DNA from: Naegleria gruberi
Lineage: Eukaryota
Length of the DNA stretch: 64,000 bases
Assembly: GCA_000004985.1 (NCBI GenBank)
Contig: GG738883.1
Direction: 5' to 3' (one strand)
Part shown: positions 1 to 64,000 of the stretch, one piece after another
How the letters are laid out: the number at the start of each line of letters is the position of its first letter
Position numbering within the stretch: the stretch's first letter is position 1
Program-made: the position numbers and the translations under genes
Notes under the pieces: generated by a model
What the model saw: the letters and a program-made list of their open reading frames with translations, nothing else
Database searches by the model: none
Told to the model about the DNA's origin: nothing

Positions 1-293
1 ATCCATTGCTGTTTGGATGTTCAGTTTTTGGTAATATTCTCTACTCGTCATCAATTTTCCTCTTTAGTGTGAATGGTTCCTTTCTGTTGTACAAAATTCC
101 ATGGTTGACAAGTAGTTTGGTCAATATTTGTCTTGATTCTTTCATTATTGCACAATACATTTATTTCACATTCATTAAAAAGAAGCAACCACAACTAGAA
201 AACCAAAAAACCTTAGAAAATAGTGAAAAATCTAAATTGGAAATTCAAAATGAAGAAAGAATTGAGAACAAGTTGAAAGATTTAGAAGTTTAA
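1..293 (+). CDS. 3' end of a CDS that begins upstream of the window; hydrophobic C-terminal fragment, family unknown
   Basis: Frame is open from window position 1 to the TAA at 291-293 (track ORF 6..293). It has hydrophobic segments (IFLFSVNGSFLLY, LVNICLDSFIIAQYIYFTF) followed by a K/E-rich tail. No motif recognised. Confidence 0.3.
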   Translation, partial: PLLFGCSVFGNILYSSSIFLFSVNGSFLLYKIPWLTSSLVNICLDSFIIAQYIYFTFIKKKQPQLENQKTLENSEKSKLEIQNEERIENKLKDLEV

Positions 294-599
294 TGTTTCT
301 TCCTTATACTGCTTTCAAGTTTTGCAATTCCACAATACATGAACAATTCGAAATTAACATAGCATCATACCAATCATATATGCTTTGTTATCCAAAAAAA
401 CAATTCCCTCAATAAGATAATCTCTTTCAATAATAAATATGAGAAAGTGGGAAAGTTTAGTTTTTTCAAAATTCTAATTGTCTAAAGTTTTTAATGGGAG
501 TGTCTACTGTTCCAAAACCGATTCTAATATCTTCAAGTTGAGTTCATCATTTTGTTCTTCATCTCTCTTTTCTGGTATCTATTTTGACAAGAACAAAAA

Positions 600-2334
600 A
601 TGAAACAACAACGTTTATTCCTGTTTCTGATTGGTGCTATCGCTTTTATTTTACTTATTGTTTATCTACAATTTATCAACAACAAAACAACACCATCCAC
701 TTCTCACATTTCTTCTAACTCTCCTCCGACAACAACACACGAGAGAAAGAAAGTAGACGAAACTAGAAATACACAACAGGTTGTTGCAGCAGAAGAGAAA
801 GAAACTTCATCATTGCCAGGATCACACGTAAAGGAAATTAAAGTTCCAAAAATCAGAGACGATTCTTACTATGCAAGTGGTTTGAAATATTTCGATGCAT
901 TCGAAAAAACACAAAATGTTGAAGCTAAATTAGCCGACATGGACACATCCAACATGAAAGATTTAATCTTTACTACCCAATTCAATCAAAGAATGAACAA
1001 GGGACAATTTATTGATAGAAGATTCGACAAGACACTTTATACATTTTCTAATGGAAAGGTCAAGGTAAATCATCCGAATCTGAAGGTGCATGTAAAATTC
1101 TCACCTGATGAATACAAAGATGATCATCTTCACTATCCAATCTCAACAGATGCCACCATTGATAGGTATTGTATCAGAGATAGTTTCTGTCAAGGTGTCG
1201 GTCAAACAATGTGTCAATTGTGTGATTCTAAAAAACCAAAACTTGAAAGCAAATACTTTTATACTTCATGGTGTTACAAACCAAATATTGATTTTACATT
1301 GGTTTCAGTGGATAATGGTATTTTAGATTATGGAGCTCATCATGAAATTGTGAGATTTAATGTTTTTGATGCAAATGCAAATGTGTTTTCAATGCCTGGT
1401 GGAAGTCCAATTGAAATTCATAGTGGAGGATGGAGTGTTGAATATCATGCTCAATTGGGAACAATTGGTAATGTGTGGTATCCTGATGGTATGTTCTTTT
1501 CATAATCATTCTTTTTTTTAATTCATGTTTTGCATTTTGTAATCTTAATTTTTGTAAAATGTGAAAATTCAAGCTCTTGGACATTTTCCAAATGAAATTC
1601 TTTTGAGAATTGTCTTTTTACACATTCATCTCCCTCTCGACATTCCAATCATTTATCATGATGGTCCATTTGCAAACTCAATTATGGATTCTCTAATTGA
1701 GAAGGGTTTCTTCCCAAAGGAGAGAAAATTCATCAAAGCAAAGGGTTCAGTTTTTCATGTGGCCAAACGTCTCTATTTCTTCCATTCTAAAGATTATCAA
1801 CACGTTCCAATTACTCCAGATGTTGTGGTGAGAAAGAGTACCGACTATCTGAAACAATTCTTCTATGCCAATGATAATTTGATTCAAAATAATGTCCGAT
1901 TCGACAGGGAATATATTCTAATTGTCGATAGATTGGACGCTAGCTCTAGAGGTATCCTAAATCATGATGAAGTAGTATCAAAAGTCAAAGAATCAGTCAA
2001 AGGAAAGAATATTGACGTTATTTCTGCAAGATTATCCAAACGTCAATTCTTGGAAATTGGTAAAATCTTTTTTGATGCCAAGGCAATCATTGCTCCACAT
2101 GGTGCTGGTCTAGCCAACTTGGTATTTGTGAAATCTGATATTAAATTCATGTTAGAGGTTGGTTGGGTTGGTTCAGATGCTGGAGGTTACTTTGCTCACT
2201 TTTTCTGTGTGGCTAGAGCTATGGGAATTAAGTATTATGCTGTGGCTGCAACTTCTGGAACTTATGGATCACATTTTAGAGTGGATGCTGACGAAATTGG
2301 TGGAATTGTAAGAAAGGAATTTGAAAATTATTAG
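600..2334 (+). CDS. GT61-family (DUF563) glycosyltransferase, type II membrane topology; 2 exons (600..1488, 1574..2334; intron 1489..1573, GTATGT..AG, phase 1)
   Basis: N-terminal signal anchor (LFLFLIGAIAFILLIVYL), then a stem region. Exon 2 carries the GT61/DUF563 signature IIAPHGAGLANLVF followed by VGWVGSDAGGYFAHFF. The frame shifts between track ORFs 600..1505 and 1561..2334, and this is resolved by an 85-nt intron that gives ...WYPD-A-LGHFPNE. Confidence 0.6.
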
Positions 2335-2497
2335 ATTCGAATAAGATTTTAATTTTGGGGTGTTGATTTTTCATTGGATTTCAAGGTATTGTAATCGACA
2401 GAGACTTTCTAATCTCATCAAATTAGAAACGCAGTAACGAAATCTGGGTAAAACCACACATTTGTTAACTCACTCGAGTTCACAACCATTAAAAAAA

Positions 2498-3604
2498 ATG
2501 TCACCACTCAACACATCACTTTTTATTTTTTGCATCTTGGCAGTATTGACACCCACCATTTACTCTCAATATCTTGTTGTCTCCCCTTCCACCTACTTAC
2601 CAGGTCAATACTATGTTACCTTGTCCATGAACAGTAGTTCTCCAGTCAACTTGGGTCACAGCTCCAATACCCAAGCAGCATACACAACTTCAACTGGTTT
2701 CACACTGCTGAGAAGCAACATTTTGAATGGAACCTACTACTTTAGAATAGGTTCAGTTTCGTCCTCTACAGGAAATTACGTAATTTTCAATTCTGCTTCA
2801 ACATTCCAAATTTCTTACAGAATTGGTGAAAGTTTTAATAACTTTTATCCATCTAGCTCAAGCAATTCCTATTCGATTCCTGCCTATGGAACTGAGAGAT
2901 TATATGCTAGCTCTTCCTACAGATCAGGAGAAAGTTATACATTACAATTCAAATCATCCAGAACAACTTCAGTCAAGATTGCATACACTTTCAATATTGA
3001 AACTGAACCATCCTATAGTTCTTATCAAATTACTTCATCCAGATCTGCATCCATTTCCTTTACTGTTCCAACTACTTCCTCTATTTATCCAACTTTTTAT
3101 TTATATATTCAGTGTAATAATGGAATTTCAGATTGTGGAACCATTACAGTTGAGACACCAAGATCTGATGATGCTGGAATGATTATTGGAATTGTGATTG
3201 GAGTTTTCATTTTGTTTATTATCATTTCAGTTGCCATTTCAATTCCATCAGTTATTGCTGCTAAAAAGAGAAGAATGATGGCACTTGCTGCAGTCACAGC
3301 TGCTAGCAAACATGGCGATTTTGCCACCACAAATAATGCAATTGTGCAGCCAACCATGCCACCTGGAGCCTACCAACCAATGGTTCAACAAATTCCAACA
3401 ATGCCACCTGGAGCTTATTACAATCAACAACAACCATCAACCATGCCACCTGGAGCTTATCAACCAATAATGGTTCAAAATCAAATGACAGTTCAAAATT
3501 ATCAGCCCTATGTTGTGGATCCACAAGTTCAACCATATAGTGGTCAACTACAATATGGAAATCAACCAATGCCTGCATTCAATCCTAATGTAGATCGTGT
3601 ATAA
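2498..3604 (+). CDS. Type I membrane glycoprotein, paralog A: signal peptide, S/T/Y-rich ectodomain, CxxxxxC juxtamembrane loop, TM, P/Q/Y-rich tail ending PAFNPNVDRV
   Basis: Track ORF 2462..3604. The likely start is the ATG at 2498 in an aaaaaaaATG context (MSPLNTSLFIFCILAVL signal peptide). TM is IIGIVIGVFILFIIISVAISIPSVIAA followed by KKRRMMALAAVTAAS. The tail carries three TMPPGAY repeats. Confidence 0.6.
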   Translation: MSPLNTSLFIFCILAVLTPTIYSQYLVVSPSTYLPGQYYVTLSMNSSSPVNLGHSSNTQAAYTTSTGFTLLRSNILNGTYYFRIGSVSSSTGNYVIFNSASTFQISYRIGESFNNFYPSSSSNSYSIPAYGTERLYASSSYRSGESYTLQFKSSRTTSVKIAYTFNIETEPSYSSYQITSSRSASISFTVPTTSSIYPTFYLYIQCNNGISDCGTITVETPRSDDAGMIIGIVIGVFILFIIISVAISIPSVIAAKKRRMMALAAVTAASKHGDFATTNNAIVQPTMPPGAYQPMVQQIPTMPPGAYYNQQQPSTMPPGAYQPIMVQNQMTVQNYQPYVVDPQVQPYSGQLQYGNQPMPAFNPNVDRV

Positions 3605-4608
3605 TACGATATACTTGTTAAACTAGATTTATAATACTTTGAAAGTTTTTTTCATTCCACTTGATTTGAAACTTTTTCCCGCCTCATTAATAAATAAGGG
3701 ACAAAAAAAATGTCTCAAAATCCATCCGCCGAAACACTGCTATACATTAGACAGTGTGCTTCAGTGACATCCATGTTAAATCATTTTCCTTTCTTGAATT
3801 TTATGATTGAATTCTTTCACTCCTTGGGAGTTGAAGTTAAGGTAGACGACTATTTGAGATGAGAATGGACAAATTCTTGTTAATCAATTGCTGGCTATTA
3901 GTTTGGAAAATTTCAACATGTGTGGAATAGTTTCAAGTGACCTATCCAGAGAAAGTGAAGAGGAATGGAGAAGCTGTATTTTTATTTCGCAATTATGCAA
4001 CGAAGAAATAGGAGGCATAGAAAATTCTCACTTTGTTTTATCATACACGGCAGAAAAGTTACTTTCTGTTATTCTACCAAAAATTTGATTGTAGACCATT
4101 TCGTATTCAATAAGATTCAAACTTGGGACATTTGTAATGTGGATCATTTCATTGAAATAGTTGGATGTCTTTTTAAATTTACCAATTTTTCTTGGTGCCA
4201 TTTACCTAATCCATTTGGATACAAATCTAGTGCTATTCGTTGTTCTTCCCTAGCTGTTGGTTATTATGAAGAAGAGTTGAAAGAAAAGATAAGATCCAAA
4301 GAGAGAAGGGAGCTAATGAAAGAAACATTGCATAGAATTGAAAAGAAGTACAAACTAGGGCATACTCCAAAAACAAAGAAACAATTAGATTTGTGACTGA
4401 TAACGTAATTGAAAAATTGTTGAATTGTGCAATTAATAAATAACGTTTACAATGACTTCATCATGCAGAACCATTATTTGAATATCATCAAATTGTCAAA
4501 TGGAACCTTATAAAAGTTTACAAACAAGAAAACTCTAGAATGGTATTGGATTTTCAAAACAGCTCATTCAAATTCGAATCCTACTTTCCAATAACTTATT
4601 TTTAAAAA

Positions 4609-5874
4609 ATGTCCACTCGAGTCAACCAACACCACTCTCTAATTTTTTACTTCCTTGTTGCTGCTGGTGTTCTTACTCTCATCCACTCACAACTTGTTGC
4701 TGCAGTAAATGCAGCCTCTGGCTACGTCTATCCGAAAAATTATCTGACTCTCAATGTGAATAGTGGTGTTTATTCCGTTTCCTTCTCATCGAGTTGTTCA
4801 CTCGTGTTGGGTTATATTTCGTACAGTAATTATAACGATCTGGACAAATTGGCAACCTCTGTTCCTTCTACTTTCACTGTAATTTCAAAGGGTACAACCT
4901 ACTATTCAAACTCGTACAGTTATTATTCCTTAGATTCGAATTATTATTTTGTACTATTTAATAATGGATCATCCAACAGTTGTTATGCTAGCACATTTAG
5001 TGTGGCTTTGGAAATGAATACTTTATCATCCTCCACTCGTTCATTTACACTTCCCTATGGAATTACAAAAACCTTTTCCAATATTTATAGTTATAATAGA
5101 TTGGTTGTTACTTCCTCCAGTAGTTCTTCAATGAGTTTGTACTACAAGTCAGACTATTCATATTCTACACCAACAACAACACCAAATAGTTTGAGTCTTT
5201 ATAGTATTTCTAGATATGGAACTGCAAATATTCCATTGAGTACTTCTCGAAGTTCTTCGTATACCTCATATGTGTATCTTTCATGTGGTAATATTGGTGG
5301 TTGTCCTGTTACTTTATCTCTTGATTCAGATGGTAGTGATTCAGGTGCATCAACTATTATTGGAGCTATTGTTGGACCAATTGCATTTGTTGTAATTTTC
5401 ACATTCATTGTAATCATTTCAGTTGTTTCAACATGTGTGGCAAGAAGAAGAAGAATGCTGATGTTGGCAGCTGCCACTTCAGCTGTTGCAACTACAACCA
5501 CTTACTCAACTCAACCAACCTATGTTCCTGTCCCAACACCAGTTTCAACCACAACAACCACAACTGAAAACACAACTGTTTATGTTCCACCACCAGTTAC
5601 AACGACAGCTCAACAACCTTATAATCCAAATCAAGGTTACATTCCTCAACCTGGTGTTCCACAACCTTATAATCCAAATCAAGCTTACTACTCACAACCA
5701 CCAACTAGTCAACCGTATCAATCATATCAACCATATCAACAATATCAACAACAACAACCAAATACTCAACCTCCACCTTATTACAATCCTGGAGTTGGTG
5801 TCTACCCAACAAACAATGTTCCAGCACAACAAGAACCAAGGCCAGCTTTCAATCCAAATGTCGATAGTGTTTAA
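4609..5874 (+). CDS. Type I membrane glycoprotein, paralog B: same architecture as 2498..3604; tail ends PAFNPNVDSV
   Basis: Signal peptide LIFYFLVAAGVLTLIHS, S/T/Y-rich ectodomain, a CGNIGGCP loop, and TM IIGAIVGPIAFVVIFTFIVIISVV followed by ARRRRMLMLAAATSAVA. The tail is rich in PYNPNQ/QPY repeats and contains a PPPYY (PPxY) motif. The C-terminal 10 residues are near-identical to paralog A. Confidence 0.6.
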   Translation: MSTRVNQHHSLIFYFLVAAGVLTLIHSQLVAAVNAASGYVYPKNYLTLNVNSGVYSVSFSSSCSLVLGYISYSNYNDLDKLATSVPSTFTVISKGTTYYSNSYSYYSLDSNYYFVLFNNGSSNSCYASTFSVALEMNTLSSSTRSFTLPYGITKTFSNIYSYNRLVVTSSSSSSMSLYYKSDYSYSTPTTTPNSLSLYSISRYGTANIPLSTSRSSSYTSYVYLSCGNIGGCPVTLSLDSDGSDSGASTIIGAIVGPIAFVVIFTFIVIISVVSTCVARRRRMLMLAAATSAVATTTTYSTQPTYVPVPTPVSTTTTTTENTTVYVPPPVTTTAQQPYNPNQGYIPQPGVPQPYNPNQAYYSQPPTSQPYQSYQPYQQYQQQQPNTQPPPYYNPGVGVYPTNNVPAQQEPRPAFNPNVDSV

Positions 5875-6163
5875 AATTATTTCTAATTGAATCAATACAT
5901 GAATAGGATCAGTTCTTAATATTGGACTCGGTCAATTAACAAAACAACATTAAAATTCTTTCAATTTTCTATTCTGGACCAGAATATTAACACAAACCTT
6001 ATCCTCTTATCCACCTTCCAAATCTCATCTTTGAAATGTCTTTTGAATTGACCATTAAGTTATGGCTTACACAACCCTTAGGACATTGTAAGAATCTAGC
6101 TTGCTACGGACAATTCAAAAAATGCTAAAAATAAAAAAATTAATCAAATTCTTTTAAAAAAAA

Positions 6164-7861
6164 ATGGCTTCCACTGCACTCCGTGTTGTTTATAACAATT
6201 TGATTGAACATGTCAGAAAGTACAAGATTCTCCAATCGGTGAATGCTCTTGCTGATTGGGATGAGTTAGTCATGATGCCTCCAAAGGGTGCTGAATCAAG
6301 AGGATTGCAAAAGACTGTCTTGGCTTCTTTGACTCACGATTTGCAAACTTCTCCACTCATTGAAAAGTATCTTTCGGAATTGGTAACTACTCAAGATGAT
6401 CAAAAGATTGTAGTGAAGAATGATTCCGAATTTGATGAATATGAAATTTCCAATATTATTCTCATCCATAAGGAATTTATAAGAAATACTAAAATTACAA
6501 AGGAATTGGTTGAGAGAGCTTCTGAATTATCTAGTCGTGGATATCATCAATGGGTTGAAGCTAGAAAGAAAAGTGATTGGACCTTGTTCCAAGACACTCT
6601 CCAAGAATGGGTTAACATTCGTAAGGAAATGAGTTTGTTGATTGAACCAAATCAAAATATTGCTGATACTTTGCTTGACGAATATGATCCTGGAATGACA
6701 TGTGAACAAGTTGCTCAAGTTTTTGAAGATGTCAAGAAGGAATTGATTCCACTCATTCAAGCCATTAGAAAGAAGGTTGAAGAAAATCCAGAAAAATACA
6801 GTGATGCTTCCTTGCTTGCCAAGATTCAAGCTGGTGCAGATGAATTGTTTGATCAAAAGGAACCGTTCCCAGTTGAAAAGCAAACTGAACTCTCCAAGCA
6901 AGTAGCTCAAGAATTAGGTTTCGATTTTGAAATGGGTAGATTGGATGTCAGTGTTCACCCATTCAGTACTTCATTCTCAACCAATGATGTCAGAATTACT
7001 ACCAGATATAATACTAAGGAATTCGTTAATGGTTTGGGTATGTTTTTTTGATGAATTATTGAAATTTATTTACCACATCATTTGGATAATTTGATTATCA
7101 TCATATAATTTACATTATCTTATTCTTGAATAATTACAGCTGGTACTGTACACGAAACAGGACACTCACTCTATGAAGCTGGTCTCAATCCACTCTATGC
7201 CTATCAACCAGTTCAATCTGCTCTTGGTACTACCATCCACGAAAGTCAATCCTTGTTCTGGGAAAGACATGTTGGTTTGAGTAAGGGATTCTGGAGAAAG
7301 TGGTTGCCAGTTGCTGAAGAATTGTTCCCATACTTGAAGCAAAAGAAATTGAGCGTTGATGACATTTACAGATCTGCCAATACTGTCACCCTCAATAACT
7401 TTATCAGAATTGAAGCTGATGAATTGACCTATCCAATGCACGTAATTCTTAGATTTGAAATAGAAAAGGGATTATTGGATGGATCAATCAGTGTTGCTGA
7501 TGTTCCAAAAGTTTGGAATGCCAAAGTTAAGGAATATTTGGGACTTGATGTTCCAAATGATGCTAAGGGTGCTCTCCAAGATGTCCACTGGAGTTCAGGC
7601 GCTTTTGCCTATTTCCCAACATATCTTCTTGGTGCTATGGCCTCTGCTCAAATCTCTGCATCCATTCCAGATTTTGAAAAACACATTGAAGAAAATAACT
7701 ATGCCTTCTTGAAGAATTGGTTGAATGAAAACATCCACAAGAGAGGTACTGTTACATTGACCTCTAACAAGTTGCTTAAGGAAGCTACTGGTTCTGAATT
7801 GAATCCAAAGATCTTTGTTAACTATCTCAAGACTAAATACAGTGCTCTCTATGATCTTTAA
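6164..7861 (+). CDS. Metallocarboxypeptidase, peptidase family M32 (carboxypeptidase Taq-like); 2 exons (6164..7037, 7140..7861; intron 7038..7139)
   Basis: M32 N-terminal region (LADWDELVMMPPKGAESRGLQKTVLASLTHDL). The HEXXH zinc motif HETGHSLYE and the downstream IHESQSLFWE motif sit just after the splice junction (...NGL-A-GTVHETGH...). Distal conserved block DVHWSSGAFAYFPTYLLGAM. Confidence 0.8.
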
Positions 7862-8027
7862 AATAAAATTATCATTACTTTCAAATGAAAATTAGTTTGA
7901 AAATTAGAGAATCTATTTTGATCTTGTTCAATCAATATTGATTTCTATTTTCAATCAACAAAGATTACATCAAAATGATTATCTTAAATTTTACAAAATT
8001 AGATAATCTAATTTAATTAATAAAAAA

Positions 8028-8696
8028 ATGATTAGAAGAGCTTGCTCCATTTGTGCCGGTGTCAAACCTGTCAAATTTACAAGCTTCTCCCTGATACCTC
8101 GTTTCATACATTCAGCATCGGAACGACATTTTCATGTAAATCTAAATGCACAAACAAAAGATACTTACCTTCATCTGATGCAACGAGATTATGAAAAACC
8201 AACCTTTTCCACACTCAATATTACTATCCAAGATTGCAAAGAATGGAAGGAATTGGAATTTTTCAAGGCCATGGGTAGAACCATTCCAAGAGGAGGAGCT
8301 GGTTTAGCAAGAGGCGAATTGGAGATACTCCTCAAATCTAGGGAGGTTATGAATCCTATTGATGGTGAATTTCTCATTAAAGTTTCACAAGTTTTGGAGA
8401 AGAAAGGTTCATATGCAGCTAGAAAATATGTGGAATATGAATTGAGAACTGATCCAACAATTGCTAAAAAGATTGTTGATTGGGTAGAAGAGAAATCGAA
8501 AAGAGATGATACAAGTGGAGGTGGTGGAGAAGTAATTACCGATACTAGCTCACCAAATATTCCTCCCAGAGAACGAAAGGAAAAGGAACAAGAAACTTAT
8601 GACGATGAGCAGGAATGGATTGATGATTTTGGTGGAGGATTGGATGGTGGTGATGGTGGTGGTGATGGAGGGGGTGATGGTGGAGGAGGTGATTAG
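8028..8696 (+). CDS. Hypothetical protein with a basic N-terminus resembling an organellar presequence and a C-terminal (GGGD)n low-complexity tail
   Basis: Single 222-aa ORF starting in an aaaaaaaATG context. No family recognised. The C-terminus is GGGLDGGDGGGDGGGDGGGGD. Confidence 0.4.
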   Translation: MIRRACSICAGVKPVKFTSFSLIPRFIHSASERHFHVNLNAQTKDTYLHLMQRDYEKPTFSTLNITIQDCKEWKELEFFKAMGRTIPRGGAGLARGELEILLKSREVMNPIDGEFLIKVSQVLEKKGSYAARKYVEYELRTDPTIAKKIVDWVEEKSKRDDTSGGGGEVITDTSSPNIPPRERKEKEQETYDDEQEWIDDFGGGLDGGDGGGDGGGDGGGGD

Positions 8697-8846
8697 TTCT
8701 CATTCGTTTTTTGATCTAACAATTATCCAAAATTACTCTTTTTTTCCTTTTATATTCATAGGCTGTAGATTTCAAAAAAACAAACTGTAATTTGTGTTCG
8801 TTACGTTTTTTGATGGAATTATAAATATTATAAATATAAAAAAAAG

Positions 8847-9687
8847 ATGCCAAAGAACAATGCACCTTTCATGATTAAGGTGCAGTTAGGAAATAAAAAG
8901 TCAGGAGTGGTTGTGGATCCTAGTCATGAATTTTCTAGTTTTGCTCTTCATCAGGTTTTACATTTTACTTCAGAGCAACGTTTGTTTGTCAAGGTTTGTT
9001 GTTATTGTAGTAACGAGTTGATTCATCAAGTTTATCATCATTTCACCTTATTTCATATTGAAAATTGTTGTATGGAATTGATGATTTGATTTAAATGTGG
9101 ACCATTCAATAATATATTTAGGTTTTGGCTCTTGAGGATGAGGAAAATAAATTGAGGATTTGTTTTCATCATGATCCGAACATTAGAATGGGAACTTACT
9201 TGATGAAGGAACAATTGATTAATGATTTAAAGCCGAACAAGGTTTATACACTGATTATTCAGGATACTAGAGATGTAAAAGTGGAAGATCTAACAACAGA
9301 GGAATTGGATGAAATCAAACGACTGTTCGATGAAATGGATAAAGGTAGAGTAGTTATTAATAACAACTCTTAAGGAAAACTCTAATGTTTGAAAATGTAG
9401 ATAAATCTGGATGTATTTCACTATTGGAAGTCAAGAACTTTTACAAAAATGAAATGGAAATCAATATGAGAGTGAGTCGTAAAGTTGCCGATAGAAAGAT
9501 TCAAAAACATGTAATATTTAGAGAAAGATATGAAAAGGACTATGAAAATGATTGTAAATTTTTCAAATCCATCATGGACAGTAACATTTCTCATTTTATG
9601 CAACAGGATACAGATAATAATTCACGAGTTACATGGGATGAATTTTTGAAACATCAAGCAAAGGTTAAAATTTCACAACGAAGATAA
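8847..9687 (+). CDS. EF-hand calcium-binding protein; 3 exons (8847..8993, 9122..9344, 9401..9687)
   Basis: Three track ORFs in different frames join through GTTTGT..AG (phase 0) and GTAGAG..AG (phase 1) introns. The second junction reconstitutes a canonical EF-hand loop, DKDKSGCISLLE. A second canonical loop, DTDNNSRVTWDE, lies in exon 3. Confidence 0.5.
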
Positions 9688-9795
9688 TCAATATGTATAT
9701 TAATGTTAGATGGTTACATCATCAACACTTCAACACTAAGCAAACACTAAAACATCATCTTTCCAATAAATTTGATTCATTCCTTTGTGATTGTA

Positions 9796-10002
9796 TTAGC
9801 AATAACGTTTCCTTCCACTAAGCAACACAAACCTCAAAGAACGGATTAAGAAGCCACTCAATAATTCAACGCCACCATAAACAGCCTCCTTAATACGAGA
9901 ACTATCAATTAATGAATAATTTCCAGAACAATTTTTCGCTTTGTAGACTTGTATGTTCCCCATTTTCTCCAAATATGAACCTTCCATGAATAAAGAAGGC
10001 AT
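9796..10002 (-). CDS. Small hypothetical ORF (68 aa) between two plus-strand genes; possibly part of a short spliced gene
   Basis: Track ORF only. Upstream on the minus strand there is an acceptor-like ...aattcag and a second ATG-initiated segment (MKMKAKERVDVATYDVVVEMQ). No family recognised. Confidence 0.2.
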   Translation of the reverse strand: MPSLFMEGSYLEKMGNIQVYKAKNCSGNYSLIDSSRIKEAVYGGVELLSGFLIRSLRFVLLSGRKRYC

Positions 10003-10200
10003 TTCTTCTGAATTGGGTATTAATTGTGTTAGACACTAGTCCTGCATTTCAACAACAACATCATAGGTGGCGACATCCACTCTCTCTTTTGCTTTCATTT
10101 TCATTACCTGGGCAATTATTCATCCTGATTCATCCAAACTAAGAACCAAATTAAAGGCTAAATAATAATACTTCAAAAACTCATAAAAAAACATACAACA

Positions 10201-11950
10201 ATGATGCGTTCCTCTTTACAACAATCTGTTCAAAAGATTTCATCCTTTTCCAAACTCATGGGAAGAAACAATATTTCTGCCTGTTCGTATGGTATTAACA
10301 ATATTCCATTCGAAAAGAAGGTTATGGATGCCAAGACTGCTCTCACTTCGTTCATCAAGGGAGGAAACAGAGTTTTCGTTCAAACTGGTAAGTGTTTTTG
10401 AAGCATTGTATGGAGTTTGTATAATTTTGAATTGTTTTACTGTACTATTATTGCCACTTGTTTGTATTCCGGAACTGATGATTCAATTCCAATATATATT
10501 TACATATTCGTCATCTTCATTATCCACTTTTTGATTTTCATCATCAATTCATTACTGTTTATATGAATATAATTATTATATTAAAATTCAAAAGGTTGCA
10601 ACGTTCCAAAGCACCTTATCAAGAGTTTGGATACACTCATCGATGAAAAGGAAAAGACCTTTGCCGATAATAAGAAGAGAATTGAATTCGTAGGTCTCCA
10701 TATTAACTATTATCCAGGAGAACAACCACCACACATGAGTGGTAAAAATAGAGAATACTTCCACACAAATGCCATCTTTAACGGTGCTTCGGAAAGAGCT
10801 GGTATGAAAGATAGAAGTGGTGAAGAATTACCACTTGTCGATTACTTGCCAATCTTTTTGAGTGAAGCTCCAATTTTGTTCAAGAGTGGTAAATTCCCAC
10901 TTGATGTTGCTTTGATTCAAGTTTCCCCACCAGATAGCCACGGTTATTGGTAAGTACTAGTATAATTTGAATTTTGTGAAATAATTATTACCTTAATTAG
11001 TTCACTTGGTGTCTCTGTCGATATTTCCTTGTCTGGTGTTCAATCTGCTAAATATGTCATTGCTCAAATTAACAAGAATGTCCCAAGAACTCACGGTGAT
11101 GGTTTCATTCACATTTCTCAAATTGATGCTTTCGTTAAGCATGACGAACCACTTTCTGAAATTCCATGTAATATTCATGAACTTGATGAAGTTGACAGAA
11201 AGATTGGTGAAAATGTTGCTCAATTGATTCCAGATAGAGCTTGTTTGCAATTGGGTGTCGGAAGTTTGCCAAATGCTGTTTGTGCTGCATTGACAAATCA
11301 CAAGGATATTGGTATCCACACTGAATTGATGTCTGATGGTGTTTTGGAATTATTCAAGAAGGGAGTTGTCACTAACAAGTATAAGGGAGTTCACCCTAAT
11401 GAAATTTTGTGTACTTTCGTCATGGGTTCAAGAAACATTTACGATTTCGTTGATGACAATCCACAAGTCATTTTCAGAGGAGCTGACTTTGTCAATGATA
11501 TTAACAATATTAAGCAAAATAAGAATATGATTGCTGTCAACAGTGCTATTGAAATTGATTTTACTGGTCAAGTTTGTGCTGACTCTATTGGTACCAGAAT
11601 GTACTCTGGTGTTGGTGGTCAAGTAAGTATTTAAATAGTTCAATAATAATTTATGCAATATTTAGATGGACTTTATGGTAGGTTCAGCAAAGAGTGAAGG
11701 TGGTAAGCCAATTATGGCCATTCCATCCCTTACATCAAATGGTGAATCAAAGATTGTCAATACTCTCAAGGAAGGTGCTGGTGTCGTTACTACAAGAGCT
11801 CACGTTCACTATGTCTGTACTGAATATGGTATTGCTGAATTGTATGGTAAGAACGTTGTTCAAAGAGCTAAGGCCTTGATCAGTATTGCTCACCCAATGC
11901 ATCGTGAAAGATTGACTTTTGAAGCTAAGAAACGTTTCGGTTATTTCTAA
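10201..11950 (+). CDS. ACH1: Acetyl-CoA hydrolase/transferase family protein (ACH1-like succinyl-CoA:acetate CoA-transferase) with an N-terminal organellar targeting presequence; 4 exons (10201..10387, 10595..10949, 11001..11622, 11666..11950)
   Basis: Four track ORFs are linked by GTAAGT introns in phases 1, 2 and 0. The junctions give conserved family blocks: ...HGY-C-SLGVSVD..., GVGGQ|MDFMVGSAKSEGGKPIMAIPS. The presequence is MMRSSLQQSVQKISSFSKLMGRNNISAC. Confidence 0.85.
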
Positions 11951-12075
11951 ACCTTATAGAGAGAATGCATCTCTTTTCCACAACATGATAAGAAAGAATT
12001 TATGTTGATTTTGCTCACAACTAACTTGCAACATGTTCAAAATTTTCTAACCAAATTTCCAATAAAAATTAAAAA

Positions 12076-13089
12076 ATGTCTGAAGAAGAAATACAACAAA
12101 TATCATCATCGGAGGAAAATATTACAACAGATGAAGAAGAAAAATCCTTGGAAGAATTAGAACAACAACTTGCTCAATTTAATGAACAATTACAACAATG
12201 TATTTTACTTTCCGAACAAGAACCAGAATCAACTGAATATTCATCACTGATTGAAGATTTACAAAATGCCATCAATTTGACAACGGAATTAATTAATATT
12301 AAATTATCGGAACAACAACAGACTCATAGTAATACAATTGTGGAATCTGCAGTACCATTATATCAAGAGGGAGATTATTGTTATGGTCTTTATGAAGGTT
12401 TATGGTATGTGGCTGTTGTTACTAAAATCATAGATAACACCAAAAAGCTTGCCGAGTCAAGCATCAAGAAACCTTCTTTTGAATATTTAGTTAGATATGT
12501 TGGATATGGAAATTCTGAATTTATTTCAAAAGAAAGATATACCATTAAGGATTATTCACACCCTCCAACTGAATATTTACAATCAGGATCTAAATGTCTT
12601 GCTGTCAATGCCAATGATCCTGATGGACTCTATGAAGATGCCGTTGTTGATAAATTGACAGAAAAAGAAACGGTTTGGGTCACATTTAAGGAGAGAGGAA
12701 TCATGCAAGAAGTTCCATTAAGACTGATAAGACTTGCCTCTGATCATTTCTATGATCCAAAATTCAAACCAAAGAAATTCAAAAAACCAGAAACCACAAG
12801 CAATACTACCACTGTTGCTTCTACTGCTGCTGCAACAGCCATCACCCAAGAAAAGAAGGAGCAAGCTGAAATTATTGCCAAAAAGAAAAAGAAGCAAGAA
12901 AAGAGACAAGCCAAACAAAAGGAAGAGGAAAAAAACATTAATGAAAGAAAACAAAGTTGGCAATCCTTCAAGAATAAGAACTCTGGTAATTACAAGAATA
13001 CTGGAAAGACATTACAATCCTCAGAAAAGACCTTCACTCCCGCCCAAAAGAAAACCAAACATTCACACCCAACTAGTTCTCAACAATAA
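12076..13089 (+). CDS. SPF30/SMNDC1-like Tudor-domain splicing factor
   Basis: N-terminal coiled coil (LEELEQQLAQFNEQLQQ). Tudor-like core YQEGDYCYGLYEGLWYVAVVTKI ... YLVRYVGYGNSEFISKERY. The K-rich C-terminal tail (KKKKKQEKRQAKQKEEEKNINERKQSWQSFKNKNSGNYKN) follows the SPF30 pattern. Confidence 0.55.
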   Translation: MSEEEIQQISSSEENITTDEEEKSLEELEQQLAQFNEQLQQCILLSEQEPESTEYSSLIEDLQNAINLTTELINIKLSEQQQTHSNTIVESAVPLYQEGDYCYGLYEGLWYVAVVTKIIDNTKKLAESSIKKPSFEYLVRYVGYGNSEFISKERYTIKDYSHPPTEYLQSGSKCLAVNANDPDGLYEDAVVDKLTEKETVWVTFKERGIMQEVPLRLIRLASDHFYDPKFKPKKFKKPETTSNTTTVASTAAATAITQEKKEQAEIIAKKKKKQEKRQAKQKEEEKNINERKQSWQSFKNKNSGNYKNTGKTLQSSEKTFTPAQKKTKHSHPTSSQQ

Positions 13090-13364
13090 ATTATTCATCA
13101 TCATCGCCTAAGAAGAAGTTTAAAACTGCATTAGAAAAATTGAAACTCTTCTCGTTAGCTAGCTCCCTAACTCATTCACACAACGATGTGATTGGAGAGT
13201 TGTGATTACTTGAAAAATTGAAGCGAAACGGTTTTGTAAGCATCTCCAAATCAGCAAAATATTTTAAAAATAAAAAATCAAATTTAAAAAAAAATCGAAC
13301 CAAGTGCTAGGCTGCCCTACATTTCTTCGAGAAAAATAAACTCCTAGATTTATACATCATCACC

Positions 13365-16109
13365 ATGCAAAACGAAGGTAAAGAACAACAAAAAGCCGGA
13401 GGTTTCTTCTCCTCACAAAACAAGAGAAGTGAAATCAACGAATGGAGATTGGGCTTGGGAAATGAAAAGGAATCCGTCAGAAAGGATACAGTCAAGAAGG
13501 TTATTGCTGCCATGACTGTCGGTAAAGACGTTTCCATGTTGTTCACTGATGTCATCAAGTGTGTTGCTACCAACAATATCGAACTTAAGAAGTTGGTCTA
13601 TCTTTATATTATGAATTATGCTAAGACTCAACCAGATTTGGCTATCATGGCTGTCAATCAATTCGAAAGAGACTCTAACCATCCAAATCCTTTGATCAGA
13701 GGTTTGGCTGTCAGAACTATGGGTTGTATCAGAGTTAACAAGATTGTCGAATATTTGGCTGAACCAATTAGAAAGACAATCAAGGATAAGGATCCATACG
13801 TCAGAAAGACAGCTGCTGTTGCCATTGCTAAATTGTTCGATATTAATGCTGAAATGGCTATTGAGCAAGGATTTGTTGAAGCTTTGGAAGAATTGTTGAC
13901 TGATGACAACCCTATGGTTGTTGCTAACGCTGTTAAAGCTTTGGATGAAATTTCATCAACATCAAGTGAAGTTATTCTTGATTTCACAGAAAAGACTGTC
14001 AAGACTCTCTTGGCTGCTTTGAACCAATGTACAGAATGGGGTCAAGTTTTTATTTTGGATGCTCTCTCAAATTATCAACCAAAATCTGATAAGGAAACTA
14101 CTGAAATTGCTGAAAGAGTTGCTCCACGTTTGCAACATGCCAACTCTGCTGTCGTCCTTTCTGCTGTCAGAGTTATTAACAAGATGATTGATTTGATTAG
14201 CAATGAAAATGAAAAGAATGAATTGATCCAAAAGATCTCTGCTCCTCTTGTCACATTGTTGAGTGGTAACCCAGAAATTCAATATGTTGCTTTGCGTAAT
14301 ATTGACTTGATTGTCCAAAGTAGACCAGGTATTCTTGCTAACAATATCAAGATGTTCTTCTGTAAATATAACGATCCTATTTATGTCAAGTTGGAAAAGT
14401 TGGATATTATGGTTAAATTGGCTTCTGAACGTAACGTTGATACTGTTTTGATGGAATTCAAGGAATATGCCACTGAAGTTGACGTTGAATTTGTCAGAAG
14501 AAGTGTCCGTGCTATTGGTAGATGTGCCATTAAGCTTGAAAGAGCTGCCCAAAGATGTGTTGATGTTTTGCTTGATTTGATTCAAACTAAGGTTAACTAT
14601 GTCGTCCAAGAAGCTATCATTGTCATTAAGGATATTTTCAGAAGATATCCAAACAAGTATGAAGGTATTATTGGTAAGCTCTGTGAAAACCTCGATACTT
14701 TGGATGAACCAGAAGCTAAGGCTTCTATGATTTGGATTATCGGTGAATATTCCAACAAGATTGAAAATGCTGACGAATTGTTGCAAATCTTTATTGATAC
14801 TTTCCACGATGAAACTTCTCTTGTTCAATTGCAAGCCCTTACTGCTGTCATGAAGCTCTTCTTGAGAAGACCAAACGACACTAGAGATTTGATCAAGAAG
14901 GTTCTCCATTTGTCTACTGAAGAATCTGATAACCCAGATTTGCGTGACAGAGGTTACATTTATTGGCGTTTGCTCAATGAAGACCCAGAAGCTGCTAAGG
15001 CTGTCGTCTTGTCTGAAAAGCCAGTCATTAGAGATGACTCTACCAACATTCCAAAGACCTTGTTGAACGAATTGGTCAAGCATATTGGTACTTTGTCATC
15101 AGTCTATCATAAGCCTCCAGAATTGTTCGTTGCTGGTTACAAGAAGAAGAAGAGTGAATCTGGTGAAGATAAGGAAGTTGAAGATTACCTCAGAGAACAA
15201 CAACACCAAGATGCTGCTGACAGAACTACCACCCAAGATATTCTTGGTTTGGATGACGTTTTGGGAATGGGTACTGGTGCTCCAGCTCAAGATTCTGGTG
15301 ATCTTGATTTGGATGATGTTTTGGGTGTTGGTTCATCTCAACCTCAATTACAATTCTCTGCATCAACATCTGCCAATGCCAACGTTACTTCTCTCGTTCG
15401 TCCAGCTCCACAAAAGAAGTTGTTGCTCACTGCTGATAAGAGCAAGGGTCTCCAAATTTATGGTGCCATCAATAGAAATGCCAGAGGTGGACTCGAATTC
15501 TTGGTCACTTTTGAAAATCTTTCACAACAACCAATCACTGGTTATGCTTGTAAATTCAACACAAACACTTTCGGTTTCGTCCCAGGACAAGTTCAAGCTA
15601 ATGGTATTATGCCTGGTCAAAAGACTGATGGTATTGTTCCAATCCTCCCTGGTAACAATGAATCTGATAAGGTTTCTCCACTTATCCAAGTTGCCATCAA
15701 GACTGATTTGGGTGTTGCTTACTTTGCTGATAGCATTCCATTCAGTGCCTTGTTCATTGAAAATGGTTCTTGTGATAGAGATACTTACCTCACTCTCTTC
15801 CAAAGCATTCCAGATGAAACTGAAAGCACTACTGATGCTCCAAACGCTTCTGCTGGTAATGCTAGCGCTCTCATTTCTAGATTGCAAGCTCACAACATTT
15901 TCTTCGTTGCTGACCATCAAGATGCTGGTTTGACCAACTATTACTTCTCTGCCAAATTCAACTATGGTACTGAAGAAGTTATTGCTCTCTTGGAAATTGT
16001 TGTTAGTGCCAACTCACCACAATGCAAGATTAATACCAGATGTGCTGAAACTCAATTCATCCCATTCATTGAACAAGATGTTGCCAGAATTGTTTCCCTC
16101 ACTTTCTAA
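13365..16109 (+). CDS. AP-1/AP-2 adaptor complex beta subunit (beta-adaptin), single exon, 914 aa
   Basis: Near-invariant trunk motifs VKKVIAAMTVGKDVSMLF, LKKLVYLYIMNYAKTQPDLAIMAVN, NPLIRGLAVRTMGCIRV and DPYVRKTAAVAIAKL. A hinge and an appendage domain follow. Confidence 0.9.
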   Translation: MQNEGKEQQKAGGFFSSQNKRSEINEWRLGLGNEKESVRKDTVKKVIAAMTVGKDVSMLFTDVIKCVATNNIELKKLVYLYIMNYAKTQPDLAIMAVNQFERDSNHPNPLIRGLAVRTMGCIRVNKIVEYLAEPIRKTIKDKDPYVRKTAAVAIAKLFDINAEMAIEQGFVEALEELLTDDNPMVVANAVKALDEISSTSSEVILDFTEKTVKTLLAALNQCTEWGQVFILDALSNYQPKSDKETTEIAERVAPRLQHANSAVVLSAVRVINKMIDLISNENEKNELIQKISAPLVTLLSGNPEIQYVALRNIDLIVQSRPGILANNIKMFFCKYNDPIYVKLEKLDIMVKLASERNVDTVLMEFKEYATEVDVEFVRRSVRAIGRCAIKLERAAQRCVDVLLDLIQTKVNYVVQEAIIVIKDIFRRYPNKYEGIIGKLCENLDTLDEPEAKASMIWIIGEYSNKIENADELLQIFIDTFHDETSLVQLQALTAVMKLFLRRPNDTRDLIKKVLHLSTEESDNPDLRDRGYIYWRLLNEDPEAAKAVVLSEKPVIRDDSTNIPKTLLNELVKHIGTLSSVYHKPPELFVAGYKKKKSESGEDKEVEDYLREQQHQDAADRTTTQDILGLDDVLGMGTGAPAQDSGDLDLDDVLGVGSSQPQLQFSASTSANANVTSLVRPAPQKKLLLTADKSKGLQIYGAINRNARGGLEFLVTFENLSQQPITGYACKFNTNTFGFVPGQVQANGIMPGQKTDGIVPILPGNNESDKVSPLIQVAIKTDLGVAYFADSIPFSALFIENGSCDRDTYLTLFQSIPDETESTTDAPNASAGNASALISRLQAHNIFFVADHQDAGLTNYYFSAKFNYGTEEVIALLEIVVSANSPQCKINTRCAETQFIPFIEQDVARIVSLTF

Positions 16110-16283
16110 ATAAATTAAACATTTATTCTCTGAAAACAATTGCCTCAATACTATTCTTTTGTAAACTAAATTTCAATACGAGCAGTCTACTATTACAGTA
16201 CTGAATATTCAACGTATTTCCCTCCAATAGGCCACTTAAAGCGACAAGAAAAAAATCAACCCAACAGACATCCTTTTTTCATC

Positions 16284-18200
16284 ATGTCTTCGTCGATAAA
16301 CCATGATGAGAGCCAATCATTACTCTCCTCACCGCCTCCTCCCCAAACACAACAAGAAGATGATGACCAAGAATTCGACTTGCATCCAATAGAGAAGATT
16401 AAAAAACGTTCTTCCGGAACCATTTCTACAATCTTTTCCATCGTCAATACTATGGTTGTAAGTTTTTCATCATCCGAATTGTTCTTCAATACTAATTATC
16501 TATTTTCTAATTTCTTCTAATTTTCTAATGAATTAAAATTGATATCTATTTAAATAGGGTTCAACCATTCTATCACTTGCTTGGGGATTTACTCAAAGGT
16601 TTGTTTTCTTCTTTAATTTATTATTGAATATTTTATTGAATATATTTAATTATTATTATTATTCTAATTAATTGCAACAAATAGTGGTTTATACTTGGGT
16701 ATAATAGTATTTATTCTCGTCGGATTTATTAGTTATTACACTTGTAATTTGGTTGTTAAACATTCATTATTTAAAGTGAGATATGATGCCAGTAGTGAAG
16801 AAAGCAATACTAATACTGAATCAATTAATAGTGAAAGTCCAAATTATAATTCAATAGGAGGAGAATCAAAGACTCAATCATTCAAGATTGGAAAAGTTTC
16901 ATATACTAAAAAAACAAAGAGGCAAATCAAATCAATTTTTGATATTAAGGATTTTTCACAAGTTTGTGTTGAACATTTAGGAAAGTGGAGTGAAATTTTG
17001 TGTATTCTTACAAGTATTGTAATTTTGGTTGGAGCTTCAATTGCCTATCACATATTTATGAAAGATTGTCTTGTTAGTATTATTGATGGTATTGCAAATA
17101 TTGAATATGATCAATCAGTTATTTATCCATGGGAAAATAATGGTCCTCCATGGTATTGGAATGGAATTTTTGCATCATTGATTATTGTTGTGGTTTTATA
17201 TCCAATTACATTGTTTAAGAATTTGAATTTCCTTGTCAAGTTTAACTCATTTGGTATTTTCTTTGTGTTATTCTTGCTGGTTTTTATTATTTATGCATCA
17301 ATTGAAGCTTTGGTTTCACCTTTTGAAATGTCAGCTAATGTTGCAAGTGTGTCAAGTTTGACCATTTCAGCATTGGGATTATTTGGAAGTAATTCAGCTA
17401 CTCCTCCTGCTTCATCTTCACAGGATTCTTATAATATTGCTGATGATGTTATTAGAAAAGGAGACGAAGTTCTTGTCAATCACCTTAAATTATTCGATAT
17501 TCACTTTAGTCACCTTTTGGCAATTTTGTCTTTGAGTTTCTTTATTCACAACGTTATTGGACCAATTTTGAAAAACCAAAAGTCTTTGAAACATACCCAA
17601 AGAGATACAGGTGTAGCTTTCATTGTTGCTGGTATGATTTATGCTGTTCCTGGAATTTTGGGAGCTTTTGCGTATGTTTTTTTTAAATTTATTGGATTTT
17701 TATTGACCTATTATATCACAAGTTTCCGTTTTGCCTCAATTGATCAAAACTTTTTGAATCAATTCTCATCTAAGAGTATTTATGCTAATATTTCTCGTGG
17801 TGCAGTTTTGTTCCAATTAATGTCAATTTATCCTCTCTTGTTGAGTGTTATTAGAGTTCAATTTTTCAGTTTTGTGTACAGAAATAATCCAAACAAGGAG
17901 AAGCAACAATATCCTGGAATTATTCAAGTTGGCGCTTTGAACTTTTTTGTTTGTTTGATTACCACAGCAATGGCTGCTTTTTATCCAATGGTTGGTACTG
18001 TTTTGAGATTTACAGGTGCCATTTGTGGTTTAATTTACATGTACTTGTTACCTGTTTCAATTCACTTGGTTGTGCAATACAAGAAGAAGCAACTCACCAT
18101 TCTCTCAGTTCTATTCCATGTAGTATTGGTGCTATTTGGTTTATCAATTTTGGTATTACAATTTATTGATTTTGATCAATTCACACAGAAAGGCAATTAA
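16284..18200 (+). CDS. Amino-acid transporter, Aa_trans family (AVT/SLC38-like); 3 exons (16284..16457, 16558..16598, 16685..18200)
   Basis: GTAAGT and GTTTGT donors. The junctions rebuild the family N-terminal motif SSGTISTIFSIVNTMV|GSTILSLAWGFTQ-S-GLYLGIIVFILVGFISYYTC. About 10 predicted TM segments follow. Confidence 0.75.
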
Positions 18201-18222
18201 ATAAAAATAATATTATATAATC

Positions 18223-21186
18223 TTATTCCATCTTTGTTGGTGGTGGCAATTCAGTTGACTCTCCCTTTTGACTAGTAGGTGAAGCAAATGTAGCAGCTGG
18301 TGGAGTTTGTTGCATTTTCATATTAGGAGAAGAGAATTGAGCAAGAAGAGGCTTTCCAAATGGAGAAGGAGTGAAAGGACCACCAACTCCAAGTTTTGGA
18401 GTGCTTGCAAAAGGAGTTGGAGTGCTTGGAATAGCTTCCTTCTTTTCCTTCTTTGCTTTTTCCAAAGCTTCTTGTTCTTGTTGAAGTAATAACAATGACT
18501 TGGATTCTGTTTGGAGAGCTTTCCATTCCTTTGCAAGTTGAGTTTCAATAGCTTGGAAAATCTTAGTGAGTTGAGTATCAGATAAGGTGACACTCTTGAG
18601 TTGTTGCAAGGTGGTTTGGCAAAAGTTCTTCAAAGACATAATACTTTCCTTATATTCATCAAAGCTATGGATACACTTCTTATTTTCATCATCAATATCT
18701 TCATTATCCTTCTTTTCCTTCATCAAGAAAACTTCTTTTGGAACTGTGAGTAAGATGGAACCTAACAAGTGACTAACATATGAAATGTCCTTAATACATG
18801 TACTAACACTGATTTGGAAAGATAAGCTCTCTTGTTTGGTGAAACAAATGTATGGAATAATAAAATGTTCAAAGAGAAGAGAGTATGTTTGAACAAGCTC
18901 TGCAAGTTGAGTAGTGAGGAACCACTTAATATTACCAGACAAGAGAACTGGAATGGCATATTGTTGAATATCCTTGATAACTCTACAGCAATCAGAAATA
19001 AAAGAGTCAACAAAGTTGAATTCACGTTGAATGACAGATTTGCCAAATAATGATAATTCAGTAGTTTCACCTTCAAGGAAGAGTGTTCTGAAAACAAAGT
19101 TCAACTTGTGAAGGTTTTGAGAGTAGTAATGAGCATCACTTGGAATTTCAATATTTCTAAACTTTTCAATATCGTCATCCTTCTTTCTTTCAGTGGCAAA
19201 CTTTCCAATACCTTCATTGTCATTTGGAGTTTCATATCCTGAAATATTTCTGTGCGAATTAAAGGCAGCAATCTTGGCATTTTGGTGGAATCTCAAAATG
19301 GAGAAGATGAGTAACTTTCTTTCAAGGGAGTGCTTCTTGAGTTGTTCTTGTAAAGCATCCATTTCAATTGTAATCTTTGAAGATGAGGAAGCATCAGTAC
19401 TGAACAAGAGTCTTTGAATGAATGGATAAAATTCAAAAGCCAAGAACTCTGGGAGAGGAGGCAATTGATAAGGAATCTTGATTTTAAGCATGGCTTGAGC
19501 CTTATCTCCAGCATAGTATAACCTAGTGAGAGTTTCAATATATTCAACAAAATCATGTACATTGTGTACCTCCTCGAGGAATGACAAGTAAGTTGGCAAA
19601 ATACCAGCAGTATTTACAGGGACAACTGGTGAATTGGATTCAGCAACATTGATAGGGGCTGTTGGAACAGGTGTAGGTACATGGGCTTCATCAGTCATTT
19701 GTTGATCTTGATCTGATGATTTAAAACTAATCTTGATGGTTGTTCCCTTAGTGTTGGTATTAACAAGAGTGGTACCTTCTTTTTGTGGCTTAACTTTGAC
19801 CTTTTTCTTTGCTGATGCATTGGATTCTTCAGGTTCAGTGGCCTTTCTCTTATTCTTTTGCTTCAACATTGGCATGGATAAGAGAACTTGTTCAACGGAC
19901 TCTACAGGCATATTAGGGTGTTGAGAATAAATTAATTCCAATAAATAGAAGATTTCTTGAAGGAGTGTGTTAGAAATGAATGGAGATCTACAAATGACAG
20001 CAATATCTCCCCAAGCTTCACTATCAGAAGGGATATTGTCGAAAAAGTGTCTCAATTCTTTCATTCTTCTAACATCGAAAAAGTCTTTCAAATTGATAGT
20101 GTCAGAACTATCAACTTGTTTGTTTTCACCTTGTTGATTAATTCCTTCGATGGTTTCTTCCTTCTTGACAACAGGCTTTGCCTTAGCTTTGGAGCCCTTC
20201 TTTGGTTTGGCTTTTTTGGTTGCTCCTGTTGAAGATCCCAAAGAACCACTAGAACTGGCATGTGAAAGGGAAGCTTGATTTCTGGTGCAAGTAATCTCAG
20301 TCTTGGCATCTTCTGAATGTTCAGAATAGACATAATTCAATAAATTGGCATGTACAGTTCTAATCCAAGCGTCCAACCACCAACAAAAGTAATGGCACAT
20401 ATCCATTTGGTGAAGTTGTTGAACTTGATTGTCGTGAAGAGCCATCAAAAGATCATATCTGAATGTACACAAATGTCTACTTCCTGTTGCAAGGAGTTGA
20501 CTTCTACAATAGCCTAGAACTCTATGATATAACTTAGGGTCTTTTCCTAAAATATTGATCATGCTTGTCAATGTTTGATTTTTCTCTCTCTTCTTCTTTG
20601 GATCAATTTTATAGGTTGAAAGGAGGTCAATCTTGTAAATTTGAGGAAGGTCATACTTCTTCAGAAGAGTTGAAATGTGTTTGATAAACAAGTTTTCATC
20701 ATTTACCCATACTTGTCTCTTCACTTCAATAGGGAGATTTTTAAAAATCTCATTATTACCTTGAAGTTGTTGTAAAAAGTTGACAGGAATTTCATCCATT
20801 CTCTTCAAAAGAGAGTATACAATCGGACGTAATTCCTCAAATCCAATATATGGGAAAATTTGTTCCAATAGTTCCTTTTCTTGAGTTAATTCACTTTCAT
20901 TTTCAATTTTATCAAGAAGAATTTTCTTCAAATGGTTCATCAAACCAAAAAATAAATTGTTTCTTTGTACATTCAATAGATCGGTTAACTCCAAAATAGG
21001 CGGAATGCTTGGAGACACTGCATTACTAGATAATGATGAAAACTGTTTTTGAAAAGTAGTAATGGCAACCTTTGGATCACCAGAACTCAGCTTGGTAAGA
21101 ATATATTCTTGCCCTTCGGCTCCTAACAGCGCTCTTGAGTGATCAGAATTTGGCGGTTGATAACCTCCTTCACCACTTCCACTCAT
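18223..21186 (-). CDS. NELF-B (COBRA1)-like negative elongation factor subunit, single exon, 987 aa, with low-complexity insert and a coiled-coil C-terminal extension
   Basis: Conserved NELF-B blocks: PIEVKRQVWVNDENLF, KLYHRVLGYCRSQLLATGSRHLCTFRYDLLMALHD and DMCHYFCWWLDAWIR. An S/K-rich insert (ATKKAKPKKGSKAKAKP) and a C-terminal KEWKALQTESKSLLLLQQEQEALEKAKKEKK coiled coil are not part of the remembered family pattern. Confidence 0.65.
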   Translation of the reverse strand: MSGSGEGGYQPPNSDHSRALLGAEGQEYILTKLSSGDPKVAITTFQKQFSSLSSNAVSPSIPPILELTDLLNVQRNNLFFGLMNHLKKILLDKIENESELTQEKELLEQIFPYIGFEELRPIVYSLLKRMDEIPVNFLQQLQGNNEIFKNLPIEVKRQVWVNDENLFIKHISTLLKKYDLPQIYKIDLLSTYKIDPKKKREKNQTLTSMINILGKDPKLYHRVLGYCRSQLLATGSRHLCTFRYDLLMALHDNQVQQLHQMDMCHYFCWWLDAWIRTVHANLLNYVYSEHSEDAKTEITCTRNQASLSHASSSGSLGSSTGATKKAKPKKGSKAKAKPVVKKEETIEGINQQGENKQVDSSDTINLKDFFDVRRMKELRHFFDNIPSDSEAWGDIAVICRSPFISNTLLQEIFYLLELIYSQHPNMPVESVEQVLLSMPMLKQKNKRKATEPEESNASAKKKVKVKPQKEGTTLVNTNTKGTTIKISFKSSDQDQQMTDEAHVPTPVPTAPINVAESNSPVVPVNTAGILPTYLSFLEEVHNVHDFVEYIETLTRLYYAGDKAQAMLKIKIPYQLPPLPEFLAFEFYPFIQRLLFSTDASSSSKITIEMDALQEQLKKHSLERKLLIFSILRFHQNAKIAAFNSHRNISGYETPNDNEGIGKFATERKKDDDIEKFRNIEIPSDAHYYSQNLHKLNFVFRTLFLEGETTELSLFGKSVIQREFNFVDSFISDCCRVIKDIQQYAIPVLLSGNIKWFLTTQLAELVQTYSLLFEHFIIPYICFTKQESLSFQISVSTCIKDISYVSHLLGSILLTVPKEVFLMKEKKDNEDIDDENKKCIHSFDEYKESIMSLKNFCQTTLQQLKSVTLSDTQLTKIFQAIETQLAKEWKALQTESKSLLLLQQEQEALEKAKKEKKEAIPSTPTPFASTPKLGVGGPFTPSPFGKPLLAQFSSPNMKMQQTPPAATFASPTSQKGESTELPPPTKME

Positions 21187-21411
21187 TTTTTTTGATTAAA
21201 AAATTCTTAAAAAAATATTAAAAAATCCAAACGGTTTTTTCATCACACCAGAAAATAATACAAAACATCACTATTAAGTAAGCCTTTGCAATTAATATCA
21301 ATGAGGTCTTAAAGCACAAAATAATAGAGTTACTCTTTTATCACCCTTTCCGAACGAAAGGAATTTTAATATTAATATGCACTAGAAATTAAACTCAAAG
21401 CAGATTTAATT

Positions 21412-22817
21412 TTACAAATTCTTATGGTAAAAAGTCACCAATAATTCCTTAAACTTATTCAGATTATTGAATTGGAATGCAATGTGATTATTACAAAAGT
21501 GTCGAGTTCTGGTGGATTCTTGAAAGCTCTCTGGGTATACAATGGTGCCCATATAGGATTGGACACTCTCTGGATTGTACTTATTCTTTGAGACTGATTC
21601 CATGGTTGCTTTGAGACAATCTTCTTGATTAGAGCTTGGAACTATCGAATCACCAACTGTTTGCAAGAAGAAAATTGTTCGATTATTGGAAAGGTTTACA
21701 TTTTTTAAGAGCTCAATTGGATCGTTGTGAAATGGGGGAAAACCAAAGTGAGAAACTTTGAGAGGTGAGACGCTCTTGATAGTTTCCAATCCAAGACTTG
21801 CAATAGGATCACTGGAGACCATTGCCTTAGCTCCAAACAAAAGTGTCTGATAGACGTTACAAGGAGGTGAATCAAGGAATGCAATTTTAATTCGATTCTC
21901 TTTGGCAAATGCAATTGCTGAAGTGGCAGCTCCCTACAATTATTTCAACAATTATTTAAATAGTCTAACAAATTTCACACTTACCATTGAGCTACCAAAG
22001 AGTCCAACATTATTAGTCTCATTGAGAAATGTAAATCTTTCCAATAAATAATCAAAAGCTCCTAAAACATCCAAATGTTCAAAATTTCCAAAGCTCACAA
22101 ACTTGATTGGCTCAAATAATGATGAATCACCATGATTTCTCAAATCAATTGATAATACATTATATCCTGCATGATATAAAATTCCAGCAGGTAATAAGCT
22201 ATCATATTTTAATCGACAAACTCTGTATCCATGAACAACAATTGCAAACTTAGAAGTTGAATTGATGATATCCTGTTTGTATAATGTTCCAACAATATTT
22301 GCAGTTCCTATTTCAATTATTCCAACATTCATTCGAACAATTTGAAATTAAACTTACCTAATCCTTGAACCCAATCCACAGGTCGACTCTTAAATTTTAC
22401 AATCTCAGTCTTTTCTGAATTAACATAGAAAGGAGCCAATTTCTCATACCATTGACTCTCTGGTTCAGTCAACGGAGGACAATCATATAACAGTGTGAAA
22501 TTTTGAGGAGAATTTTCTCTGAAATATTTACAATTCTCAGGCGCAATTTCAAAAGCAACATCAAATAAATAATTACCCAAACAGAACCATCCAACCACAA
22601 ACAAAGCACCAAAGAATAATAATCCAGTAATGCACAAAATGGAAAGTGTTGAGATGGCCACAATAATTTTACGTTTTCTGGTGGATGTTGTTGATGATTG
22701 TTGATGATAGTAGGTCTCCAATGTTGCAGGATCATCATGAGTGTGGTCATCCTCTAACTTATCAAAGGATGAATATGAATGATGATGAGGTCGAGTAACA
22801 AGTGAGCTTCCTGACAT
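21412..22817 (-). CDS. Membrane-anchored alpha/beta-hydrolase fold protein; 3 exons (22817..22358, 22307..21985, 21933..21412)
   Basis: N-terminal TM (IIVAISTLSILCITGLLFFGALFVVGWF). Two GTAAGT introns of about 50 nt (phases 1 and 0) join the three track ORFs. The joined sequence has the nucleophile elbow GLFGSSMGAATSAIAFA and an upstream FAIVVHGY block. Confidence 0.65.
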
Positions 22818-22866
22818 TTTTTATTTGATGTGACATTTCCAGTATTCGTTCGTCCGGATAACACAA

Positions 22867-23648
22867 TGAGAGCATTTTATCTCTAAACACAAATAAAAAA
22901 TTAATTACACAAATTTTTTGTGAATATTTGTGCTGAATTGTGTTAAAATATTTTCACAAATTTGTGTTTGAGTTTGTGAAGACAGGCCATTTTATCTTGC
23001 ACAAATACATATTTTTATTAAAATTATTCCAACTAATGTCTATCTCAATAGAAGGTATAAGTTGAAATCAGAAAGAATTTCTACAATATGTTGATTCGAA
23101 TGTAATGTATCCTAATTTAATTAGTGATGATGGAGTTGGTTCTGGTGGTGCGGAATCAATGAAAGCATGCTCCAAAAACAAACTGTTTTGTTCCAAATAT
23201 TTAATTATTCCATCTGTTACTGCTTTCCCTCTTTATTTCACTTGAATCTTGGGTTGTTGGTGGTGTTGGTGTTGGTTTATCTGATGAAGGTGTTCTTCTT
23301 ACATTTTTTAATATTTAATTAATAAAAAATGTATTAAACTTCTCCTTCATCAAACGGGAGAAGAAATCAGCAACCATTAGAACCCGATTCATGTCCAATT
23401 CTTGCAACAACAATATTGATATCGGATCACATATTTCAAGATCAACGACGAATGAACTTTTACTACTAGATTCAAAGAAAACAACCTAAGATTCAAGACC
23501 ACAATAATTTATTATTTTAATAAAATACTTTTGTGTTTTCACAAATATTTGTGCAAGATAAAATGGTCTGTCTACACAAACACAAATCACAAATTTTTAA
23601 ATCTGTGTAATTAATTTTTATTTGTGTTTAGAGATAAAATGCTCTCAA
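22867..23648. repeat. Imperfect inverted repeat (left arm ~22867-23027, right arm ~23511-23648) flanking a ~480-bp ORF-free core; MITE-like/foldback element or palindromic bidirectional-promoter module
   Basis: The termini are reverse complements: tgagagcattttatctctaaacacaaataaaaaattaattacacaa against ttgtgtaattaatttttatttgtgtttagagataaaatgctctca. A second matched block is gacaggccattttatcttgcacaaata against tatttgtgcaagataaaatggtctgtc. TTTGTG/CACAAA motifs recur in both arms. It sits between divergent genes whose ATGs are at 22817 (minus) and 23741 (plus). Confidence 0.55.
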
Positions 23649-23740
23649 TAAGAATCTTTTTCAATAATTATAATAAAAGTGTTAATTCTCGATTGTGGCA
23701 TAGTTTTTTGTAAATTCTGATATTTAACAACTAAATAAAA

Positions 23741-24460
23741 ATGCAACAACTTGACGAAGGAATTGACGAAGAAATCAACAGCAATTATCAACAAACAGAA
23801 ATATCCAACTCGGAATTGAATGAAAATTCCAATTCACCACAATTATCTATCAAGATTATCACATTCGGAGTATTGCATGGTAAAATTCCAAAGAATAGTT
23901 ATGATGTCTTGTACAATTTACAAGAACTTCCAAATCCTCTGACTGCACAAGCTAGAAAGAAGATGACTGGACTTTCAAAAGAGTTGAGAGAGGATTTCAT
24001 TTCCAATACAATGGTTAAATCTCATTTTGAAACATCGTATAGAGAAATTGTTGGAAAGTTGAATGAAAAATTAAAAGAATTGAGAAATATTGCTGTAGAA
24101 TTGGAGGATAAACCAGAGGAAGAGAAGGAAACCAAAGAAGATGAGGAAGAAAGTGAAGAAAATGAGGAAGACGAAGATGATGAGGAAGAAATTGAAGATG
24201 AAGACGAAGAAGAAGATGAAGAGGATGATGAGGAAGAAGATACTGATGAAAATACCTTTGTTATTGCTGTATGTTGTCACAAGGGAAAGCACAGATCTGT
24301 TTCATTTGCAGAAATTCTCAAAGAAAAGCTCACCTCAGATTCAACACTTCGTTCCTCAATTAGTTCCCTAAATGTTGTCCACAGGGATGTTCATAAGAAG
24401 GGTGCTTCCAACAATAACTCACGAGGCTCCCACAAGAGCAAATTCTTCAATGACTACTAA
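23741..24460 (+). CDS. Stand-alone RapZ (YhbJ) C-terminal-domain-like protein with a long acidic (D/E) insertion
   Basis: [46 protein letters not shown] aligns with the RapZ C-domain block ...[59 protein letters not shown] aligns with ...[22 protein letters not shown]. There is no N-terminal P-loop domain. About 55 residues of E/D separate the two blocks. Confidence 0.6.
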   Translation: [239 protein letters not shown]

Positions 24461-24531
24461 CCAATCTCATTCAAACTTTACAATAATATATTCCAATTTA
24501 AATAATCTTTACAATTTTCCAATAGGAAAAA

Positions 24532-24837
24532 ATGTCTCAAAGTCAACAATGGCTTCGTAAAATTCTCTACTATATGCTCCATCTGATATTCGGAGGCAAT
24601 CAAGCCTACACATTCAAGCCAGGAGATTCTGTTCTTGTGATTGAAATTGGAAAGGATTTCGTCAAGTATTTTAAATTGACAAAACCAGAAGAACATGTGA
24701 CGAATGGAAAATCAATAACAAATGGAAAACAACTTGAAAATTATCAAAAACAATCTAATTATGGAGGAACCTTTTTGAATGTAAAGAGTTTGATGCCACC
24801 TTCTTCATCTTCCGATCATTCCATTCAAATTATTTGA
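24532..24837 (+). CDS. Hypothetical small protein (101 aa)
   Basis: ORF with an aaaaaATGtc start context in an otherwise gene-free 550-bp gap. No family recognised. Confidence 0.3.
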   Translation: MSQSQQWLRKILYYMLHLIFGGNQAYTFKPGDSVLVIEIGKDFVKYFKLTKPEEHVTNGKSITNGKQLENYQKQSNYGGTFLNVKSLMPPSSSSDHSIQII

Positions 24838-25010
24838 ATTATTAATAATATGAAAAAAGGCTTTTTTGTTGAAATTTGATGATAGAATAATCCAATAAGA
24901 GATAGAAAAATTGATAATATTATCACCCCAATGATGCTAATGATAATAAGAATTATTAAAGTATCAAATAACAATTAAATTTATTTAATTATTAAAATTA
25001 TATTAAAAAA

Positions 25011-25586
25011 ATGTCTTTTGATCGTTGGATTCGTACAGGATCAATCACTTCAACAAATTTACCAACTCAACCTCACTTTGGATTGGATAATCCAAGAATT
25101 TCCTTGGGTTTGGAAAAGGACCTTCCAGAAATTACAAACAAGATTTTCGATCGATTATTAAATTATCACGTCTGTGCTGAGAATCAAGTCAATGAATTAC
25201 TTCAACAATTTGAATATAATAAGGTATTGGAAAAATCAGAAAAATCTCTGAATGAAGTGGACAAACATGTTGAGCAATCCACACAAAAGATTGTACAATC
25301 AATTGCTACTTTTGATGAAATTAATCCCGAAATTCAGAAAACTATTTCAGTCTCTCTGGCCTATGCACAAGATTGGATGAATAAGAAGACGAAGAGTCAA
25401 CAACCTCAGAAACCATCCTATCCAATTCATTCCCAATCATCTCTTCCTCCAACTGTTAATACTACAACACAACAATCAACAACAACTCCAACTACTTCAT
25501 CATCATCAACAACAACCCCTGTACAGCAAACAACTCCTTCCAATGAAGATCAATCTACAACAACAGCTTCCTCGGATAATAATTAA
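25011..25586 (+). CDS. Hypothetical protein (191 aa), helical N-terminal half and S/T/Q-rich C-terminus
   Basis: ORF with an aaaaaaATGtc context. No motif recognised. Confidence 0.4.
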   Translation: MSFDRWIRTGSITSTNLPTQPHFGLDNPRISLGLEKDLPEITNKIFDRLLNYHVCAENQVNELLQQFEYNKVLEKSEKSLNEVDKHVEQSTQKIVQSIATFDEINPEIQKTISVSLAYAQDWMNKKTKSQQPQKPSYPIHSQSSLPPTVNTTTQQSTTTPTTSSSSTTTPVQQTTPSNEDQSTTTASSDNN

Positions 25587-25652
25587 ATAAATTATCATGA
25601 TCCAATATATTAATACATTAATAATATTGAATTAATAATACAAACTTGGAAC

Positions 25653-26813
25653 ATGAACATTTCAAAACATAAAAAAATGGGAAACAAGTCGTCATTGGCT
25701 AAACGTGAAGGAGAACATGATTTGGATTTTTGTGAAAAATTGCAAGTAAAGAAACAAGATTCACTATCAAATGTTGATGAAGATGATGAGGATGAAGAAA
25801 AGAAAATTGAAAAATTGGATCCGATCTTGTCATCGTTAAATTATGATGTCATTTCTGAAGTTATTAGCTTTTTGGATGTAAAAAATCAACTTTTGGTGTG
25901 TTCTAGCTCGAAAGCATTGTTTAATGAATTTATTGGAACGGATTCGTATAACAAGTATTTCTATTCATGTGCTACGAAACATGCAATACCATCAATTAAT
26001 GACATGTCACTGCTAGATCACTTATTTAAAACAGCTAAGAGGGAATTTAAATCGTCACTCAATGAGGAGGAAATAATTGTTAAATTTAATAGAATATGGA
26101 GGAAACTGTTGAATATTTTGATTGAAACTCAATCATTTAAATTTAATTCATCACTTCCCAACATTGCATGCGAGGAGGATAGCCATTTATTAAGCTACCA
26201 AGGACAATCATTTGGAAATTTCACCTTCTCAATGGAAGCTCCATCAAACCTTAGCGAATTGTACGATAGTTCACAAAGTTTCTCTTCAGAAGAGCACCAG
26301 TTCCTTTTTAATTTTGAAATTGTAACAAAAGATCAAACCAGAAATATTTCTATTGGAATGGGTGACAAGGAAGTGAAGGATTTGAATTGTTCATCTCGAT
26401 TTCTTGGATTTCCAGACAATTCTCTATCCTATTCAAGTGATGGCTCAATAAGATTTAAAATAGTCGAGTCACTTAGGTATGAAATATCGCTGCTTCCCTA
26501 TAAACCAGGTGATCTAATTTCCATGCATGTCAAATCAAAACCCTACACAAAAGGCAAAGAGGTCTTTTACTCTTATCAAGTGAATTTCTTCTGTAATGGA
26601 CATTTTCTTCCTTACCTTGAAGGAGAGGAACAAAAACCATGCCCTCAATTTGATTGTCTGTGTCCTTTGTATCCTTCCTTTACATTGCATTCACCTGGTG
26701 ATTCTGTGAGGATGCTCTTCTCTAGGTCTTCACATAACAATCCTGCTGTTCATCACAAAAAGGCATTGGAACGTATTTTTGCCTTCATGTTGGAATATAA
26801 TTTGTTAAGTTAA
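25653..26813 (+). CDS. F-box/SPRY-domain protein (FBXO45/Fsn-like)
   Basis: F-box-like segment LNYDVISEVISFLDVKNQLLVCSSSKAL. C-terminal SPRY/B30.2-like region (ISIGMGDKEVKDLNCSSRFLGFPDNSLSYSSDGSIRFKI...YKPGDLISMHV). Confidence 0.55.
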   Translation: MNISKHKKMGNKSSLAKREGEHDLDFCEKLQVKKQDSLSNVDEDDEDEEKKIEKLDPILSSLNYDVISEVISFLDVKNQLLVCSSSKALFNEFIGTDSYNKYFYSCATKHAIPSINDMSLLDHLFKTAKREFKSSLNEEEIIVKFNRIWRKLLNILIETQSFKFNSSLPNIACEEDSHLLSYQGQSFGNFTFSMEAPSNLSELYDSSQSFSSEEHQFLFNFEIVTKDQTRNISIGMGDKEVKDLNCSSRFLGFPDNSLSYSSDGSIRFKIVESLRYEISLLPYKPGDLISMHVKSKPYTKGKEVFYSYQVNFFCNGHFLPYLEGEEQKPCPQFDCLCPLYPSFTLHSPGDSVRMLFSRSSHNNPAVHHKKALERIFAFMLEYNLLS

Positions 26814-26998
26814 AAGATATATATCAAGTGTAGTAATAAATAGTATTTACACTGATATAATCAAACACCAACTCGGTACAACAGTCTGGTCTTCGGAATG
26901 GCTTTCAATGTTATTATCTTTGTATTTTGCAGTAGGCATCAAACTTCTGGGAAGCAAAAAAAAATATTAAAAATTTAATTTTTTCAAATAAATAAAAA

Positions 26999-27376
26999 AT
27001 GTCTTGGAGAGGAAAGGTATCAAAGAACATTCATCAAGTCGTGTTTTACTTTTGCAACAAGAATACCCAAAGCAAGGGTGTTAGAGATTTTTTAACAACA
27101 AATTATAGTGATATTAAAGCTTTGAACCCATCTACTGGTTTGCTCATCAGAGAAACTCCCGATGCCGAACCATTCATGATGATCGAACGTCATTATGGTG
27201 CCAGAGAAAAGAAGGATTTGAAGGATTTATCACAAAACGATATTGAAAATATTTTAAAGGAAGTGACGTTGGAAGCTGAAAAGCCAAAGGACACTAGACC
27301 TGTACATGAAAAGATTGCTGATGTTGTTACTGAAGAATTTGTTCGTTTCCATCCAGAAATGCCATACAGATTGTAA
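26999..27376 (+). CDS. L51_S25_CI-B8 (thioredoxin-like) domain protein: mitochondrial ribosomal protein L43/MRPL51-like or NDUFA2-like
   Basis: IHQVVFYFCNKNTQSKGVRDFLTTNYSDIKALNPSTGLLIRETPDAEPFMMIERHYGAREK matches the remembered family pattern (xFCxxxxxSxGxRdFl...lKxxNPxxxxxiRE). Confidence 0.55.
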   Translation: MSWRGKVSKNIHQVVFYFCNKNTQSKGVRDFLTTNYSDIKALNPSTGLLIRETPDAEPFMMIERHYGAREKKDLKDLSQNDIENILKEVTLEAEKPKDTRPVHEKIADVVTEEFVRFHPEMPYRL

Positions 27377-27629
27377 ATTGAAAATAAAGATAAGCCATAG
27401 CGTGGGCCTTTTTTAATGTATTTAATTGATTCAATGAATTTCCGATTTAAACACAAGAAAAACATGCCAATTTTTAAAATTATTAGTATGAATGCTTTTT
27501 TCGTATTATGCTCTTTTTGTTTAGTTTATTTGGGTTTTGGTCATTGTTTACTTGACCATACCCTTGATAATTGAATAATGTTAAATAGATAGGGGTAATT
27601 ATTATATATGGGAAAGAGAAGATTTGGAA

Positions 27630-29435
27630 TTATTGTTTACTGTAGAAATGATTAATGGTTACATTAAATTGAATTTTTAAAAAACTTACCTCTTGTTGTG
27701 GAGCAGACTGTGAACTTTCAGACTGTTGTGCCTTATCTTCCTTCCACATAAACTTTAAAGATTTTCCGTCCATATCAGTTCCTTGTTGGGTTGCCTTAGT
27801 GGCATCAGCTCTAGTGGAATACTTTACAAGACAGGCGCCATCAGTGAGTACATCAACTTTGTCAACTGAACCAAACTTGGAAAAGTGGGATTGAATAGAT
27901 TCTGGATTCATCTTGTCCTCTGGTAAACCAGTAACATAGAGAGTTGAGGTTCTATTATCCTTAGAAAGAGTTCTTCCTGCAAAAGCTCCTCCTCTACCTC
28001 TTCCTCTGGCATAACCTCCTCTACCTCTGTAGGAACCAAAGTTTGGACTCTTTGTTGTTGATTCTGAACCTTCAGTGATTTGCTTGAGATCATCATCAAG
28101 GCTCTTTTCTTTCAATTCTTCTTGCTTCTTCTTGAAGAATTCTAATTGTTGTTGTTGCTTTGGTTTGGAAGCTTCAGAAACCTTTCCAATGATTGTCTTT
28201 TGAGTTTGCAAAGAGGATTCAATAGTTTCAGACAAACTCTTCATAATTGTAGCAAGTTCCTTTCTCTTTTCACTACCTTCTGGTAAACTTTCCAATTTCT
28301 TTTCCAAACTTTGATACATGGAAAGTTGTTGTGTGAGAATGTCTTCATTCTTCTTGGTAATTTCACTAGTTTTTTGGAGAGTAACAGTCTTTTGTACAAC
28401 TTCTTCAGCAACATTGTCTGAAGAGTGGTCAACCTTCATTTCACTTGCAACTCTCTTAGACCAAGCAGCTTGAATGAATCTATTTCCTAGAATGGCATCT
28501 GGTGTCTGCAATGCATTTTGAGCATCTTCCTTATTTTCAAATTGAACAAATGCCATGTGATTGTGTGATTTGACCATGATATTGACAATTGGACCAAACT
28601 TCTTGAAATAATAGAAAATCTTGTGCAAACGATTCAACTCTGGTGGAATTCCTGTCAACATTATAGTATTAGTAGATGGCAATCTAGCAGCTGTTGGATC
28701 TGACAAAATATCCTTATTCAAAACAAGAATATTATTTCCATAACTATCCTTGATAATTTCTCCTTCAATTCTCTTATTTTCCTTTCTCTTATCATTCTTA
28801 TCGTACTTGCTATCCCTCTCATATTTGGAATCCTTTCTATCATTCTTATCATATTTGCTATCTCTATCGTTATATTTCGAATCCCTATCATATTTACTGT
28901 CTCTATCATATTTTGAATCCTTTCGTTTGTCTCTAGTGTCTCTTCTTTCGTTATCGTAATCATCCTTTGATTTGGATTTTTCATAACCTTTAGTTTGTCT
29001 ATCCTGTTGTTTGTTATTTGGTGTTGGTTTAGTCTTTTTTGTATCCCTAGAGTATTCTTGATCGGTTTCATCTTTTCTTTTCCTTTTCGTTGAGTCGTTT
29101 TGTTGTGTTGAAGATGAAGAGGATGAAGAAGCAGCTGTAGAAGAAGTTGATGTTGTTGTTGTTGATGGAGGAGTTGTTGATTTTGGTTTCTCTTTAAATA
29201 ATCCTCTATCCAAAGCAGACATAAATTCTGATACAAAACTAGTAACTTGATCACCTAAAAATTCGTTCAATTGATCCTTCAATGTTCCTCCAATAGTTTC
29301 CTTGTCTGTGTCTCTCAACAAGGCCAACACATAGTCAGCAAGCAGAGTCGGATCAGCAGGACACTTGTCTCTCAAATGATCAATGAGCCATTGTTTAAGT
29401 TCTTGTTCTGCTGAAGCATCAAAAAGGGACGACAT
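27630..29435 (-). CDS. RBM26/RBM27-family RNA-binding protein (PWI-like N-terminal domain, two RRMs, RGG box)
   Basis: The N-terminus ELKQWLIDHLRDKCPADPTLLADYVLALLRD matches the RBM26 PWI-like region (LKSWLSKTLEPICDADPSALANYVVALVKKD). RRM segments (TIMLTGIPPELN...HMAFVQFENKEDAQNAL; STLYVTGLPEDKMNPESIQSHFSKFGSVDKVDV) and an RGG stretch are present. A possible terminal GTAAGT..AG intron (27640..27689) would move the stop to 27637-27639. Confidence 0.65.
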   Translation of the reverse strand: MSSLFDASAEQELKQWLIDHLRDKCPADPTLLADYVLALLRDTDKETIGGTLKDQLNEFLGDQVTSFVSEFMSALDRGLFKEKPKSTTPPSTTTTSTSSTAASSSSSSSTQQNDSTKRKRKDETDQEYSRDTKKTKPTPNNKQQDRQTKGYEKSKSKDDYDNERRDTRDKRKDSKYDRDSKYDRDSKYNDRDSKYDKNDRKDSKYERDSKYDKNDKRKENKRIEGEIIKDSYGNNILVLNKDILSDPTAARLPSTNTIMLTGIPPELNRLHKIFYYFKKFGPIVNIMVKSHNHMAFVQFENKEDAQNALQTPDAILGNRFIQAAWSKRVASEMKVDHSSDNVAEEVVQKTVTLQKTSEITKKNEDILTQQLSMYQSLEKKLESLPEGSEKRKELATIMKSLSETIESSLQTQKTIIGKVSEASKPKQQQQLEFFKKKQEELKEKSLDDDLKQITEGSESTTKSPNFGSYRGRGGYARGRGRGGAFAGRTLSKDNRTSTLYVTGLPEDKMNPESIQSHFSKFGSVDKVDVLTDGACLVKYSTRADATKATQQGTDMDGKSLKFMWKEDKAQQSESSQSAPQQEVSFLKIQFNVTINHFYSKQ

Positions 29436-30104
29436 GTTTTAAATAATTCACGAGTATAAAGAAGCGTGCAATTGAATATTTTTTTGAAATGAAAAATTCT
29501 TTTTTTAATTTTGAGTTTTGTGGTTGAACAGGCATTGAAGATTGTTATTCGGTATTTGAAGATTAAGCAATGATTCAATTAATATTAGTGCAAAATGTTG
29601 AAAGAGGTGTGATGGATAAAATGATTTGTATAAACGAATCCAAACTATCCTCAACTAAAATCAAACTGTTAATGTTCACGAAAAGGAATTGGCTCATGAA
29701 ACAATTGTCGTCAAGAAAAAATAAGCAAAATAGTCTTTGCAATGTCGGCACACGTTATTCCGCAATAAAATTGACAATAACTTTGATTAATATTGTTTAG
29801 ATTTTGTTGTTGTGTGAAAAGAGGAATAATATCTTTTGGTCATCACGGATTTCTAATCGATATGAATAATGATTTGTGTTAATCGCTGACTAATACTAGA
29901 TTTAAAAGGTACTGATGATGATTATTCCATTCCTTGTTGTCCTTCATGAAAATGTTATTTGTGTGTGATAAAGAGCCATGTTTATTGGTTTTATTTTTTA
30001 TTTCTCTGCTCTGGTTCTGTGGGCTGCGTACTCATTGTAAAAAACTCATGGTCAAGACAACCTGAAAATATTTAAAAAATTTGTTGAAAAAAATACACTA
30101 AAAT

Positions 30105-30174
30105 GTAAGTTGCTATTTTATCCCTCAAATCTCACTTAAACTTTCTGTCTTTGCCATTCATCCAACAATAAAAG
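30105..30174 (+). other. Probable 5'-UTR intron of the uS8/RPS22 gene
   Basis: aaaat|GTAAGTtg...caacaataaaAG|ATGactcgt. The donor lies immediately 5' of the start codon, and the spliced leader keeps the A-rich ATG context. Confidence 0.45.
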
Positions 30175-30567
30175 ATGACTCGTGCTTCAATTTTGAACGA
30201 CGCCCTTACCACTCTCAGAAACGCCGAAAAGGACGGTAAGAGACAAGTCTTGCTCAGACCAGCCTCAAAGACTATTACCAAATTCTTGGAAGTCATGCAA
30301 AAGCACGGTTACATTGGTGAATTCGAAGAAGTCGATGACCATAGATCTGGAAAGATTGTTGTTGAATTGACTGGTAGAATCAACAAGTGTGGTATCATCT
30401 CCCCAAGATACGACGTTAATGTTGAAGAAATTGAAAAGTGGGTTACTAACTTGCTCCCATCTAGACAATTCGGTTATGTTGTTTTGACCACCTCAAAGGG
30501 TATCATGGATCACGAAGAAGCCAGACAAAAGCACACTGGTGGTAAGGTTCTCGGATTCTTCTATTAA
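30175..30567 (+). CDS. RPS22: 40S ribosomal protein uS8 (S15a; yeast RPS22), 130 aa
   Basis: [32 protein letters not shown]...[38 protein letters not shown]...[34 protein letters not shown] is near-identical to eukaryotic S15a over its full length. Confidence 0.92.
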
Positions 30568-30743
30568 ATAAATTATAAAATTATCTTAAAATTATCTCAA
30601 ATTTCATTGTTTACTTTTATTAATACATTATTCACTTTTAACATCCAACTTCCATTGATGATGTAATCTTTATAATTGGTTCTTGTCTTGTAATAGAATG
30701 TGTCTCTTTTGACGTGTCTTATACGTGGAAACAACTTTAAAAA

Positions 30744-31541
30744 ATGGATCAACATGATAAGCTTCTCAAGGAAGCAAAGAATCTCATCCAACAAATTAAT
30801 AGACAATTGGATGATTTGGAAAATCAGTACTCAAATTCTGTTTCTCATCAAATACATAACAGTAATACACGAACATACAAGAGGAGAGTATCGAATGGTG
30901 AAAAGCTTTCCTATGAGGAGAGTTTGGAAGGAGGTTATTCATACAATTCGGACGCCTCTCGTGATCGTCACTCAATCAATCTAACAAAGGAATCTCTTTT
31001 TGAGAATGTTAAAACACTCTCCAGCTATGAAAAAACTTTAAAGAATTACTTTTCGGACATGCCAAGAGGAAAGCAAAAAGACAAGTGGCAAATTCAAATA
31101 ACAACACTTTCTCATGATGTACAAAATATTACAAACACAATGAACAAGCTTAATAGAAAACATACAAATTTTGAAAATGAAAGAAAACTACTTGAATTGG
31201 ATGGTGAAGATGAACGAAGATCATTCAATAATAATGATAATGAATTGGAAAGTGCTCTCACAGAATATGGAGTTCAAGGAAAATCAATGGACAATTCAAT
31301 TAGATTAATCGAGCAAATGAAACAAGTGGGAATTGACTCTTTAGGAATGTTATCGGACCAAAGGTCAACTTTGAAAATAATTCATGAAAAACTCATTGGG
31401 ATGGGATCAACATTAGGAATTTCTCAATCTACAATGAGATCTATTGAAAGAAGATATGTAAGAGACAAGTACATTATCATGGCTGGAATGATTTTTATAA
31501 CTTTACTCTTGATATTTGTCTATTACTATTTTAAAAAGTAG
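30744..31541 (+). CDS. Golgi Qb-SNARE, Gos1/GS28 (GOSR1)-like, C-terminal TM anchor
   Basis: The SNARE motif NSIRLIEQMKQVGIDSLGMLSDQRSTLKIIHEKLIGMGSTLGISQSTMRSIERR is followed by TM IIMAGMIFITLLLIFVYYYF. The N-terminus LLKEAKNLIQQINRQLDDLENQ resembles the GS28 N-terminus. Confidence 0.6.
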   Translation: MDQHDKLLKEAKNLIQQINRQLDDLENQYSNSVSHQIHNSNTRTYKRRVSNGEKLSYEESLEGGYSYNSDASRDRHSINLTKESLFENVKTLSSYEKTLKNYFSDMPRGKQKDKWQIQITTLSHDVQNITNTMNKLNRKHTNFENERKLLELDGEDERRSFNNNDNELESALTEYGVQGKSMDNSIRLIEQMKQVGIDSLGMLSDQRSTLKIIHEKLIGMGSTLGISQSTMRSIERRYVRDKYIIMAGMIFITLLLIFVYYYFKK

Positions 31542-31600
31542 TTCATTTATTTGTCGATTTTTGAGCTCCTTTTTTAAGACTTTCAATAATTTTCATGTTA

Positions 31601-34512
31601 TTAGCTGATGCATGAATTGTAAATAAAATCATGTGATGAAATATCCAGATACTTACGATTTTTGGCGAGAGATTGTATTGTTAGGGCGCATACTTTCTTT
31701 AAATTTTCATTCTTTGATATATTGATTGTGTGAAGGAGCATTTCAAGTCCTTTCATCTTTCCAACCTTGGTACTTGTATCTTCATGGGATGACATATTCT
31801 TTATGCATAACACTGCTTCCTTAACAATGTTATCATTCTTATTGGTGAGTAATTTAAGGATTATTGGAATGTACTTCTGGTCGTTTGATACAACTTTCAC
31901 GTTCATTTCTTATTTAAAATTGAATATACAATTAATTCAATATGTTGAAACTTACTTTCTGATGTATAGTTCTTAATGATTGTTAGGATATTCTCTAAAA
32001 TATATTCATTATTAGAAGTATCCAATAGGTTAAAAAGAGGCCCAAGAGCCTCAAAAATCTTATCCCTTATTTCTAAATCAACAGTTAAAAGAGATAAAGC
32101 ACCAGTTATATTCTCTAACACATTCTCAGAAGTCTCGTAAAGAAGTGACAATAATATTGGCAAGCCTCTATTGTTTCTAAATTGAGTTTTGACAGTATCC
32201 AACCTTGCACAATTCCAAATAGTGGCAGCTGCATACTCTTTTATGGTTGGTGAATTTACATTTAATAGCTCCACAAGTTTTGTAAGACAATTGGTTTCCA
32301 TCAACTCAGGAATTGTTTCAACTTGATGAAGATTAGACAATTAAAACTATCAAAACATACCAACAGTGGAAGAATTTCTTAAAATGCCCAGAATTTTTTC
32401 AACAACTGATAACGAAGAGTTCTCTAACATGCCAACTAATAATGGGAATCCATGACATTCTCTAATGAGTTTCTTGTTCATATTGTCAATGCTACAGATC
32501 CACATAGTACTTGCTAGCTTTTCAATGATTGATTGTTTAGTTTCCTTCTCCAAAATTGCAAGCATTAATTCCAGACCTCCAATTTCACCAATAGTTTGTT
32601 TGTTTTGGTCATTGATGGCACAATTTCTCAAAGCACCAATAGCATTTTCTCTAATATTTTCATTGTCAGATTGAAGACAATGCAAAAGTGGCTCAAGACC
32701 ATTTGTCTTTCTGATAATCACCTTGACCTCTGCTTGGGATGCACAATTCCAAAGAGTTCCAGTAATATTTTCAATCACTGCTTCATTTTCATATGTCAAT
32801 AGTTGTACAAGTTTTGGAATTCCTCCCTTTTCATAAATCTCCTTCTTGTTGTCGTTATCAACAGCAAGGTTCCACAAGCATCCAGTAACATTTTCAAGGA
32901 CCCCAGGATTATTTGAGGCCAACAAATCAAGCAATATTGAAATAGCTCCCAACTCACGAAGTGTCATCTTATTCTCTGTGTTCGAAGCACAATTCCAGAG
33001 AGCTCCTGCAGCCTTACTCTGCAAACCTTCATTTGGGAATTTGAGAACATCTAAAAGAAGAGAAAGACCTTGTGACTCTCGTACTGTAATTTTGTTGTCG
33101 TCATCTCTAGTAAGATAGCCTAACGCAATAGTTGTATTTTCCAAAACGCTTATATTGTTTGTTTTCAAAAGAGAACATATAGTTGGTATTCCTTGATTAT
33201 TCCTAATCAGAACCTTATTTTCATCATCAATAGATAGATGCCAAATAGCTGTGATGGCTTTATCCATTACTTCTTCATTTTGGGTTCTCCATATCAGCTC
33301 CAGTAAGTTTTGGATAACTCCTATTTGACCTAGATGTCTTCTATTCTCGGCAGTGACAGAAAATGCTGTAATTGTTGAGCATGCTGAACAAAATGTTAGA
33401 TAAGTTAACAATGAACTAAAACATACCTTCCCCGTTCACATTTTCATTAATAGATTTGAGCAGTCTGGCTACTTGATCGAATCCATTTCTTTCTTTAACA
33501 ATTTGACAATATTCTTCTTTTCTACAAAGTTCGGAAATGATTCCCAATTGCAAGAATTGAATATCTGGTCTTGACACTTTAAGAGAGTCTAGGAGAAGCT
33601 CAGTGATTGTTATCCAATATTTTTCGTAATGATAAAACTCCTCTTCAAGAGTGGAACATAATTTGTAAAATTCAGTCAAGGCTTCCTTAGCAACTGATTC
33701 GCTAGGAGCATTATTATTCTGCAGGAACCACACAAAAGTTTCCAATCTCTTCTCAAGAGGAGATACTGTGAGAGTGGCCAACTTTTGTCCAGAAACATTC
33801 TCACAAAGATAAGAGTGAGCAGCCTTTACGCATTTCGATGCAATAGAGATTGATTTCATCTGATTATGTCAATAGTAAAATCCTAACAAAATACACACCT
33901 TCTTTCTAGTTTCCTCAATTGAGTCCTCTAATTTTTGTAGTTCCATTTTCAGCATCTTTTTAGCATGTTCTTTTACCTCCACTAATGATCCAAAGTCACC
34001 CTATCCAAAATCCGATAACACTTACCTAGATCCATTGTTTGTTTTTCCTCTTGTTTTAATTTTTCCATTTGTTCCTCCAGTAACGATTTCAAATGTGTTT
34101 GATTAACTGAACATTCTCCATTCAATTTTGTAAAAATTCTATCGATAATCAATAATTCCAATCATCATCATTTCAACTTACTCTGCAGCAGGTATCATTG
34201 ATTCATCTACTCCAGATATAACATTTAAAACATTGAAAAACGAGAACACTATTGTCTTTGTTATCATCTTTTAAAAGGCTTGTTTAAAAAACATACAAGT
34301 TGTTTGTACATCATCCGGATGATCCGATGCAATACCATTCTGTTCCGTTGTTTTGGAAACAGTATTATTCTCCCTACATTACACAGTAGCAAATCATATT
34401 AAGGATGATGATTAGCTAATTGAAAGGGTGGTATTGTTTTACTTACATTTTTTTTGAATATTACTTGATTGGCCAATGGAAAAGCGTTAAAGTTCGGAAT
34501 CGCTTTTTGCAT
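31601..34512 (-). CDS. Armadillo (ARM)-repeat protein, possibly axonemal (ARMC3/ARMC4-like), about 838 aa. Nine exons on the minus strand: 34512..34447, 34369..34297, 34248..34182, 34138..34026, 33981..33899, 33859..33427, 33383..32361, 32321..31956, 31893..31601. The four 5'-most exons are the least certain.
   Basis: Four track ORFs (33416..33859, 32350..33411, 31903..32340, 31601..31906) are linked by GTATGT/GTAAGT introns of 39-62 nt with matching phases. There are 10 or more ARM repeats (e.g. VLENTTIALGYLTRDDDNKITVRESQGLSLLLDVL, NPGVLENVTGCLWNLAVDNDNKKEI). Upstream small exons were inferred from acttac/acatac donor signatures and open frames. Confidence 0.55.
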
Positions 34513-34668
34513 CGGCAAATTATTAATAATTTCATCACCTACATCAGTATGGTCGCTTAGTTCAGTCAAACAAGTCAATGAAACACCTACTCAATTTTAT
34601 TGAGACAAATTACTAAAATCACTAAGGTTTCGTTCATGCTCAAGTGACTTATTAAGGAAATAATTGAT

Positions 34669-34759
34669 GGTGAGATGGTCGAGTGGTCTAAGACGACACG
34701 TTAAGGTATGATTGATACCGTGTTCCGCAAGGGCGTGGGTTCAAATCCCACTCTCATCA
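34669..34759 (+). tRNA. tRNA-Leu (anticodon AAG), type II with long variable arm, with 11-nt intron at 34707..34717
   Basis: Acceptor GGTGAGA/TCTCATC plus discriminator A. D-arm GTC-GAGTGGTCTAA-GAC. Anticodon stem ACACG/CGTGT with loop TTAAGG[intron tatgattgata]C. Variable arm TCCGCAAGGGC. T-arm GTGGG-TTCAAAT-CCCAC. A downstream T-run gttttacattgacatttt follows. Confidence 0.8.
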
Positions 34760-34945
34760 GTTTTACATTGACATTTTAAATTCTTAGAGATTAAGCGTAA
34801 CACGACCGTTTAATTTTGATAAACCATTAAAAAATGAACGCAAACAACAGAAACGATCCACTTACTAAATTGTACGTTAGTGATAAGTGATAAGTTTTTC
34901 CTTAGTGCAATTATGAATTAATAAAACAAACTCTATAGACAAAAT

Positions 34946-36227
34946 ATGGCCAAGACTGAGAGTATCAGAAGGCTTCAATCAATAGTAAGTAAACTCGTAG
35001 AGACTATGTGATCTTCAACTTAACAGCAATTAGGAAAATCAAATTTTGAAAGTCCTTCCATGATGAGTGTCGGTTCTCCAAATAATATTCATTCGTCTCC
35101 AGTCTCTCAAGATTGTAAGTGTTTCCGAATATTAATAAGGGTTGTTGATAATTGTATTAGTTGCTATTAATCCTGCTGTTGAACAACTTACGGATTGGAA
35201 GAATCAATTCAATGACAGACTATCTCAGGTTCAAGAAGAATTGTTAATGTTCCTGACACAAAAACATGTATCACAGGAGGAATTGGCAATTTTGATCAAA
35301 AACACATTTTCGGATTTTAAAATTTCAATTTCAGAATTATTGAATACTCTCACATTGTTAATGAAAAAGTTTTTAAAGAAATCTAAAAAGCTTGTTCAAA
35401 CAGCAGATAGTCAGTGGGAAGTTATTGTATTGGATCTTAACAATCAACTCGAGCATGTTTCTAGAGCTAGAGCAGTTGAGGAAGAAAAGAGAAAGGAATT
35501 GGAAAAGGAAGTTAAAATGTTAAGACAAAAGATGAAGTCAATGAAGATTGAAATGGTAAAACCAAAAGAAGATCAATATCAACAATTGGTAAATTCAATT
35601 CAATCAAACCCTTCCTCTCCAGTAGCCAAGGCAAGAGGTGTTGCAACTCCAAAGGGCTCTCCAACAAGAACACCAAACAAGAGTCCAAGAACACCAGCAG
35701 GAGGAAAGAAACCATTAACTTCTCCAAAAACAAAGACTCCAGCTAAACCTGCCGAAGAACCAGTCGTCACAGTTGAACCAGTTCCAGTTGTGACTGAATC
35801 ACCTAAAGTTGAAGAATCTGTTCCAGAAGTTAACGAACCAGAAGTTGTTGAACCACCTAAGGAAGAACCCCCAAAAGAGGAACCACCTAAGGAAGAAACT
35901 ACTCAAGTCGAGCCAAAGAAGGATGAAGAAGAGGAAGTAGACGAAAAGGATAGTAGACGAGACAGAAGAGGAAGAAGAGGAAAGAAAGACGATGAAGAGG
36001 AAGAAGAAGAGAAACCTACATCAAGAAGAGACAGAGGAAGAGGAAGAAGAGGTAAAAAGGATGATGAAGAAGAGGAAGAAAAAGAAGAGGAAAAGGAAGA
36101 AAGAGGCCGTGGCAGACCTTCACGAAGAAACAAGAAGAAGGACGAAGATGAAGAGGAAGAAGAGGAAGAGGAGAAACCTACAAGAAGAGTACGTGACAGA
36201 GGAGACAGAAGAAAGAGAAATGAATGA
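34946..36227 (+). CDS. Hypothetical coiled-coil protein with P/E/K-rich and RG/acidic-repeat C-terminal tail; 3 exons (34946..34984, 35027..35114, 35161..36227)
   Basis: MAKTESIRRLQSI|GTAAGT...cag|QLGKSNFESPSMMSVGSPNNIHSSPVSQD-F-AINPAVEQLTDWKNQF... The tail has EEPPKEE units and three RRDRGRGRRGKKDDEEEEE-like modules. Confidence 0.45.
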
Positions 36228-36410
36228 TTCAAATGAATTTCTTCTACTTCACTTGTAATCTATGTAATAATAAAAGAGAACTAATAATTCTAATTTCTTC
36301 CGAAACTTGCACGATTCAAACATTCCAATTTCCTTTGTTAATATTTAAATCCAATAATATGTTAGAACATAATTTTTGAAATTTTATATTTTAAATTTAT
36401 TGGAGTCGAT

Positions 36411-36779
36411 TTACTTGGTTTCAGTAGCCTTATCCTTTTGAGCCTTGATCTTCTTGACTTGCTTGACGATCTTCTTTTCTTCCATCAAGAAAGCACGGAC
36501 AATTCTTTCCTTAAGGTGGTTGTGATTCAAAACACCTCCATAAGCTCTGGAGATAGTTCTGGTGGATCTGGAAGCTCTCTTATTTTCAGATGGTCTCAAT
36601 CTCTTCAAACCTCTAACAGCTTCACCGCCCAAGTACTTTGGAACAGTTGGAGCCTTGACCTTTTTCTTGGTGAATTGGACAACCAACTTGCCAGATGGAG
36701 TCTTGACGAGCTTTTGCAAGTTAGATCTAGTATTGTAGGTCTTGGTTCTTCTGATGGTAACTCTTTTATCGAGAGACAT
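36411..36779 (-). CDS. RPL34: 60S ribosomal protein eL34, 122 aa
   Basis: RVTIRRTKTYNTRSNLQKLVKTPSGKLV...TISRAYGGVLNHNHLKERIVRAFLMEEKKIVKQ matches the conserved eL34 pattern. Confidence 0.9.
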   Translation of the reverse strand: MSLDKRVTIRRTKTYNTRSNLQKLVKTPSGKLVVQFTKKKVKAPTVPKYLGGEAVRGLKRLRPSENKRASRSTRTISRAYGGVLNHNHLKERIVRAFLMEEKKIVKQVKKIKAQKDKATETK

Positions 36780-36847
36780 CTATGTAGAATAATGATGTAA
36801 AGACAAAGAAGTTGGTAAAAAATGGACTGGCAGGAACTAACACTTAC
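36780..36847 (-). other. Probable 5'-UTR intron of the eL34 gene
   Basis: Minus-strand ...gtcgtaaaac|GTAAGTgttag...ctacatAG|ATGtctctc. The plus strand has a 'cacttac' donor signature at ~36842-36847. No in-frame ATG lies upstream. Confidence 0.4.
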
Positions 36848-37162
36848 GTTTTACGACTTTTTTTTTTCAACAAATTTTTGGTTGAGAAGGTACCTATGAT
36901 TTTTACAATGGAAAATTTTTACCAAGAACATCACAAAGAAAAATAAATCATTACTTCATCACTCTCAATTTTACTGGGTCTTTTTCTTACCAACATCGCT
37001 AATCATAGAATCCATCAGATGTTTCAATATATTATATATTAATATATTTCTGGAGCTATTATTCTTGTCGTACGATCGTTCATAAAGCATAACATTGCAA
37101 ATAGTAGCAGTATTGATATAACGAGGAATACAAAGTTATCTGAAGATGAAAAGGAGATTTAT

Positions 37163-40020
37163 TTAAAGTCCAGAAATATCAGCTCTGAGTACTTTTCTCA
37201 TCATGTTTGCTCTCGATTTGATGATGTTTTCTTGTTCTTTCATCCACTCCTTGTCTCCCTTCTTGGTAATATCCTTAAGAGCCAACAAGTCATAAATAAA
37301 ACCTCTTCTAAATTCCTTCTTGACAAATTGGTAGAGGAAAAGGATGAGACTCTCTTTGAGGGAATCATGTTCCTCCACTTTGGCCAATCTAAAGAAGCAT
37401 CGAGTAATTTCCACCTCACTAAAATCTAACAATAAATTAAGGAATAACAATCTGAAAAAGACCACATCCAACTGTTGAAGACTATTAAAGTCAATAATCT
37501 TGAGCATGGAGAGTGAGAGACATCCTTTACCAATCAATTCTGAGAGAAGCTTACTGATATTGATCAGCTTTCTGACAGTATTCTTTGATAAATCATCAAA
37601 ATATTCGTAAAAAGTGAATTGGAATGCTCTGTTGGTATTTTCAATACTGCATAGCTTTTCTGCTAATTTGCTGTAGTATGGATTAAATCCCTTCTCTTGA
37701 CAACAACAGTGTAATAAAACTCTTGCAATTTCTCTATTGTTCTTTTGAATACCCAATTTGACTAATCTTTGGAATGCATCAATGAAATCGTCACTTCCCA
37801 TTAGAATACAGAAAACAGCCCTTCTCAAATCTGTTGTCATTCTCTGTTCCTTGGCAAGTTTTTCAAGTTTTCTGAGAGTCTTTGGATCCATGTCATGGAG
37901 GGCTACACTGATATTATCTCTATTCTTCATAGAAGACAATGCAGTAGCATTTGAATTATCAATTGAAGAACCAACTTGATTGCCAGTCCATGCTGAACCG
38001 ACAAGCCACCATCTACCCTTCTTTTCAGCTTCAATCAAATCAATATATGGAATTCTCAACGTGTTTTCTCCAGTCTTCTTCTCCTGTTTTTGTAAATCCT
38101 TGACGCTTTGTTTCAATTGTTTGTATTGTTCAGAAATGTCTTCTTGATATTGTCTCTTTCTATTATTTCTCAAATCATAAATCATTTCAACGAGGAATTT
38201 CATACGTTTAGCAACAGCTGAACCTTCGTCCTTCACGGTATCTTCGTATTTTTCAAAGCTTGACTTGATAACCTCGATAATGTCCTTCATGGCAGCAGGA
38301 TCGTCAATCTTGAGTTGGAAACCACAAGCTGAAATTAAATTTTAATATTGACTGATTCAAAACTGAATACACATACCTTGAAGTAATTTGAAAAGATATT
38401 CCACATTCAGTTCATTAATATTGAGGCAGAACATTCTAATAATATCATAGATGAGTCCACAATAAATTAACTATTGTAATAAAAGCTTTAAGAGAGCTAT
38501 TCAAATAAAAACTTACACCCAAATTGTAGACGTGACAAATTAATGTCAACAAGTTGGAAGCTTGATGTCTTTGATCGACAATTGAATCGAATTTTTGGAT
38601 CAATTTCTCCATAAAGTGAGCACCAATGTTGGTTCCTCCAATATTGTGCATTGCAACCATGTAGGCAGCATACACCAAAATGAAATTACTTTGAAGGTCA
38701 ACAGTGTCACAAACGCTTTCAATAATAGAATTTGAAAGAATATCATGGAAATCTTTGTATAAATAGTTAAAATCGTCATCAGACAAAAAAGAAACACTTA
38801 CCATTCTTACTACTCTTTTCATAGAGAGCTAATGATTCCTTTGTGATTGAAGAAATATTGGCAAGAGAAAGCTTGTTCAATAAATTTCTAATGCTCTTTT
38901 GAAGGGCAATATAGGATTCAGATTTTCTACCACTTTCCAAAATTTGTTGTTTTCTCATATGAGGAGGAACATATTTTCCACTTGTATTTTCTTCTGTTTC
39001 TCCTTCTGCTGGTTCTGAAGATCGCTCAGGTTTCTTTCCTTTTTGTAAAAGGGTGGCAAGGGTTGGTACTTCACTCTTTAAAAATTCAGAATAATCAACT
39101 CCTTGTTGCTCAGATTCAAGCATGGCGTCAATTTCTGCGTCAAGATTGATCATATCTTCTGGGTCAATATCACCAAACATTCCTTCATAATCTTCTGCAA
39201 ATTCTCCAAGATCTTCTTCATCAATTTTTGGTTCTATGTATCCAGGAACGATATCCTCTCCATCACTTTCTTCCTGCTCTTCTACAACCTTTTGTTTTTT
39301 CTTTTCTTGCTTTTTCAACCTCTTTTCCTTTACAAAGTTTTCCAAATTAGAGGAGCCAGGGTCTGTATCCAATTCGTCAATTGCCTTATTCTTTTTAATT
39401 TTCAATTTCTTTTCGAGATAGGCAATAACCTTATCATCTAGATCTTCATCACCCTTTGACATACCTTCTAACATGTCCTTTGTAATAAATATAGCTGTAG
39501 AGTCCTTATTATTTTTCAATTCTTCTTCATCCAAGTCGTCGATAATTTCCGATTCATCAGAATTGTAATCATTTCTAGAACTACCTCCATATCCATCATC
39601 AGAAAAATCATCATCTTCATCTTCAGCCATTAAATCATCCTCAAACAATAAATCCTCACTTTCTTCTTGCTTTCGTTTCTTGGCTTTCACTTCGGCTTTT
39701 TGAGATTCTTGCTTTCTCTTATTTGCTTGTTGTGGATTAGATTCTGTCTTCTTTGTTGGTTGAACTTTTTGGCTTCCCTTCTTATTAATCTCTTTTGGTT
39801 GTTTATCATGGTTTTTAGCTTTACTCAATTGTTTTTGCTTCTTTTTCTGTTTATTCTTTTTCTTTGATTTTGCCAACATGAAGCTCATTTGTTCAATATG
39901 TCCATCACCAAATTGTTTTGATCCGCCACCAATAGCAGCAGCATTTGTTTCCGCAAGATCATCATCTTCACCACCTCCTCTTCCTCTCTTTTTCCTAAAC
40001 GATTTTCCTCTGTTCATCAT
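37163..40020 (-). CDS. NOM1: Nucleolar MIF4G/MA3-domain protein NOM1/Sgd1 homolog, about 904 aa; 4 exons (40020..38802, 38752..~38517, 38470..38377, 38328..37163)
   Basis: Basic/acidic N-terminal region, a MIF4G segment (...LVYAAYMVAMHNIGGTNIGAHFMEKL...LICHVYNLG|LIYCGLIYDIIRMFCLNINELNVEYLFKLLQ-A-CGFQLKIDDP) and an MA3 segment (LRRAVFCILMGSDDFIDAFQRLVKLGIQ...). Three introns of about 46-49 nt link the track ORFs 38779..40020, 38445..38822 and 37163..38290. Confidence 0.7.
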
Positions 40021-40188
40021 ATTTTTTTAATTCAATTTTTTTGTCTATTAATAATTTCACAACAACTAAAATTTTCAAATATTTAATTGAATTCTATTTC
40101 AAAATTTAGTTGTATAATTTAATAATATTATTGCATTAATTCAATTATTCATCTAATAACAACTAATATTGTCCAACAGATTGATTAC

Positions 40189-40923
40189 ATGGCTGTTAAC
40201 AATAATTTCAAAATTAAAAAAATGAGTGATAACAACACTAGTGGAAACAATACATCATCAACCAATCAAAATCACTCACAAGCAAAGGAGGCACTATTGC
40301 AATCCCATAAAAATTGTATTTCATTTGTGAAGAAACAATTATCGGATCCTGTCATTACATTTGTTTTGCGAGAAATAGAGAACATGGGATGTCCTTTGCC
40401 AAATCCATTTTTTCGATGTGAAAGATGTTTGCACAGCTCGTTGGATAAACCAAAATTCAGTGCTGCTTATGTTTTGGGTTCTTTTGATAAATTTGATAAA
40501 GATGAACAAGAGACTGATAGTGACACTATTGATACAGATAATTTCTTTGGTAAACCTGGAGTATTATTATGTGAGGATGTTATGGAAAGGTATTCCAAAT
40601 CAGATGACAAGACTGTCATTTTACACGAACTTATTCATGCCTATGATGACTGTAGAGCAATGATTAACTGGAAGAGTTGTGAACAATTAGCTTGTGCTGA
40701 AATTAGAGCTTCCTCACTGAGTGGAGAATGTGATTTTTTGCATGAAACTAGGAGAGGAAAATTGTCAGGTCTTAGAGGACAATTCATGAATTGTGTCAAG
40801 AGAAGAGCAACTTTGTCACTCAATTCCAGTGCTATTTGTGGAGGTCAAGATAATGCTAAGCATGTAGAAGATGTTTTCAAGACTTGTTTCAATGATACAG
40901 AACCATTCATCAAGAGAATTTAA
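40189..40923 (+). CDS. ATP23: Mitochondrial inner-membrane metalloprotease ATP23 (peptidase M76) homolog
   Basis: HEXXH motif in VILHELIHAYDDCRAMINW, plus conserved cysteines (CERCLHSS...CEQLACAEIRASSLSGEC). An alternative start lies at 40222 (aaaaaaATGagt). Confidence 0.75.
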   Translation: MAVNNNFKIKKMSDNNTSGNNTSSTNQNHSQAKEALLQSHKNCISFVKKQLSDPVITFVLREIENMGCPLPNPFFRCERCLHSSLDKPKFSAAYVLGSFDKFDKDEQETDSDTIDTDNFFGKPGVLLCEDVMERYSKSDDKTVILHELIHAYDDCRAMINWKSCEQLACAEIRASSLSGECDFLHETRRGKLSGLRGQFMNCVKRRATLSLNSSAICGGQDNAKHVEDVFKTCFNDTEPFIKRI

Positions 40924-41133
40924 ATCCATACATAGTATACTACAATGTTGGTTGTGGGTAAAATAGAATTCCTGATTTCTGTTGTCATTGAATATTATAT
41001 GGAGGAGGAATTTAAAGTTTTCATCATGGAATATGGATAACCAAAATAATGGCCAAAGATGAAGTTGTAATTTTGTTTGGCGCCAAAAATTATAAAGCCT
41101 ACTGAAATGTTGGCGCCCAATCTACAATAAAAA

Positions 41134-43929
41134 ATGGCTCAACGTACTATCAGTTTGGGTAAGTAATTATTGTTATTGTGTTTGAAGGTATATGAAAATC
41201 ATTCCGAACTTTAATAGGGGTTAAATTTGTTGAGGGACAACATTGGCCAAAACCAAAGAATGCTAAAACTCCTTCAAAGTATCATTTTTCGATCTGCTTG
41301 TTGAATGGAGACATTGAAAAAACTAGAGTAATAACCGATGCAGAAATGGGAGCTATCAATATTGAGAAGTCATTTGCTAACATTCCAGTGGAAGTATGTA
41401 CACTTTTCTTCAGATTGTATTTATAATAATTAAGGATCTTTTGAATTTAGTAATTAATAACTCAACAGTGGATGTTCTCCATATAAAGATGATCAAGGGA
41501 GAAGATGACAAAAATGCTGTAGAATTTGGATTTTTGGATTTCAATATTTCAGGATTATTTACTAAAAACGAGGTGGAAGTAGTTGGAAATGTCACAATTA
41601 CTGAGGAAGGAGCAACACAGGAAGAAATTCCAACTGTAAAGCTACAGTTGAGTGTAAGTGAAGCTTTACTTCCAAAAAATGAAATATTGGAGGGAAATTT
41701 GCTTAGTATCAAACTGGGTCCAATAGTAAATTTACCAAGAAGTTGGCTTCCTAAAGATGCTCAAAATATTGCAGATATTCCATTAGATTTTACTGTAATG
41801 TGTAATTTACCTATTGGATCAGGCCAAAGAACCTACTTTTTCAGAAATGGTAGAATGGTAATGAGACCATCAACGGATGATCCAGAACGGAATGAGGCAG
41901 TAGTTCAATGGCCAAAGGATAAGAAAACTTTCTTTATAGATTCAGAAGCAATGAAGGCTTTCGAGAAGTCATGCGTAAATTGTGAATGCTTGAATTTCAA
42001 GCTGTATAGAGGAATAGTAAAGGAAATGATGATGGATGGATGGGTTGACCAAAATGAAAAACGATATAGAGCTGTTTTTGGAAAAACTCTGAGAGAATTA
42101 TTAGAACCAGGTACTAAATCATCCAAACAAGATATACAGTTGGGACACGCCTCTGCAGATGAAGAATTCCCTGCTGATCCAAGGCCAAAGAGTGCAAATA
42201 AGAAAAAGAAAAAGTCAAAGGATCCAACTCCAGCTCAATTATTACCTGATGCTGATCATGATTCAAAACCTTATGTTGAAAATGGATCGGCAATATCTAT
42301 CGAAATTTCATTTGAGAAACCTCTTATTCCAAAACCTGAGGACAGAACAAGAACCAACATGAGACCTTCTGATATTATAACAAAGAGACAAAAAGTAGAG
42401 AAGAAAAAGTAAGTTTTATTCAAGAATTGATTAGAATTTCAATCTTCAATTTATACAGGGACATTGTGGAAAAATACCAAGAAGAAATATCAGGTGTTGT
42501 GGACATTCTAGTTGAAGAATATAGAGCTCTAATTGAAAGAGAGTCTAACTTTGATAAGGAACATTTTATCTTTGAACTTAACCATACAGGAAAATACTTT
42601 GCTTTCAAGGAGAGACTGAAGGCTTGTGTTGTTAATCTTGTAAAAGAAAAGTTTAGTCATGAACTCAAGTCAAAGAAGGAACACGAGGTCAAGGCGTTCT
42701 ACAATGATATCTATGTTTACTTGGTAAAACAAATGCACGTTGCTATCAACAAGATATTCAACAAGGCAAAGGAACAAGATCGTAAAGAATCACCAATACA
42801 AGAAGAAAACAAGCAAGCAGACAAGTGGAAGAGACTTGCTGATGAGGCTGAATTCGAGTTTAATTATATTGCAGCTGCTAAATATCACCAAGAGAGAATA
42901 ACTGGTACAGATGAAGAGCTTACAGCAGAAATGTGGTATGAATACGGAATTTTCAGTTTGAGAGTAAAGGATTTGACTAAGGCTGAACAATCATTCAGAG
43001 AAACTCTTTCTCGAAACATGGCTCACTTAGAGTGTTTGAGAATGTATGGTGTTTTACTGTGTATCAAAGGTCAATTGAAGGAGGCAGAAGTATTCCTTCA
43101 GTCGTCAGTTGACTTGGATAACAATAACTTTATTTCATGGGGAGTTCTTGGAATGCTCTTCTCCTTAACAGGAAATGAGAAACAGGCATCTCAATCATTT
43201 TTATATGGTGATTTAGCAATGGAAAAGTCTGGTGTAGACAAAACTCTTCCACTCAAATTAAGAGTTGCTAACTTTTTATTGGAAGTTAATGCTGATTCTC
43301 TTGCTGAAAAGTTACTTATTGATTGTACACAACACTTTGGAGAGTCTGCTGATACATTATATGCTTTTGCCAAGATGTATTCTATTAGAGAGGATTATGA
43401 TTTGGCAAATGAACAATTACAAAAGAGTCTGAAGATTGTTTACAAATCCGGAAGAACATGGGAGTTGTTGGGTATGATTCATCTAAAGCTTGGTAATGTA
43501 ACTGAGGCTGAGAAGGATCTTGAGTCAGCTCTTAGTGTCTCTACGGCCCCAACAGCTCACATGTTATTGAGACTTGCCAATATTTATTTATCATTGGAGA
43601 AGTATGAAAAATCAAAAGACACTTATTTGAATGCAGCAAACTTGTGGTCTTCTTGTACAGCATGGTTAGGAGCAGGTATTTCCTATTATCGTTTGGGTGA
43701 CTATAATTTAGCAGAGCAAGCTCTTAATGAGGCCAACATTCAAAATAACAGAAATGCTGATGTTTGGGGATATCTTTCATTGATTGCTCTTCAAAACAGA
43801 AGAGAAAAAGAAGGAGAGAAATGTTTAAGAGAGGCACTCAAACATGGTTTAAAGGCTTCTAATCCAAGTCTTATTAATGAGATTTCTGCCTCCATTTCTC
43901 AATTCAAAACACTTAAAATAAATATTTAA
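41134..43929 (+). CDS. CFAP70: Cilia- and flagella-associated protein 70 (CFAP70/TTC18) ortholog, about 881 aa; 4 exons (41134..41158, 41218..41393, 41435..42408, 42459..43929)
   Basis: [30 protein letters not shown]...FYNDIYVYLVKQMHVAINKIF matches human CFAP70 ([28 protein letters not shown]...LYVFLVDQMHVALNQT). The TPR C-terminus SCTAWLGAGISYYRLGDYNLAEQALNEANIQNNRNADVWGYLSLIAL matches [47 protein letters not shown]. Donors are GTAAGT/GTATGT; the introns are 59, 41 and 50 nt. Confidence 0.75.
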
Positions 43930-43944
43930 TCACCCATTACTTTA

Positions 43945-46267
43945 TTAACTCAATTGGTGATCATTTAGAATATCTTCACAAAATATAAGTTGGTGGATCA
44001 GTGGAATGTATCCTTGTTTTTGTCCAATAACAAGTGATACTTGTGAATCAATAATTCCTTCATTTAGGTCTTCTCTTCTCAATAGCTTGTAAACTCTCAA
44101 TAAGATGTCATCTCCAAGCGATTCCTCCAAATACTTTCTTAACGCTTCTATTCTAAAGTTGAGAGAATCATTGTCCTTTGTCCCTTCTAACATTAAAGTT
44201 TTACCCATAATCTTGAACTTGTTTGGGAGTGCTGGTGATTCCTCCTCTTGTTCGTTTTCACTTGTAAAAATGTCATCGTCATCATTTCTTGACAAATTCT
44301 TAATATCTCCAACTACGTTTTTCATTGTTTTTAGAATTGAATTGTTCAAATTTCCTCCTGATTTTTGATTATATTGATTTTGGTGATCTTGAATTAAAAT
44401 ATTTGATCTATACCCATTATTGTTATTGTCATCTTGCTTTGGGATGACATTGTTTGCTTTCATTTTTGATAACCTTTCTTGCCTCCTCCTCTCCTCTGCA
44501 TATACTTGTTTTTCAGCTACTGAATCATCTATGGGACGCCCTGATTTTGGGGGCTGTGAAGAATCTGTCCCATCATACAATTGAGATTCCACTCGCCTAC
44601 GATTCATTTCAGCTTGCTTTCTCATTTCCCAGTATTGTTGCTTTCTGAACTCGGCTAATTTTTCTTCCTCCTTTTTTTTAATATCCTCCTCTCTCCTCCT
44701 TCCATCGTCTTTCGGAACAGCACTTGGTAGAGGTCTATTGCTTCCAATGTCTTTACTTAAAATAGAGTACTTGTCTTCCTCTTGCTTTACTCTCATTTTG
44801 TTCCTCAGAGCATTTACTCTGCAGAAATTCAACACAAAATTGGTCCTTAAGAACTTACCTTGCTTCTTCATAGATTGACTTTCTTTCTCGTTCTAACTTT
44901 TCTTCGGCATACTGCTTTTGCCTTAGCTCGTATTCTCTTTTTCTGTCGGCAATGTCTTTCATTCTCTGCTCTTCCTCAAACATTTTTTGTTCCTTCTCTT
45001 TTTGTAATTTTAAAAGTCTTTCCTTTTCTCTTTCTCTCTGCTCTTGGAGTTGTTTCCTCCTCTTCTCTTCCATCATCTTATCATTGATGAAACTTGCCTT
45101 TGGAGCGACTGAGGGTGTCACCAATTTAGGTGTTGGCTTTACAATATCTCTCTCGTATTTCGCAAGGACTGGAGCATTATTATTGTTATTGGAAATTAGA
45201 GGCATTCCTCCAACATTAGAGAACTTTCTATTATCCTTAAACGCAGAAGGTGGTACTTTAACTTCTGGGACTGGACTAGAAACTCCGCTTGGACTCTTTT
45301 CTTGTACTTTTTCTCCACTTGTTTCAGGCTCTCCTTTTGATAACAAGAATTCCATTCTCTTTTGAATGAATGGTATTTTCAAAACAGAGTTTATACTTGG
45401 CCTGTCTCTAGGATCCTTTTGTAACATTTTGCCAATCATATCCCTTAGATCAGACGAGTAAGTTGAACTAATTGGGGGATAGGTTCCTCTCAGAATTTTT
45501 CCAACCAGAGCTTTCATGTTATTAGCCTCAAAGGCATGTTTCAACGTCACCAATTCGTATAGAATGCACCCTAAAGACCATACATCGGATTTGTTGTTAT
45601 ATCTATTATTATGTTTAGCACATTTGTAATAAGCAGAAACTTACGGTTTTTCTTGACAAATTTCAGGTGACAAGTAGTAAGGAGTACCAACAAGGGTCTT
45701 GGCACATTCCATTGTCGATTGCAACACTTTGCTGATACCAAAATCTCCCAATTTCAAAGTTCCATCTTGTGCAATAAATATATTTTGTGTCTATGAAAGA
45801 GTTATCATGAAATGAAATAATTGGTGCATACCTTCAAGTCTCTGTGTAAAATTCTTCGGTCGTGAATATATTTTACAGCCATTGATATCTGTATGAACCA
45901 ATCCACAAGTTTTTCCTCTGGAAATAATTTTGATTTTTGTTGTTTAATCTTTTCATATAAATCTCCTTGACTCGCATATTCCATAACTATATTCAATTTT
46001 CCTCCATCCTGAAATGAATCAACATATTTTACAATATTGGGATGTTGAAGAGAACTTAATACTTTCACTTCATTAAGTGCTTCCTTTCTTTCCTTCTCCG
46101 GTATTCCTGATATTTCTATTTGTTTGATTATATACATGTTATTGTCAATTTTTGACTGAACAAGCACAGCTTGTCCGAAGGTTCCTTTTCCCACAACCTA
46201 TAACAGACTTGTTCAAATATTTCATCTTGAAATTACTCCTTACCTTGACCTTCTTGTAGTTTTGCAT
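43945..46267 (-). CDS. NIMA-related (NEK) serine/threonine kinase with long charged coiled-coil C-terminal region, about 717 aa; 5 exons (46267..46244, 46197..45832, 45790..45645, 45602..44859, 44818..43945)
   Basis: MQNYKKVK|[16 protein letters not shown]...[11 protein letters not shown]...HRDLK|[23 protein letters not shown]...[15 protein letters not shown]|[26 protein letters not shown] are NEK hallmark segments. Four introns of 40-46 nt have GTAAGG/GTATGC/GTAAGT donors. Confidence 0.75.
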
Positions 46268-46444
46268 TTTTTTTGGGTTAATCAAAAACTTGGCTGTAGA
46301 TTTTTGATAACCGTTACATGCCGTTTTTGTTCGTATTCCCGCCTTTTTATTAATAATAAATAGAACAGTTTTGAACATTAAGTGTTGAGTCAATGTAAAG
46401 TAGCTGTTTGAAAATTTTTATATATTATGATACAATTAAGGTTT

Positions 46445-48614
46445 TCATTCTTTAAGCATGCATGAATTGGTTTTCAAGTGGAAATCCCATTGCTTTTCAG
46501 TTCTGGTAATTGCATTGCCCAAAATTGTTTTAGTTTGAGTTTGAAGTGCTGCAATATACTTGTCCTTAACTTCCTTCTCGGAGGTGTTGGCATTTGCCTT
46601 CTTTGCTGCTTCTGAGCTGATCATTGATTCATCTAAAAAGCCAGCTGTATCAAGGAACTCAGTCATTGCTCCCATTAATTGATCGTACATAATGGATCTT
46701 CTAATCTTGGTTTCAAGTTTGGCAGTTTCTCTTTCAATATATTCAACCTGTTCCTTATCTAAAACTCTCATTAATTCTAACAAGACCACGAGGAGAGTGT
46801 GTCTCTTCTCATCCTCTGTAATTTGTTGCACAAGTGCCCTCAATGAGAAGAGAGAATAATCCCAAACAGTATTCGATTGTTGTAAAATGGTTGCTGCGTT
46901 TGTGTACAAACAATGGAAAGCATGTAGTAAATCTTCAGAAATGGAGAATGTTGTTACTTCATGATACAAGTGCTTGTTTCTTTCCACAAACTTTTCTCTC
47001 AGTAGATCAACCTTTATCTTTCTCATTTCGTCTCTATTGTCTTTTGGTGGGGCTGGTTCAGGTAAGTTATCAATCACTCTTTCTACTATATCATGCATTA
47101 CAATGTAAACTCCATTCTCCTCCTCCTTCTCTACAAAAGGTTCCAAATCCTGTTGTTCCTCTGAAATTACTACTCCTTTCAATTTTACCTCATCACAATC
47201 ACAATAAGCCTTTGGAATAGTTTCCAATTTAAATCCATCAGTAAAAATTCCTTCCATATCAGACTCGAATGAAAAGACAAACTTTTTGGTTTTTTGAGGA
47301 AGCAATATTCCCTTTCCTTCTGTAGAAAGCATAAATTTGGATTCAGCCCTCTTCTTTTGAAGTGATGTAATTGGCTCAACCTTAACCCATTTGTATTGGA
47401 TTGAGCAGCATCCTGTATTTTCAAGAACAACCTCCTTTTGAACCAATTCTCCTGGAATGGCATCAAAAAGAATATCATTTTCCGATAATTGAAAAGCAGG
47501 AGCTTCCATCTCTTCTTTTGCTTCCTCTTCCTTAATTTCGTATGGAAGATGAGAAGCAGAATATGTTTCCTCTTCGTCATATGTATTGTACTTTTCCTCA
47601 ATCTTTTGACCAATAACCTTCAGTTCTTCAATAAGAGAAGAGGGATCATGGGTTAGTTCCTTAGCTAATAGTTTTCCATATTTCTTTCTGAAATAGATTT
47701 AGAAATTTCGATTCAACCAGGGTACTTACTTTACATAGTCTGATTTCATTGACCTAATTCCCAAAGGTGTGTTATCCCTAATTAAACGTTCCAGTACATC
47801 TCAAAAACAATAGACAACTTACTCTGCAATAAATCTATCAGGATTTCTCACAGTAGCTGGCTTTCTAATTTTTTTCTCAATAATAGGACAAAACAAAGGA
47901 TATGGATAATTTCCAATTTTAACATATCTCACTCCATCGTCCTCAGGTACATCTACAATAACTTAAGTAAATGAAAAACATTAATACTAACTTCTAAGAG
48001 ATAATTCCCAACTCCATTCGTTGTGACGTTTTTCTACTGGAATGGAAGCTTCCAAAATATCTATTTCCTCTCTTTTTGCTCTGAATGCATCTTGACTTTC
48101 CATCACCAAAGAAGTTTTTGGCTATTATCCTCAATAAAACATTCAATCCCCAACCTACCTTTCCTGTTTTATTTGCCAACCGTTCTCCAATATCCCCCCA
48201 AGTTTGCAAATATTCTTCATACTTTCTGAGGGCCTTCTCTTGCATAAATTGTCTTCCTACTGCCTTATCGTCATGAATTGTTTTTTCCAACTTTTCCGAA
48301 AATTTTGGTTTTGTATTTCTAGAACTTTCCAAATTTTGCTTCATTCTCTTAAACGATTCATTATTAGCCTCCACATTTGAACACAATGATCCAGAACTCT
48401 GCAGTGTTGATTGAAGTTGTGATCGACTCATTGCAGTCATGTACTGATCCAATGATCCTAAAATTTCAATCTCCGATTTTGGAAGACGAGAAGCATCAAA
48501 TAAATTCGGAACCATACTAGGCTCCATTCCTGGTTCAACATTAGATAAATTCATCTCCATTGGAACCTCAACCCTTGGAGGTAATTGAGGAGCAGACTCT
48601 GGTTGTGGTGTCAT
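46445..48614 (-). CDS. ASH (MSP-like) domain protein, possibly MYCBP-associated protein (MYCBPAP/AMAP-1)-like, about 668 aa; 5 exons (48614..48159, 48121..47992, 47952..47823, 47777..47730, 47687..46445)
   Basis: Track ORFs 47994..48614 and 46445..47509 are linked through three micro-exons by introns of 37-45 nt (donors GTAGGT, GTTAGT, GTAAGT x2). The ASH-type beta-sandwich signature is FQLSENDILFDAIPGELVQKEVVLENTGCCSIQYKWVKVEP. The family call is tentative. Confidence 0.45.
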
Positions 48615-48736
48615 TTTTTTAAATGAAAAACACTGTAAATTTTTAATAAGAAATTGAGTTGTAATGATGTATTATAATAAACACAATAGAAATTCTTATT
48701 AAAAAGTTTAATAATTTGTATGTACAATTTTAAGGC

Positions 48737-49744
48737 TTAGATTGTAATGACAAGTCTTTTACCTGGGTCAATATTTTCTTGCCATGCTGCAGCAACATTT
48801 TCCAAAGGCTCAACATGAGTTTCAATCTTGAGCTTTCCCTCAGCAACCCATTTGAATGTTTGAGGAAGAATTGAAGAGAAGAATTCCTTCATTCCACTTT
48901 CAGAAATACTGCCCAATCCACTTCCAAGTATTTCAATTGCTGTTGAACGTAATAAACTTGAAGGAATTGCAACATTTTCGCCTGCCATTGATCCAACTGT
49001 TACTACCTTAACTGGGTGAGAGAATCCGTGAAGATTTCCTGAACCTTTCAATGATTTGAAAATTAATTCAATTGGATGACCCCACAAGTAATCAATGACA
49101 ATATCAATTGGTGTCTCTTGATGAATTTGAGAGATTTGCTTGGTAATTTCTTCATCTGATTCTCCAAGAGAAATTACTTGATCAACTCCATATTCATTCT
49201 TTAAAATCTTTAAAGACTCTTGATTTCTACCTGTTGCAATTACCTTACTAGCTCCGTATAACTTTGCCAATTGAACTGCAACTCTTCCAGTAACTCCAGT
49301 AGCCCCATTCACCAAAACTACTTGACCACTCTTCAAGTGTGCCCTATCTGTCAATGCCAAACTTGCACCCATCACAGCATTTGGTAAAGCAGCAGCAGAA
49401 ACATCATCAATTTCATCAGGGAGAGGCACAACCTTACTCTTATCAACAATGGCCTTCTCTGCAATCATACCACTGATGCCAAATGCATAGACTCTCTGAT
49501 TAGTTGTCTCCAAATGTCCAACACCATCCACTCCAACAACTGTAGGCAATTCTGAATAATTGGTATAATGTTTGCCAGATGCTCTTATCTTATCTAAATT
49601 CTTAACAGAAGCTGCCTTGACAGAAATCACAACATGTTGATCCACATTCAATAGTTTCGGAAGAGGAAAATCCTTTTCAAATATTGGTACATCGCCGAGT
49701 TTATGTAAAACTGCTGCTCTCATTTTTTTGATTGTTGTTTTCAT
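48737..49744 (-). CDS. Medium-chain dehydrogenase/reductase (quinone oxidoreductase-like, NAD(P)H-dependent), 335 aa
   Basis: Rossmann motif VLVNGATGVTGRVAVQLAKLYGASKVIATGR. An N-terminal GroES-like region is present (AAVLHKLGDVPIFEKDFPLP). Confidence 0.7.
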   Translation of the reverse strand: MKTTIKKMRAAVLHKLGDVPIFEKDFPLPKLLNVDQHVVISVKAASVKNLDKIRASGKHYTNYSELPTVVGVDGVGHLETTNQRVYAFGISGMIAEKAIVDKSKVVPLPDEIDDVSAAALPNAVMGASLALTDRAHLKSGQVVLVNGATGVTGRVAVQLAKLYGASKVIATGRNQESLKILKNEYGVDQVISLGESDEEITKQISQIHQETPIDIVIDYLWGHPIELIFKSLKGSGNLHGFSHPVKVVTVGSMAGENVAIPSSLLRSTAIEILGSGLGSISESGMKEFFSSILPQTFKWVAEGKLKIETHVEPLENVAAAWQENIDPGKRLVITI

Positions 49745-49899
49745 ATTATTGGAACGAATACGTATTTGTCAATAGTAGTTTAAATAGTATTTACAATTTG
49801 TCCACTGCGCACCAATAGGGTGCACTATTAGTGAATCCTGTCTAATGGATTGTAGCGATGATGCAAGAAAGAGCTAAAGCAGTCAATTAAACAACAACT

Positions 49900-52800
49900 T
49901 TATGAATAAACTTTTAGTTTGCCTGTATCAGTAGAAACAAGCAGTAATTTGTGAAGAGGTAAATATTTAACGTCAGTGTAGTTTCCATTATTGGAATCGC
50001 TTGAAATATTGTTAAATGCTTGCCCTTCACAATATAAAACCTCTCTATTGTCTGAATCGATTGGAATTTCTCTCTTCTTTTTAGAAAGCTTTCTTTGTTT
50101 GTTCTTGAAGTCGTTCGAGGATTTAGAGTTCAATCTGTCAATTACATTTCTTGTAGAAACAAAACTGGAAGATTTACAGTAGAGAATTCTATCAGGTTGC
50201 AATGCAAATAATTGATCACATTCTGGTCTACTATAAAAATCGAACGAAATGATTGGAGCATTCGAAACTAAATCTTGATTGGTATTGTTGGAAACCTGGA
50301 ATGCCTTGATACACTTGGATGGTACAGAGTTTCTTGTATCCCAAACACGAATTAAGTCATTCTTATAGTCAGCTGCATCTTCTACTGGTCCTGTAATTGT
50401 GGAGGGGCTATTATCAAATGAAACAGTCTTACGGCAGCATGTGATAAAGTGTCCAGGTTTGGTTCCATCGTATGGCAATATTTTAGTAAGCTCTCCATTT
50501 TCGTGTGAACAGAATGAATCCAAAATCAATCCACTATGTTGTTCCATTAAAAATATCACGCCATTAGATAGTCCAATAGTTAAAAAGTTATCTCTTGGAT
50601 GACACTTGGAAATGCATTTGATGTTATGTTCTCCAATCACAGCAGAAGAGGTTGATGACATCATGTTTGGTACATAATTTGATGATTGGGATGTGAATAA
50701 CTTCCACTCAAAGGCACAAGACTTGGAAGGTTGTCTTAGATCATAAAATTGCACATTAGGAACAGACGAATAACTACTAGCCACAAGAATGTTAGGATTA
50801 TTTGTCAATGTTTCAAAAGTAATGAAATTCATAGTACCATTCAATTCTTGATTAATAGATGGAGATCCTGCACCAACAGTATACAAATATTTAGTTGTCT
50901 CAACATCAAATAAGTGAATATTTCCTCCACTATCCTTACACAGAAACTTGTTATCTGAAATGAACTTTACCTTGTCAACTTGAGATCTAAATAATTGCTT
51001 GTTAGTAGTTCCAGTATTTTGATAGCACAAATAGGTGCTCTCCATAGAAGAAGATTCCAAATTCCACAAACGTACAACAGGATTTGAGTGATGTCGCAAT
51101 AAACCTCCACCAGTTAATATAATTCTCTCATCTGATGGACAAACATCAATACATCTAAGTGATAAGTCATTAAATTTCAAATCTGAAAGCTCATACTCCA
51201 AAATTCCCTTAAATTTAACATCAGAAGTTTCTCTATCAAAACTATTGAATGCAAATGATTTTTCAAATATTTTTCCACTTGATAGTTGGTTATGAATGTA
51301 CCAAGAATTCTTTTCTGAGGTAACCTTTTTTGCTTTGGAGTATTGAATTTTAGGCTCCTTTGACTTGAGCTCATCTGCATCATTCTCTGAAAAATCAACA
51401 GTATCTTTTGTAAGACTGTCTTCGAGCATCTTACTATTCAATACAGCCTCTCTCATTGTAGAATTTCCAAAAACGCAACAGAGCTCTCTATACAAGGTGC
51501 AACCCATCTTGAAATGTCTATTATTTTTGAATCCACAATTTTCATCGTCATTACTCTCCTTGGTAGATTCATCCTCGACGGGACTATCATTGGTCGAAAT
51601 ATCCAAATTCTTATCATCAGATGCTGTAGAATCTCCACGTTTGAATCTCTCAAAGAATGATCGAATACCCTTTTTCTTTGTAACCTCATTATTTGTAGAA
51701 TTAGCTTGAATGGTCTGGGCCTGAATCGCTTCTTCATCAACTAAATCGCTGGCTAATGGTTGGCTATTTACTATAGGATTCTTGGAAAGATTTGCAAAAG
51801 ATGGTGCCACAGCAAGTTGTTGTGAAAAGTATCCATCCAAGTAAACGGCAGAGCACAAGATTTTTCTAAATGTAGATTTAGAGTTTTGGAATATTTGAAT
51901 TCTAACTTTAAGGTCACAAATATGGAAGAGTCTACACAAAAAGTGAGTAATTCTCTCAAAAATGTCCAAAATGTAAACAAATTGATTATTGGAATCATCA
52001 TTTTGAATAGCTAAATTATAGGTTGCCTCCATAATATTATTAATCAAGACTTGATTTGTTTGTAAAATATTATTCACAACAAGAGTTTGATTTGTGGTTC
52101 TTTCGAGAATATTCTCTAACAAGTCAATAATATTAGTTGCATTCCTCTTTAAATTTTCAAGATTTGTTATAGAACTAGAGGTTAGATCGTATGTCTTGAT
52201 TTCTTGTAAAATGATAGAAAAGAATTTAGATGCATAGTAACTAACAATTGTTCCATATCCCAAATTGGAGCTCAAATTATTCAATAGTAAAAAGATACTC
52301 TCATCGAATTGATAATGTCTAATCTTTTTTCTCAGTTTGAATAGTAATGGATCCAAAATGTATTGTATCGAAACAATAATTCCAAAATCGTTACATAATT
52401 TACACAGTGTAGCACATATCTTTTTGGAAATTTCTGGAAACTTGACACAATTAGTGAATAATCCTTCAATAAAGAATGGTAATAATTGTTCTAAGAATAA
52501 ACGCTTTTGATCCTTAGTTGTTGGATTAGTGATACCCTCAGAGTATGTGGTTGATGATGTTTGAGAAGCCTTACTATAAGGTTTGTGTGTAACATCAGAC
52601 AATATTACATTATAAATTAATGAAGAAAATGAATATGAATACAAGTTGAGAGGTAGTAACAACAAGTCTGATCTTTCTGGAATGGTATTGTTTGGTGATG
52701 AAGATTCATTATCTGAGGAAGATGTGCTATTTAAAATGGACTCTACTCTTTCATTTTCCATATACAATTGATAGAGTCTCAATTTAAGTATCTTTTTGGC

Positions 52801-55479
52801 CGAGTCACACTCTTTGAATTTGGAAAGGAATTTCTCTCTCGAATATCTTACCATTCCTCTCAAAATTTCAATACCATAAGTCCATGGTTGGATGTGAACA
52901 AAATGATTTGGTGAATTTTTTTCCATCTTTTTCACAAAGAACATGTGGAGAATGTGAGGAAGAACTAAATCGAGAGCATCAGGTGGAAGAGCCATAATAC
53001 TCTCTTGGAATTCTTGTGAATTATTTGGTGGTTTGATTTGTCTCAATACAAAATTATATCTTTCCAAATGACTCTGAAAGAGGTATAAATTTGAGAGAAC
53101 CCAATGACAATACTTGAAATATTCTGGAAAATATTTTTTGGATTGGTTAATAAAGAGTGCCTTCTTTCCTTTTGAAAGATTGATATCAATTAACTTTTCA
53201 ACAATGGAACGAGCAGGTTGACTGATCTTTTTCAATGCAGGTACTTCTGGTTGATGGTTCAACATTCCAGTCTCCCTAATATACTTTTCAAGAGACCTCG
53301 TATTAAATAATGGCTCAAAAGTATAGAGAGAGGCTAGCAAACATCCAACAGCAAACATGTCATCATTATAAAGCTCGCCTTTGGATTGAACTCGAGAACG
53401 ATTAATCTTTTCAATGAATGGTACAACATGATAGGCAGAGCTGGTAAAGTACTTGCTACTGAATTTGACAGAATTTTCATACAAGTGCATTCTCTCCATA
53501 ATAGAATTTGATGTGGAATATCTAGGGGGGTGTGGTTCGAAGAATAATTGAACAAATCCAAAACGTGAAGGATACAAGTCGTTATTTTCCTTTCTCAACA
53601 TGACATTTTTAGCTTCAATGGCATGGTGTCCACTAAGCTTGTATCCAAAAATCAAATCAATCCAATGATGAATATTCTGACTCACATAGTCACTCTCCAG
53701 GGCAGCTTTATGCTTTTGAATAAATTCTTCAGGTGTAGAAGCCCACGGCGGCAATACTAAATCAGTCATGTCTGTATGAATGGAAGTGAACATGTTCGGA
53801 TCAGTGAAAAATTCTGGAATGCATTCATCTGGAGTCCACTGATAGAGACGAACAATGGAATTTGGATATTCTTTTGGTTCATAGTTTTGTCTGACAAATT
53901 TCCTCAATGCACTAATAGAAACTCTTCTTGCCTTGTAGATAAAGTAGGTAATTTCAGAAAGTGGCTCTGTAACGTGATGAGGATTATCTGGTGATTGATA
54001 GGTAAAATCCAACATTTCATCTCCCTTATTGAGTCTGAATTTAGTTTTGGTTAAATCTCTCCATTCAACACGTGAGTTTGGATCGGTTGGGTCACTCTCA
54101 AAATCAATAATCCATGGCAATACAGGATGATACTGTTGATCACCAAGTCTCCTCCCAGCAAGAGCATTAAGTTTCATCAAGTAGTCAAAATTTGAAATTT
54201 TACCCTCCTGCCATAAGAGAACTAGATCTTTGGTTCTATTCTCGGAAATGTTCTGTGGTGACAATAGGGTACTATTATTTCCAGCTGTACCAGTATTGGA
54301 TGTTTTTGAGGGTGATTTAAATTCTGCCATTGGTGTTTGTAAAACGTGATGATGATGATCAGAGATGTGTTCTGGAGTATAGAGTATATCCTGTCCAATA
54401 ATTGAAATCCACAACATTTCATTGATTAGAATATTATTGGGTATTAATTTTCCATGAGCAATATTATTCTTGTGACAATGTGAAACTGCCTGTAATAATT
54501 GATAGAATAAAAATCTTCTACGAATGTCATCTAAATTAATTGAATAAAAAGTTAATGAAATAATGAAACAATTATTAAAAAAAAACAATATAAAAACAAA
54601 CCTGTTTCAAGAAGAACCTTATTGAATTGAATCAATTCTTCCCAAGTATAATTGTACATTTCCAAAACAATAAACCAAGCATTTTTACTTTCATAAACAT
54701 CGTATAATAATGGTATATTAGCGTGCTATAAATAATAGTATTTCAATAATTATCATTTCCAAATGAATAAATAATTGATAATAAACAAATTTTAATAATG
54801 TTGATAAGTTAAATATTTAAAAATAATTATAACATACCTTTGGAATAAAAGGACCGTCAAATAATATAAAAGTTTCATCCAAATCCCCATGTGAAGGATT
54901 ATAAAAAGTATAATCATCCAAAATTAATTGATTTAAATGATAAATTTGTGATAATGAATGATGTATGGCCTTTCTAATTGAATGATTAGATTTTCCATCT
55001 CCCATTTCAAATTGTTTCGGAATGACTCGTACCACTACATTTACTTCATCGGGTAATAATGAAAGTGGAATACTATTATTTGAAATGATATTATGATGAT
55101 TAGAATTGTTATTATTGTTACTATTATTAACATTGTTATTATCCAAATTATTATTATTCAAATTATTCACATTATTTTCTTCATGTAATTGATCCTGTTG
55201 ATCTTGTTGATTCATTGTTGGAGATATTGATGATGAAATTGATGGTGATGAATTTAATTCATCTTGTTGTGATAAATTTTCATCATCTGTTAACACATGA
55301 TTATCAAAAGTAGGCCTCTTTTTATAAATCTTGGATCGTTTACTATTATACATTTTGCAACAAGCATAGGAACATTTTCTCGTATATTCGGGACTCAACA
55401 TGTACTGATACTCGATGAGAGTCGGCGAGAGATCCTGTTCAATATATTCTCTCACTTGACTCGCATTTAAATTTCCCAT
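49900..55479 (-). CDS. WDR81: WDR81 ortholog (N-terminal pseudokinase-like region, BEACH domain, C-terminal WD40 repeats), about 1798 aa; 3 exons (55479..54838, 54725..54602, 54530..49900)
   Basis: The BEACH domain WQEGKISNFDYLMKLNALAGRRLGDQQYHPVLPWIIDF...FRLNKGDEMLDFTY...ITYFIYKARR...YQWTPDECIPEFFTDPNMFTSIH...HHWIDLIFGYKL aligns closely with human WDR81 ([38 protein letters not shown]...). C-terminal WD40 repeats are present (IRVWDTRNS...). Exon 1 (track ORF 54817..55479) joins through GTATGT and GTTTGT introns of 112 and 71 nt. Confidence 0.8.
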
Positions 55480-56224
55480 TTTTTAATAATATTTATTTTA
55501 ATATTAAGATATTGTTATTATTATTAATATGTTAATCTGTTAGGAAATGCATTCTTTCAATATGAATTAATTGAAGTGTTTACAATTAAACAATTGGTCA
55601 TGACTCTTTACAATTTACAGTTTTTACATTTGTCAATAGTCCCCACCTTCATCTTGCCATTCACCCTCTAAAAATTTAGTTCTAAATTATTCATGTTGTT
55701 ATTCTTATTATTCCTATTAGACCTTCGGTTGTATAAAAACTGTAGTTGGTCAATTAATCGCTTCTCATTCAAATTGAACAATAAAATAAAGGTTCATTTT
55801 CAAAATTGCCTTCAAGTTGGAGGTTCAAATTCAACCGTGACCGCGGTTCGTTTTTGATTTTGAAGTGAATATTTTCAAAAAGCTCTTTTTTGGTACCACC
55901 CAGTATTAGACACTTTTTATCTAGTAAGCCATTCTTGTTCTTTCTAACATTCATCACCTTCTTAACTCCCTTTAATCTATTCAATCACAACAAAGTACAA
56001 GTATGTTCTTTCCACTGATGATTTCCATCAATCACAGTTAAGCCAAGTACAATTCGAAAAAGCTCTTTTTGTGAAGTGTTCAACTTGTTGTTGAGGTTTC
56101 TTCTTCACCGCATCATCGCATATTCTCTTGCTCACCATCAACAAGTGTTGTGAATCTTTCCAGAGAGGGAGAATCGAAAAAACAACGCATTGTAATAATT
56201 TTACACCGTTACAAGCCACTTCGA

Positions 56225-56232
56225 CCAATCAG
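56225..56232 (+). promoter_or_regulatory. CCAAT box (NF-Y-type, gaCCAATCAGcg) about 115 bp upstream of the EF-2 start codon
   Basis: Exact match to the extended NF-Y consensus RRCCAATCAG in the EF-2 / WDR81 divergent promoter. Confidence 0.3.
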
Positions 56233-56344
56233 CGCGGTGCACCTCTTTCATGATTTTTATTGAGCACGAGTAGCATAAATTATTCTCTGCTGTTGAAAAA
56301 AAAAACACCAAACTACCAAACTTCACAATTTTGATAACACGAAA

Positions 56345-58858
56345 ATGGTCAAATTCAGTATTGATGAAATCCGTAATATTATGGACAAGCAACCACAAAT
56401 CCGTAATATGTCTGTCATTGCTCACGTCGATCACGGTAAATCCACCTTGACTGACTCCTTGGTTGCTGCTGCCGGTATTATTGCTCAAGCTAATGCTGGT
56501 CAACAACGTTTCATGGATACCAGAGATGACGAACAAGATAGATGTATCACCATTAAGTCTACTTCTATCTCCCTCTACTATAAGAAGCCAGCTGAAGATG
56601 GTACTGAAACTGAATATTTGATTAACTTGATCGATTGTCCAGGTCACGTTGACTTTTCATCTGAAGTTACTGCTGCTTTGAGAGTTACTGACGGTGCTTT
56701 GGTCGTCGTTGATGCCGTTTCTGGTGTCTGTGTCCAAACTGAAACTGTCTTGAGACAAGCTTTGCAAGAAAGAATTAGACCTGTCCTCATGATGAACAAG
56801 TTGGACAGAGCTTTCCTCGAACTCCAATTGCAACCTGAAGATGCTTATACCAACTTTAACAAGGCTATTGAATCTGTTAACGTTGTCATTTCCACTTATG
56901 ATGATGGTGGTTTCGGTGATCCACAAGTTTACCCAGAAAAGGGTACCGTTGCTTTCGGTTCTGGTCTCCATTGTTGGGGTTTCACTTTGAAGAGATTCGC
57001 CAAGATGTACGCCAAGAAATTCGGTGTTGCTGAAGAAAAGTTGATGAAGAAATTCTGGGGTGATAACTTCTTTGATGCTGCTAACAAGAAATGGGTTAAG
57101 GACTCTCAAGGTGGTAAATTGGTCAGAGGTTTCTGTCAATTCGTCTTGGATCCTATTTACAAGGTTTTCCACTCTTGTATCAATGATGATAAGCCTCTCC
57201 TCGAAAAGGTCTTGCCAGTTTTGGGTATTACATTGTCTGCTGATGAAAAACAACAAAAGGATAAGAAGTTGATGAAGTGTGTTATGGCTAAATGGTTGCC
57301 AGCTGCTGAAGCTCTCTTGGAAATGATTGTCACTCACTTGCCTTCACCAAAGGTTGCTCAAGGTTACAGATATGAACATTTGTACAACGGTCCACTCGAT
57401 GATAAGTATTGTCAAGCTGTTAAGAATTGTGATCCTAATGGTCCATTGATGATGTACGTCTCTAAGATGGTTCCTACTAACGATAAGGGTAGATTCTATG
57501 CTTTCGGTAGAGTTTTCGCTGGTAAGGTTAGAACTGGTCAAAAGGCTAGACTTATGGGTCCTAACTTTGAACATGGTAAGAATACTGACTTGTTCGATGA
57601 TAAGACTATCCAAAGAACTGTCGTTATGATGGGTCGTTATACTGAATCTGTTGATGATATTCCTTGTGGTAACGTTGCTGGTTTGGTCGGTGTTGATCAA
57701 TTCTTGATCAAGACTGGTACTATCACTGATTCTGATTGTAAGGATGCTTGTCCATTCAGAGATATGAAGTACTCTGTTTCCCCTGTCGTCAGAGTTGCCG
57801 TCGAACCAAAGAATCAAGCTGATTTGCCAAAGGTTATTGAAGGTATGAAGAGATTGGCTAAGTCTGATCCTTTGGTCGTCTGTACTATCAATGAAGAATC
57901 TGGTGAAAAGATTATTGCTGGTGCCGGTGAATTGCACTTGGAAATTTGTTTGAAGGATTTGAGAGACGATTTCTGTGGTGGTATTGAATTGAAGATTTCC
58001 GACCCAGTCGTTGCTTTCAGAGAAACTGTTTCTGAAGCTTCCCCATGTGATACTTTGACTAAGTCTCCAAACAAGCACAACAGATTGTACATGAATGCTG
58101 AACCACTCCCAGAAGAAATGCAAGATGATATTGAACAAGGTAAAATTACTGCTAACGATGAAGCCAAGAAGAGAGCTAAGTACTTGCAAGACCAATACGG
58201 TTGGGATCAAGACCAAGCCAGAAAGATTTGGTCATTCGGTCCAGACCAAACTGGTCCAAACTTGATGGTTGACGTTACCAAGGCTGTCCAATATTTGAAC
58301 GAAATTAAGGACTCTGTCAACTCTGGTTTCCAAATTGCTGCTAAGGAAGGTCCACTCTGTAATGAAACATGTCGTGGTGTTAGATACAACTTGACTGATG
58401 TTACTTTGCACACTGATGCTATCCACAGAGGTGCTGGTCAAATCTTGCACACTGCCAGAAGAGGTTGTCAAGCTGCTCACTGTAACTCTGCTCCAAGAAT
58501 TTTGGAACCAATCTTTTTGGTTGAAATCCAATGTCCTGACTCTGTTTTGGGTTCAGTCTACTCTGTCATGAACAGAAGAAGAGGTACAATTGATCAAGCT
58601 ATCCAAAGACCAGGTACTCCAATGTTCAACGTTAAGGCTTACCTCCCTGTCTTGGAATCATTCAACTTCTCCACCTTCTTGAGATCTGAAACTGGTGGTG
58701 AAGCTTTCCCACAATGCGTTTTCCACCATTGGCAAATTGTTGGTGGTGATCCTTGGGATAAGACTTCAAAGATCAGAGAATTGGTTGTTGATACTCGTAA
58801 GCGTAAGGGTTTGAAGGAAGAAATTCCAACCGTCGAAGAACTCTCCGACAAGTTGTAA
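56345..58858 (+). CDS. EFT2: Translation elongation factor 2 (eEF2), single exon, 837 aa
   Basis: G-domain motifs [17 protein letters not shown] and NKLD. The diphthamide-region is [18 protein letters not shown]. Codon usage is highly biased (GGT, GCT, AAG, TTC, TTG). Confidence 0.95.
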
Positions 58859-59498
58859 ATCAACTACTCTTAATAAATAATAATTTCTTAAAATCAATGA
58901 CAAACATTTAACGATTGAAAAGTTTAAAACGCACTCATCATGTCAACTTGTTAGCGTTATCTTTACGCAGAGCATTACACTTTTTTACCAAAGACATTTT
59001 ATTGCACTCCTCAATTAATGGTATTTGTATCTTGCAATTGGTTTATTTATTTATTACAAACTAACAGATTATTCCTAATTGAATTAAGCTTTCGAATTGT
59101 TAATAAGTTAAATTTTCCTTCTCCATTGAATTATCGCCAATCTTGAAAATGTTCTGTAATATTAACTACATTTCTCGTGGTAATTCAGGGAACATGTTTT
59201 AATTCTTTCGTCATCTACCAACGATAAGCAGTCTCGAACATCAATTTTTTTACCCAATTGATTTGCCTCACTAAGAATGGACCGATACAGTAAAATGCTC
59301 AGCTAATTCAAGAGTATACTTGGAGTTGTTGAGTATGTGGATAATAAATCCAACTCTTCTTATAATCTTTGTTCGAAAGATTGAAATCTTGAAATAAGAA
59401 ATCAGTCAAGCTATGATAGACTTGAGAAATCAAAATAATTAATTACCACTTAGATTGATAATAAAACTGCACAAAAAAACTGTTAAAATCAAAATGGT

Positions 59499-59572
59499 TA
59501 CAGCGAGCGGGGCTTGAACCCGCGACCTTAAGCGTGTTAGGCTTACGATCTAACCAACTGATCTATCGCTGC
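59499..59572 (-). tRNA. tRNA-Val (anticodon AAC)
   Basis: Minus-strand GCAGCGATAGATCAGTTGGTTAGATCGTAAGCCTAACACGCTTAAGGTCGCGGGTTCAAGCCCCGCTCGCTGTA. Anticodon stem TAAGC/GCTTA with loop CTAACAC. T-arm GCGGG-TTCAAGC-CCCGC. There is a G1-U72 wobble in the acceptor stem and a 3' T-run. Confidence 0.75.
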
Positions 59573-59763
59573 TTATTTATTAAAAATAACTTCACCTTAA
59601 TCGAGCTAGTATTTGTGAGGTTTCCGTTTTATTTTATTCTATTAAATCCTAACTGAAAGAATACTTTGCGATTTATTAAGAATCAATCTGTAAAAGTAAC
59701 TCCATTTCAACACAAACATATTTCCAGAAAGAATTCTTTATCTCTTTCTCTTATTAAAAAAAA

Positions 59764-62480
59764 ATGTCGACAACAAGTCACTTCAGTGATGAAAGTCTGC
59801 ATGATGATAATTTATTTGCAGAACATCCGATGGGAATTTATGATCAAGAAGAAAATCTTTACAAACACCAGCAACAAATCTATCGACCACTGAAGAAACT
59901 TTCCTCCACACAATTATCCACAGTTTACCTTTGTGAGAATTCTAATGGAAAACTTGTTGTATTAAAAGTTGCATCCTATGAAAATGAACAAGATACCATC
60001 GAGTGGAATCCGAAATTAGTTGAAGAATCGAATAGACTACATACACAATATCTACTTTATATTCTGGATGTTTTTACAGTGGAAAAAACCAATGGGAAAT
60101 ATTTGTGTGTAGTTTCCGAATATTGTGAGAATGGGAGTTTAGCAACAAGTATTGATGCTTTGCGTAAATCAATGAATGTTTCGTTATTCCTTCAGATATT
60201 ATTTCAAATGTTGCGTGCTTTGGATGCTCTTCATTTTGGTCTGTTTGTTCATGCTGATGTGAAGTTGGATAATATATTTGTGAGGAAATTTGATAGAAAT
60301 AGAGTATTTGTGGTATTGGGAGATTTGGGTTTAAGTTCCAAGATGGATTTTACTGAGGAGGAATTGTCTCAAAATTGTATTGATGTAGATAATGAACTGA
60401 CAACAGTCACTACAGGAGAAATTGGAACCTTTTCGTATAGAGATCCAATAATAATGAAACGAAGAAAAGTGTATTTCAAAAGTGATATTTGGAGTTTAGG
60501 TATGTTTCTCTTTTTTCTATTTGAGAATTGAACCTAATTTCTAAAGGAATAACTTTATTGAAATTGATATCAAGAGACGAAATGCCCAATTTTGAATCGA
60601 CAACAACAGAAGAAAGACTCAACACCATTCGACAAATATTTTCCCATTTTGAGACTGAAAAAAAAGAATGGGAAGTTTGTCAGAATATTATTGAACGAAT
60701 GTTAGTGGAAGATGTTACAGAGAGAGCAACTATTTCAGAAATTCGTTTAATGATTTATTCTACAACTATTGATGACTCATCATTTGAAAACAATTACCAA
60801 CATTTAAGGGAGGAATTCAAATACAACAGATCTGTAATTATTAGCTGTCTAAATGCAAAGGGAAGCATTTTACAACATGTACCTGATGCATTTCATTTCA
60901 ACAGAAAAATTGTAATGGAAGCAATTCACAATAATCCAAGCGCTTACCAATACATCAAAGGATACTTGAAATACCAACCATATATTGTAAACGCAGTTAT
61001 AGAAAGAGATCCATCTGTTCAAGTACCAGTTCATTTGGTAAAAGCTCCTTCACATTACGTTGCTAATAGCATTATCATTGAGCTTTCGGAACAAGAGAAG
61101 AATGACAAAGGGTTATTTATGGAAATTCTTGAAAGAGATGGTACGAGTTTAAAAGATGCCTCTTGGGAATTGAAAAATGATAGAGATTGTGTTATAAAAA
61201 GCGTAACACAGAGAGGAATTTCATTACAGTTTGCCTCAACTGATTTACGAAATGATGGAGAAATTGTGAGAATAGCTATTTCACAAAATGGAATGGCCTT
61301 AGAGTACGCTCATCCATTATTAAGACAAAGAGAAGATATTGTGATGAAAGCTGTTTCACAAAATGGATTGGCACTTCAATTTGCTTCAATAGAAATGAGA
61401 AATAATCAAAGAGTTGTGGAAAGGGCTGTATTGTCTGAATATACAGGCCAATTATTGTTTCTGATTGGTGAGGAATTGAGAAGTGACGTATCGTTCATGG
61501 TAAGATTGCTTAGTCTTAATCAGTTATTGTTTTTTCAATATTTGTTTTCTTTTGGAGAAGAATCTTTCAGAAATCTATGTGATGAGTATCAACATGAGGA
61601 TCAGTTTATTTGGTGTCTCAATGGATTGTTCGGCATTTTCGAAGATAACATTAATGGAGCACTGAAATATTTTCAACTTGCTGCAGAAAAAGACAATGCG
61701 TCTGCTGAACACTTCCTCGGTATAATGTACCATAAAGGACAAGTTGTGGAACAGGATTTTTGTAAGGCTTTTGAATGGTTTGGTAAATCAGCTGAAAAAG
61801 GATATCCAGAAGCTCAATTCTCGATTGGGTTAATGTATTATCACGGAGAATATGTTTCAAAAAATAAGGAAAGAGAATTTTATTGGATTTATAGAGCTGC
61901 TGAGCAAGGACATGTTAAGGCTGAAAGTTCTATTGCTTGTCTTTATTATGCTCAGGAAGAATATTCCAAATCATTTGAGTGGTATTTGAAAGCAGCTGAA
62001 AAAGGAGATTCAGATTCTCAATTTGAAATAGGTTCACTGTATCACAAAGGATTGGGAATACCAAAAGATTTTACAAATGCCTTTAGTTGGTATTCGAAAG
62101 CTGCAGAACATGGTCATTCGAAAGCTCAAAATAATATTGGAGTATTGTATCAAACAGGACAAGGTATTCCACAAAATTATTCCAAAGCACTTGAATGGTT
62201 CATGAAATCAGCTGAGAATAATGATACAGATGCCATGAATTTTATTGGACTGATATATCAAGAAGGCCAAGGAGTTCCACAAGACAACATCACAGCATTC
62301 GAATGGTTTCTAAAAGCAGCCGAATGTGGCAATGTACAATCTCAAATACTTGTCGCTACCATGTATCATCATGGTATTGGAGTGGAGCAAAACTTGTATG
62401 ATGCACTGAAATGGTATGAAAAAGCTGCAGGAGGAACTCAGAATAATTCAAAAGCTGATTCCAAAGAAATTGAGAATTGA
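59764..62480 (+). CDS. Degenerate protein-kinase (likely pseudokinase) domain fused to DUF4116 repeats and C-terminal Sel1 (TPR-like) repeats, about 890 aa; 2 exons (59764..60499, 60547..62480)
   Basis: The kinase-like region has a degenerate Gly loop, VLKVA in place of the VAIK lysine motif, HAD in place of HRD (LFVHADVKLDNIFV), and DLG in place of DFG. A GTATGT..AG 47-nt intron (phase 1) joins to DUF4116 repeats (DREIVLKAV/QNGxALQFAS pattern). About 8 Sel1 repeats follow (AQxxLGxxYxxGxGVxQDxxxAxxWxxKAAExG). Confidence 0.7.
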
Positions 62481-62929
62481 GAATTGATTACAACAAATAC
62501 TTCATTCAGAATAATTATATTTTAATTGTTCAAAGATTTATTGAATATAATTATCACAGTAGTTGGTTTTTACTCTTGTAGTATGGCGTGTAATTATCAA
62601 TCAGAATTATTTCCTCAATTACATTGTTGCAACTCCACCACACCCAATGCTCTTCCTCCAATGTTGTTGATCCATTTGTCAATTACAGAACATGCACCCT
62701 TATTTTCTCGAGAAAACTTCAATAATTTAAGGATTCTTTGCCAATGTTGTGTTAGAAGTACCACCTGCTGGAGCACATGATAACTGAAATTAAGTAATGG
62801 ATCATGTTAAGAGAAATTATTGATTATCAAACATAAACTTGAAATATTCAAATTCCAATAACAGTTTATTAAAAATCTTGCAATTAAATATCTGTGAAAT
62901 AAATATTGCTGACAGGACCTAATATTGGC

Positions 62930-62937
62930 TGACGTCA
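62930..62937 (+). promoter_or_regulatory. Perfect CRE/ATF palindrome TGACGTCA about 90 bp upstream of the GT13 gene start
   Basis: ggcTGACGTCAaaagtcacc. Only one occurrence was noticed in the window. Confidence 0.2.
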
Positions 62938-63026
62938 AAAGTCACCACACAAAATTCGCTTCAAAAAAAATTAACCATCAACTCAACGACGATATCATCT
63001 CTGGCTACTAGTAGTAATATAATTAA

Positions 63027-64000
63027 ATGATATCAAAATTTAGTATTCGAAATATAGCCATATTTATCTGTGGTGCATTATTATATGGTTTAATAACTGT
63101 ATTTTTATATCGTGCTGTATTTAATTCTAATAGTATTAGTGGAAATAAACTTTCTAATAGTGAAACTTCATCAGGTAGTGGAAAACATCATCATACAAAT
63201 AATAATCAACATAAACAACAAGAACAAACAACAATTAATGAAATTAAAAATCCTTTCGAATACTTTTTACCCACCAAAGATTCTATTAAAATGATGTCAA
63301 TTCCGCACAAGGATTCACAACCAAGTCTTGAAGAAATGAAATCAACACAATCAAATCAATGTGGTTCAACAGTTGGTAATACAGTTCCTGGAAGAGGGAA
63401 GAGAAGTGAAAATTTTGATTGGCCAAATTTTTCACCATCAAGTTTTAATATTGAAACTGATTTTAGAAAGTGGAAGAATGAAAGTATTGAATATTGGAAG
63501 AAGGTTTCTAGTAATTTGAATGGAGATTTATTGAATGATGAAAAATTAAAGATGAATGAAATGGGATTAACTTTAAATTCTCATTTGAAACCTAAAGATG
63601 GACATTTACCTATTTGGTTGAGAGTATTTAAGAGAAGAACACCACTTGATATTTCACTAGCAGCCATTTGTAAGATTGATGATATTTCTGATACAATTTT
63701 ATATGTTACTGTTGATGGTGGTGATTTTGATCCAGTTTTTGAAGAATTGGAGAAGGTTACTTGCGTGAAAGTTAAAATTTATTTCCATCCAATTTTGAGT
63801 GATTTGAAAAATTTAGGTTTAGGTGAAAGAAATTTAGACAATTCACTCACTCTAAATTCACATTACGTTTATGGAATGTATCTACTCACTCAGAAACTTA
63901 ATTATCCCTATGTGATTACAATTGAAGATGATTTGGAAGCTAGTCCTGATTTTTACAGATATCACTACAGTTTATATCATTTAGTTTATGGAAAGAATGC
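63027..64000 (+). CDS. GT13-family N-acetylglucosaminyltransferase (GnT-I/MGAT1- or POMGNT1-like), type II membrane protein; 5' portion only, CDS runs off the window end
   Basis: Open frame from the ATG at 63027 to position 64000 with no stop (absent from the track because it is unterminated). N-terminal signal anchor IAIFICGALLYGLITVFLY. The catalytic block YPYVITIEDDLEASPDFYRYH matches the GT13 EDD motif (VVVEDDLEVAPDFFEYF). Confidence 0.55.
   Translation, partial: MISKFSIRNIAIFICGALLYGLITVFLYRAVFNSNSISGNKLSNSETSSGSGKHHHTNNNQHKQQEQTTINEIKNPFEYFLPTKDSIKMMSIPHKDSQPSLEEMKSTQSNQCGSTVGNTVPGRGKRSENFDWPNFSPSSFNIETDFRKWKNESIEYWKKVSSNLNGDLLNDEKLKMNEMGLTLNSHLKPKDGHLPIWLRVFKRRTPLDISLAAICKIDDISDTILYVTVDGGDFDPVFEELEKVTCVKVKIYFHPILSDLKNLGLGERNLDNSLTLNSHYVYGMYLLTQKLNYPYVITIEDDLEASPDFYRYHYSLYHLVYGKN

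What the first reader, a model, noticed from the sequence alone, without database searches (positions are those of the whole stretch)
47688..48158. Ultra-short spliceosomal intron class (37-50 nt) alongside a 60-210 nt class
Phase-consistent exon joins in the MYCBPAP-like, NEK, NOM1, ARM-repeat, CFAP70 and hydrolase genes require introns of 37-51 nt. Examples are gtaggttggggattgaatgttttattgaggataatag (37 nt), 39-nt introns at 32322..32360 and 47953..47991, and a 41-nt intron at 41394..41434. Other genes (GT61, M32, EF-hand, ACH1, transporter, WDR81) have 56-207 nt introns. The short class is close to the minimal functional intron length and implies tight intron-definition constraints. One such intron has a weak GTTAGT donor (47986..47991 on the plus strand).
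Basis: inference. Interest (0 to 1): 0.5.

Follow-up and report, generated by a model that had tools for sequence, protein, structure and literature searches.

The report
Ordinary short introns, Naegleria-like genome
The 37-45 nt gaps are real spliceosomal introns in a Naegleria-like amoeba genome. Their tight ~45-nt length peak with a tail of longer, mostly first, introns is the usual pattern of compact eukaryotic genomes, not a special ultra-short class.

Summary
The four GT..AG segments at 47688-48158 (37, 39, 45, 42 nt, minus strand) are genuine introns of a MYCBPAP-like gene. Removing them gives a 668-aa ORF colinear with Naegleria and Willaertia orthologues. All four sit at the position and phase of introns in related genomes.

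The window is heterolobosean, of the Naegleria clade. A census of 14 multi-exon genes gives 38 GT-AG introns. Twenty-seven are 37-52 nt (mean 44.8, sd 4.3) and 11 are 56-207 nt.

- 37-52 nt is not "ultra-short" as the field uses the term (15-30 nt).
- The two classes are not gene-specific. The CoA-transferase, CFAP70-like and ODAD2-like genes each mix both.
- Eight of the 11 long introns are first introns.
- One orthologous intron is 37 nt here but 119-139 nt in N. lovaniensis and N. fowleri.
- Splice signals are the same in both classes.
- GTTAGT is the fourth-weakest of 38 donors, but T at +3 occurs in 4 of 38.

This is the familiar "minimal-intron peak plus tail". It is real, ordinary and of low novelty.

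The parts
46445..48614 (-). MYCBPAP-like gene, 5 exons, 668 aa
   Evidence: Clean spliced ORF. Pfam MYCBPAP E=1e-26. 52-53% identical to the N. fowleri and N. lovaniensis orthologues.
48122..48158 (-). MYCBPAP intron 1, 37 nt, phase 0, GTAGGT..TAG
   Evidence: Junction GK|PK is gapless against the orthologues. Same position and phase as the 139-nt (N. fowleri) and 119-nt (N. lovaniensis) introns. Absent in contig L004.
47953..47991 (-). MYCBPAP intron 2, 39 nt, phase 1, GTTAGT..TAG (weak donor)
   Evidence: Junction SLR|NVPEDDG is gapless. Orthologous introns are 51, 50, 43 and 38 nt in N. fowleri, N. lovaniensis, W. magna and L004. Donor ranks 4th weakest of 38.
47778..47822 (-). MYCBPAP intron 3, 45 nt, phase 2
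   Evidence: Orthologous introns are 56, 52, 36 and 41 nt.
47688..47729 (-). MYCBPAP intron 4, 42 nt, phase 2
   Evidence: Junction DYVK|KKYG is gapless. Orthologous introns are 54, 54 and 38 nt.
43945..46267 (-). NEK kinase gene, 717 aa. Introns 46243-46198 (46), 45831-45791 (41), 45644-45603 (42), 44858-44819 (40)
   Evidence: Model. The kinase domain aligns at residues 1-267 to human NEK1 (4apc_A) with zero gaps across the first three junctions. The fourth intron rests on ORF joining only.
31543..34448 (-). ODAD2/ARMC4-like ARM-repeat gene, 825 aa, 9 introns: 34446-34374 (73), 34296-34249 (48), 34181-34139 (43), 34025-33982 (44), 33898-33860 (39), 33426-33384 (43), 32360-32322 (39), 31955-31909 (47), 31656-31605 (52)
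   Evidence: 65% identical to N. lovaniensis P0032, with no gaps at junctions. All nine positions and phases match the N. lovaniensis gene structure.
37163..40020 (-). NOM1/Sgd1-like gene. Introns 38801-38753 (49), 38516-38471 (46), 38376-38329 (48)
   Evidence: The Pfam MIF4G match is one contiguous stretch (profile positions 2-202 of 203) over all three junctions.
41134..43929 (+). CFAP70-like TPR gene. Introns 41159-41217 (59), 41394-41434 (41; a 20-nt alternative is not excluded), 42409-42458 (50)
   Evidence: For the third intron, 7 of 7 homologues show an 8-aa gap opposite the residues that the 26-nt alternative would retain.
21412..22817 (-). Alpha/beta-hydrolase gene. Introns 22357-22308 (50), 21984-21934 (51)
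   Evidence: The second junction restores the GSSMG nucleophile elbow. Weak Pfam hydrolase matches span it.
10204..11950 (+). Introns 10388-10594 (207), 10950-11000 (51), 11623-11665 (43)
   Evidence: The alignment to PDB 9vag_F is gapless at all three junctions.
35115..35160 (+). 46-nt intron of gene 35060-36227
   Evidence: ORF joining only, GTAAGT..TAG.
60500..60546 (+). 47-nt intron of the kinase/Sel1-repeat gene 59764-62480
   Evidence: Restores the kinase motif DIWSLG. The Pfam Pkinase match at 43-311 is contiguous.
1489..1573 (+). 85-nt first intron of the GT61 gene
   Evidence: ORF joining, GTATGT..AAG.
7038..7139 (+). 102-nt first intron of the M32 carboxypeptidase gene
   Evidence: Gapless junction next to the HETGH motif against PDB 7a03_A.
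8994..9121 (+). 128-nt first intron of the EF-hand gene (GTTTGT donor)
   Evidence: ORF joining.
9345..9400 (+). 56-nt second intron of the EF-hand gene (GTAGAG donor, the weakest in the window)
   Evidence: Restores the canonical EF-hand loop DKDKSGCISLLE. Pfam EF-hand_1 at 113-139.
16458..16684 (+). Amino-acid transporter gene: introns 16458-16557 (100) and 16599-16684 (86) around a 41-nt exon
   Evidence: The Pfam Aa_trans match at 43-99 is contiguous over both junctions.
54531..54837 (-). BEACH/WDR81-like gene: introns 54837-54726 (112) and 54601-54531 (71)
   Evidence: The kinase-like Pfam stretch at 214-293 is contiguous.

Best explanation
These are ordinary U2-type GT-AG spliceosomal introns of a gene-dense heterolobosean genome (Naegleria clade, about 34% G+C). 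Their lengths follow the common 'minimal-intron peak plus tail' pattern. Most introns sit in a narrow band around 45 nt (37-52 nt), and a minority, mainly the first intron of a gene, are 56-207 nt. Recognition presumably works across the intron (intron definition, inferred). It would rely on a strong 5' splice site (AAG|GTAWGT, with G+5 and T+6 nearly invariant), a degenerate branch site, no polypyrimidine tract, and a [T/C/A]AG acceptor. The narrow peak most likely marks a lineage-specific lower length limit of the spliceosome, towards which compaction pushes introns (inferred). The floor differs between relatives. It is about 36-44 nt in W. magna and a metagenomic relative, about 45 nt here, and about 42-56 nt in N. 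fowleri and N. lovaniensis. Short and long introns are not separate kinds, because an orthologous intron can be 37 nt in one species and 119-139 nt in another.
For: Reality of the introns: a clean 668-aa ORF, gapless alignment to orthologues over junctions, and conserved positions and phases in N. fowleri, N. lovaniensis, W. magna and metagenome contig L004. The same holds for all nine introns of the ODAD2-like gene. The NEK, CoA-transferase and M32 junctions are gapless against solved structures. Pfam domains run contiguously over the NOM1, transporter, EF-hand and kinase junctions. Lineage: the best hits are Naegleria and Willaertia, with synteny to N. lovaniensis. Distribution: 38 introns, 27 at 37-52 nt (mean 44.8, sd 4.3) and 11 at 56-207 nt. 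First-intron effect: 8 of 14 against 3 of 24, P=0.008. Same signals in both classes: all GT-AG, and median donor score 9.9 against 9.7 bits. Shift between classes: 37 nt here against 139 and 119 nt. Window introns are shorter than their N. lovaniensis orthologues in 11 of 13 pairs (P=0.02).
Against: There is no transcript evidence. About 10 of the 38 junctions rest only on ORF joining with canonical sites. One acceptor is ambiguous (41 or 20 nt at 41394). Introns whose retention keeps an ORF open can be missed, as the 52-nt 3' intron was found only through an orthologue, so the census is incomplete. The sample is one 64-kb window. Three genes (EF-hand, transporter, WDR81-like) have long introns at both positions, so some gene-level effect remains (non-first introns only, permutation P=0.004). 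Published mean intron lengths for Naegleria (126-203 nt) are well above the 60-nt mean found here.
Confidence: 0.9

Rival explanations
1. Two mechanistically distinct intron classes: a length-constrained short class and a separate long class, with their own recognition rules or gene sets.
For: A 2-component mixture fits far better than one component (BIC 17.4 against 42.9). GTTTGT donors occur only in long introns (3 of 11 against 0 of 27). Long introns are more AT-rich (21% against 26% G+C). Three genes have only long introns. The neighbours of MYCBPAP in N. fowleri and N. lovaniensis have only 66-437-nt introns, while MYCBPAP itself has 42-56-nt ones.
Against: Three genes mix classes. Lengths are continuous through 52, 56, 59, 71, 73. 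Median donor strength is about equal and all introns are GT-AG. An orthologous intron is 37 nt here and 119-139 nt in relatives, and two ODAD2-like introns are 43 and 44 nt here against 78 and 84 nt in N. lovaniensis. Most long introns are simply first introns. A narrow peak plus a broad tail gives a 2-component fit in any case.
Confidence: 0.07
2. Short introns are a property of flagellar or ciliary genes (MYCBPAP, NEK, ODAD2-like, CFAP70-like), selected for fast expression during the amoeba-to-flagellate switch.
For: These four genes hold 20 of the 38 introns, and 18 of those 20 are 37-52 nt. In N. fowleri and N. lovaniensis the MYCBPAP gene has short introns while its neighbours do not.
Against: Non-ciliary genes have equally short introns: NOM1 (49, 46, 48), hydrolase (50, 51), kinase/Sel1 (47), gene 35060 (46), and the CoA-transferase non-first introns (51, 43). 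The time saved by removing about 50-150 nt is negligible (inference). No expression data are available.
Confidence: 0.03
3. The short 'introns' are artefacts of gene modelling: pseudogene frameshifts, assembly errors or chance GT..AG pairs.
For: No transcript data. GT..AG pairs are frequent in AT-rich DNA. My own crude gene finder produced false models.
Against: Positions and phases are conserved in up to four other genomes. Alignments to solved structures and Pfam profiles are gapless across junctions. The donor consensus is strong (GTAAGT or GTATGT in 29 of 38). Every 3n intron carries an in-frame stop, and all the others shift the frame.
Confidence: 0.01

Closest known systems
'Minimal intron' peak plus long tail, the intron-length distribution of many eukaryotes (Yu et al. 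2002, 'Minimal introns are not junk', cited in PMC13644364; PMC2856156; from my own knowledge, C. elegans about 47 nt, fission yeast about 45 nt, Drosophila about 60 nt)
   Same: A narrow species-specific peak (here 44.8 +/- 4.3 nt) close to the shortest observed length, a broad right tail, first introns that tend to be longer, and canonical GT-AG signals.
   Different: Nothing essential. The peak position is specific to this lineage, and there is no polypyrimidine tract (acceptors TAG 23, CAG 8, AAG 7).
Annotated introns of Naegleria fowleri, N. lovaniensis and Willaertia magna
   Same: Same intron positions and phases in the MYCBPAP and ODAD2-like genes. The same GTAAGT/GTATGT..[T/C/A]AG signals. 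Short introns of 36-56 nt are already present in the public gene models. The N. fowleri authors set the minimum intron length to 30 nt for read mapping (PMC8296547).
   Different: The window's introns are shorter than their N. lovaniensis orthologues in 11 of 13 pairs (median difference 11 nt). Published mean intron lengths (126-203 nt) do not reveal the roughly 45-55-nt mode.
True ultra-short intron systems: Stentor (15-16 nt), Paramecium and Nyctotherus (about 25 nt), myxozoans (median 27 nt), and from my own knowledge the Bigelowiella nucleomorph (18-21 nt)
   Same: Compaction towards a narrow length band. All 3n introns here carry in-frame stops, which is reminiscent of Paramecium.
   Different: The minimum here is 37 nt and the mode is about 45 nt, roughly twice as long. 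A long tail persists. The 3n-with-stop pattern is not significant in AT-rich sequence, and 3n lengths are not depleted (12 of 38).

Membership tests
U2-type GT-AG spliceosomal intron | GT at the 5' end and AG at the 3' end | tested here: met
   38 of 38 introns.
U2-type GT-AG spliceosomal intron | 5' splice site complementary to U1 snRNA (consensus AG|GTRAGT) | tested here: met
   Consensus AAG|GTAWGT. G+5 in 37 of 38. T+6 in 32 of the first 35 introns, and also in the three added later. GTAAGT 20, GTATGT 9.
U2-type GT-AG spliceosomal intron | Branch-point motif (YTRAY-like) 10-40 nt upstream of the acceptor | tested here: inconclusive
   YTRAY occurs in 16 of 35 against 14.6 expected. CTAAY occurs in 6 against 2.3 expected (P about 0.02). 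YTRAH occurs in 28 against 20.6 expected (P=0.005), uncorrected for multiple motifs.
U2-type GT-AG spliceosomal intron | Removal restores a reading frame colinear with homologues | tested here: met
U2-type GT-AG spliceosomal intron | Excision observed in RNA | not testable with these tools
   No transcript data are available.
Ultra-short intron class as used in the literature (about 15-30 nt) | Typical length of 30 nt or less | tested here: not met
   Minimum 37 nt, and peak mean 44.8 nt. The 20-, 26- and 29-nt candidates were not favoured.
Minimal-intron peak plus tail architecture | Narrow mode near the shortest length together with a broad right tail | tested here: met
   27 of 38 lie within 37-52 nt (sd 4.3), and 11 spread over 56-207 nt.
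U12-type (minor) intron | AT-AC termini or a /GTATCCTT donor with a TCCTTAAC branch site | tested here: not met
   No such donor among the 38.
Heterolobosea, Naegleria clade (source organism) | Closest orthologues and conserved gene order | tested here: met
   Orthologue identities are 53-65% to N. lovaniensis and N. fowleri and 46% to W. magna. The gene order RRM-RPS15a-SNARE-ODAD2-geneP-RPL34e is shared with N. lovaniensis. The species was not identified, and exact look-up of EF2 found nothing.

The most novel reading that the evidence does not exclude
Heteroloboseans may carry a species-specific, tightly held minimal intron length: about 38-41 nt in a metagenomic relative, about 45 nt here, and about 50-55 nt in N. 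fowleri and N. lovaniensis. Orthologous introns would then move between the 'minimal' state and an expanded state. If so, the clade would be a natural series for measuring how the spliceosome's lower length limit evolves. It would also suggest that published Naegleria mean intron lengths (126-203 nt) are inflated by gene models that fuse two short introns across a small exon, as the false 208-nt NOM1 'intron' did here.
Probability: 0.3. Interest if true: 0.35.

Novelty: already known. Interest (0 to 1): 0.15.

Why it matters
It matters mainly for annotation. Gene finders and read mappers for this lineage must allow introns down to about 35 nt, exons of about 40-95 nt, and even a start codon split by an intron. 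Otherwise they fuse short introns into false long ones (the NOM1 case), truncate genes (the ODAD2-like 3' end) or split genes (contig L004). Biologically it adds one more lineage, an excavate, to the general rule that compact genomes hold most introns at a narrow species-specific minimum. It opens no new question on its own.

Tried and rejected
- A self-trained dynamic-programming gene finder merged neighbouring genes and mis-modelled the verified MYCBPAP introns (it gave 37/30/135). I dropped it in favour of manual ORF joining checked by homology.
- A concatenated 2601-aa query to the protein database returned nothing and cost one search.
I used the translation of a single exon instead.
- A 208-nt NOM1 intron was rejected. 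It is two introns of 46 and 48 nt around a 94-nt exon that completes the MIF4G domain.
- A 29-nt candidate intron at 34296-34268, and a start at ATG 34267, were rejected. The N. lovaniensis orthologue shows a 48-nt intron (34296-34249) one residue before LFSFFN.
- A 26-nt alternative at 42409-42434 was rejected, because 7 of 7 homologues lack the 8 residues it would retain.
- A 20-nt alternative at 41394-41413 was judged unlikely. It is far below the observed floor, but it is not excluded, because the N-terminal alignment is poor.
- The search for a branch-point consensus gave only weak enrichment.
- Exact look-up of the window's EF2, to identify the source genome, found nothing. The N. gruberi genome paper is not held in the library.
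- The Rfam scan found only two tRNAs and nothing in or near the introns.

Full report
**What is at the coordinates.** The window is AT-rich (about 34% G+C) and gene-dense. On the minus strand between 48614 and 46445 lies a gene whose reading frame is broken four times. Each break is bridged by a canonical GT..AG segment:
- 48158-48122 (37 nt, GTAGGT..TAG)
- 47991-47953 (39 nt, GTTAGT..TAG)
- 47822-47778 (45 nt)
- 47729-47688 (42 nt)

Removing them gives an uninterrupted 668-codon ORF. That ORF matches Pfam MYCBPAP (E=1e-26).

**Are they real introns?** The spliced protein is 52-53% identical to annotated proteins of Naegleria fowleri and N. lovaniensis and 46% identical to one of Willaertia magna. 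In the multiple alignment, three of the four junctions fall in conserved, gap-free stretches (GK|PK, SLR|NVPEDDG, DYVK|KKYG), and the third junction has a single 1-aa gap.

I fetched the orthologous loci and reconstructed their exon structures exactly from the deposited proteins. I also rebuilt the gene on a metagenomic contig from a further relative (L004). All four window introns sit at the position and phase of introns in N. fowleri and N. lovaniensis.

| Intron | Window | Orthologous lengths |
|---|---|---|
| 1 | 37 | 139, 119 (N. fowleri, N. lovaniensis) |
| 2 | 39 | 51, 50, 43, 38 (N. fowleri, N. lovaniensis, W. magna, L004) |
| 3 | 45 | 56, 52, 36, 41 (N. fowleri, N. lovaniensis, W. magna, L004) |
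| 4 | 42 | 54, 54, 38 (N. fowleri, N. lovaniensis, L004) |

Chance GT..AG pairs or frameshift errors cannot produce this pattern.

**Source organism.** The best hits for two genes are Naegleria and Willaertia. The gene order RRM protein, RPS15a, V-SNARE, ODAD2-like, unnamed gene, RPL34e is shared with N. lovaniensis contig PYSW02000024. The window therefore comes from a heterolobosean of the Naegleria clade. No exact copy of its EF2 is on record, so I cannot name the species.

**Window-wide census.** I rebuilt 14 multi-exon genes by joining open reading frames through GT..AG pairs, then checked the junctions.
- The NEK kinase domain aligns to human NEK1 over 267 residues with no gap, across three junctions.
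It aligns to 9vag_F with no gap at any of its three junctions.
- The M32 junction is gapless against 7a03_A.
- Pfam MIF4G, Aa_trans, EF-hand and Pkinase matches run as single stretches over the NOM1, transporter, EF-hand, WDR81-like and kinase/Sel1 junctions.
- The hydrolase junction rebuilds the GSSMG nucleophile elbow, and the kinase junction rebuilds DIWSLG.
- The ARM-repeat gene is ODAD2/ARMC4-like and 65% identical to N. lovaniensis P0032, with no gaps at junctions. All nine of its introns match the N. lovaniensis structure in position and phase.
- For the CFAP70-like gene, seven homologues show an 8-residue gap exactly where a 26-nt alternative would retain sequence. This supports the 50-nt intron.
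- About ten junctions rest on ORF logic alone.

**Result.** There are 38 introns, all GT-AG. Sorted lengths are:

37, 39, 39, 39, 40, 41, 41, 42, 42, 43, 43, 43, 44, 45, 46, 46, 46, 47, 47, 48, 48, 49, 50, 50, 51, 51, 52 | 56, 59, 71, 73, 85, 86, 100, 102, 112, 128, 207.

Twenty-seven lie in 37-52 nt (mean 44.8, sd 4.3). A two-component mixture on log length is much preferred over one component (BIC 17.4 against 42.9).

1. 'Ultra-short' and 'close to the minimal functional length' are overstated. The literature uses the term for about 15-30 nt: Stentor 15-16 nt, Paramecium and Nyctotherus about 25 nt, and myxozoans median 27 nt, with introns under 30 nt regarded as exceptional in animals. A W. 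magna orthologue already has a 36-nt intron.
2. The classes do not follow genes. The CoA-transferase gene has 207, 51 and 43 nt. The CFAP70-like gene has 59, 41 and 50 nt. The ODAD2-like gene has 73 nt followed by eight introns of 39-52 nt.
3. Long introns are mostly first introns: 8 of 14 first introns against 3 of 24 others (Fisher P=0.008). This is a well-known general trend.
4. Class is not a fixed property of an intron. The 37-nt intron is 119-139 nt in N. lovaniensis and N. fowleri, and two ODAD2-like introns of 43 and 44 nt are 78 and 84 nt in N. lovaniensis.
5. Splice signals do not separate the groups. The consensus is AAG|GTAWGT, with G+5 in 37 of 38, and acceptors are TAG 23, CAG 8, AAG 7. 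There is no polypyrimidine tract. Median donor scores are 9.9 and 9.7 bits.

A residual gene effect does exist. The EF-hand, transporter and WDR81-like genes have long introns at both positions (non-first introns only, P=0.004). GTTTGT donors occur only in long introns (3 of 11 against 0 of 27). The sample is too small to build on either point.

**The weak donor.** GTTAGT scores 6.4 bits in a leave-one-out matrix against a median near 9.9, which ranks it fourth-weakest of 38. It keeps G+5 and T+6. T at +3 occurs in 4 of 38 introns. The orthologous donors in N. fowleri and N. lovaniensis are GTAAGT. 'Weak' is fair, but it is not exceptional. The EF-hand GTAGAG donor is far weaker (-2.6 bits), yet it is required to rebuild a canonical EF-hand loop.

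| Motif | Observed (of 35) | Expected | P |
|---|---|---|---|
| YTRAY | 16 | 14.6 | not enriched |
| CTAAY | 6 | 2.3 | about 0.02 |
| YTRAH | 28 | 20.6 | 0.005 |

These values are not corrected for testing several motifs. The branch site appears degenerate.

**Mechanism.** What is shown: canonical GT-AG introns with a strong 5' site, a narrow length mode, and positions conserved across the clade. What is inferred: recognition is by pairing of the two ends across the intron (intron definition). The narrow band reflects a lineage-specific lower limit on the distances between the 5' site, the branch and the 3' site, towards which deletion bias or selection for compactness pushes introns. First introns escape more often, perhaps because they carry regulatory sequence. 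The floor seems to differ between relatives. Window introns are shorter than their N. lovaniensis orthologues in 11 of 13 pairs (sign test P=0.02, median difference 11 nt).

**Comparison with what is known, and novelty.** This is the 'minimal-intron peak plus tail' architecture described for many eukaryotes. Short introns at these very positions are already present in the public N. fowleri, N. lovaniensis and W. magna gene models. The N. fowleri authors set a 30-nt minimum intron for read mapping. Published summaries give only means (126-203 nt), which hide the mode. My false 208-nt NOM1 'intron', really 46 + 48 nt around a 94-nt exon, shows how such means can be inflated. That point is the only mildly new angle. 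The finding is real but ordinary, and I score its interest at 0.15.

**Limits.** There is no transcript evidence, and only one window was examined. Introns whose retention leaves an ORF open are easily missed. One acceptor is ambiguous (41 or 20 nt at 41394), and a possible 50-nt intron near 27668-27619 is unresolved.

Noticed in passing
window 34374-34448 (-): The start codon of the ODAD2-like gene appears to be split AT|G by the 73-nt first intron. The upstream frame is open for only 4 codons and holds no ATG. N. lovaniensis has an intron at the same position and phase, splitting the same Met codon, although its annotation extends further upstream.
   Followed up: partly
window 38329-38516 (-): In NOM1, a 94-nt exon (38470-38377) lies between introns of 46 and 48 nt. 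A simple model fuses them into a false 208-nt intron and deletes part of the MIF4G domain. Errors of this kind could inflate published mean intron lengths for the clade.
   Followed up: yes
window 31543-31656 (-): A 52-nt intron near the 3' end of the ODAD2-like gene is invisible to ORF logic, because retention gives a short alternative tail. The true stop is at 31543, not 31601. The intron was found only through the N. lovaniensis orthologue.
   Followed up: yes
window 34668-34760 (+) and 59499-59572 (-): Two tRNA genes. One is tRNA-Val(AAC). The other is a 93-nt tRNA with a long extra arm or an intron, to which ARAGORN could not assign an anticodon (Rfam tRNA, 48 bits).
   Followed up: partly
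window 27633-36779; L005: The gene order RRM protein, RPS15a, V-SNARE, ODAD2-like, unnamed gene, RPL34e is conserved with N. lovaniensis contig PYSW02000024. In contrast, the MYCBPAP neighbourhood is not syntenic with N. fowleri, N. lovaniensis or W. magna, where MYCBPAP sits next to a MeaB gene.
   Followed up: partly
It is only distantly related to acetyl-CoA hydrolase structures (E about 1e-9 to 1e-11).
   Followed up: partly
window 40189-40923 (+): A separate single-exon Peptidase_M76 (ATP23-like) gene lies just upstream of the CFAP70-like gene, which starts at 41134. The two are not one gene.
   Followed up: yes
window, all introns: All 12 introns whose length is a multiple of three carry an in-frame stop if retained, and 3n lengths are not depleted (12 of 38). 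In sequence this AT-rich the stop pattern is only weakly unexpected.
   Followed up: partly
window 8994, 16599, 54601: GTTTGT donors occur only in introns longer than 52 nt (3 of 11 against 0 of 27). Long introns are also more AT-rich (21% against 26% G+C).
   Followed up: no
window 2498-3604 and 4609-5874 (+): Two neighbouring single-exon genes look like tandem paralogues. Both end in ..PAFNPNVD[R/S]V, and neither has a Pfam match.
   Followed up: no
L004 1590-3670 (ENA ERZ27315067 k141_264763): A metagenomic contig from an unidentified heterolobosean carries the MYCBPAP orthologue with four introns of 38, 44, 41 and 38 nt. The automatic gene caller split it into two 'genes' because of those introns.
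   Followed up: partly
window 27619-27668 (-): A possible 50-nt GTAAGT..CAG intron at the end of the RRM-protein gene would be followed at once by a TAA stop. Retention adds 19 codons instead. The two readings cannot be told apart without RNA data.
   Followed up: no

What the first reader, a model, noticed from the sequence alone, without database searches (positions are those of the whole stretch)
49900..55479. WDR81 ortholog with N-terminal pseudokinase-like exons and a poly-Asn tract
The BEACH domain aligns residue by residue with human WDR81 and is followed by about 1100 residues and C-terminal WD40 repeats. Two short upstream exons supply a kinase-like region (AWFIVLEMYNY...IAHGKLIPNNILI). 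The N-terminal exon also encodes an Asn-rich tract (NNVNNLNNNNLDNNNVNNSNNNNNSN). WDR81 is best known from vertebrates, where it regulates endolysosomal trafficking and aggrephagy. A full-length protist ortholog helps date the family, and it shows that the kinase-like N-terminus is ancestral.
Basis: partly seen in the sequence, partly recalled or inferred. Interest (0 to 1): 0.5.

Follow-up and report, generated by a model that had tools for sequence, protein, structure and literature searches.

The report
Naegleria WDR81/GFS12-family gene, already catalogued

Summary
On the minus strand, three exons (55479-54838, 54725-54602, 54530-49900) joined by two GT-AG introns give a 1798-aa protein. It is 100% identical over its full length to the deposited Naegleria gruberi protein NAEGRDRAFT_80587.

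Its BEACH domain is of the WDR81/GFS12 type. It scores 243-442 bits against 119 family members, versus 106-110 bits against LRBA and NBEA. It is 54% identical to a vertebrate WDR81 and 58% identical to a plant GFS12.

The kinase-like part is not confined to the upstream exons. It is one degenerate kinase fold spanning all three exons, and the BEACH domain is inserted in its activation segment. The C-lobe follows the BEACH domain. The β3 lysine, HRD aspartate and DFG aspartate are all lost. The C-terminus models as a seven-bladed WD40 propeller.

The poly-Asn tract is real, but it is a non-conserved, disordered insert.

This VPS15-like pseudokinase with a BEACH insertion was already described for human WDR81 (PMC11554844). 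Orthologues with a detectable kinase domain are already catalogued in plants, fungi and amoebozoans. The gene therefore adds one Discoba data point. Its function in endolysosomal PI3P and trafficking control is inferred by homology only.

The parts
54838..55479 (-). Exon 1 (aa 1-214). Contains the start codon, the N-terminal MGNLNAS motif, kinase N-lobe strands and the low-complexity insert.
   Evidence: The N-terminus is conserved in Naegleria and Willaertia.
55459..55479 (-). MGNLNAS, a candidate N-myristoylation motif (MG-x-x-x-[STAGCN]).
   Evidence: Pattern match; 17 of the 120 sequences (this protein included) share it. Myristoylation itself was not tested.
55099..55176 (-). Asn-rich tract, aa 102-127 (19 N of 26; 16 AAT and 3 AAC codons). 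It lies inside a disordered insert (aa 68-133) between N-lobe strands.
   Evidence: pLDDT is below 50 over aa 68-133. It is not conserved in N. lovaniensis or N. fowleri and is absent in Willaertia.
54726..54837 (-). Intron 1, 112 nt, GTATGT...ATAG, phase 0.
   Evidence: Same position in N. lovaniensis.
54602..54725 (-). Exon 2, 124 nt (aa 215-255 plus 1 nt). Encodes kinase β4-β5/αD (HANIPLLYDVYESKNAWFIVLEMYNY...).
54531..54601 (-). Intron 2, 71 nt, GTTTGT...TTAG, phase 1.
   Evidence: Same position and phase in N. lovaniensis.
49900..54530 (-). Exon 3 (aa 256-1798 plus the TAA stop).
54379..55071 (-). Pre-BEACH part of the pseudokinase (aa 137-306; the interval includes both introns). β3 is VVVRV, the HRD equivalent is HGK, and the DFG equivalent is IGQ.
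53521..54231 (-). BEACH domain (aa 356-592), preceded by a disordered linker (aa 308-355, including an HHHH run).
53107..53508 (-). Post-BEACH kinase C-lobe (aa 597-730), including the αF motif DDMFAVGCLLASLYTFEPLF.
51202..53106 (-). Middle region (aa 731-1365). It aligns with the family's central region and is presumed to be an α-solenoid. No transmembrane-like segment was found.
   Evidence: Family alignment consensus. Helices begin at aa 726-754 in the model. Maximum 19-residue hydropathy is 1.35. The fold itself was not modelled.
49903..51201 (-). C-terminal β-propeller (aa 1366-1798). It has 28 predicted strands, consistent with 7 WD40-type blades with long loops.
   Evidence: AF2 pLDDT 75.5 and pTM 0.78. 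Foldseek hits are all WD40 propellers, E ~5e-15. Pfam WD40 matches are weak only.

Best explanation
The interval is the complete three-exon gene of Naegleria gruberi for its single-copy member of the WDR81 (animals, fungi) / GFS12 (plants) family of atypical BEACH proteins.

Architecture. The protein has a probably N-myristoylated, catalytically dead protein-kinase fold. A BEACH domain is inserted in the activation segment of that fold. A long central region follows, then a seven-bladed WD40 propeller. This is a VPS15-like layout plus a BEACH domain.

Function, inferred by homology and not shown here. It probably works as a non-enzymatic scaffold on endosomal or phagosomal membranes. There it would control PI3-kinase (Vps34/Beclin) output and the early-to-late endosome or vacuolar sorting step, as WDR81-WDR91 does in animals and GFS12 does in plants.

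The poly-Asn tract is a lineage-specific disordered insert in an N-lobe loop. No function is indicated for it.
For: Gene model
- The in-frame GT-AG three-exon join gives 1798 aa.
- The product is identical to deposited NAEGRDRAFT_80587.
- Intron positions and phases are conserved in N. lovaniensis, as is the divergent EF2 neighbour.
- The N-terminus (MGN...) and C-terminus (LP..LLL....G.L) both match the family consensus.

Family
- Outside Heterolobosea, the best hits that carry a family name are GFS12 or WDR81 (one is mislabelled Neurobeachin), E 1e-85 to 1e-100.
- The BEACH domain alone scores 243-442 bits against the family and 106-110 bits against LRBA/NBEA.
- BEACH identity is 54% to lizard WDR81 and 58% to Nelumbo GFS12.

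Split kinase
- Pkinase matches before the BEACH domain (profile 56-133) and after it (profile 170-249).
- Excising aa 307-596 in silico gives one continuous Pkinase match, profile 56-249, 68 bits.
- The AF2 model has pLDDT 80 and pTM 0.81.

Pseudokinase
- β3 Lys is replaced by Arg, HRD by HGK, and DFG by IGQ. The DFG Asp is absent across the family.

Propeller
-.

VPS15 likeness
- The top Foldseek hit of the propeller is the 1191-residue chain of PI3KC3-C1.

Literature
- The same architecture is described for human WDR81 (PMC11554844).
- WDR81-WDR91 binds Beclin1 and restrains PI3P (PMC4738380, abstract).
- WDR81 acts in aggrephagy (PMC5412561).
Against: - There is no transcript evidence. Splicing rests on comparative and fold arguments.
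- Pfam WD40 models do not reach their cut-offs on this protein.
- The central region was not modelled.
- The function is entirely by homology. No WDR91, Beclin1 or Vps34 partner was examined in Naegleria.
- Only LRBA and NBEA stood in for canonical BEACH proteins. LYST, WDFY3 and NSMAF were not compared directly.
- At sequence level, Vps15 is not distinctly the closest kinase. It ranks 12th at 44.5 bits, against 52 bits for a CDK.
Confidence: 0.9

Rival explanations
1. The upstream exons are a separate small gene, or a mis-joined ORF. On this view the BEACH protein starts inside the long ORF, for example at an internal Met.
For: The long ORF 49900-54588 and the ORF 54817-55479 are listed separately by a mechanical ORF scan. 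No transcript data are available.
Against: - Without exons 1-2 the kinase fold would lack its N-lobe. The AF2 model builds one kinase domain from all the pieces.
- Both introns are conserved in position and phase in N. lovaniensis.
- The alignment is ungapped across both junctions in four heterolobosean species.
- The N-terminal MG motif and the following block are conserved from Naegleria to dictyostelids and fungi.
Confidence: 0.02
2. It is a canonical BEACH protein of the LYST, NBEA/LRBA or WDFY type that happens to lie next to a kinase-like sequence.
For: The only solved BEACH structures it matches are NBEA and LRBA. One homologue (P0107, a cricket protein) is labelled 'Neurobeachin' in its source record.
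Against: - BEACH-only scores are 106-110 bits to LRBA/NBEA but at least 243 bits to all 119 WDR81/GFS12 homologues.
- There is no PH domain before the BEACH domain. aa 308-355 are disordered, and only about 262-287 of the 414 PH-BEACH residues align.
- At 1798 aa with a split kinase, the protein has the atypical architecture and not the PH-BEACH-WD40 architecture (PMC11554844).
Confidence: 0.02
3. The kinase domain is catalytically active, so the protein is a BEACH-containing protein kinase and not a scaffold.
For: Pfam Pkinase passes its gathering score (59.9 against 31.7 bits). Some homologues are named 'serine/threonine protein kinase' by JGI. The catalytic-loop Asn is retained (HGKLIPNN).
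Against: - In N. gruberi the β3 Lys is Arg, the HRD Asp is Lys, and the DFG Asp is Gly.
- No family member in the alignment keeps a DFG Asp, and the β3 position is not conserved.
- A roughly 290-residue insertion replaces the activation loop.
- Human WDR81 is described as a pseudokinase.
Confidence: 0.05

Closest known systems
WDR81 (animals; C. elegans SORF-2) and fungal proteins labelled WDR81
   Same: - The order of parts is the same: degenerate kinase piece, BEACH, kinase C-lobe, long central region, WD40 propeller.
- The BEACH domain is 50-55% identical.
- The αE/catalytic-loop block F.YQLL.A...H..G and the post-BEACH DM..GC..AE block are conserved.
- The C-terminal LP..LLL motif is conserved.
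   Different: - The Naegleria kinase piece is less degenerate. Pfam Pkinase detects it, whereas animal entries lack a PF00069 hit. Animals have CG.LSL where Naegleria has HGKLIPNN.
- Naegleria has an N-terminal MGxxxS-type motif that animal sequences lack.
- Naegleria has a poly-Asn insert.
- WDR91 and Beclin1 binding is unknown in Naegleria.
GFS12 (plant BEACH-kinase-WD40 protein, Arabidopsis At5g18525; the functional description is from my own knowledge of Teh et al. 2015 and was not retrieved here)
   Same: - Best-scoring named family; for example Nelumbo GFS12 at E 6e-97 with a 58% identical BEACH domain.
- A Pfam-detectable kinase domain flanks the BEACH domain.
- It also has a C-terminal WD40 region.
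   Different: - Plants mostly keep HGD/HGN in the catalytic loop, whereas Naegleria has HGK.
- Flowering-plant N-termini do not fit the myristoylation pattern.
VPS15 / PIK3R4 (regulatory subunit of class III PI3-kinase)
   Same: - Shared layout: N-terminal MG-start, degenerate kinase, helical region, C-terminal WD40 propeller.
- The top Foldseek hit of the propeller is the long chain of PI3KC3-C1.
- The resemblance was already noted for human WDR81.
   Different: - VPS15 has no BEACH domain.
- At sequence-profile level Vps15 is not the single closest kinase; it ranks 12th.
- The Naegleria protein is therefore VPS15-like in plan but is not a VPS15.
Canonical BEACH proteins (LRBA, NBEA, LYST, WDFY3/4, NBEAL1/2, NSMAF)
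   Different: - No PH domain precedes the BEACH domain.
- No ConA-like domain was detected by Pfam.
- The BEACH domain is embedded in a kinase fold.
- BEACH scores are 2.3-4 times lower than to WDR81/GFS12.

Membership tests
WDR81/GFS12 (atypical BEACH proteins) | BEACH domain of the WDR81/GFS12 subtype, closer to family members than to other BEACH classes. | tested here: met
   - Pfam Beach E 8.6e-45.
- BEACH-only phmmer gives 243-442 bits to 119 family members and 106-110 bits to LRBA/NBEA.
- 54-58% identity to vertebrate, plant, fungal and dictyostelid members.
- Caveat: LYST, WDFY and NSMAF were not compared directly.
WDR81/GFS12 (atypical BEACH proteins) | Kinase-like fold interrupted by the BEACH domain in the activation segment (PMC11554844). 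| tested here: met
   - Pkinase profile 56-133 lies before the BEACH domain and 170-249 after it.
- There is one continuous match (profile 56-249, 68 bits) after in-silico excision of aa 307-596.
WDR81/GFS12 (atypical BEACH proteins) | Loss of catalytic residues (pseudokinase). | tested here: met
   β3 is VVVRV, HRD is HGK, and DFG is IGQ. The DFG Asp is absent in all 24 aligned members. This is sequence inference only, with no biochemistry.
WDR81/GFS12 (atypical BEACH proteins) | No PH domain immediately upstream of the BEACH domain. | tested here: met
   aa 308-355 upstream of the BEACH domain are disordered. Matches to PH-BEACH crystal structures cover only the BEACH part, 262-287 of 414 residues. 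There is no PH hit in Pfam.
WDR81/GFS12 (atypical BEACH proteins) | Central α-solenoid between the kinase C-lobe and the propeller. | not tested
   aa 731-1365 align with the family's central region, and helices start at aa 726-754.
WDR81/GFS12 (atypical BEACH proteins) | C-terminal WD40 β-propeller. | tested here: met
   - AF2 model of aa 1328-1798: 28 strands, pTM 0.78.
- At least 1828 WD40-type Foldseek hits with E up to 0.001.
- Pfam WD40-type models are only sub-threshold on the full protein (ANAPC4_WD40 E 1e-3). On the C-terminal fragment alone, ANAPC4_WD40 reaches 26.3 bits against a cut-off of 22.9.
WDR81/GFS12 (atypical BEACH proteins) | Complex with WDR91 and binding to Beclin1/PI3KC3 (animals). 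| not testable with these tools
   Known for C. elegans and mammals (PMC4738380). No Naegleria partner was examined.
VPS15/PIK3R4 | Contiguous N-terminal (pseudo)kinase, then HEAT, then WD40, with no BEACH domain. | tested here: not met
   The overall plan is similar and structural ranks are high. However, a BEACH domain interrupts the kinase, and the best sequence homologues are WDR81/GFS12, not VPS15.
Canonical BDCPs (LYST/NBEA/LRBA/WDFY) | PH-BEACH-WD40 module with a ConA-like domain and a large N-terminal solenoid. | tested here: not met
   No PH or ConA-like domain was found. BEACH scores to LRBA/NBEA are low.

The most novel reading that the evidence does not exclude
The WDR81/GFS12 family may be an ancient (pre-LECA) paralogue of VPS15 that acquired a BEACH domain in its activation loop. 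On this reading the Naegleria, dictyostelid and some fungal and green-algal members still carry the ancestral VPS15-like N-myristoylation signal, which animals lost. WDR81-type proteins could then restrain class III PI3-kinase by acting as membrane-anchored VPS15 mimics that engage Beclin/Vps34.

My data are compatible with this reading:
- the MGxxx[ST] start is present in 17 of the 120 sequences (this protein included);
- PIK3R4 is the third-best structural match of the kinase part and has the highest identity among the kinase matches;
- the top propeller match is the long chain of PI3KC3-C1, taken to be VPS15 from its length.

The data do not demonstrate common descent, and they do not demonstrate the mimicry mechanism. 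The architectural resemblance itself is already published.
Probability: 0.25. Interest if true: 0.45.

Novelty: already known. Interest (0 to 1): 0.12.

Why it matters
It matters little beyond bookkeeping. The exact protein and gene model are already deposited as NAEGRDRAFT_80587, named 'hypothetical protein' by NCBI and 'BEACH domain-containing protein' by UniRef. The family is already visible in plants, fungi, amoebozoans and animals. The pseudokinase with a BEACH insertion is already published for human WDR81.

The useful residue has three parts.
- The Naegleria entry could be renamed as a WDR81/GFS12 orthologue.
- Its presence in Discoba, together with Amoebozoa, Archaeplastida and Opisthokonta, supports an origin by the last eukaryotic common ancestor.
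- The heterolobosean and amoebozoan members keep a better-preserved kinase piece and a VPS15-like MG start. That may help anyone reconstructing how this family relates to VPS15.

Tried and rejected
- A family profile of the pre-BEACH kinase piece was searched against PDB sequences to see whether Vps15 is the closest kinase. It ranks 12th of 1134 (44.5 against 52.3 bits), so there is no specific sequence signal.
- Three literature searches gave nothing useful. 'GFS12' returned only noise. 'BEACH domain' with Naegleria returned 0 papers. WDR81 with 'last eukaryotic common ancestor' returned 0 papers.
- The look-up of encoding contigs for the exact N. gruberi protein found no record. No scaffold coordinates or transcript contigs could therefore be retrieved, and provenance rests on the 100% identity.
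- The early-literature idea of a membrane-spanning or MFS-like region in WDR81 was checked with a hydropathy scan. The maximum 19-residue mean is 1.35, so there is no transmembrane-like segment.
- The Pfam 'Musclin' and 'KNTC1_N' hits are sub-threshold and were dismissed as spurious.
- The large search of protein representatives and the remaining homology searches were not used. They would not change the verdict.


Full report
**What is there**

A mechanical ORF scan shows a 1562-codon ORF (49900-54588) and a 220-codon ORF starting at the ATG at 55479.

Reading the minus strand shows two short AT-rich introns with canonical ends:
- ...CCA AAG|GTATGT...TTTATAG|CAC GCT... (intron 1, 54837-54726, 112 nt, phase 0);
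- ...GAA ACA G|GTTTGT...AATTTAG|AT GAC ATT... (intron 2, 54601-54531, 71 nt, phase 1).

Joining 55479-54838, 54725-54602 and 54530-49900 gives 5397 nt and a 1798-aa product with a single terminal stop. GC content falls to about 0.20 over the intron region, against 0.31-0.38 in the exons. Read-through of intron 1 meets a stop after seven codons.

**Provenance and the gene model**

The spliced product is 100% identical over 100% of its length to 'hypothetical protein NAEGRDRAFT_80587 [Naegleria gruberi]', which UniRef names 'BEACH domain-containing protein'.

No transcript data could be reached; one search found no record. Three independent lines support both joins.

- In the N. lovaniensis orthologue (locus L001) the two introns lie at the same codons and phases, with GT-AG ends. 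The divergently transcribed EF2 gene is also the upstream neighbour there.
- The alignment with N. lovaniensis, N. fowleri and Willaertia magna runs through ...GPFIPK|HANIPLLYDVYE... and ...LLET|DDIRRRF... without gaps.
- The pieces encoded by the three exons assemble into a single kinase fold, as described below.

The N-terminus (MGN..., then a conserved block) and the C-terminus (LP..LLL....G.L) both match the family consensus. The model is therefore full-length.

**Family**

Pfam finds Beach (aa 362-567, E 8.6e-45) and Pkinase (E 3e-16, two stretches).

In the 5.8-billion-protein search, heteroloboseans came first: Naegleria, Willaertia and Percolomonas. The best hits after them are:
- dictyostelid proteins;
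- plant 'protein GFS12';
- 'WD repeat-containing protein 81' of Mucoromycota fungi;
- animal WDR81.

These score E 1e-85 to 1e-108.

With the BEACH domain alone (aa 344-566), all 119 homologues score 243-442 bits. The solved BEACH domains of LRBA and NBEA score 110 and 106 bits. The BEACH domain is 54% identical to a lizard WDR81 and 58% identical to Nelumbo GFS12. The caveat is that only LRBA and NBEA represented the canonical classes.

**Anatomy: the kinase fold is split by the BEACH domain**

In fact exon 1 is 642 nt. AWFIVLEMYNY (aa 230) is in exon 2, and IAHGKLIPNNILI (aa 279) is in exon 3. The kinase fold also continues after the BEACH domain. The evidence is as follows.

- phmmer against PDB sequences aligns aa 214-293 to kinase residues about 77-154. 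A second stretch, aa 642-665 (DDMFAVGCLLASLYTFEPLF), aligns to the αF region.
- The post-BEACH piece alone matches Pkinase profile positions 170-249.
- When aa 307-596 are removed in silico, one continuous match covers profile positions 56-249 of 263 (68 bits, E 1e-18).
- An AlphaFold2 model of aa 1-761, built with 57 family sequences, has pLDDT 80 and pTM 0.81. Only the low-complexity insert (aa 68-133) and the linker before the BEACH domain (aa 308-355) are disordered.

The BEACH domain therefore sits in the activation segment.

**Catalytic residues**

In N. gruberi the catalytic residues are gone. β3 is VVVRV, whereas Willaertia keeps VVVKV. HRD is HGK, and DFG is IGQ. No aligned family member retains a DFG aspartate. 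The fold is a pseudokinase by sequence criteria. This was not tested biochemically.

**The rest of the protein**

aa 731-1365 align with the family's central region. I did not model this region. It contains no transmembrane-like segment.

Pfam WD40-type models are only sub-threshold on the full protein. On the C-terminal fragment scanned alone, ANAPC4_WD40 reaches 26.3 bits against a cut-off of 22.9. An AF2 model of aa 1328-1798 (pLDDT 75.5, pTM 0.78) has 28 β-strands from aa 1366 to 1797, consistent with seven four-stranded blades. Foldseek returns only WD40 propellers, at E about 5e-15.

The BEACH-to-propeller distance is about 770 residues, not 1100.

**The Asn tract**

The tract is real: aa 102-127, window 55099-55176, 19 N in 26 residues, mostly AAT codons. 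It is the only such tract in the window's long ORFs.

It lies in a disordered insert between N-lobe strands. It is not conserved. N. lovaniensis and N. fowleri have different low-complexity sequence at that position, and Willaertia has none. I see no reason to give it a function.

**Comparison with what is known**

Pankiv et al. 2024 (PMC11554844) describe human WDR81 as the atypical BEACH protein. [quoted passage not shown] That is exactly what I find in the Naegleria protein.

The VPS15 likeness also shows here.
- The best Foldseek match of the propeller is the 1191-residue chain of PI3KC3-C1. By its length I take this chain to be VPS15.
- The protein starts MGNLNAS, which fits the N-myristoylation pattern. 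So do 17 of the 120 sequences (this protein included), from heteroloboseans, dictyostelids, a prasinophyte and some Mucoromycota. VPS15 is N-myristoylated; that statement is from my own knowledge.

At sequence-profile level, however, Vps15 ranks only 12th among kinases. Specific common descent is therefore not shown.

**How it most likely works**

This section is inferred, not shown. In C. elegans and mammals, WDR81 (SORF-2) with WDR91 binds Beclin1 and limits PtdIns3P during early-to-late endosome conversion (PMC4738380). WDR81 also links p62 and LC3C in aggrephagy (PMC5412561). From my own knowledge, plant GFS12 acts in vacuolar protein sorting.

The Naegleria protein has every recognisable module of the family. 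It most likely acts as a non-catalytic, possibly lipid-anchored scaffold in endosome or phagosome maturation. No partner or phenotype was examined.

**Verdict**

- the kinase topology and the exon assignment of the quoted motifs;
- the spacing between the BEACH domain and the propeller;
- the weakness of the Pfam WD40 signal.

The finding is not new. The sequence and model are deposited. The family's pan-eukaryotic spread, and the detectable kinase domain in non-animal members, are visible in databases. The architecture is published. The claim that this gene 'shows the kinase-like N-terminus is ancestral' is correct in direction, but plant, fungal and amoebozoan orthologues had already established it. 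Interest is low.

Noticed in passing
window 56345-58858 (+): An intronless 837-aa elongation factor 2 gene (GTP_EFTU, EFG_III, EFG_IV, EFG_C) is transcribed divergently from the WDR81-like gene, with an 865-bp shared upstream region (55480-56344). The same head-to-head EF2 arrangement exists in N. lovaniensis (L001 1-2339).
   Followed up: partly
window 48737-49744 (-): A 335-aa zinc-type alcohol dehydrogenase / quinone oxidoreductase-like ORF (ADH_zinc_N, ADH_N) starts only 155 bp downstream of the WDR81-like stop codon. In N. lovaniensis the downstream neighbour is instead a 720-aa protein kinase, so synteny breaks on this side.
   Followed up: partly
window 47994-48614 (-): A 206-aa ORF with no Pfam match at E up to 0.001. 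I did not determine whether it is a real gene or an exon of one.
   Followed up: no
window 55459-55479 (-), aa 1-7: The protein starts MGNLNAS, which fits the N-myristoylation consensus. The same MG[NQ]xx[ST] start occurs in 17 of the 120 sequences (this protein included): heteroloboseans, dictyostelids, Prasinococcus and some Mucoromycota. It is absent from animals and flowering plants. This parallels VPS15.
   Followed up: partly
window ~54345-54356 (-), aa 314-317: A His run (HHHH) lies in the disordered linker between the kinase catalytic core and the BEACH domain. It is not present in N. lovaniensis or N. fowleri.
   Followed up: no
window 56657-57337 (-) and 57344-58216 (-): Long antisense ORFs (226 and 290 aa) lie entirely inside the EF2 coding region. 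They are almost certainly by-products of EF2 codon composition and not genes.
   Followed up: no
homologue P0107: A cricket (Gryllus bimaculatus) protein labelled 'Neurobeachin' has the length and BEACH score of a WDR81 (270.6 bits to the Naegleria BEACH domain). It looks like a mislabelled database entry.
   Followed up: partly

What the first reader, a model, noticed from the sequence alone, without database searches (positions are those of the whole stretch)
63027..64000. GT13 (GnT-I/POMGNT1-like) N-acetylglucosaminyltransferase running off the window end
The unterminated ORF was missed by the ORF track. It has an N-terminal signal anchor and the GT13 hallmark ITIEDDLEASPDFYRYH. GnT-I initiates hybrid and complex N-glycans and is generally absent from fungi. 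Its presence, together with GT61, argues that this organism makes processed N- or O-linked glycans. A perfect CRE palindrome lies about 90 bp upstream.
Basis: partly seen in the sequence, partly recalled or inferred. Interest (0 to 1): 0.5.

Follow-up and report, generated by a model that had tools for sequence, protein, structure and literature searches.

The report
Divergent GnT-I-like glycosyltransferase gene, Naegleria gruberi
The window ends inside a real gene of the amoeba Naegleria gruberi that encodes a membrane-anchored sugar-transferring enzyme, a distant relative of the animal and plant enzyme GnT-I; it is one of several copies of a small, unstudied protist branch of that enzyme group, so it is a reasonable but fairly ordinary find and does not show that the organism makes complex N-glycans.

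Summary
An ATG at 63027 opens a frame of 324 codons that runs off the window. It has one N-terminal membrane anchor and the motif ITIEDDLEASPDFYRYH. The window is Naegleria gruberi NEG-M, not a fungus. The TGACGTCA palindrome 90 bp upstream is no more than chance (1 found, 0.54 expected).

The protein is homologous to GnT-I, but only distantly.
- Pfam GNT-I scores 26.1 bits against a cut-off of 25.4, over 55 residues.
- hhalign of the family against canonical GnT-I gives 98.8% probability at 16% identity.
- Relatives form a small family: 74 hits among 1.84 billion representatives. The named members are Naegleria and Willaertia. Most score below the Pfam cut-off.
- The equivalents of the UDP and metal-binding residues are conserved. 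The GnT-I C-terminal domain is absent in paralogues.

Best reading: a secretory-pathway, metal-dependent, inverting GT-A transferase. It probably uses UDP-GlcNAc; the acceptor is unknown.

The last ~130 residues, including the catalytic-base motif, lie beyond the window and could not be recovered. Interest is modest.

The parts
63027..64000 (+). 5' part (324 codons, about 70%) of the coding sequence of a GnT-I-like glycosyltransferase. No intron in this stretch. It runs off the window end.
   Evidence: Open frame from an ATG that follows an in-frame TAA. It aligns without gaps to the full-length paralogues P0001 (460 aa), P0002 (454 aa) and P0003 (468 aa). dN/dS against the P0001 gene is 0.18 over aa 126-324.
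63054..63110 (+). Single transmembrane signal anchor (aa 10-28), type II topology
   Evidence: Highest 19-residue Kyte-Doolittle mean is 2.37, and there is no other hydrophobic segment. Modelled as a helix with pLDDT 93-96. The paralogues have the same feature.
63132..63317 (+). Low-complexity, poorly conserved stem (aa 36-97)
   Evidence: pLDDT is below 50 over aa 36-83 and 85-97. The paralogues vary in sequence and length here. dN/dS is 0.70 over aa 1-125.
63348..63596 (+). Family-specific conserved helical module in front of the catalytic domain (aa 108-190). It includes the invariant C112, the WPxFSPS motif and ET143-144.
   Evidence: Invariant columns. Helices at aa 146-177 have pLDDT above 90. 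Not covered by the Pfam GNT-I hit or the hhalign match to canonical GnT-I.
63603..63998 (+). N-terminal half of the GT-A (nucleotide-sugar binding) catalytic domain, aa 193-324: beta1 'HLPIWLRVFKRR' through the helix after the EDD motif
63633..63635 (+). R203, aligned with the Arg of the GnT-I 'CDR/CNR' beta1 loop (rabbit R117; numbering from memory)
   Evidence: Invariant in the 22-sequence family alignment. Aligned to the conserved R of canonical GnT-I.
63714..63716 (+). D230 of 'VTVDGG', aligned with the uracil-binding Asp of GnT-I 'SQDCG' (rabbit D144; numbering from memory)
   Evidence: Invariant in the family. Aligned.
63861..63863 (+). H279 of 'NSHYVYG', aligned with His of GnT-I 'ARHYRW' (rabbit H190; numbering from memory)
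   Evidence: Invariant in the family. Aligned residue by residue to rabbit GnT-I.
63924..63932 (+). E300-D301-D302, the DxD-type metal and UDP-binding motif (GnT-I EDD, rabbit 211-213), inside ITIEDDLEASPDFYRYH (63915-63965)
   Evidence: D301 and D302 are invariant and E300 nearly invariant in the family. Aligned to the EDD of rabbit GnT-I.

Best explanation
This is the first ~70% of an intronless Naegleria gruberi gene for a type II membrane protein. Its lumenal part is a GT-A fold, metal-dependent (EDD motif), inverting glycosyltransferase.

It belongs to a small, divergent family that is sister to, or a deep branch of, the beta-1,2-GlcNAc-transferase clade: GnT-I and POMGnT1 (GT13) and GnT-II (GT16). 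The named members of the family are heteroloboseans (Naegleria, Willaertia).

N. gruberi carries several paralogues, in two subfamilies. The window copy belongs to subfamily A.

The most likely mechanism is as follows. In the Golgi or ER lumen the enzyme binds UDP-GlcNAc through the conserved Arg, Asp, His and EDD-Mn2+ residues. It then transfers GlcNAc in beta linkage to a mannose-containing glycan.

- **Shown:** the ORF, the membrane anchor, homology to GnT-I, the conserved nucleotide and metal-binding residues, the fold of a paralogue, and purifying selection.
- **Inferred:** the donor sugar, the linkage, the compartment and the acceptor. The acceptor could be an N-glycan, an O-mannose glycan or something else.
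- **Inferred from paralogues only:** that this copy continues into an intact C-terminal half.
For: **Organism.** Three window ORFs are identical to N. gruberi NEG-M proteins EFC41792, EFC41797 and EFC41809.

**ORF and anchor.**

**Homology to GnT-I.**
- Pfam GNT-I 26.1 bits, above the 25.4 cut-off.
- Rabbit GnT-I by phmmer, E 3.3e-5.
- Family profile against PDB sequences: GnT-I 3.3e-9, POMGnT1 0.18, MGAT2 0.24.
- hhalign of the family against canonical GnT-I: 98.8% probability, E 7.7e-17, 223 columns.

**Fold.**
- AlphaFold2 model of paralogue P0002: pLDDT 87.4, pTM 0.83.
- Foldseek: GnT-I 5e-12, MGAT2 8e-11, POMGnT1 6e-8.

**Residues.** R203, D230, H279, D301 and D302 are invariant in the family and align to the GnT-I nucleotide and metal-binding residues. 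The closest paralogues have 'EEDYFPGWG' aligned to the GnT-I catalytic-base motif 'TDFFPGLGW', and 'PCSPRVR' aligned to 'RPEISR'.

**Selection.** dN/dS is 0.18 over aa 126-324 against the paralogous gene in L002.

**Family size and members.**
Against: - The C-terminal ~130 residues of this copy, which hold the catalytic-base motif, lie beyond the window. A truncated or frameshifted copy cannot be excluded.
- Donor and acceptor are inferred only from the three nearest solved enzymes, at 12-19% identity.
- The Asp aligned to the GnT-I catalytic base is not conserved across the whole family. Other members have P, E, V or K there, with a conserved Glu one residue earlier. The chemistry may therefore differ in detail.
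- No expression or glycan data for Naegleria were found in the literature held.
Confidence: 0.6

Rival explanations
1. It is the functional GnT-I (EC 2.4.1.101) of Naegleria. It adds GlcNAc beta-1,2 to the alpha-1,3-mannose of Man5GlcNAc2 and so starts hybrid and complex N-glycans.
For: - GnT-I is the best sequence match among curated families and solved structures.
- A source (UniRef) names paralogue P0002 alpha-1,3-mannosyl-glycoprotein 2-beta-N-acetylglucosaminyltransferase.
- The nucleotide and metal-binding residues are conserved.
Against: - Identity to canonical GnT-I is only 16-24%.
- The family profile reaches canonical animal GnT-I only at E of about 5e-6, although those proteins score 350-376 bits on Pfam GNT-I.
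- Most family members score below the Pfam cut-off.
- The GnT-I C-terminal domain is absent in paralogues.
- Several paralogues in two subfamilies suggest varied acceptors.
- The source name is probably an automatic transfer from the Pfam hit.
- No evidence for complex N-glycans in Naegleria was found in the held literature.
Confidence: 0.2
2. It is a transferase of the same fold with a different specificity: another UDP-sugar, or a non-mannose or non-protein acceptor. The family would then be a new glycosyltransferase family rather than GT13.
For: - Borderline or sub-threshold Pfam scores for both GNT-I and MGAT2.
- A family-specific N-terminal module and a Cys-containing insertion.
- No GnT-I C-terminal domain.
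- The catalytic-base position varies within the family.
- The family is small and the named members are heteroloboseans.
Confidence: 0.15
3. This particular copy is a decaying or truncated paralogue (pseudogene) with no function.
For: - The C-terminal third is unseen.
- No identical protein was returned from the protein collection.
- The organism has other paralogues that could cover the function.
Against: - 324 codons without a stop in AT-rich DNA.
- All family-invariant residues in the visible part are intact.
- dN/dS is 0.18 in the conserved part.
- The failure to return an identical protein is weak evidence, because the same tool failed to return P0001 and P0002 for a query cut out of them.
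Confidence: 0.05

Closest known systems
GnT-I / MGAT1 (CAZy GT13, Pfam PF03071; rabbit structures 1FO8, 1FO9, 1FOA)
   Same: - Type II membrane topology.
- GT-A fold.
- EDD metal and UDP motif in the same context ('EDDLE.(A/S)PDF(F/Y)').
- Conserved Arg, Asp and His of the UDP pocket.
- In the closest paralogues, 'D(F/Y)FPG.G' and 'P..SR' motifs.
- Best sequence match of any curated family.
   Different: - 16-24% identity.
- Pfam score at the cut-off, and only over 55 residues.
- No GnT-I C-terminal domain in full-length paralogues.
- An extra conserved N-terminal helical module and a Cys-containing insertion.
- Multi-copy family in Naegleria.
GnT-II / MGAT2 (CAZy GT16, Pfam PF05060; human structure 5VCM)
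   Same: - Weak Pfam MGAT2 matches to the first beta-alpha-beta region in 17 of 41 relatives scanned.
   Different: - No MGAT2 match for the window fragment at E up to 10.
- The core heterolobosean relatives scanned one by one score 13-24 bits against a cut-off of 27.
- The family profile scores MGAT2 at only E 0.24, against 3e-9 for GnT-I.
POMGnT1 (CAZy GT13; human structure 5GGF)
   Different: - The family profile scores it at only E 0.18.
- The region before the catalytic domain here is a short helical module with no match to any other Pfam domain.
Heterolobosean paralogues: N. gruberi P0002 (named GnT-I by UniRef), P0025 (EFC36603) and P0090 (EFC36292); N. fowleri FDP41_012856; N. lovaniensis C9374_006361; Willaertia magna ABK040_008206, ABK040_010317 and ABK040_000682
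   Same: Same family and architecture. Subfamily A members are 70-74% identical to the window protein over aa 126-324.
   Different: - All are uncharacterised.
- The N. fowleri member sits next to EF2, as the window gene nearly does, but it falls in subfamily B (42% identity). Position is shared; orthology is not shown.

Membership tests
GT13 / Pfam GNT-I (PF03071) | Score at or above the curated Pfam gathering threshold (25.4 bits) | tested here: inconclusive
   The window fragment scores 26.1 bits over aa 266-320 only. Paralogue P0002 scores 29.3. P0001 scores 21.3, P0003 12.0, and other relatives 16-26 bits, mostly below the cut-off. Canonical GnT-I scores 350-376 bits.
GT13 / Pfam GNT-I (PF03071) | Homology across the whole GT-A catalytic domain, not just one motif | tested here: met
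   hhalign of the family alignment against two canonical GnT-I: probability 98.8%, E 7.7e-17, 223 columns from beta1 to the P..SR motif, 16% identity.
GT13 / Pfam GNT-I (PF03071) | EDD (DxD-type) Mn2+/UDP-GlcNAc binding motif | tested here: met
   E300-D301-D302 align to the rabbit GnT-I EDD. D301 and D302 are invariant in the family.
GT13 / Pfam GNT-I (PF03071) | UDP-pocket residues (rabbit R117, D144, H190; role and numbering from memory of the GnT-I structure paper) | tested here: met
   R203, D230 and H279 are invariant in the family and align with the conserved R, D and H of canonical GnT-I.
GT13 / Pfam GNT-I (PF03071) | Catalytic-base Asp in 'TDFFPGLGW' (rabbit D291; from memory) | not testable with these tools
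   The region lies beyond position 64000. The closest paralogues P0001 and P0002 have 'EEDYFPGWG' with Asp aligned. Other family members have P, E, V or K there, with a conserved Glu one residue earlier.
GT13 / Pfam GNT-I (PF03071) | GnT-I C-terminal domain after the catalytic domain (Pfam profile positions ~313-434) | tested here: not met
   Tested on full-length paralogues. They end about 50 residues after 'PCSPRVR', and their Pfam matches stop at profile position 312 or earlier. This could not be tested for the window copy itself.
GT13 / Pfam GNT-I (PF03071) | Fold closest to GnT-I/POMGnT1 among solved structures | tested here: inconclusive
   [not shown]
GT13 / Pfam GNT-I (PF03071) | Type II membrane (Golgi-type) topology | tested here: met
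   Single hydrophobic segment at aa 10-28 after a short N-terminus. Conserved lumenal cysteines.
GT13 / Pfam GNT-I (PF03071) | UDP-GlcNAc:alpha-3-D-mannoside beta-1,2-GlcNAc transferase activity | not testable with these tools
   Needs an enzyme assay. No Naegleria data were found in the held literature.
GT16 / Pfam MGAT2 (PF05060) | Score at or above the Pfam gathering threshold (27 bits) | tested here: not met
   No MGAT2 hit for the window fragment at E up to 10. The core heterolobosean relatives scanned one by one score 13-24 bits, over the first ~90 profile positions only. The family profile scores human MGAT2 at E 0.24.
POMGNT1 subgroup of GT13 | Sequence closeness to POMGnT1 and a recognisable extra domain before the catalytic domain | tested here: not met
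   The family profile scores POMGnT1 at only E 0.18. Pfam finds no domain other than the GNT-I and MGAT2 matches. The 80-residue N-terminal module is family-specific.

The most novel reading that the evidence does not exclude
The family would be a distinct, uncharacterised glycosyltransferase family, sister to GT13 and GT16. Its named members are heteroloboseans, and there are a few unnamed eukaryotic relatives.

It would have its own N-terminal module and lack the GnT-I C-terminal domain. Its paralogues would build lineage-specific glycans with acceptor or linkage specificities not seen in GnT-I, GnT-II or POMGnT1.
Probability: 0.25. Interest if true: 0.5.

Novelty: new member of a known kind. 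Interest (0 to 1): 0.3.

Why it matters
Little is known about protein glycosylation in Naegleria, a genus that includes the brain-eating N. fowleri; no relevant paper turned up in the held library.

A multi-copy family of secretory-pathway GlcNAc-transferase-like enzymes suggests that these amoebae elaborate their glycans beyond oligomannose.

The family could also help show how the GnT-I, GnT-II and POMGnT1 clade diversified early in eukaryotes.

In practice, automatic 'GnT-I' labels on these proteins should be treated as family-level hints, not as evidence for complex N-glycans.

Tried and rejected
**Extending the gene beyond 64000.**
- The look-up of encoding contigs has no N. gruberi genome record for EF2 or P0002.
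- A degenerate DNA pattern for EDDLEASPDFYRYHY found nothing in the JGI metagenomes.
- A search with the C-terminal halves of the paralogues returned only N. lovaniensis P0028 and a JGI fragment. No N. gruberi C-terminal model came back.
- The C-terminal fragments P0028, P0034 and P0040 are not identical to the window gene.

**CRE palindrome as a regulatory element.** Rejected as chance.

**Linkage with GT61.** Rejected: the two genes are 61 kb apart with many unrelated genes between them.

**Orthology with the EF2-adjacent N. fowleri gene.** Position is shared, but the tree puts it in the other subfamily.

**'Gene is unannotated'.** No identical protein was returned. The retrieval is heuristic: one search missed P0001 and P0002, and one search returned 4 of the 22 query members. 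I therefore do not claim this.

**AlphaFold database fold search.** Unavailable.

**Literature on Naegleria GnT-I or N-glycans.** Searches found nothing relevant.

Full report
**What is in the sequence.** The frame that starts with ATG at 63027 is preceded directly by an in-frame TAA. It stays open for 324 codons until the window ends. The ORF tool omits ORFs that run off an end, which explains why the ORF track missed it.

The product begins MISKFSIRN, followed by one hydrophobic segment at aa 10-28 with a mean Kyte-Doolittle value of 2.37. This is the only such segment. The motif ITIEDDLEASPDFYRYH is at aa 297-313 (nt 63915-63965).

The palindrome TGACGTCA is at 62930-62937, 90 bp upstream. 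One copy in 64 kb compares with 0.54 expected, and 40 of 100 shuffles have at least one, so it carries no weight. A GT61 ORF exists at 1561-2334, but it is 61 kb away with many unrelated genes in between.

**Where the window comes from.** Three window ORFs are identical in protein sequence to Naegleria gruberi NEG-M proteins: EFC41792, EFC41797 (AP-1 beta) and EFC41809 (EF2). All three lie on one 371,401-bp contig.

**Is it GT13?** By sequence the nearest curated family is Pfam GNT-I, but only just. The score is 26.1 bits against a cut-off of 25.4, and the match covers only aa 266-320 around the EDD motif. phmmer against solved structures gives rabbit GnT-I at E 3.3e-5 over the same region.

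The word-index protein search returned three relatives:
- P0001, from an ENA assembly that also holds a contig 99.3% identical to window 12802-16583;
- P0002, an N. gruberi protein that UniRef names GnT-I;
- P0003, from Willaertia magna.

They are 454-468 aa long, so the window holds about 70% of the gene.

A full HMMER scan of 1.84 billion cluster representatives with the four-sequence profile found only 74 proteins at E <= 1e-3. The named ones are:
- N. gruberi EFC36603 and EFC36292;
- N. fowleri FDP41_012856;
- N. lovaniensis C9374_006361;
- three Willaertia proteins.

The rest are unnamed contigs. Canonical animal GnT-I proteins score 350-376 bits on Pfam GNT-I, yet they appear only at E of about 5e-6 in this scan.

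Family members score 12-29 bits on Pfam GNT-I, mostly below the cut-off. Many also show 13-24 bits on the first ~90 positions of Pfam MGAT2.

Profile-profile comparison of the family with two canonical GnT-I sequences gives 98.8% probability (E 7.7e-17) over 223 columns at 16% identity. The match runs from the first beta strand to the P..SR motif. Against solved-structure sequences the family profile prefers GnT-I (3.3e-9) over POMGnT1 (0.18) and MGAT2 (0.24).

**Structure.** An AlphaFold2 model of the full-length paralogue P0002, built with a 30-sequence alignment, is confident: pLDDT 87.4 and pTM 0.83.

| Search | MGAT2 | GnT-I | POMGnT1 | Next hit |
|---|---|---|---|---|
| Foldseek | 8e-11 | 5e-12 | 6e-8 | – |

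The fold therefore places the family firmly in the clade of the three known UDP-GlcNAc:mannoside beta-1,2-GlcNAc transferases. It does not decide between GT13 and GT16.

**Residues.** In a 22-sequence family alignment the invariant positions within the window fragment are C112, P137, N184, R203, L207, D230, H254, H279, Y295, D301, D302 and D308. E300 is nearly invariant.

R203, D230, H279 and E300-D301-D302 align with the Arg, Asp, His and EDD of canonical GnT-I. From my memory of the rabbit GnT-I structure, these residues bind UDP and Mn2+.

In the C-terminal half, which is visible only in paralogues, 'EEDYFPGWG' of P0001 and P0002 aligns with the GnT-I catalytic-base motif 'TDFFPGLGW', and 'PCSPRVR' aligns with 'RPEISR'. 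Other family members replace that Asp with P, E, V or K but keep a Glu one residue earlier.

The paralogues end about 50 residues after this point. They therefore lack the GnT-I C-terminal domain. In its place the family has a conserved ~80-residue helical module before the catalytic domain (aa 108-190 here), and a Cys-containing insertion.

**Is it a live gene?**
- Against the paralogous gene on L002 (77% DNA identity to window 63420-63994), dN/dS is 0.18 over aa 126-324 and 0.70 over the anchor and stem.
- All family-invariant residues in the visible part are intact.
- The C-terminal ~130 residues could not be recovered, so a truncated copy cannot be excluded.
- No identical protein was returned by the protein search. 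The same tool failed to return P0001 and P0002 for a query cut out of them, so I do not conclude that the gene is unannotated.

**Family structure and neighbourhood.** A neighbour-joining tree on 198 columns separates two subfamilies.
- Subfamily A: the window gene, P0001 and P0002 (70-74% identical to each other), three ENA sequences and Willaertia P0003.
- Subfamily B: N. gruberi EFC36603 and EFC36292, N. fowleri FDP41_012856, Willaertia P0019 and others.

In N. fowleri the family member follows EF2 directly, after a BEACH-kinase gene on the other strand. The window has the same order: BEACH-kinase 49900-54588, EF2 56345-58858, then the GT gene at 63027. The difference is an extra kinase/Sel1-repeat gene at 59764-62480. 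The N. fowleri gene is in subfamily B, however, at 42-44% identity. Position is shared, but orthology is not shown.

**Interpretation.** The best-supported reading is a secretory-pathway, metal-dependent, inverting GT-A transferase of a divergent GnT-I-like family. It probably uses UDP-GlcNAc on a mannose-containing acceptor.

Calling it 'the GnT-I' of Naegleria, and inferring hybrid or complex N-glycans from it, goes beyond the evidence. I found no paper in the held library on Naegleria GnT-I or N-glycan structures.

The find is a new member of a known kind. There is a modest chance that the family will turn out to deserve its own glycosyltransferase family.

Noticed in passing
window 1561-2334 (+), perhaps joined to the ORF at 600-1505: GT61 glycosyltransferase ORF (Pfam PF04577, 59 bits, E 7e-16).
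   Followed up: partly
window 59764-62480 (+): A protein kinase domain ORF (59764-60531) is followed in another frame by a 650-aa ORF whose C-terminal part looks by eye like Sel1-type repeats; only the kinase ORF was scanned against Pfam. They are probably one gene with a short intron. It lies between EF2 and the GT gene. N. fowleri (L003) has no gene at that place.
   Followed up: partly
L003 10001-11968 (N. fowleri VFQX01000016.1, FDP41_012856): A member of the same GT family lies directly downstream of EF2 in N. fowleri, mirroring the window. By the tree it belongs to the other subfamily (42-44% identity). This could reflect an old tandem pair with differential loss, or coincidence.
   Followed up: partly
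P0028 (N. lovaniensis C9374_006361, 188 aa): This gene model covers only the C-terminal half of a subfamily-A-like protein, starting at 'MHYSYGMY'. It is probably a truncated annotation.
   Followed up: no
P0023 (Willaertia magna ABK040_000682, 1114 aa): The family's GT region (aa ~707-983) is followed by a Peptidase_S8 stretch (aa 994-1081, E 3.5e-10). This is either a real fusion or two merged gene models.
   Followed up: no
L002 (ENA ERZ929261 contig k127_251148) and L001: The same ENA assembly holds a contig 99.3% identical to window 12802-16583 and a full-length paralogue (P0001) of the window gene. N. gruberi or a very close strain therefore probably has a third subfamily-A copy. The only named N. 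gruberi members returned were P0002 and two subfamily-B proteins (EFC36603, EFC36292), which differ from P0001.
   Followed up: partly
window 6164-7051 and 7253-7861 (+): An M32 carboxypeptidase (Pfam PF02074) is split over two ORFs that match profile positions 2-254 and 294-489. It is probably one gene with an intron.
   Followed up: no
window 62500-62800, both strands: The 550-bp spacer before the GT gene holds short Cys-containing ORFs on both strands, for example 62615-62776 on the minus strand (53 aa). No function was assigned. It could be a small unannotated gene or noise.
   Followed up: no
tool behaviour: The word-index protein search did not return proteins that were part of, or contained, the query (P0001 and P0002; 18 of 22 members). 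A failure to return a sequence from that tool is weak evidence that the sequence is absent.
   Followed up: yes
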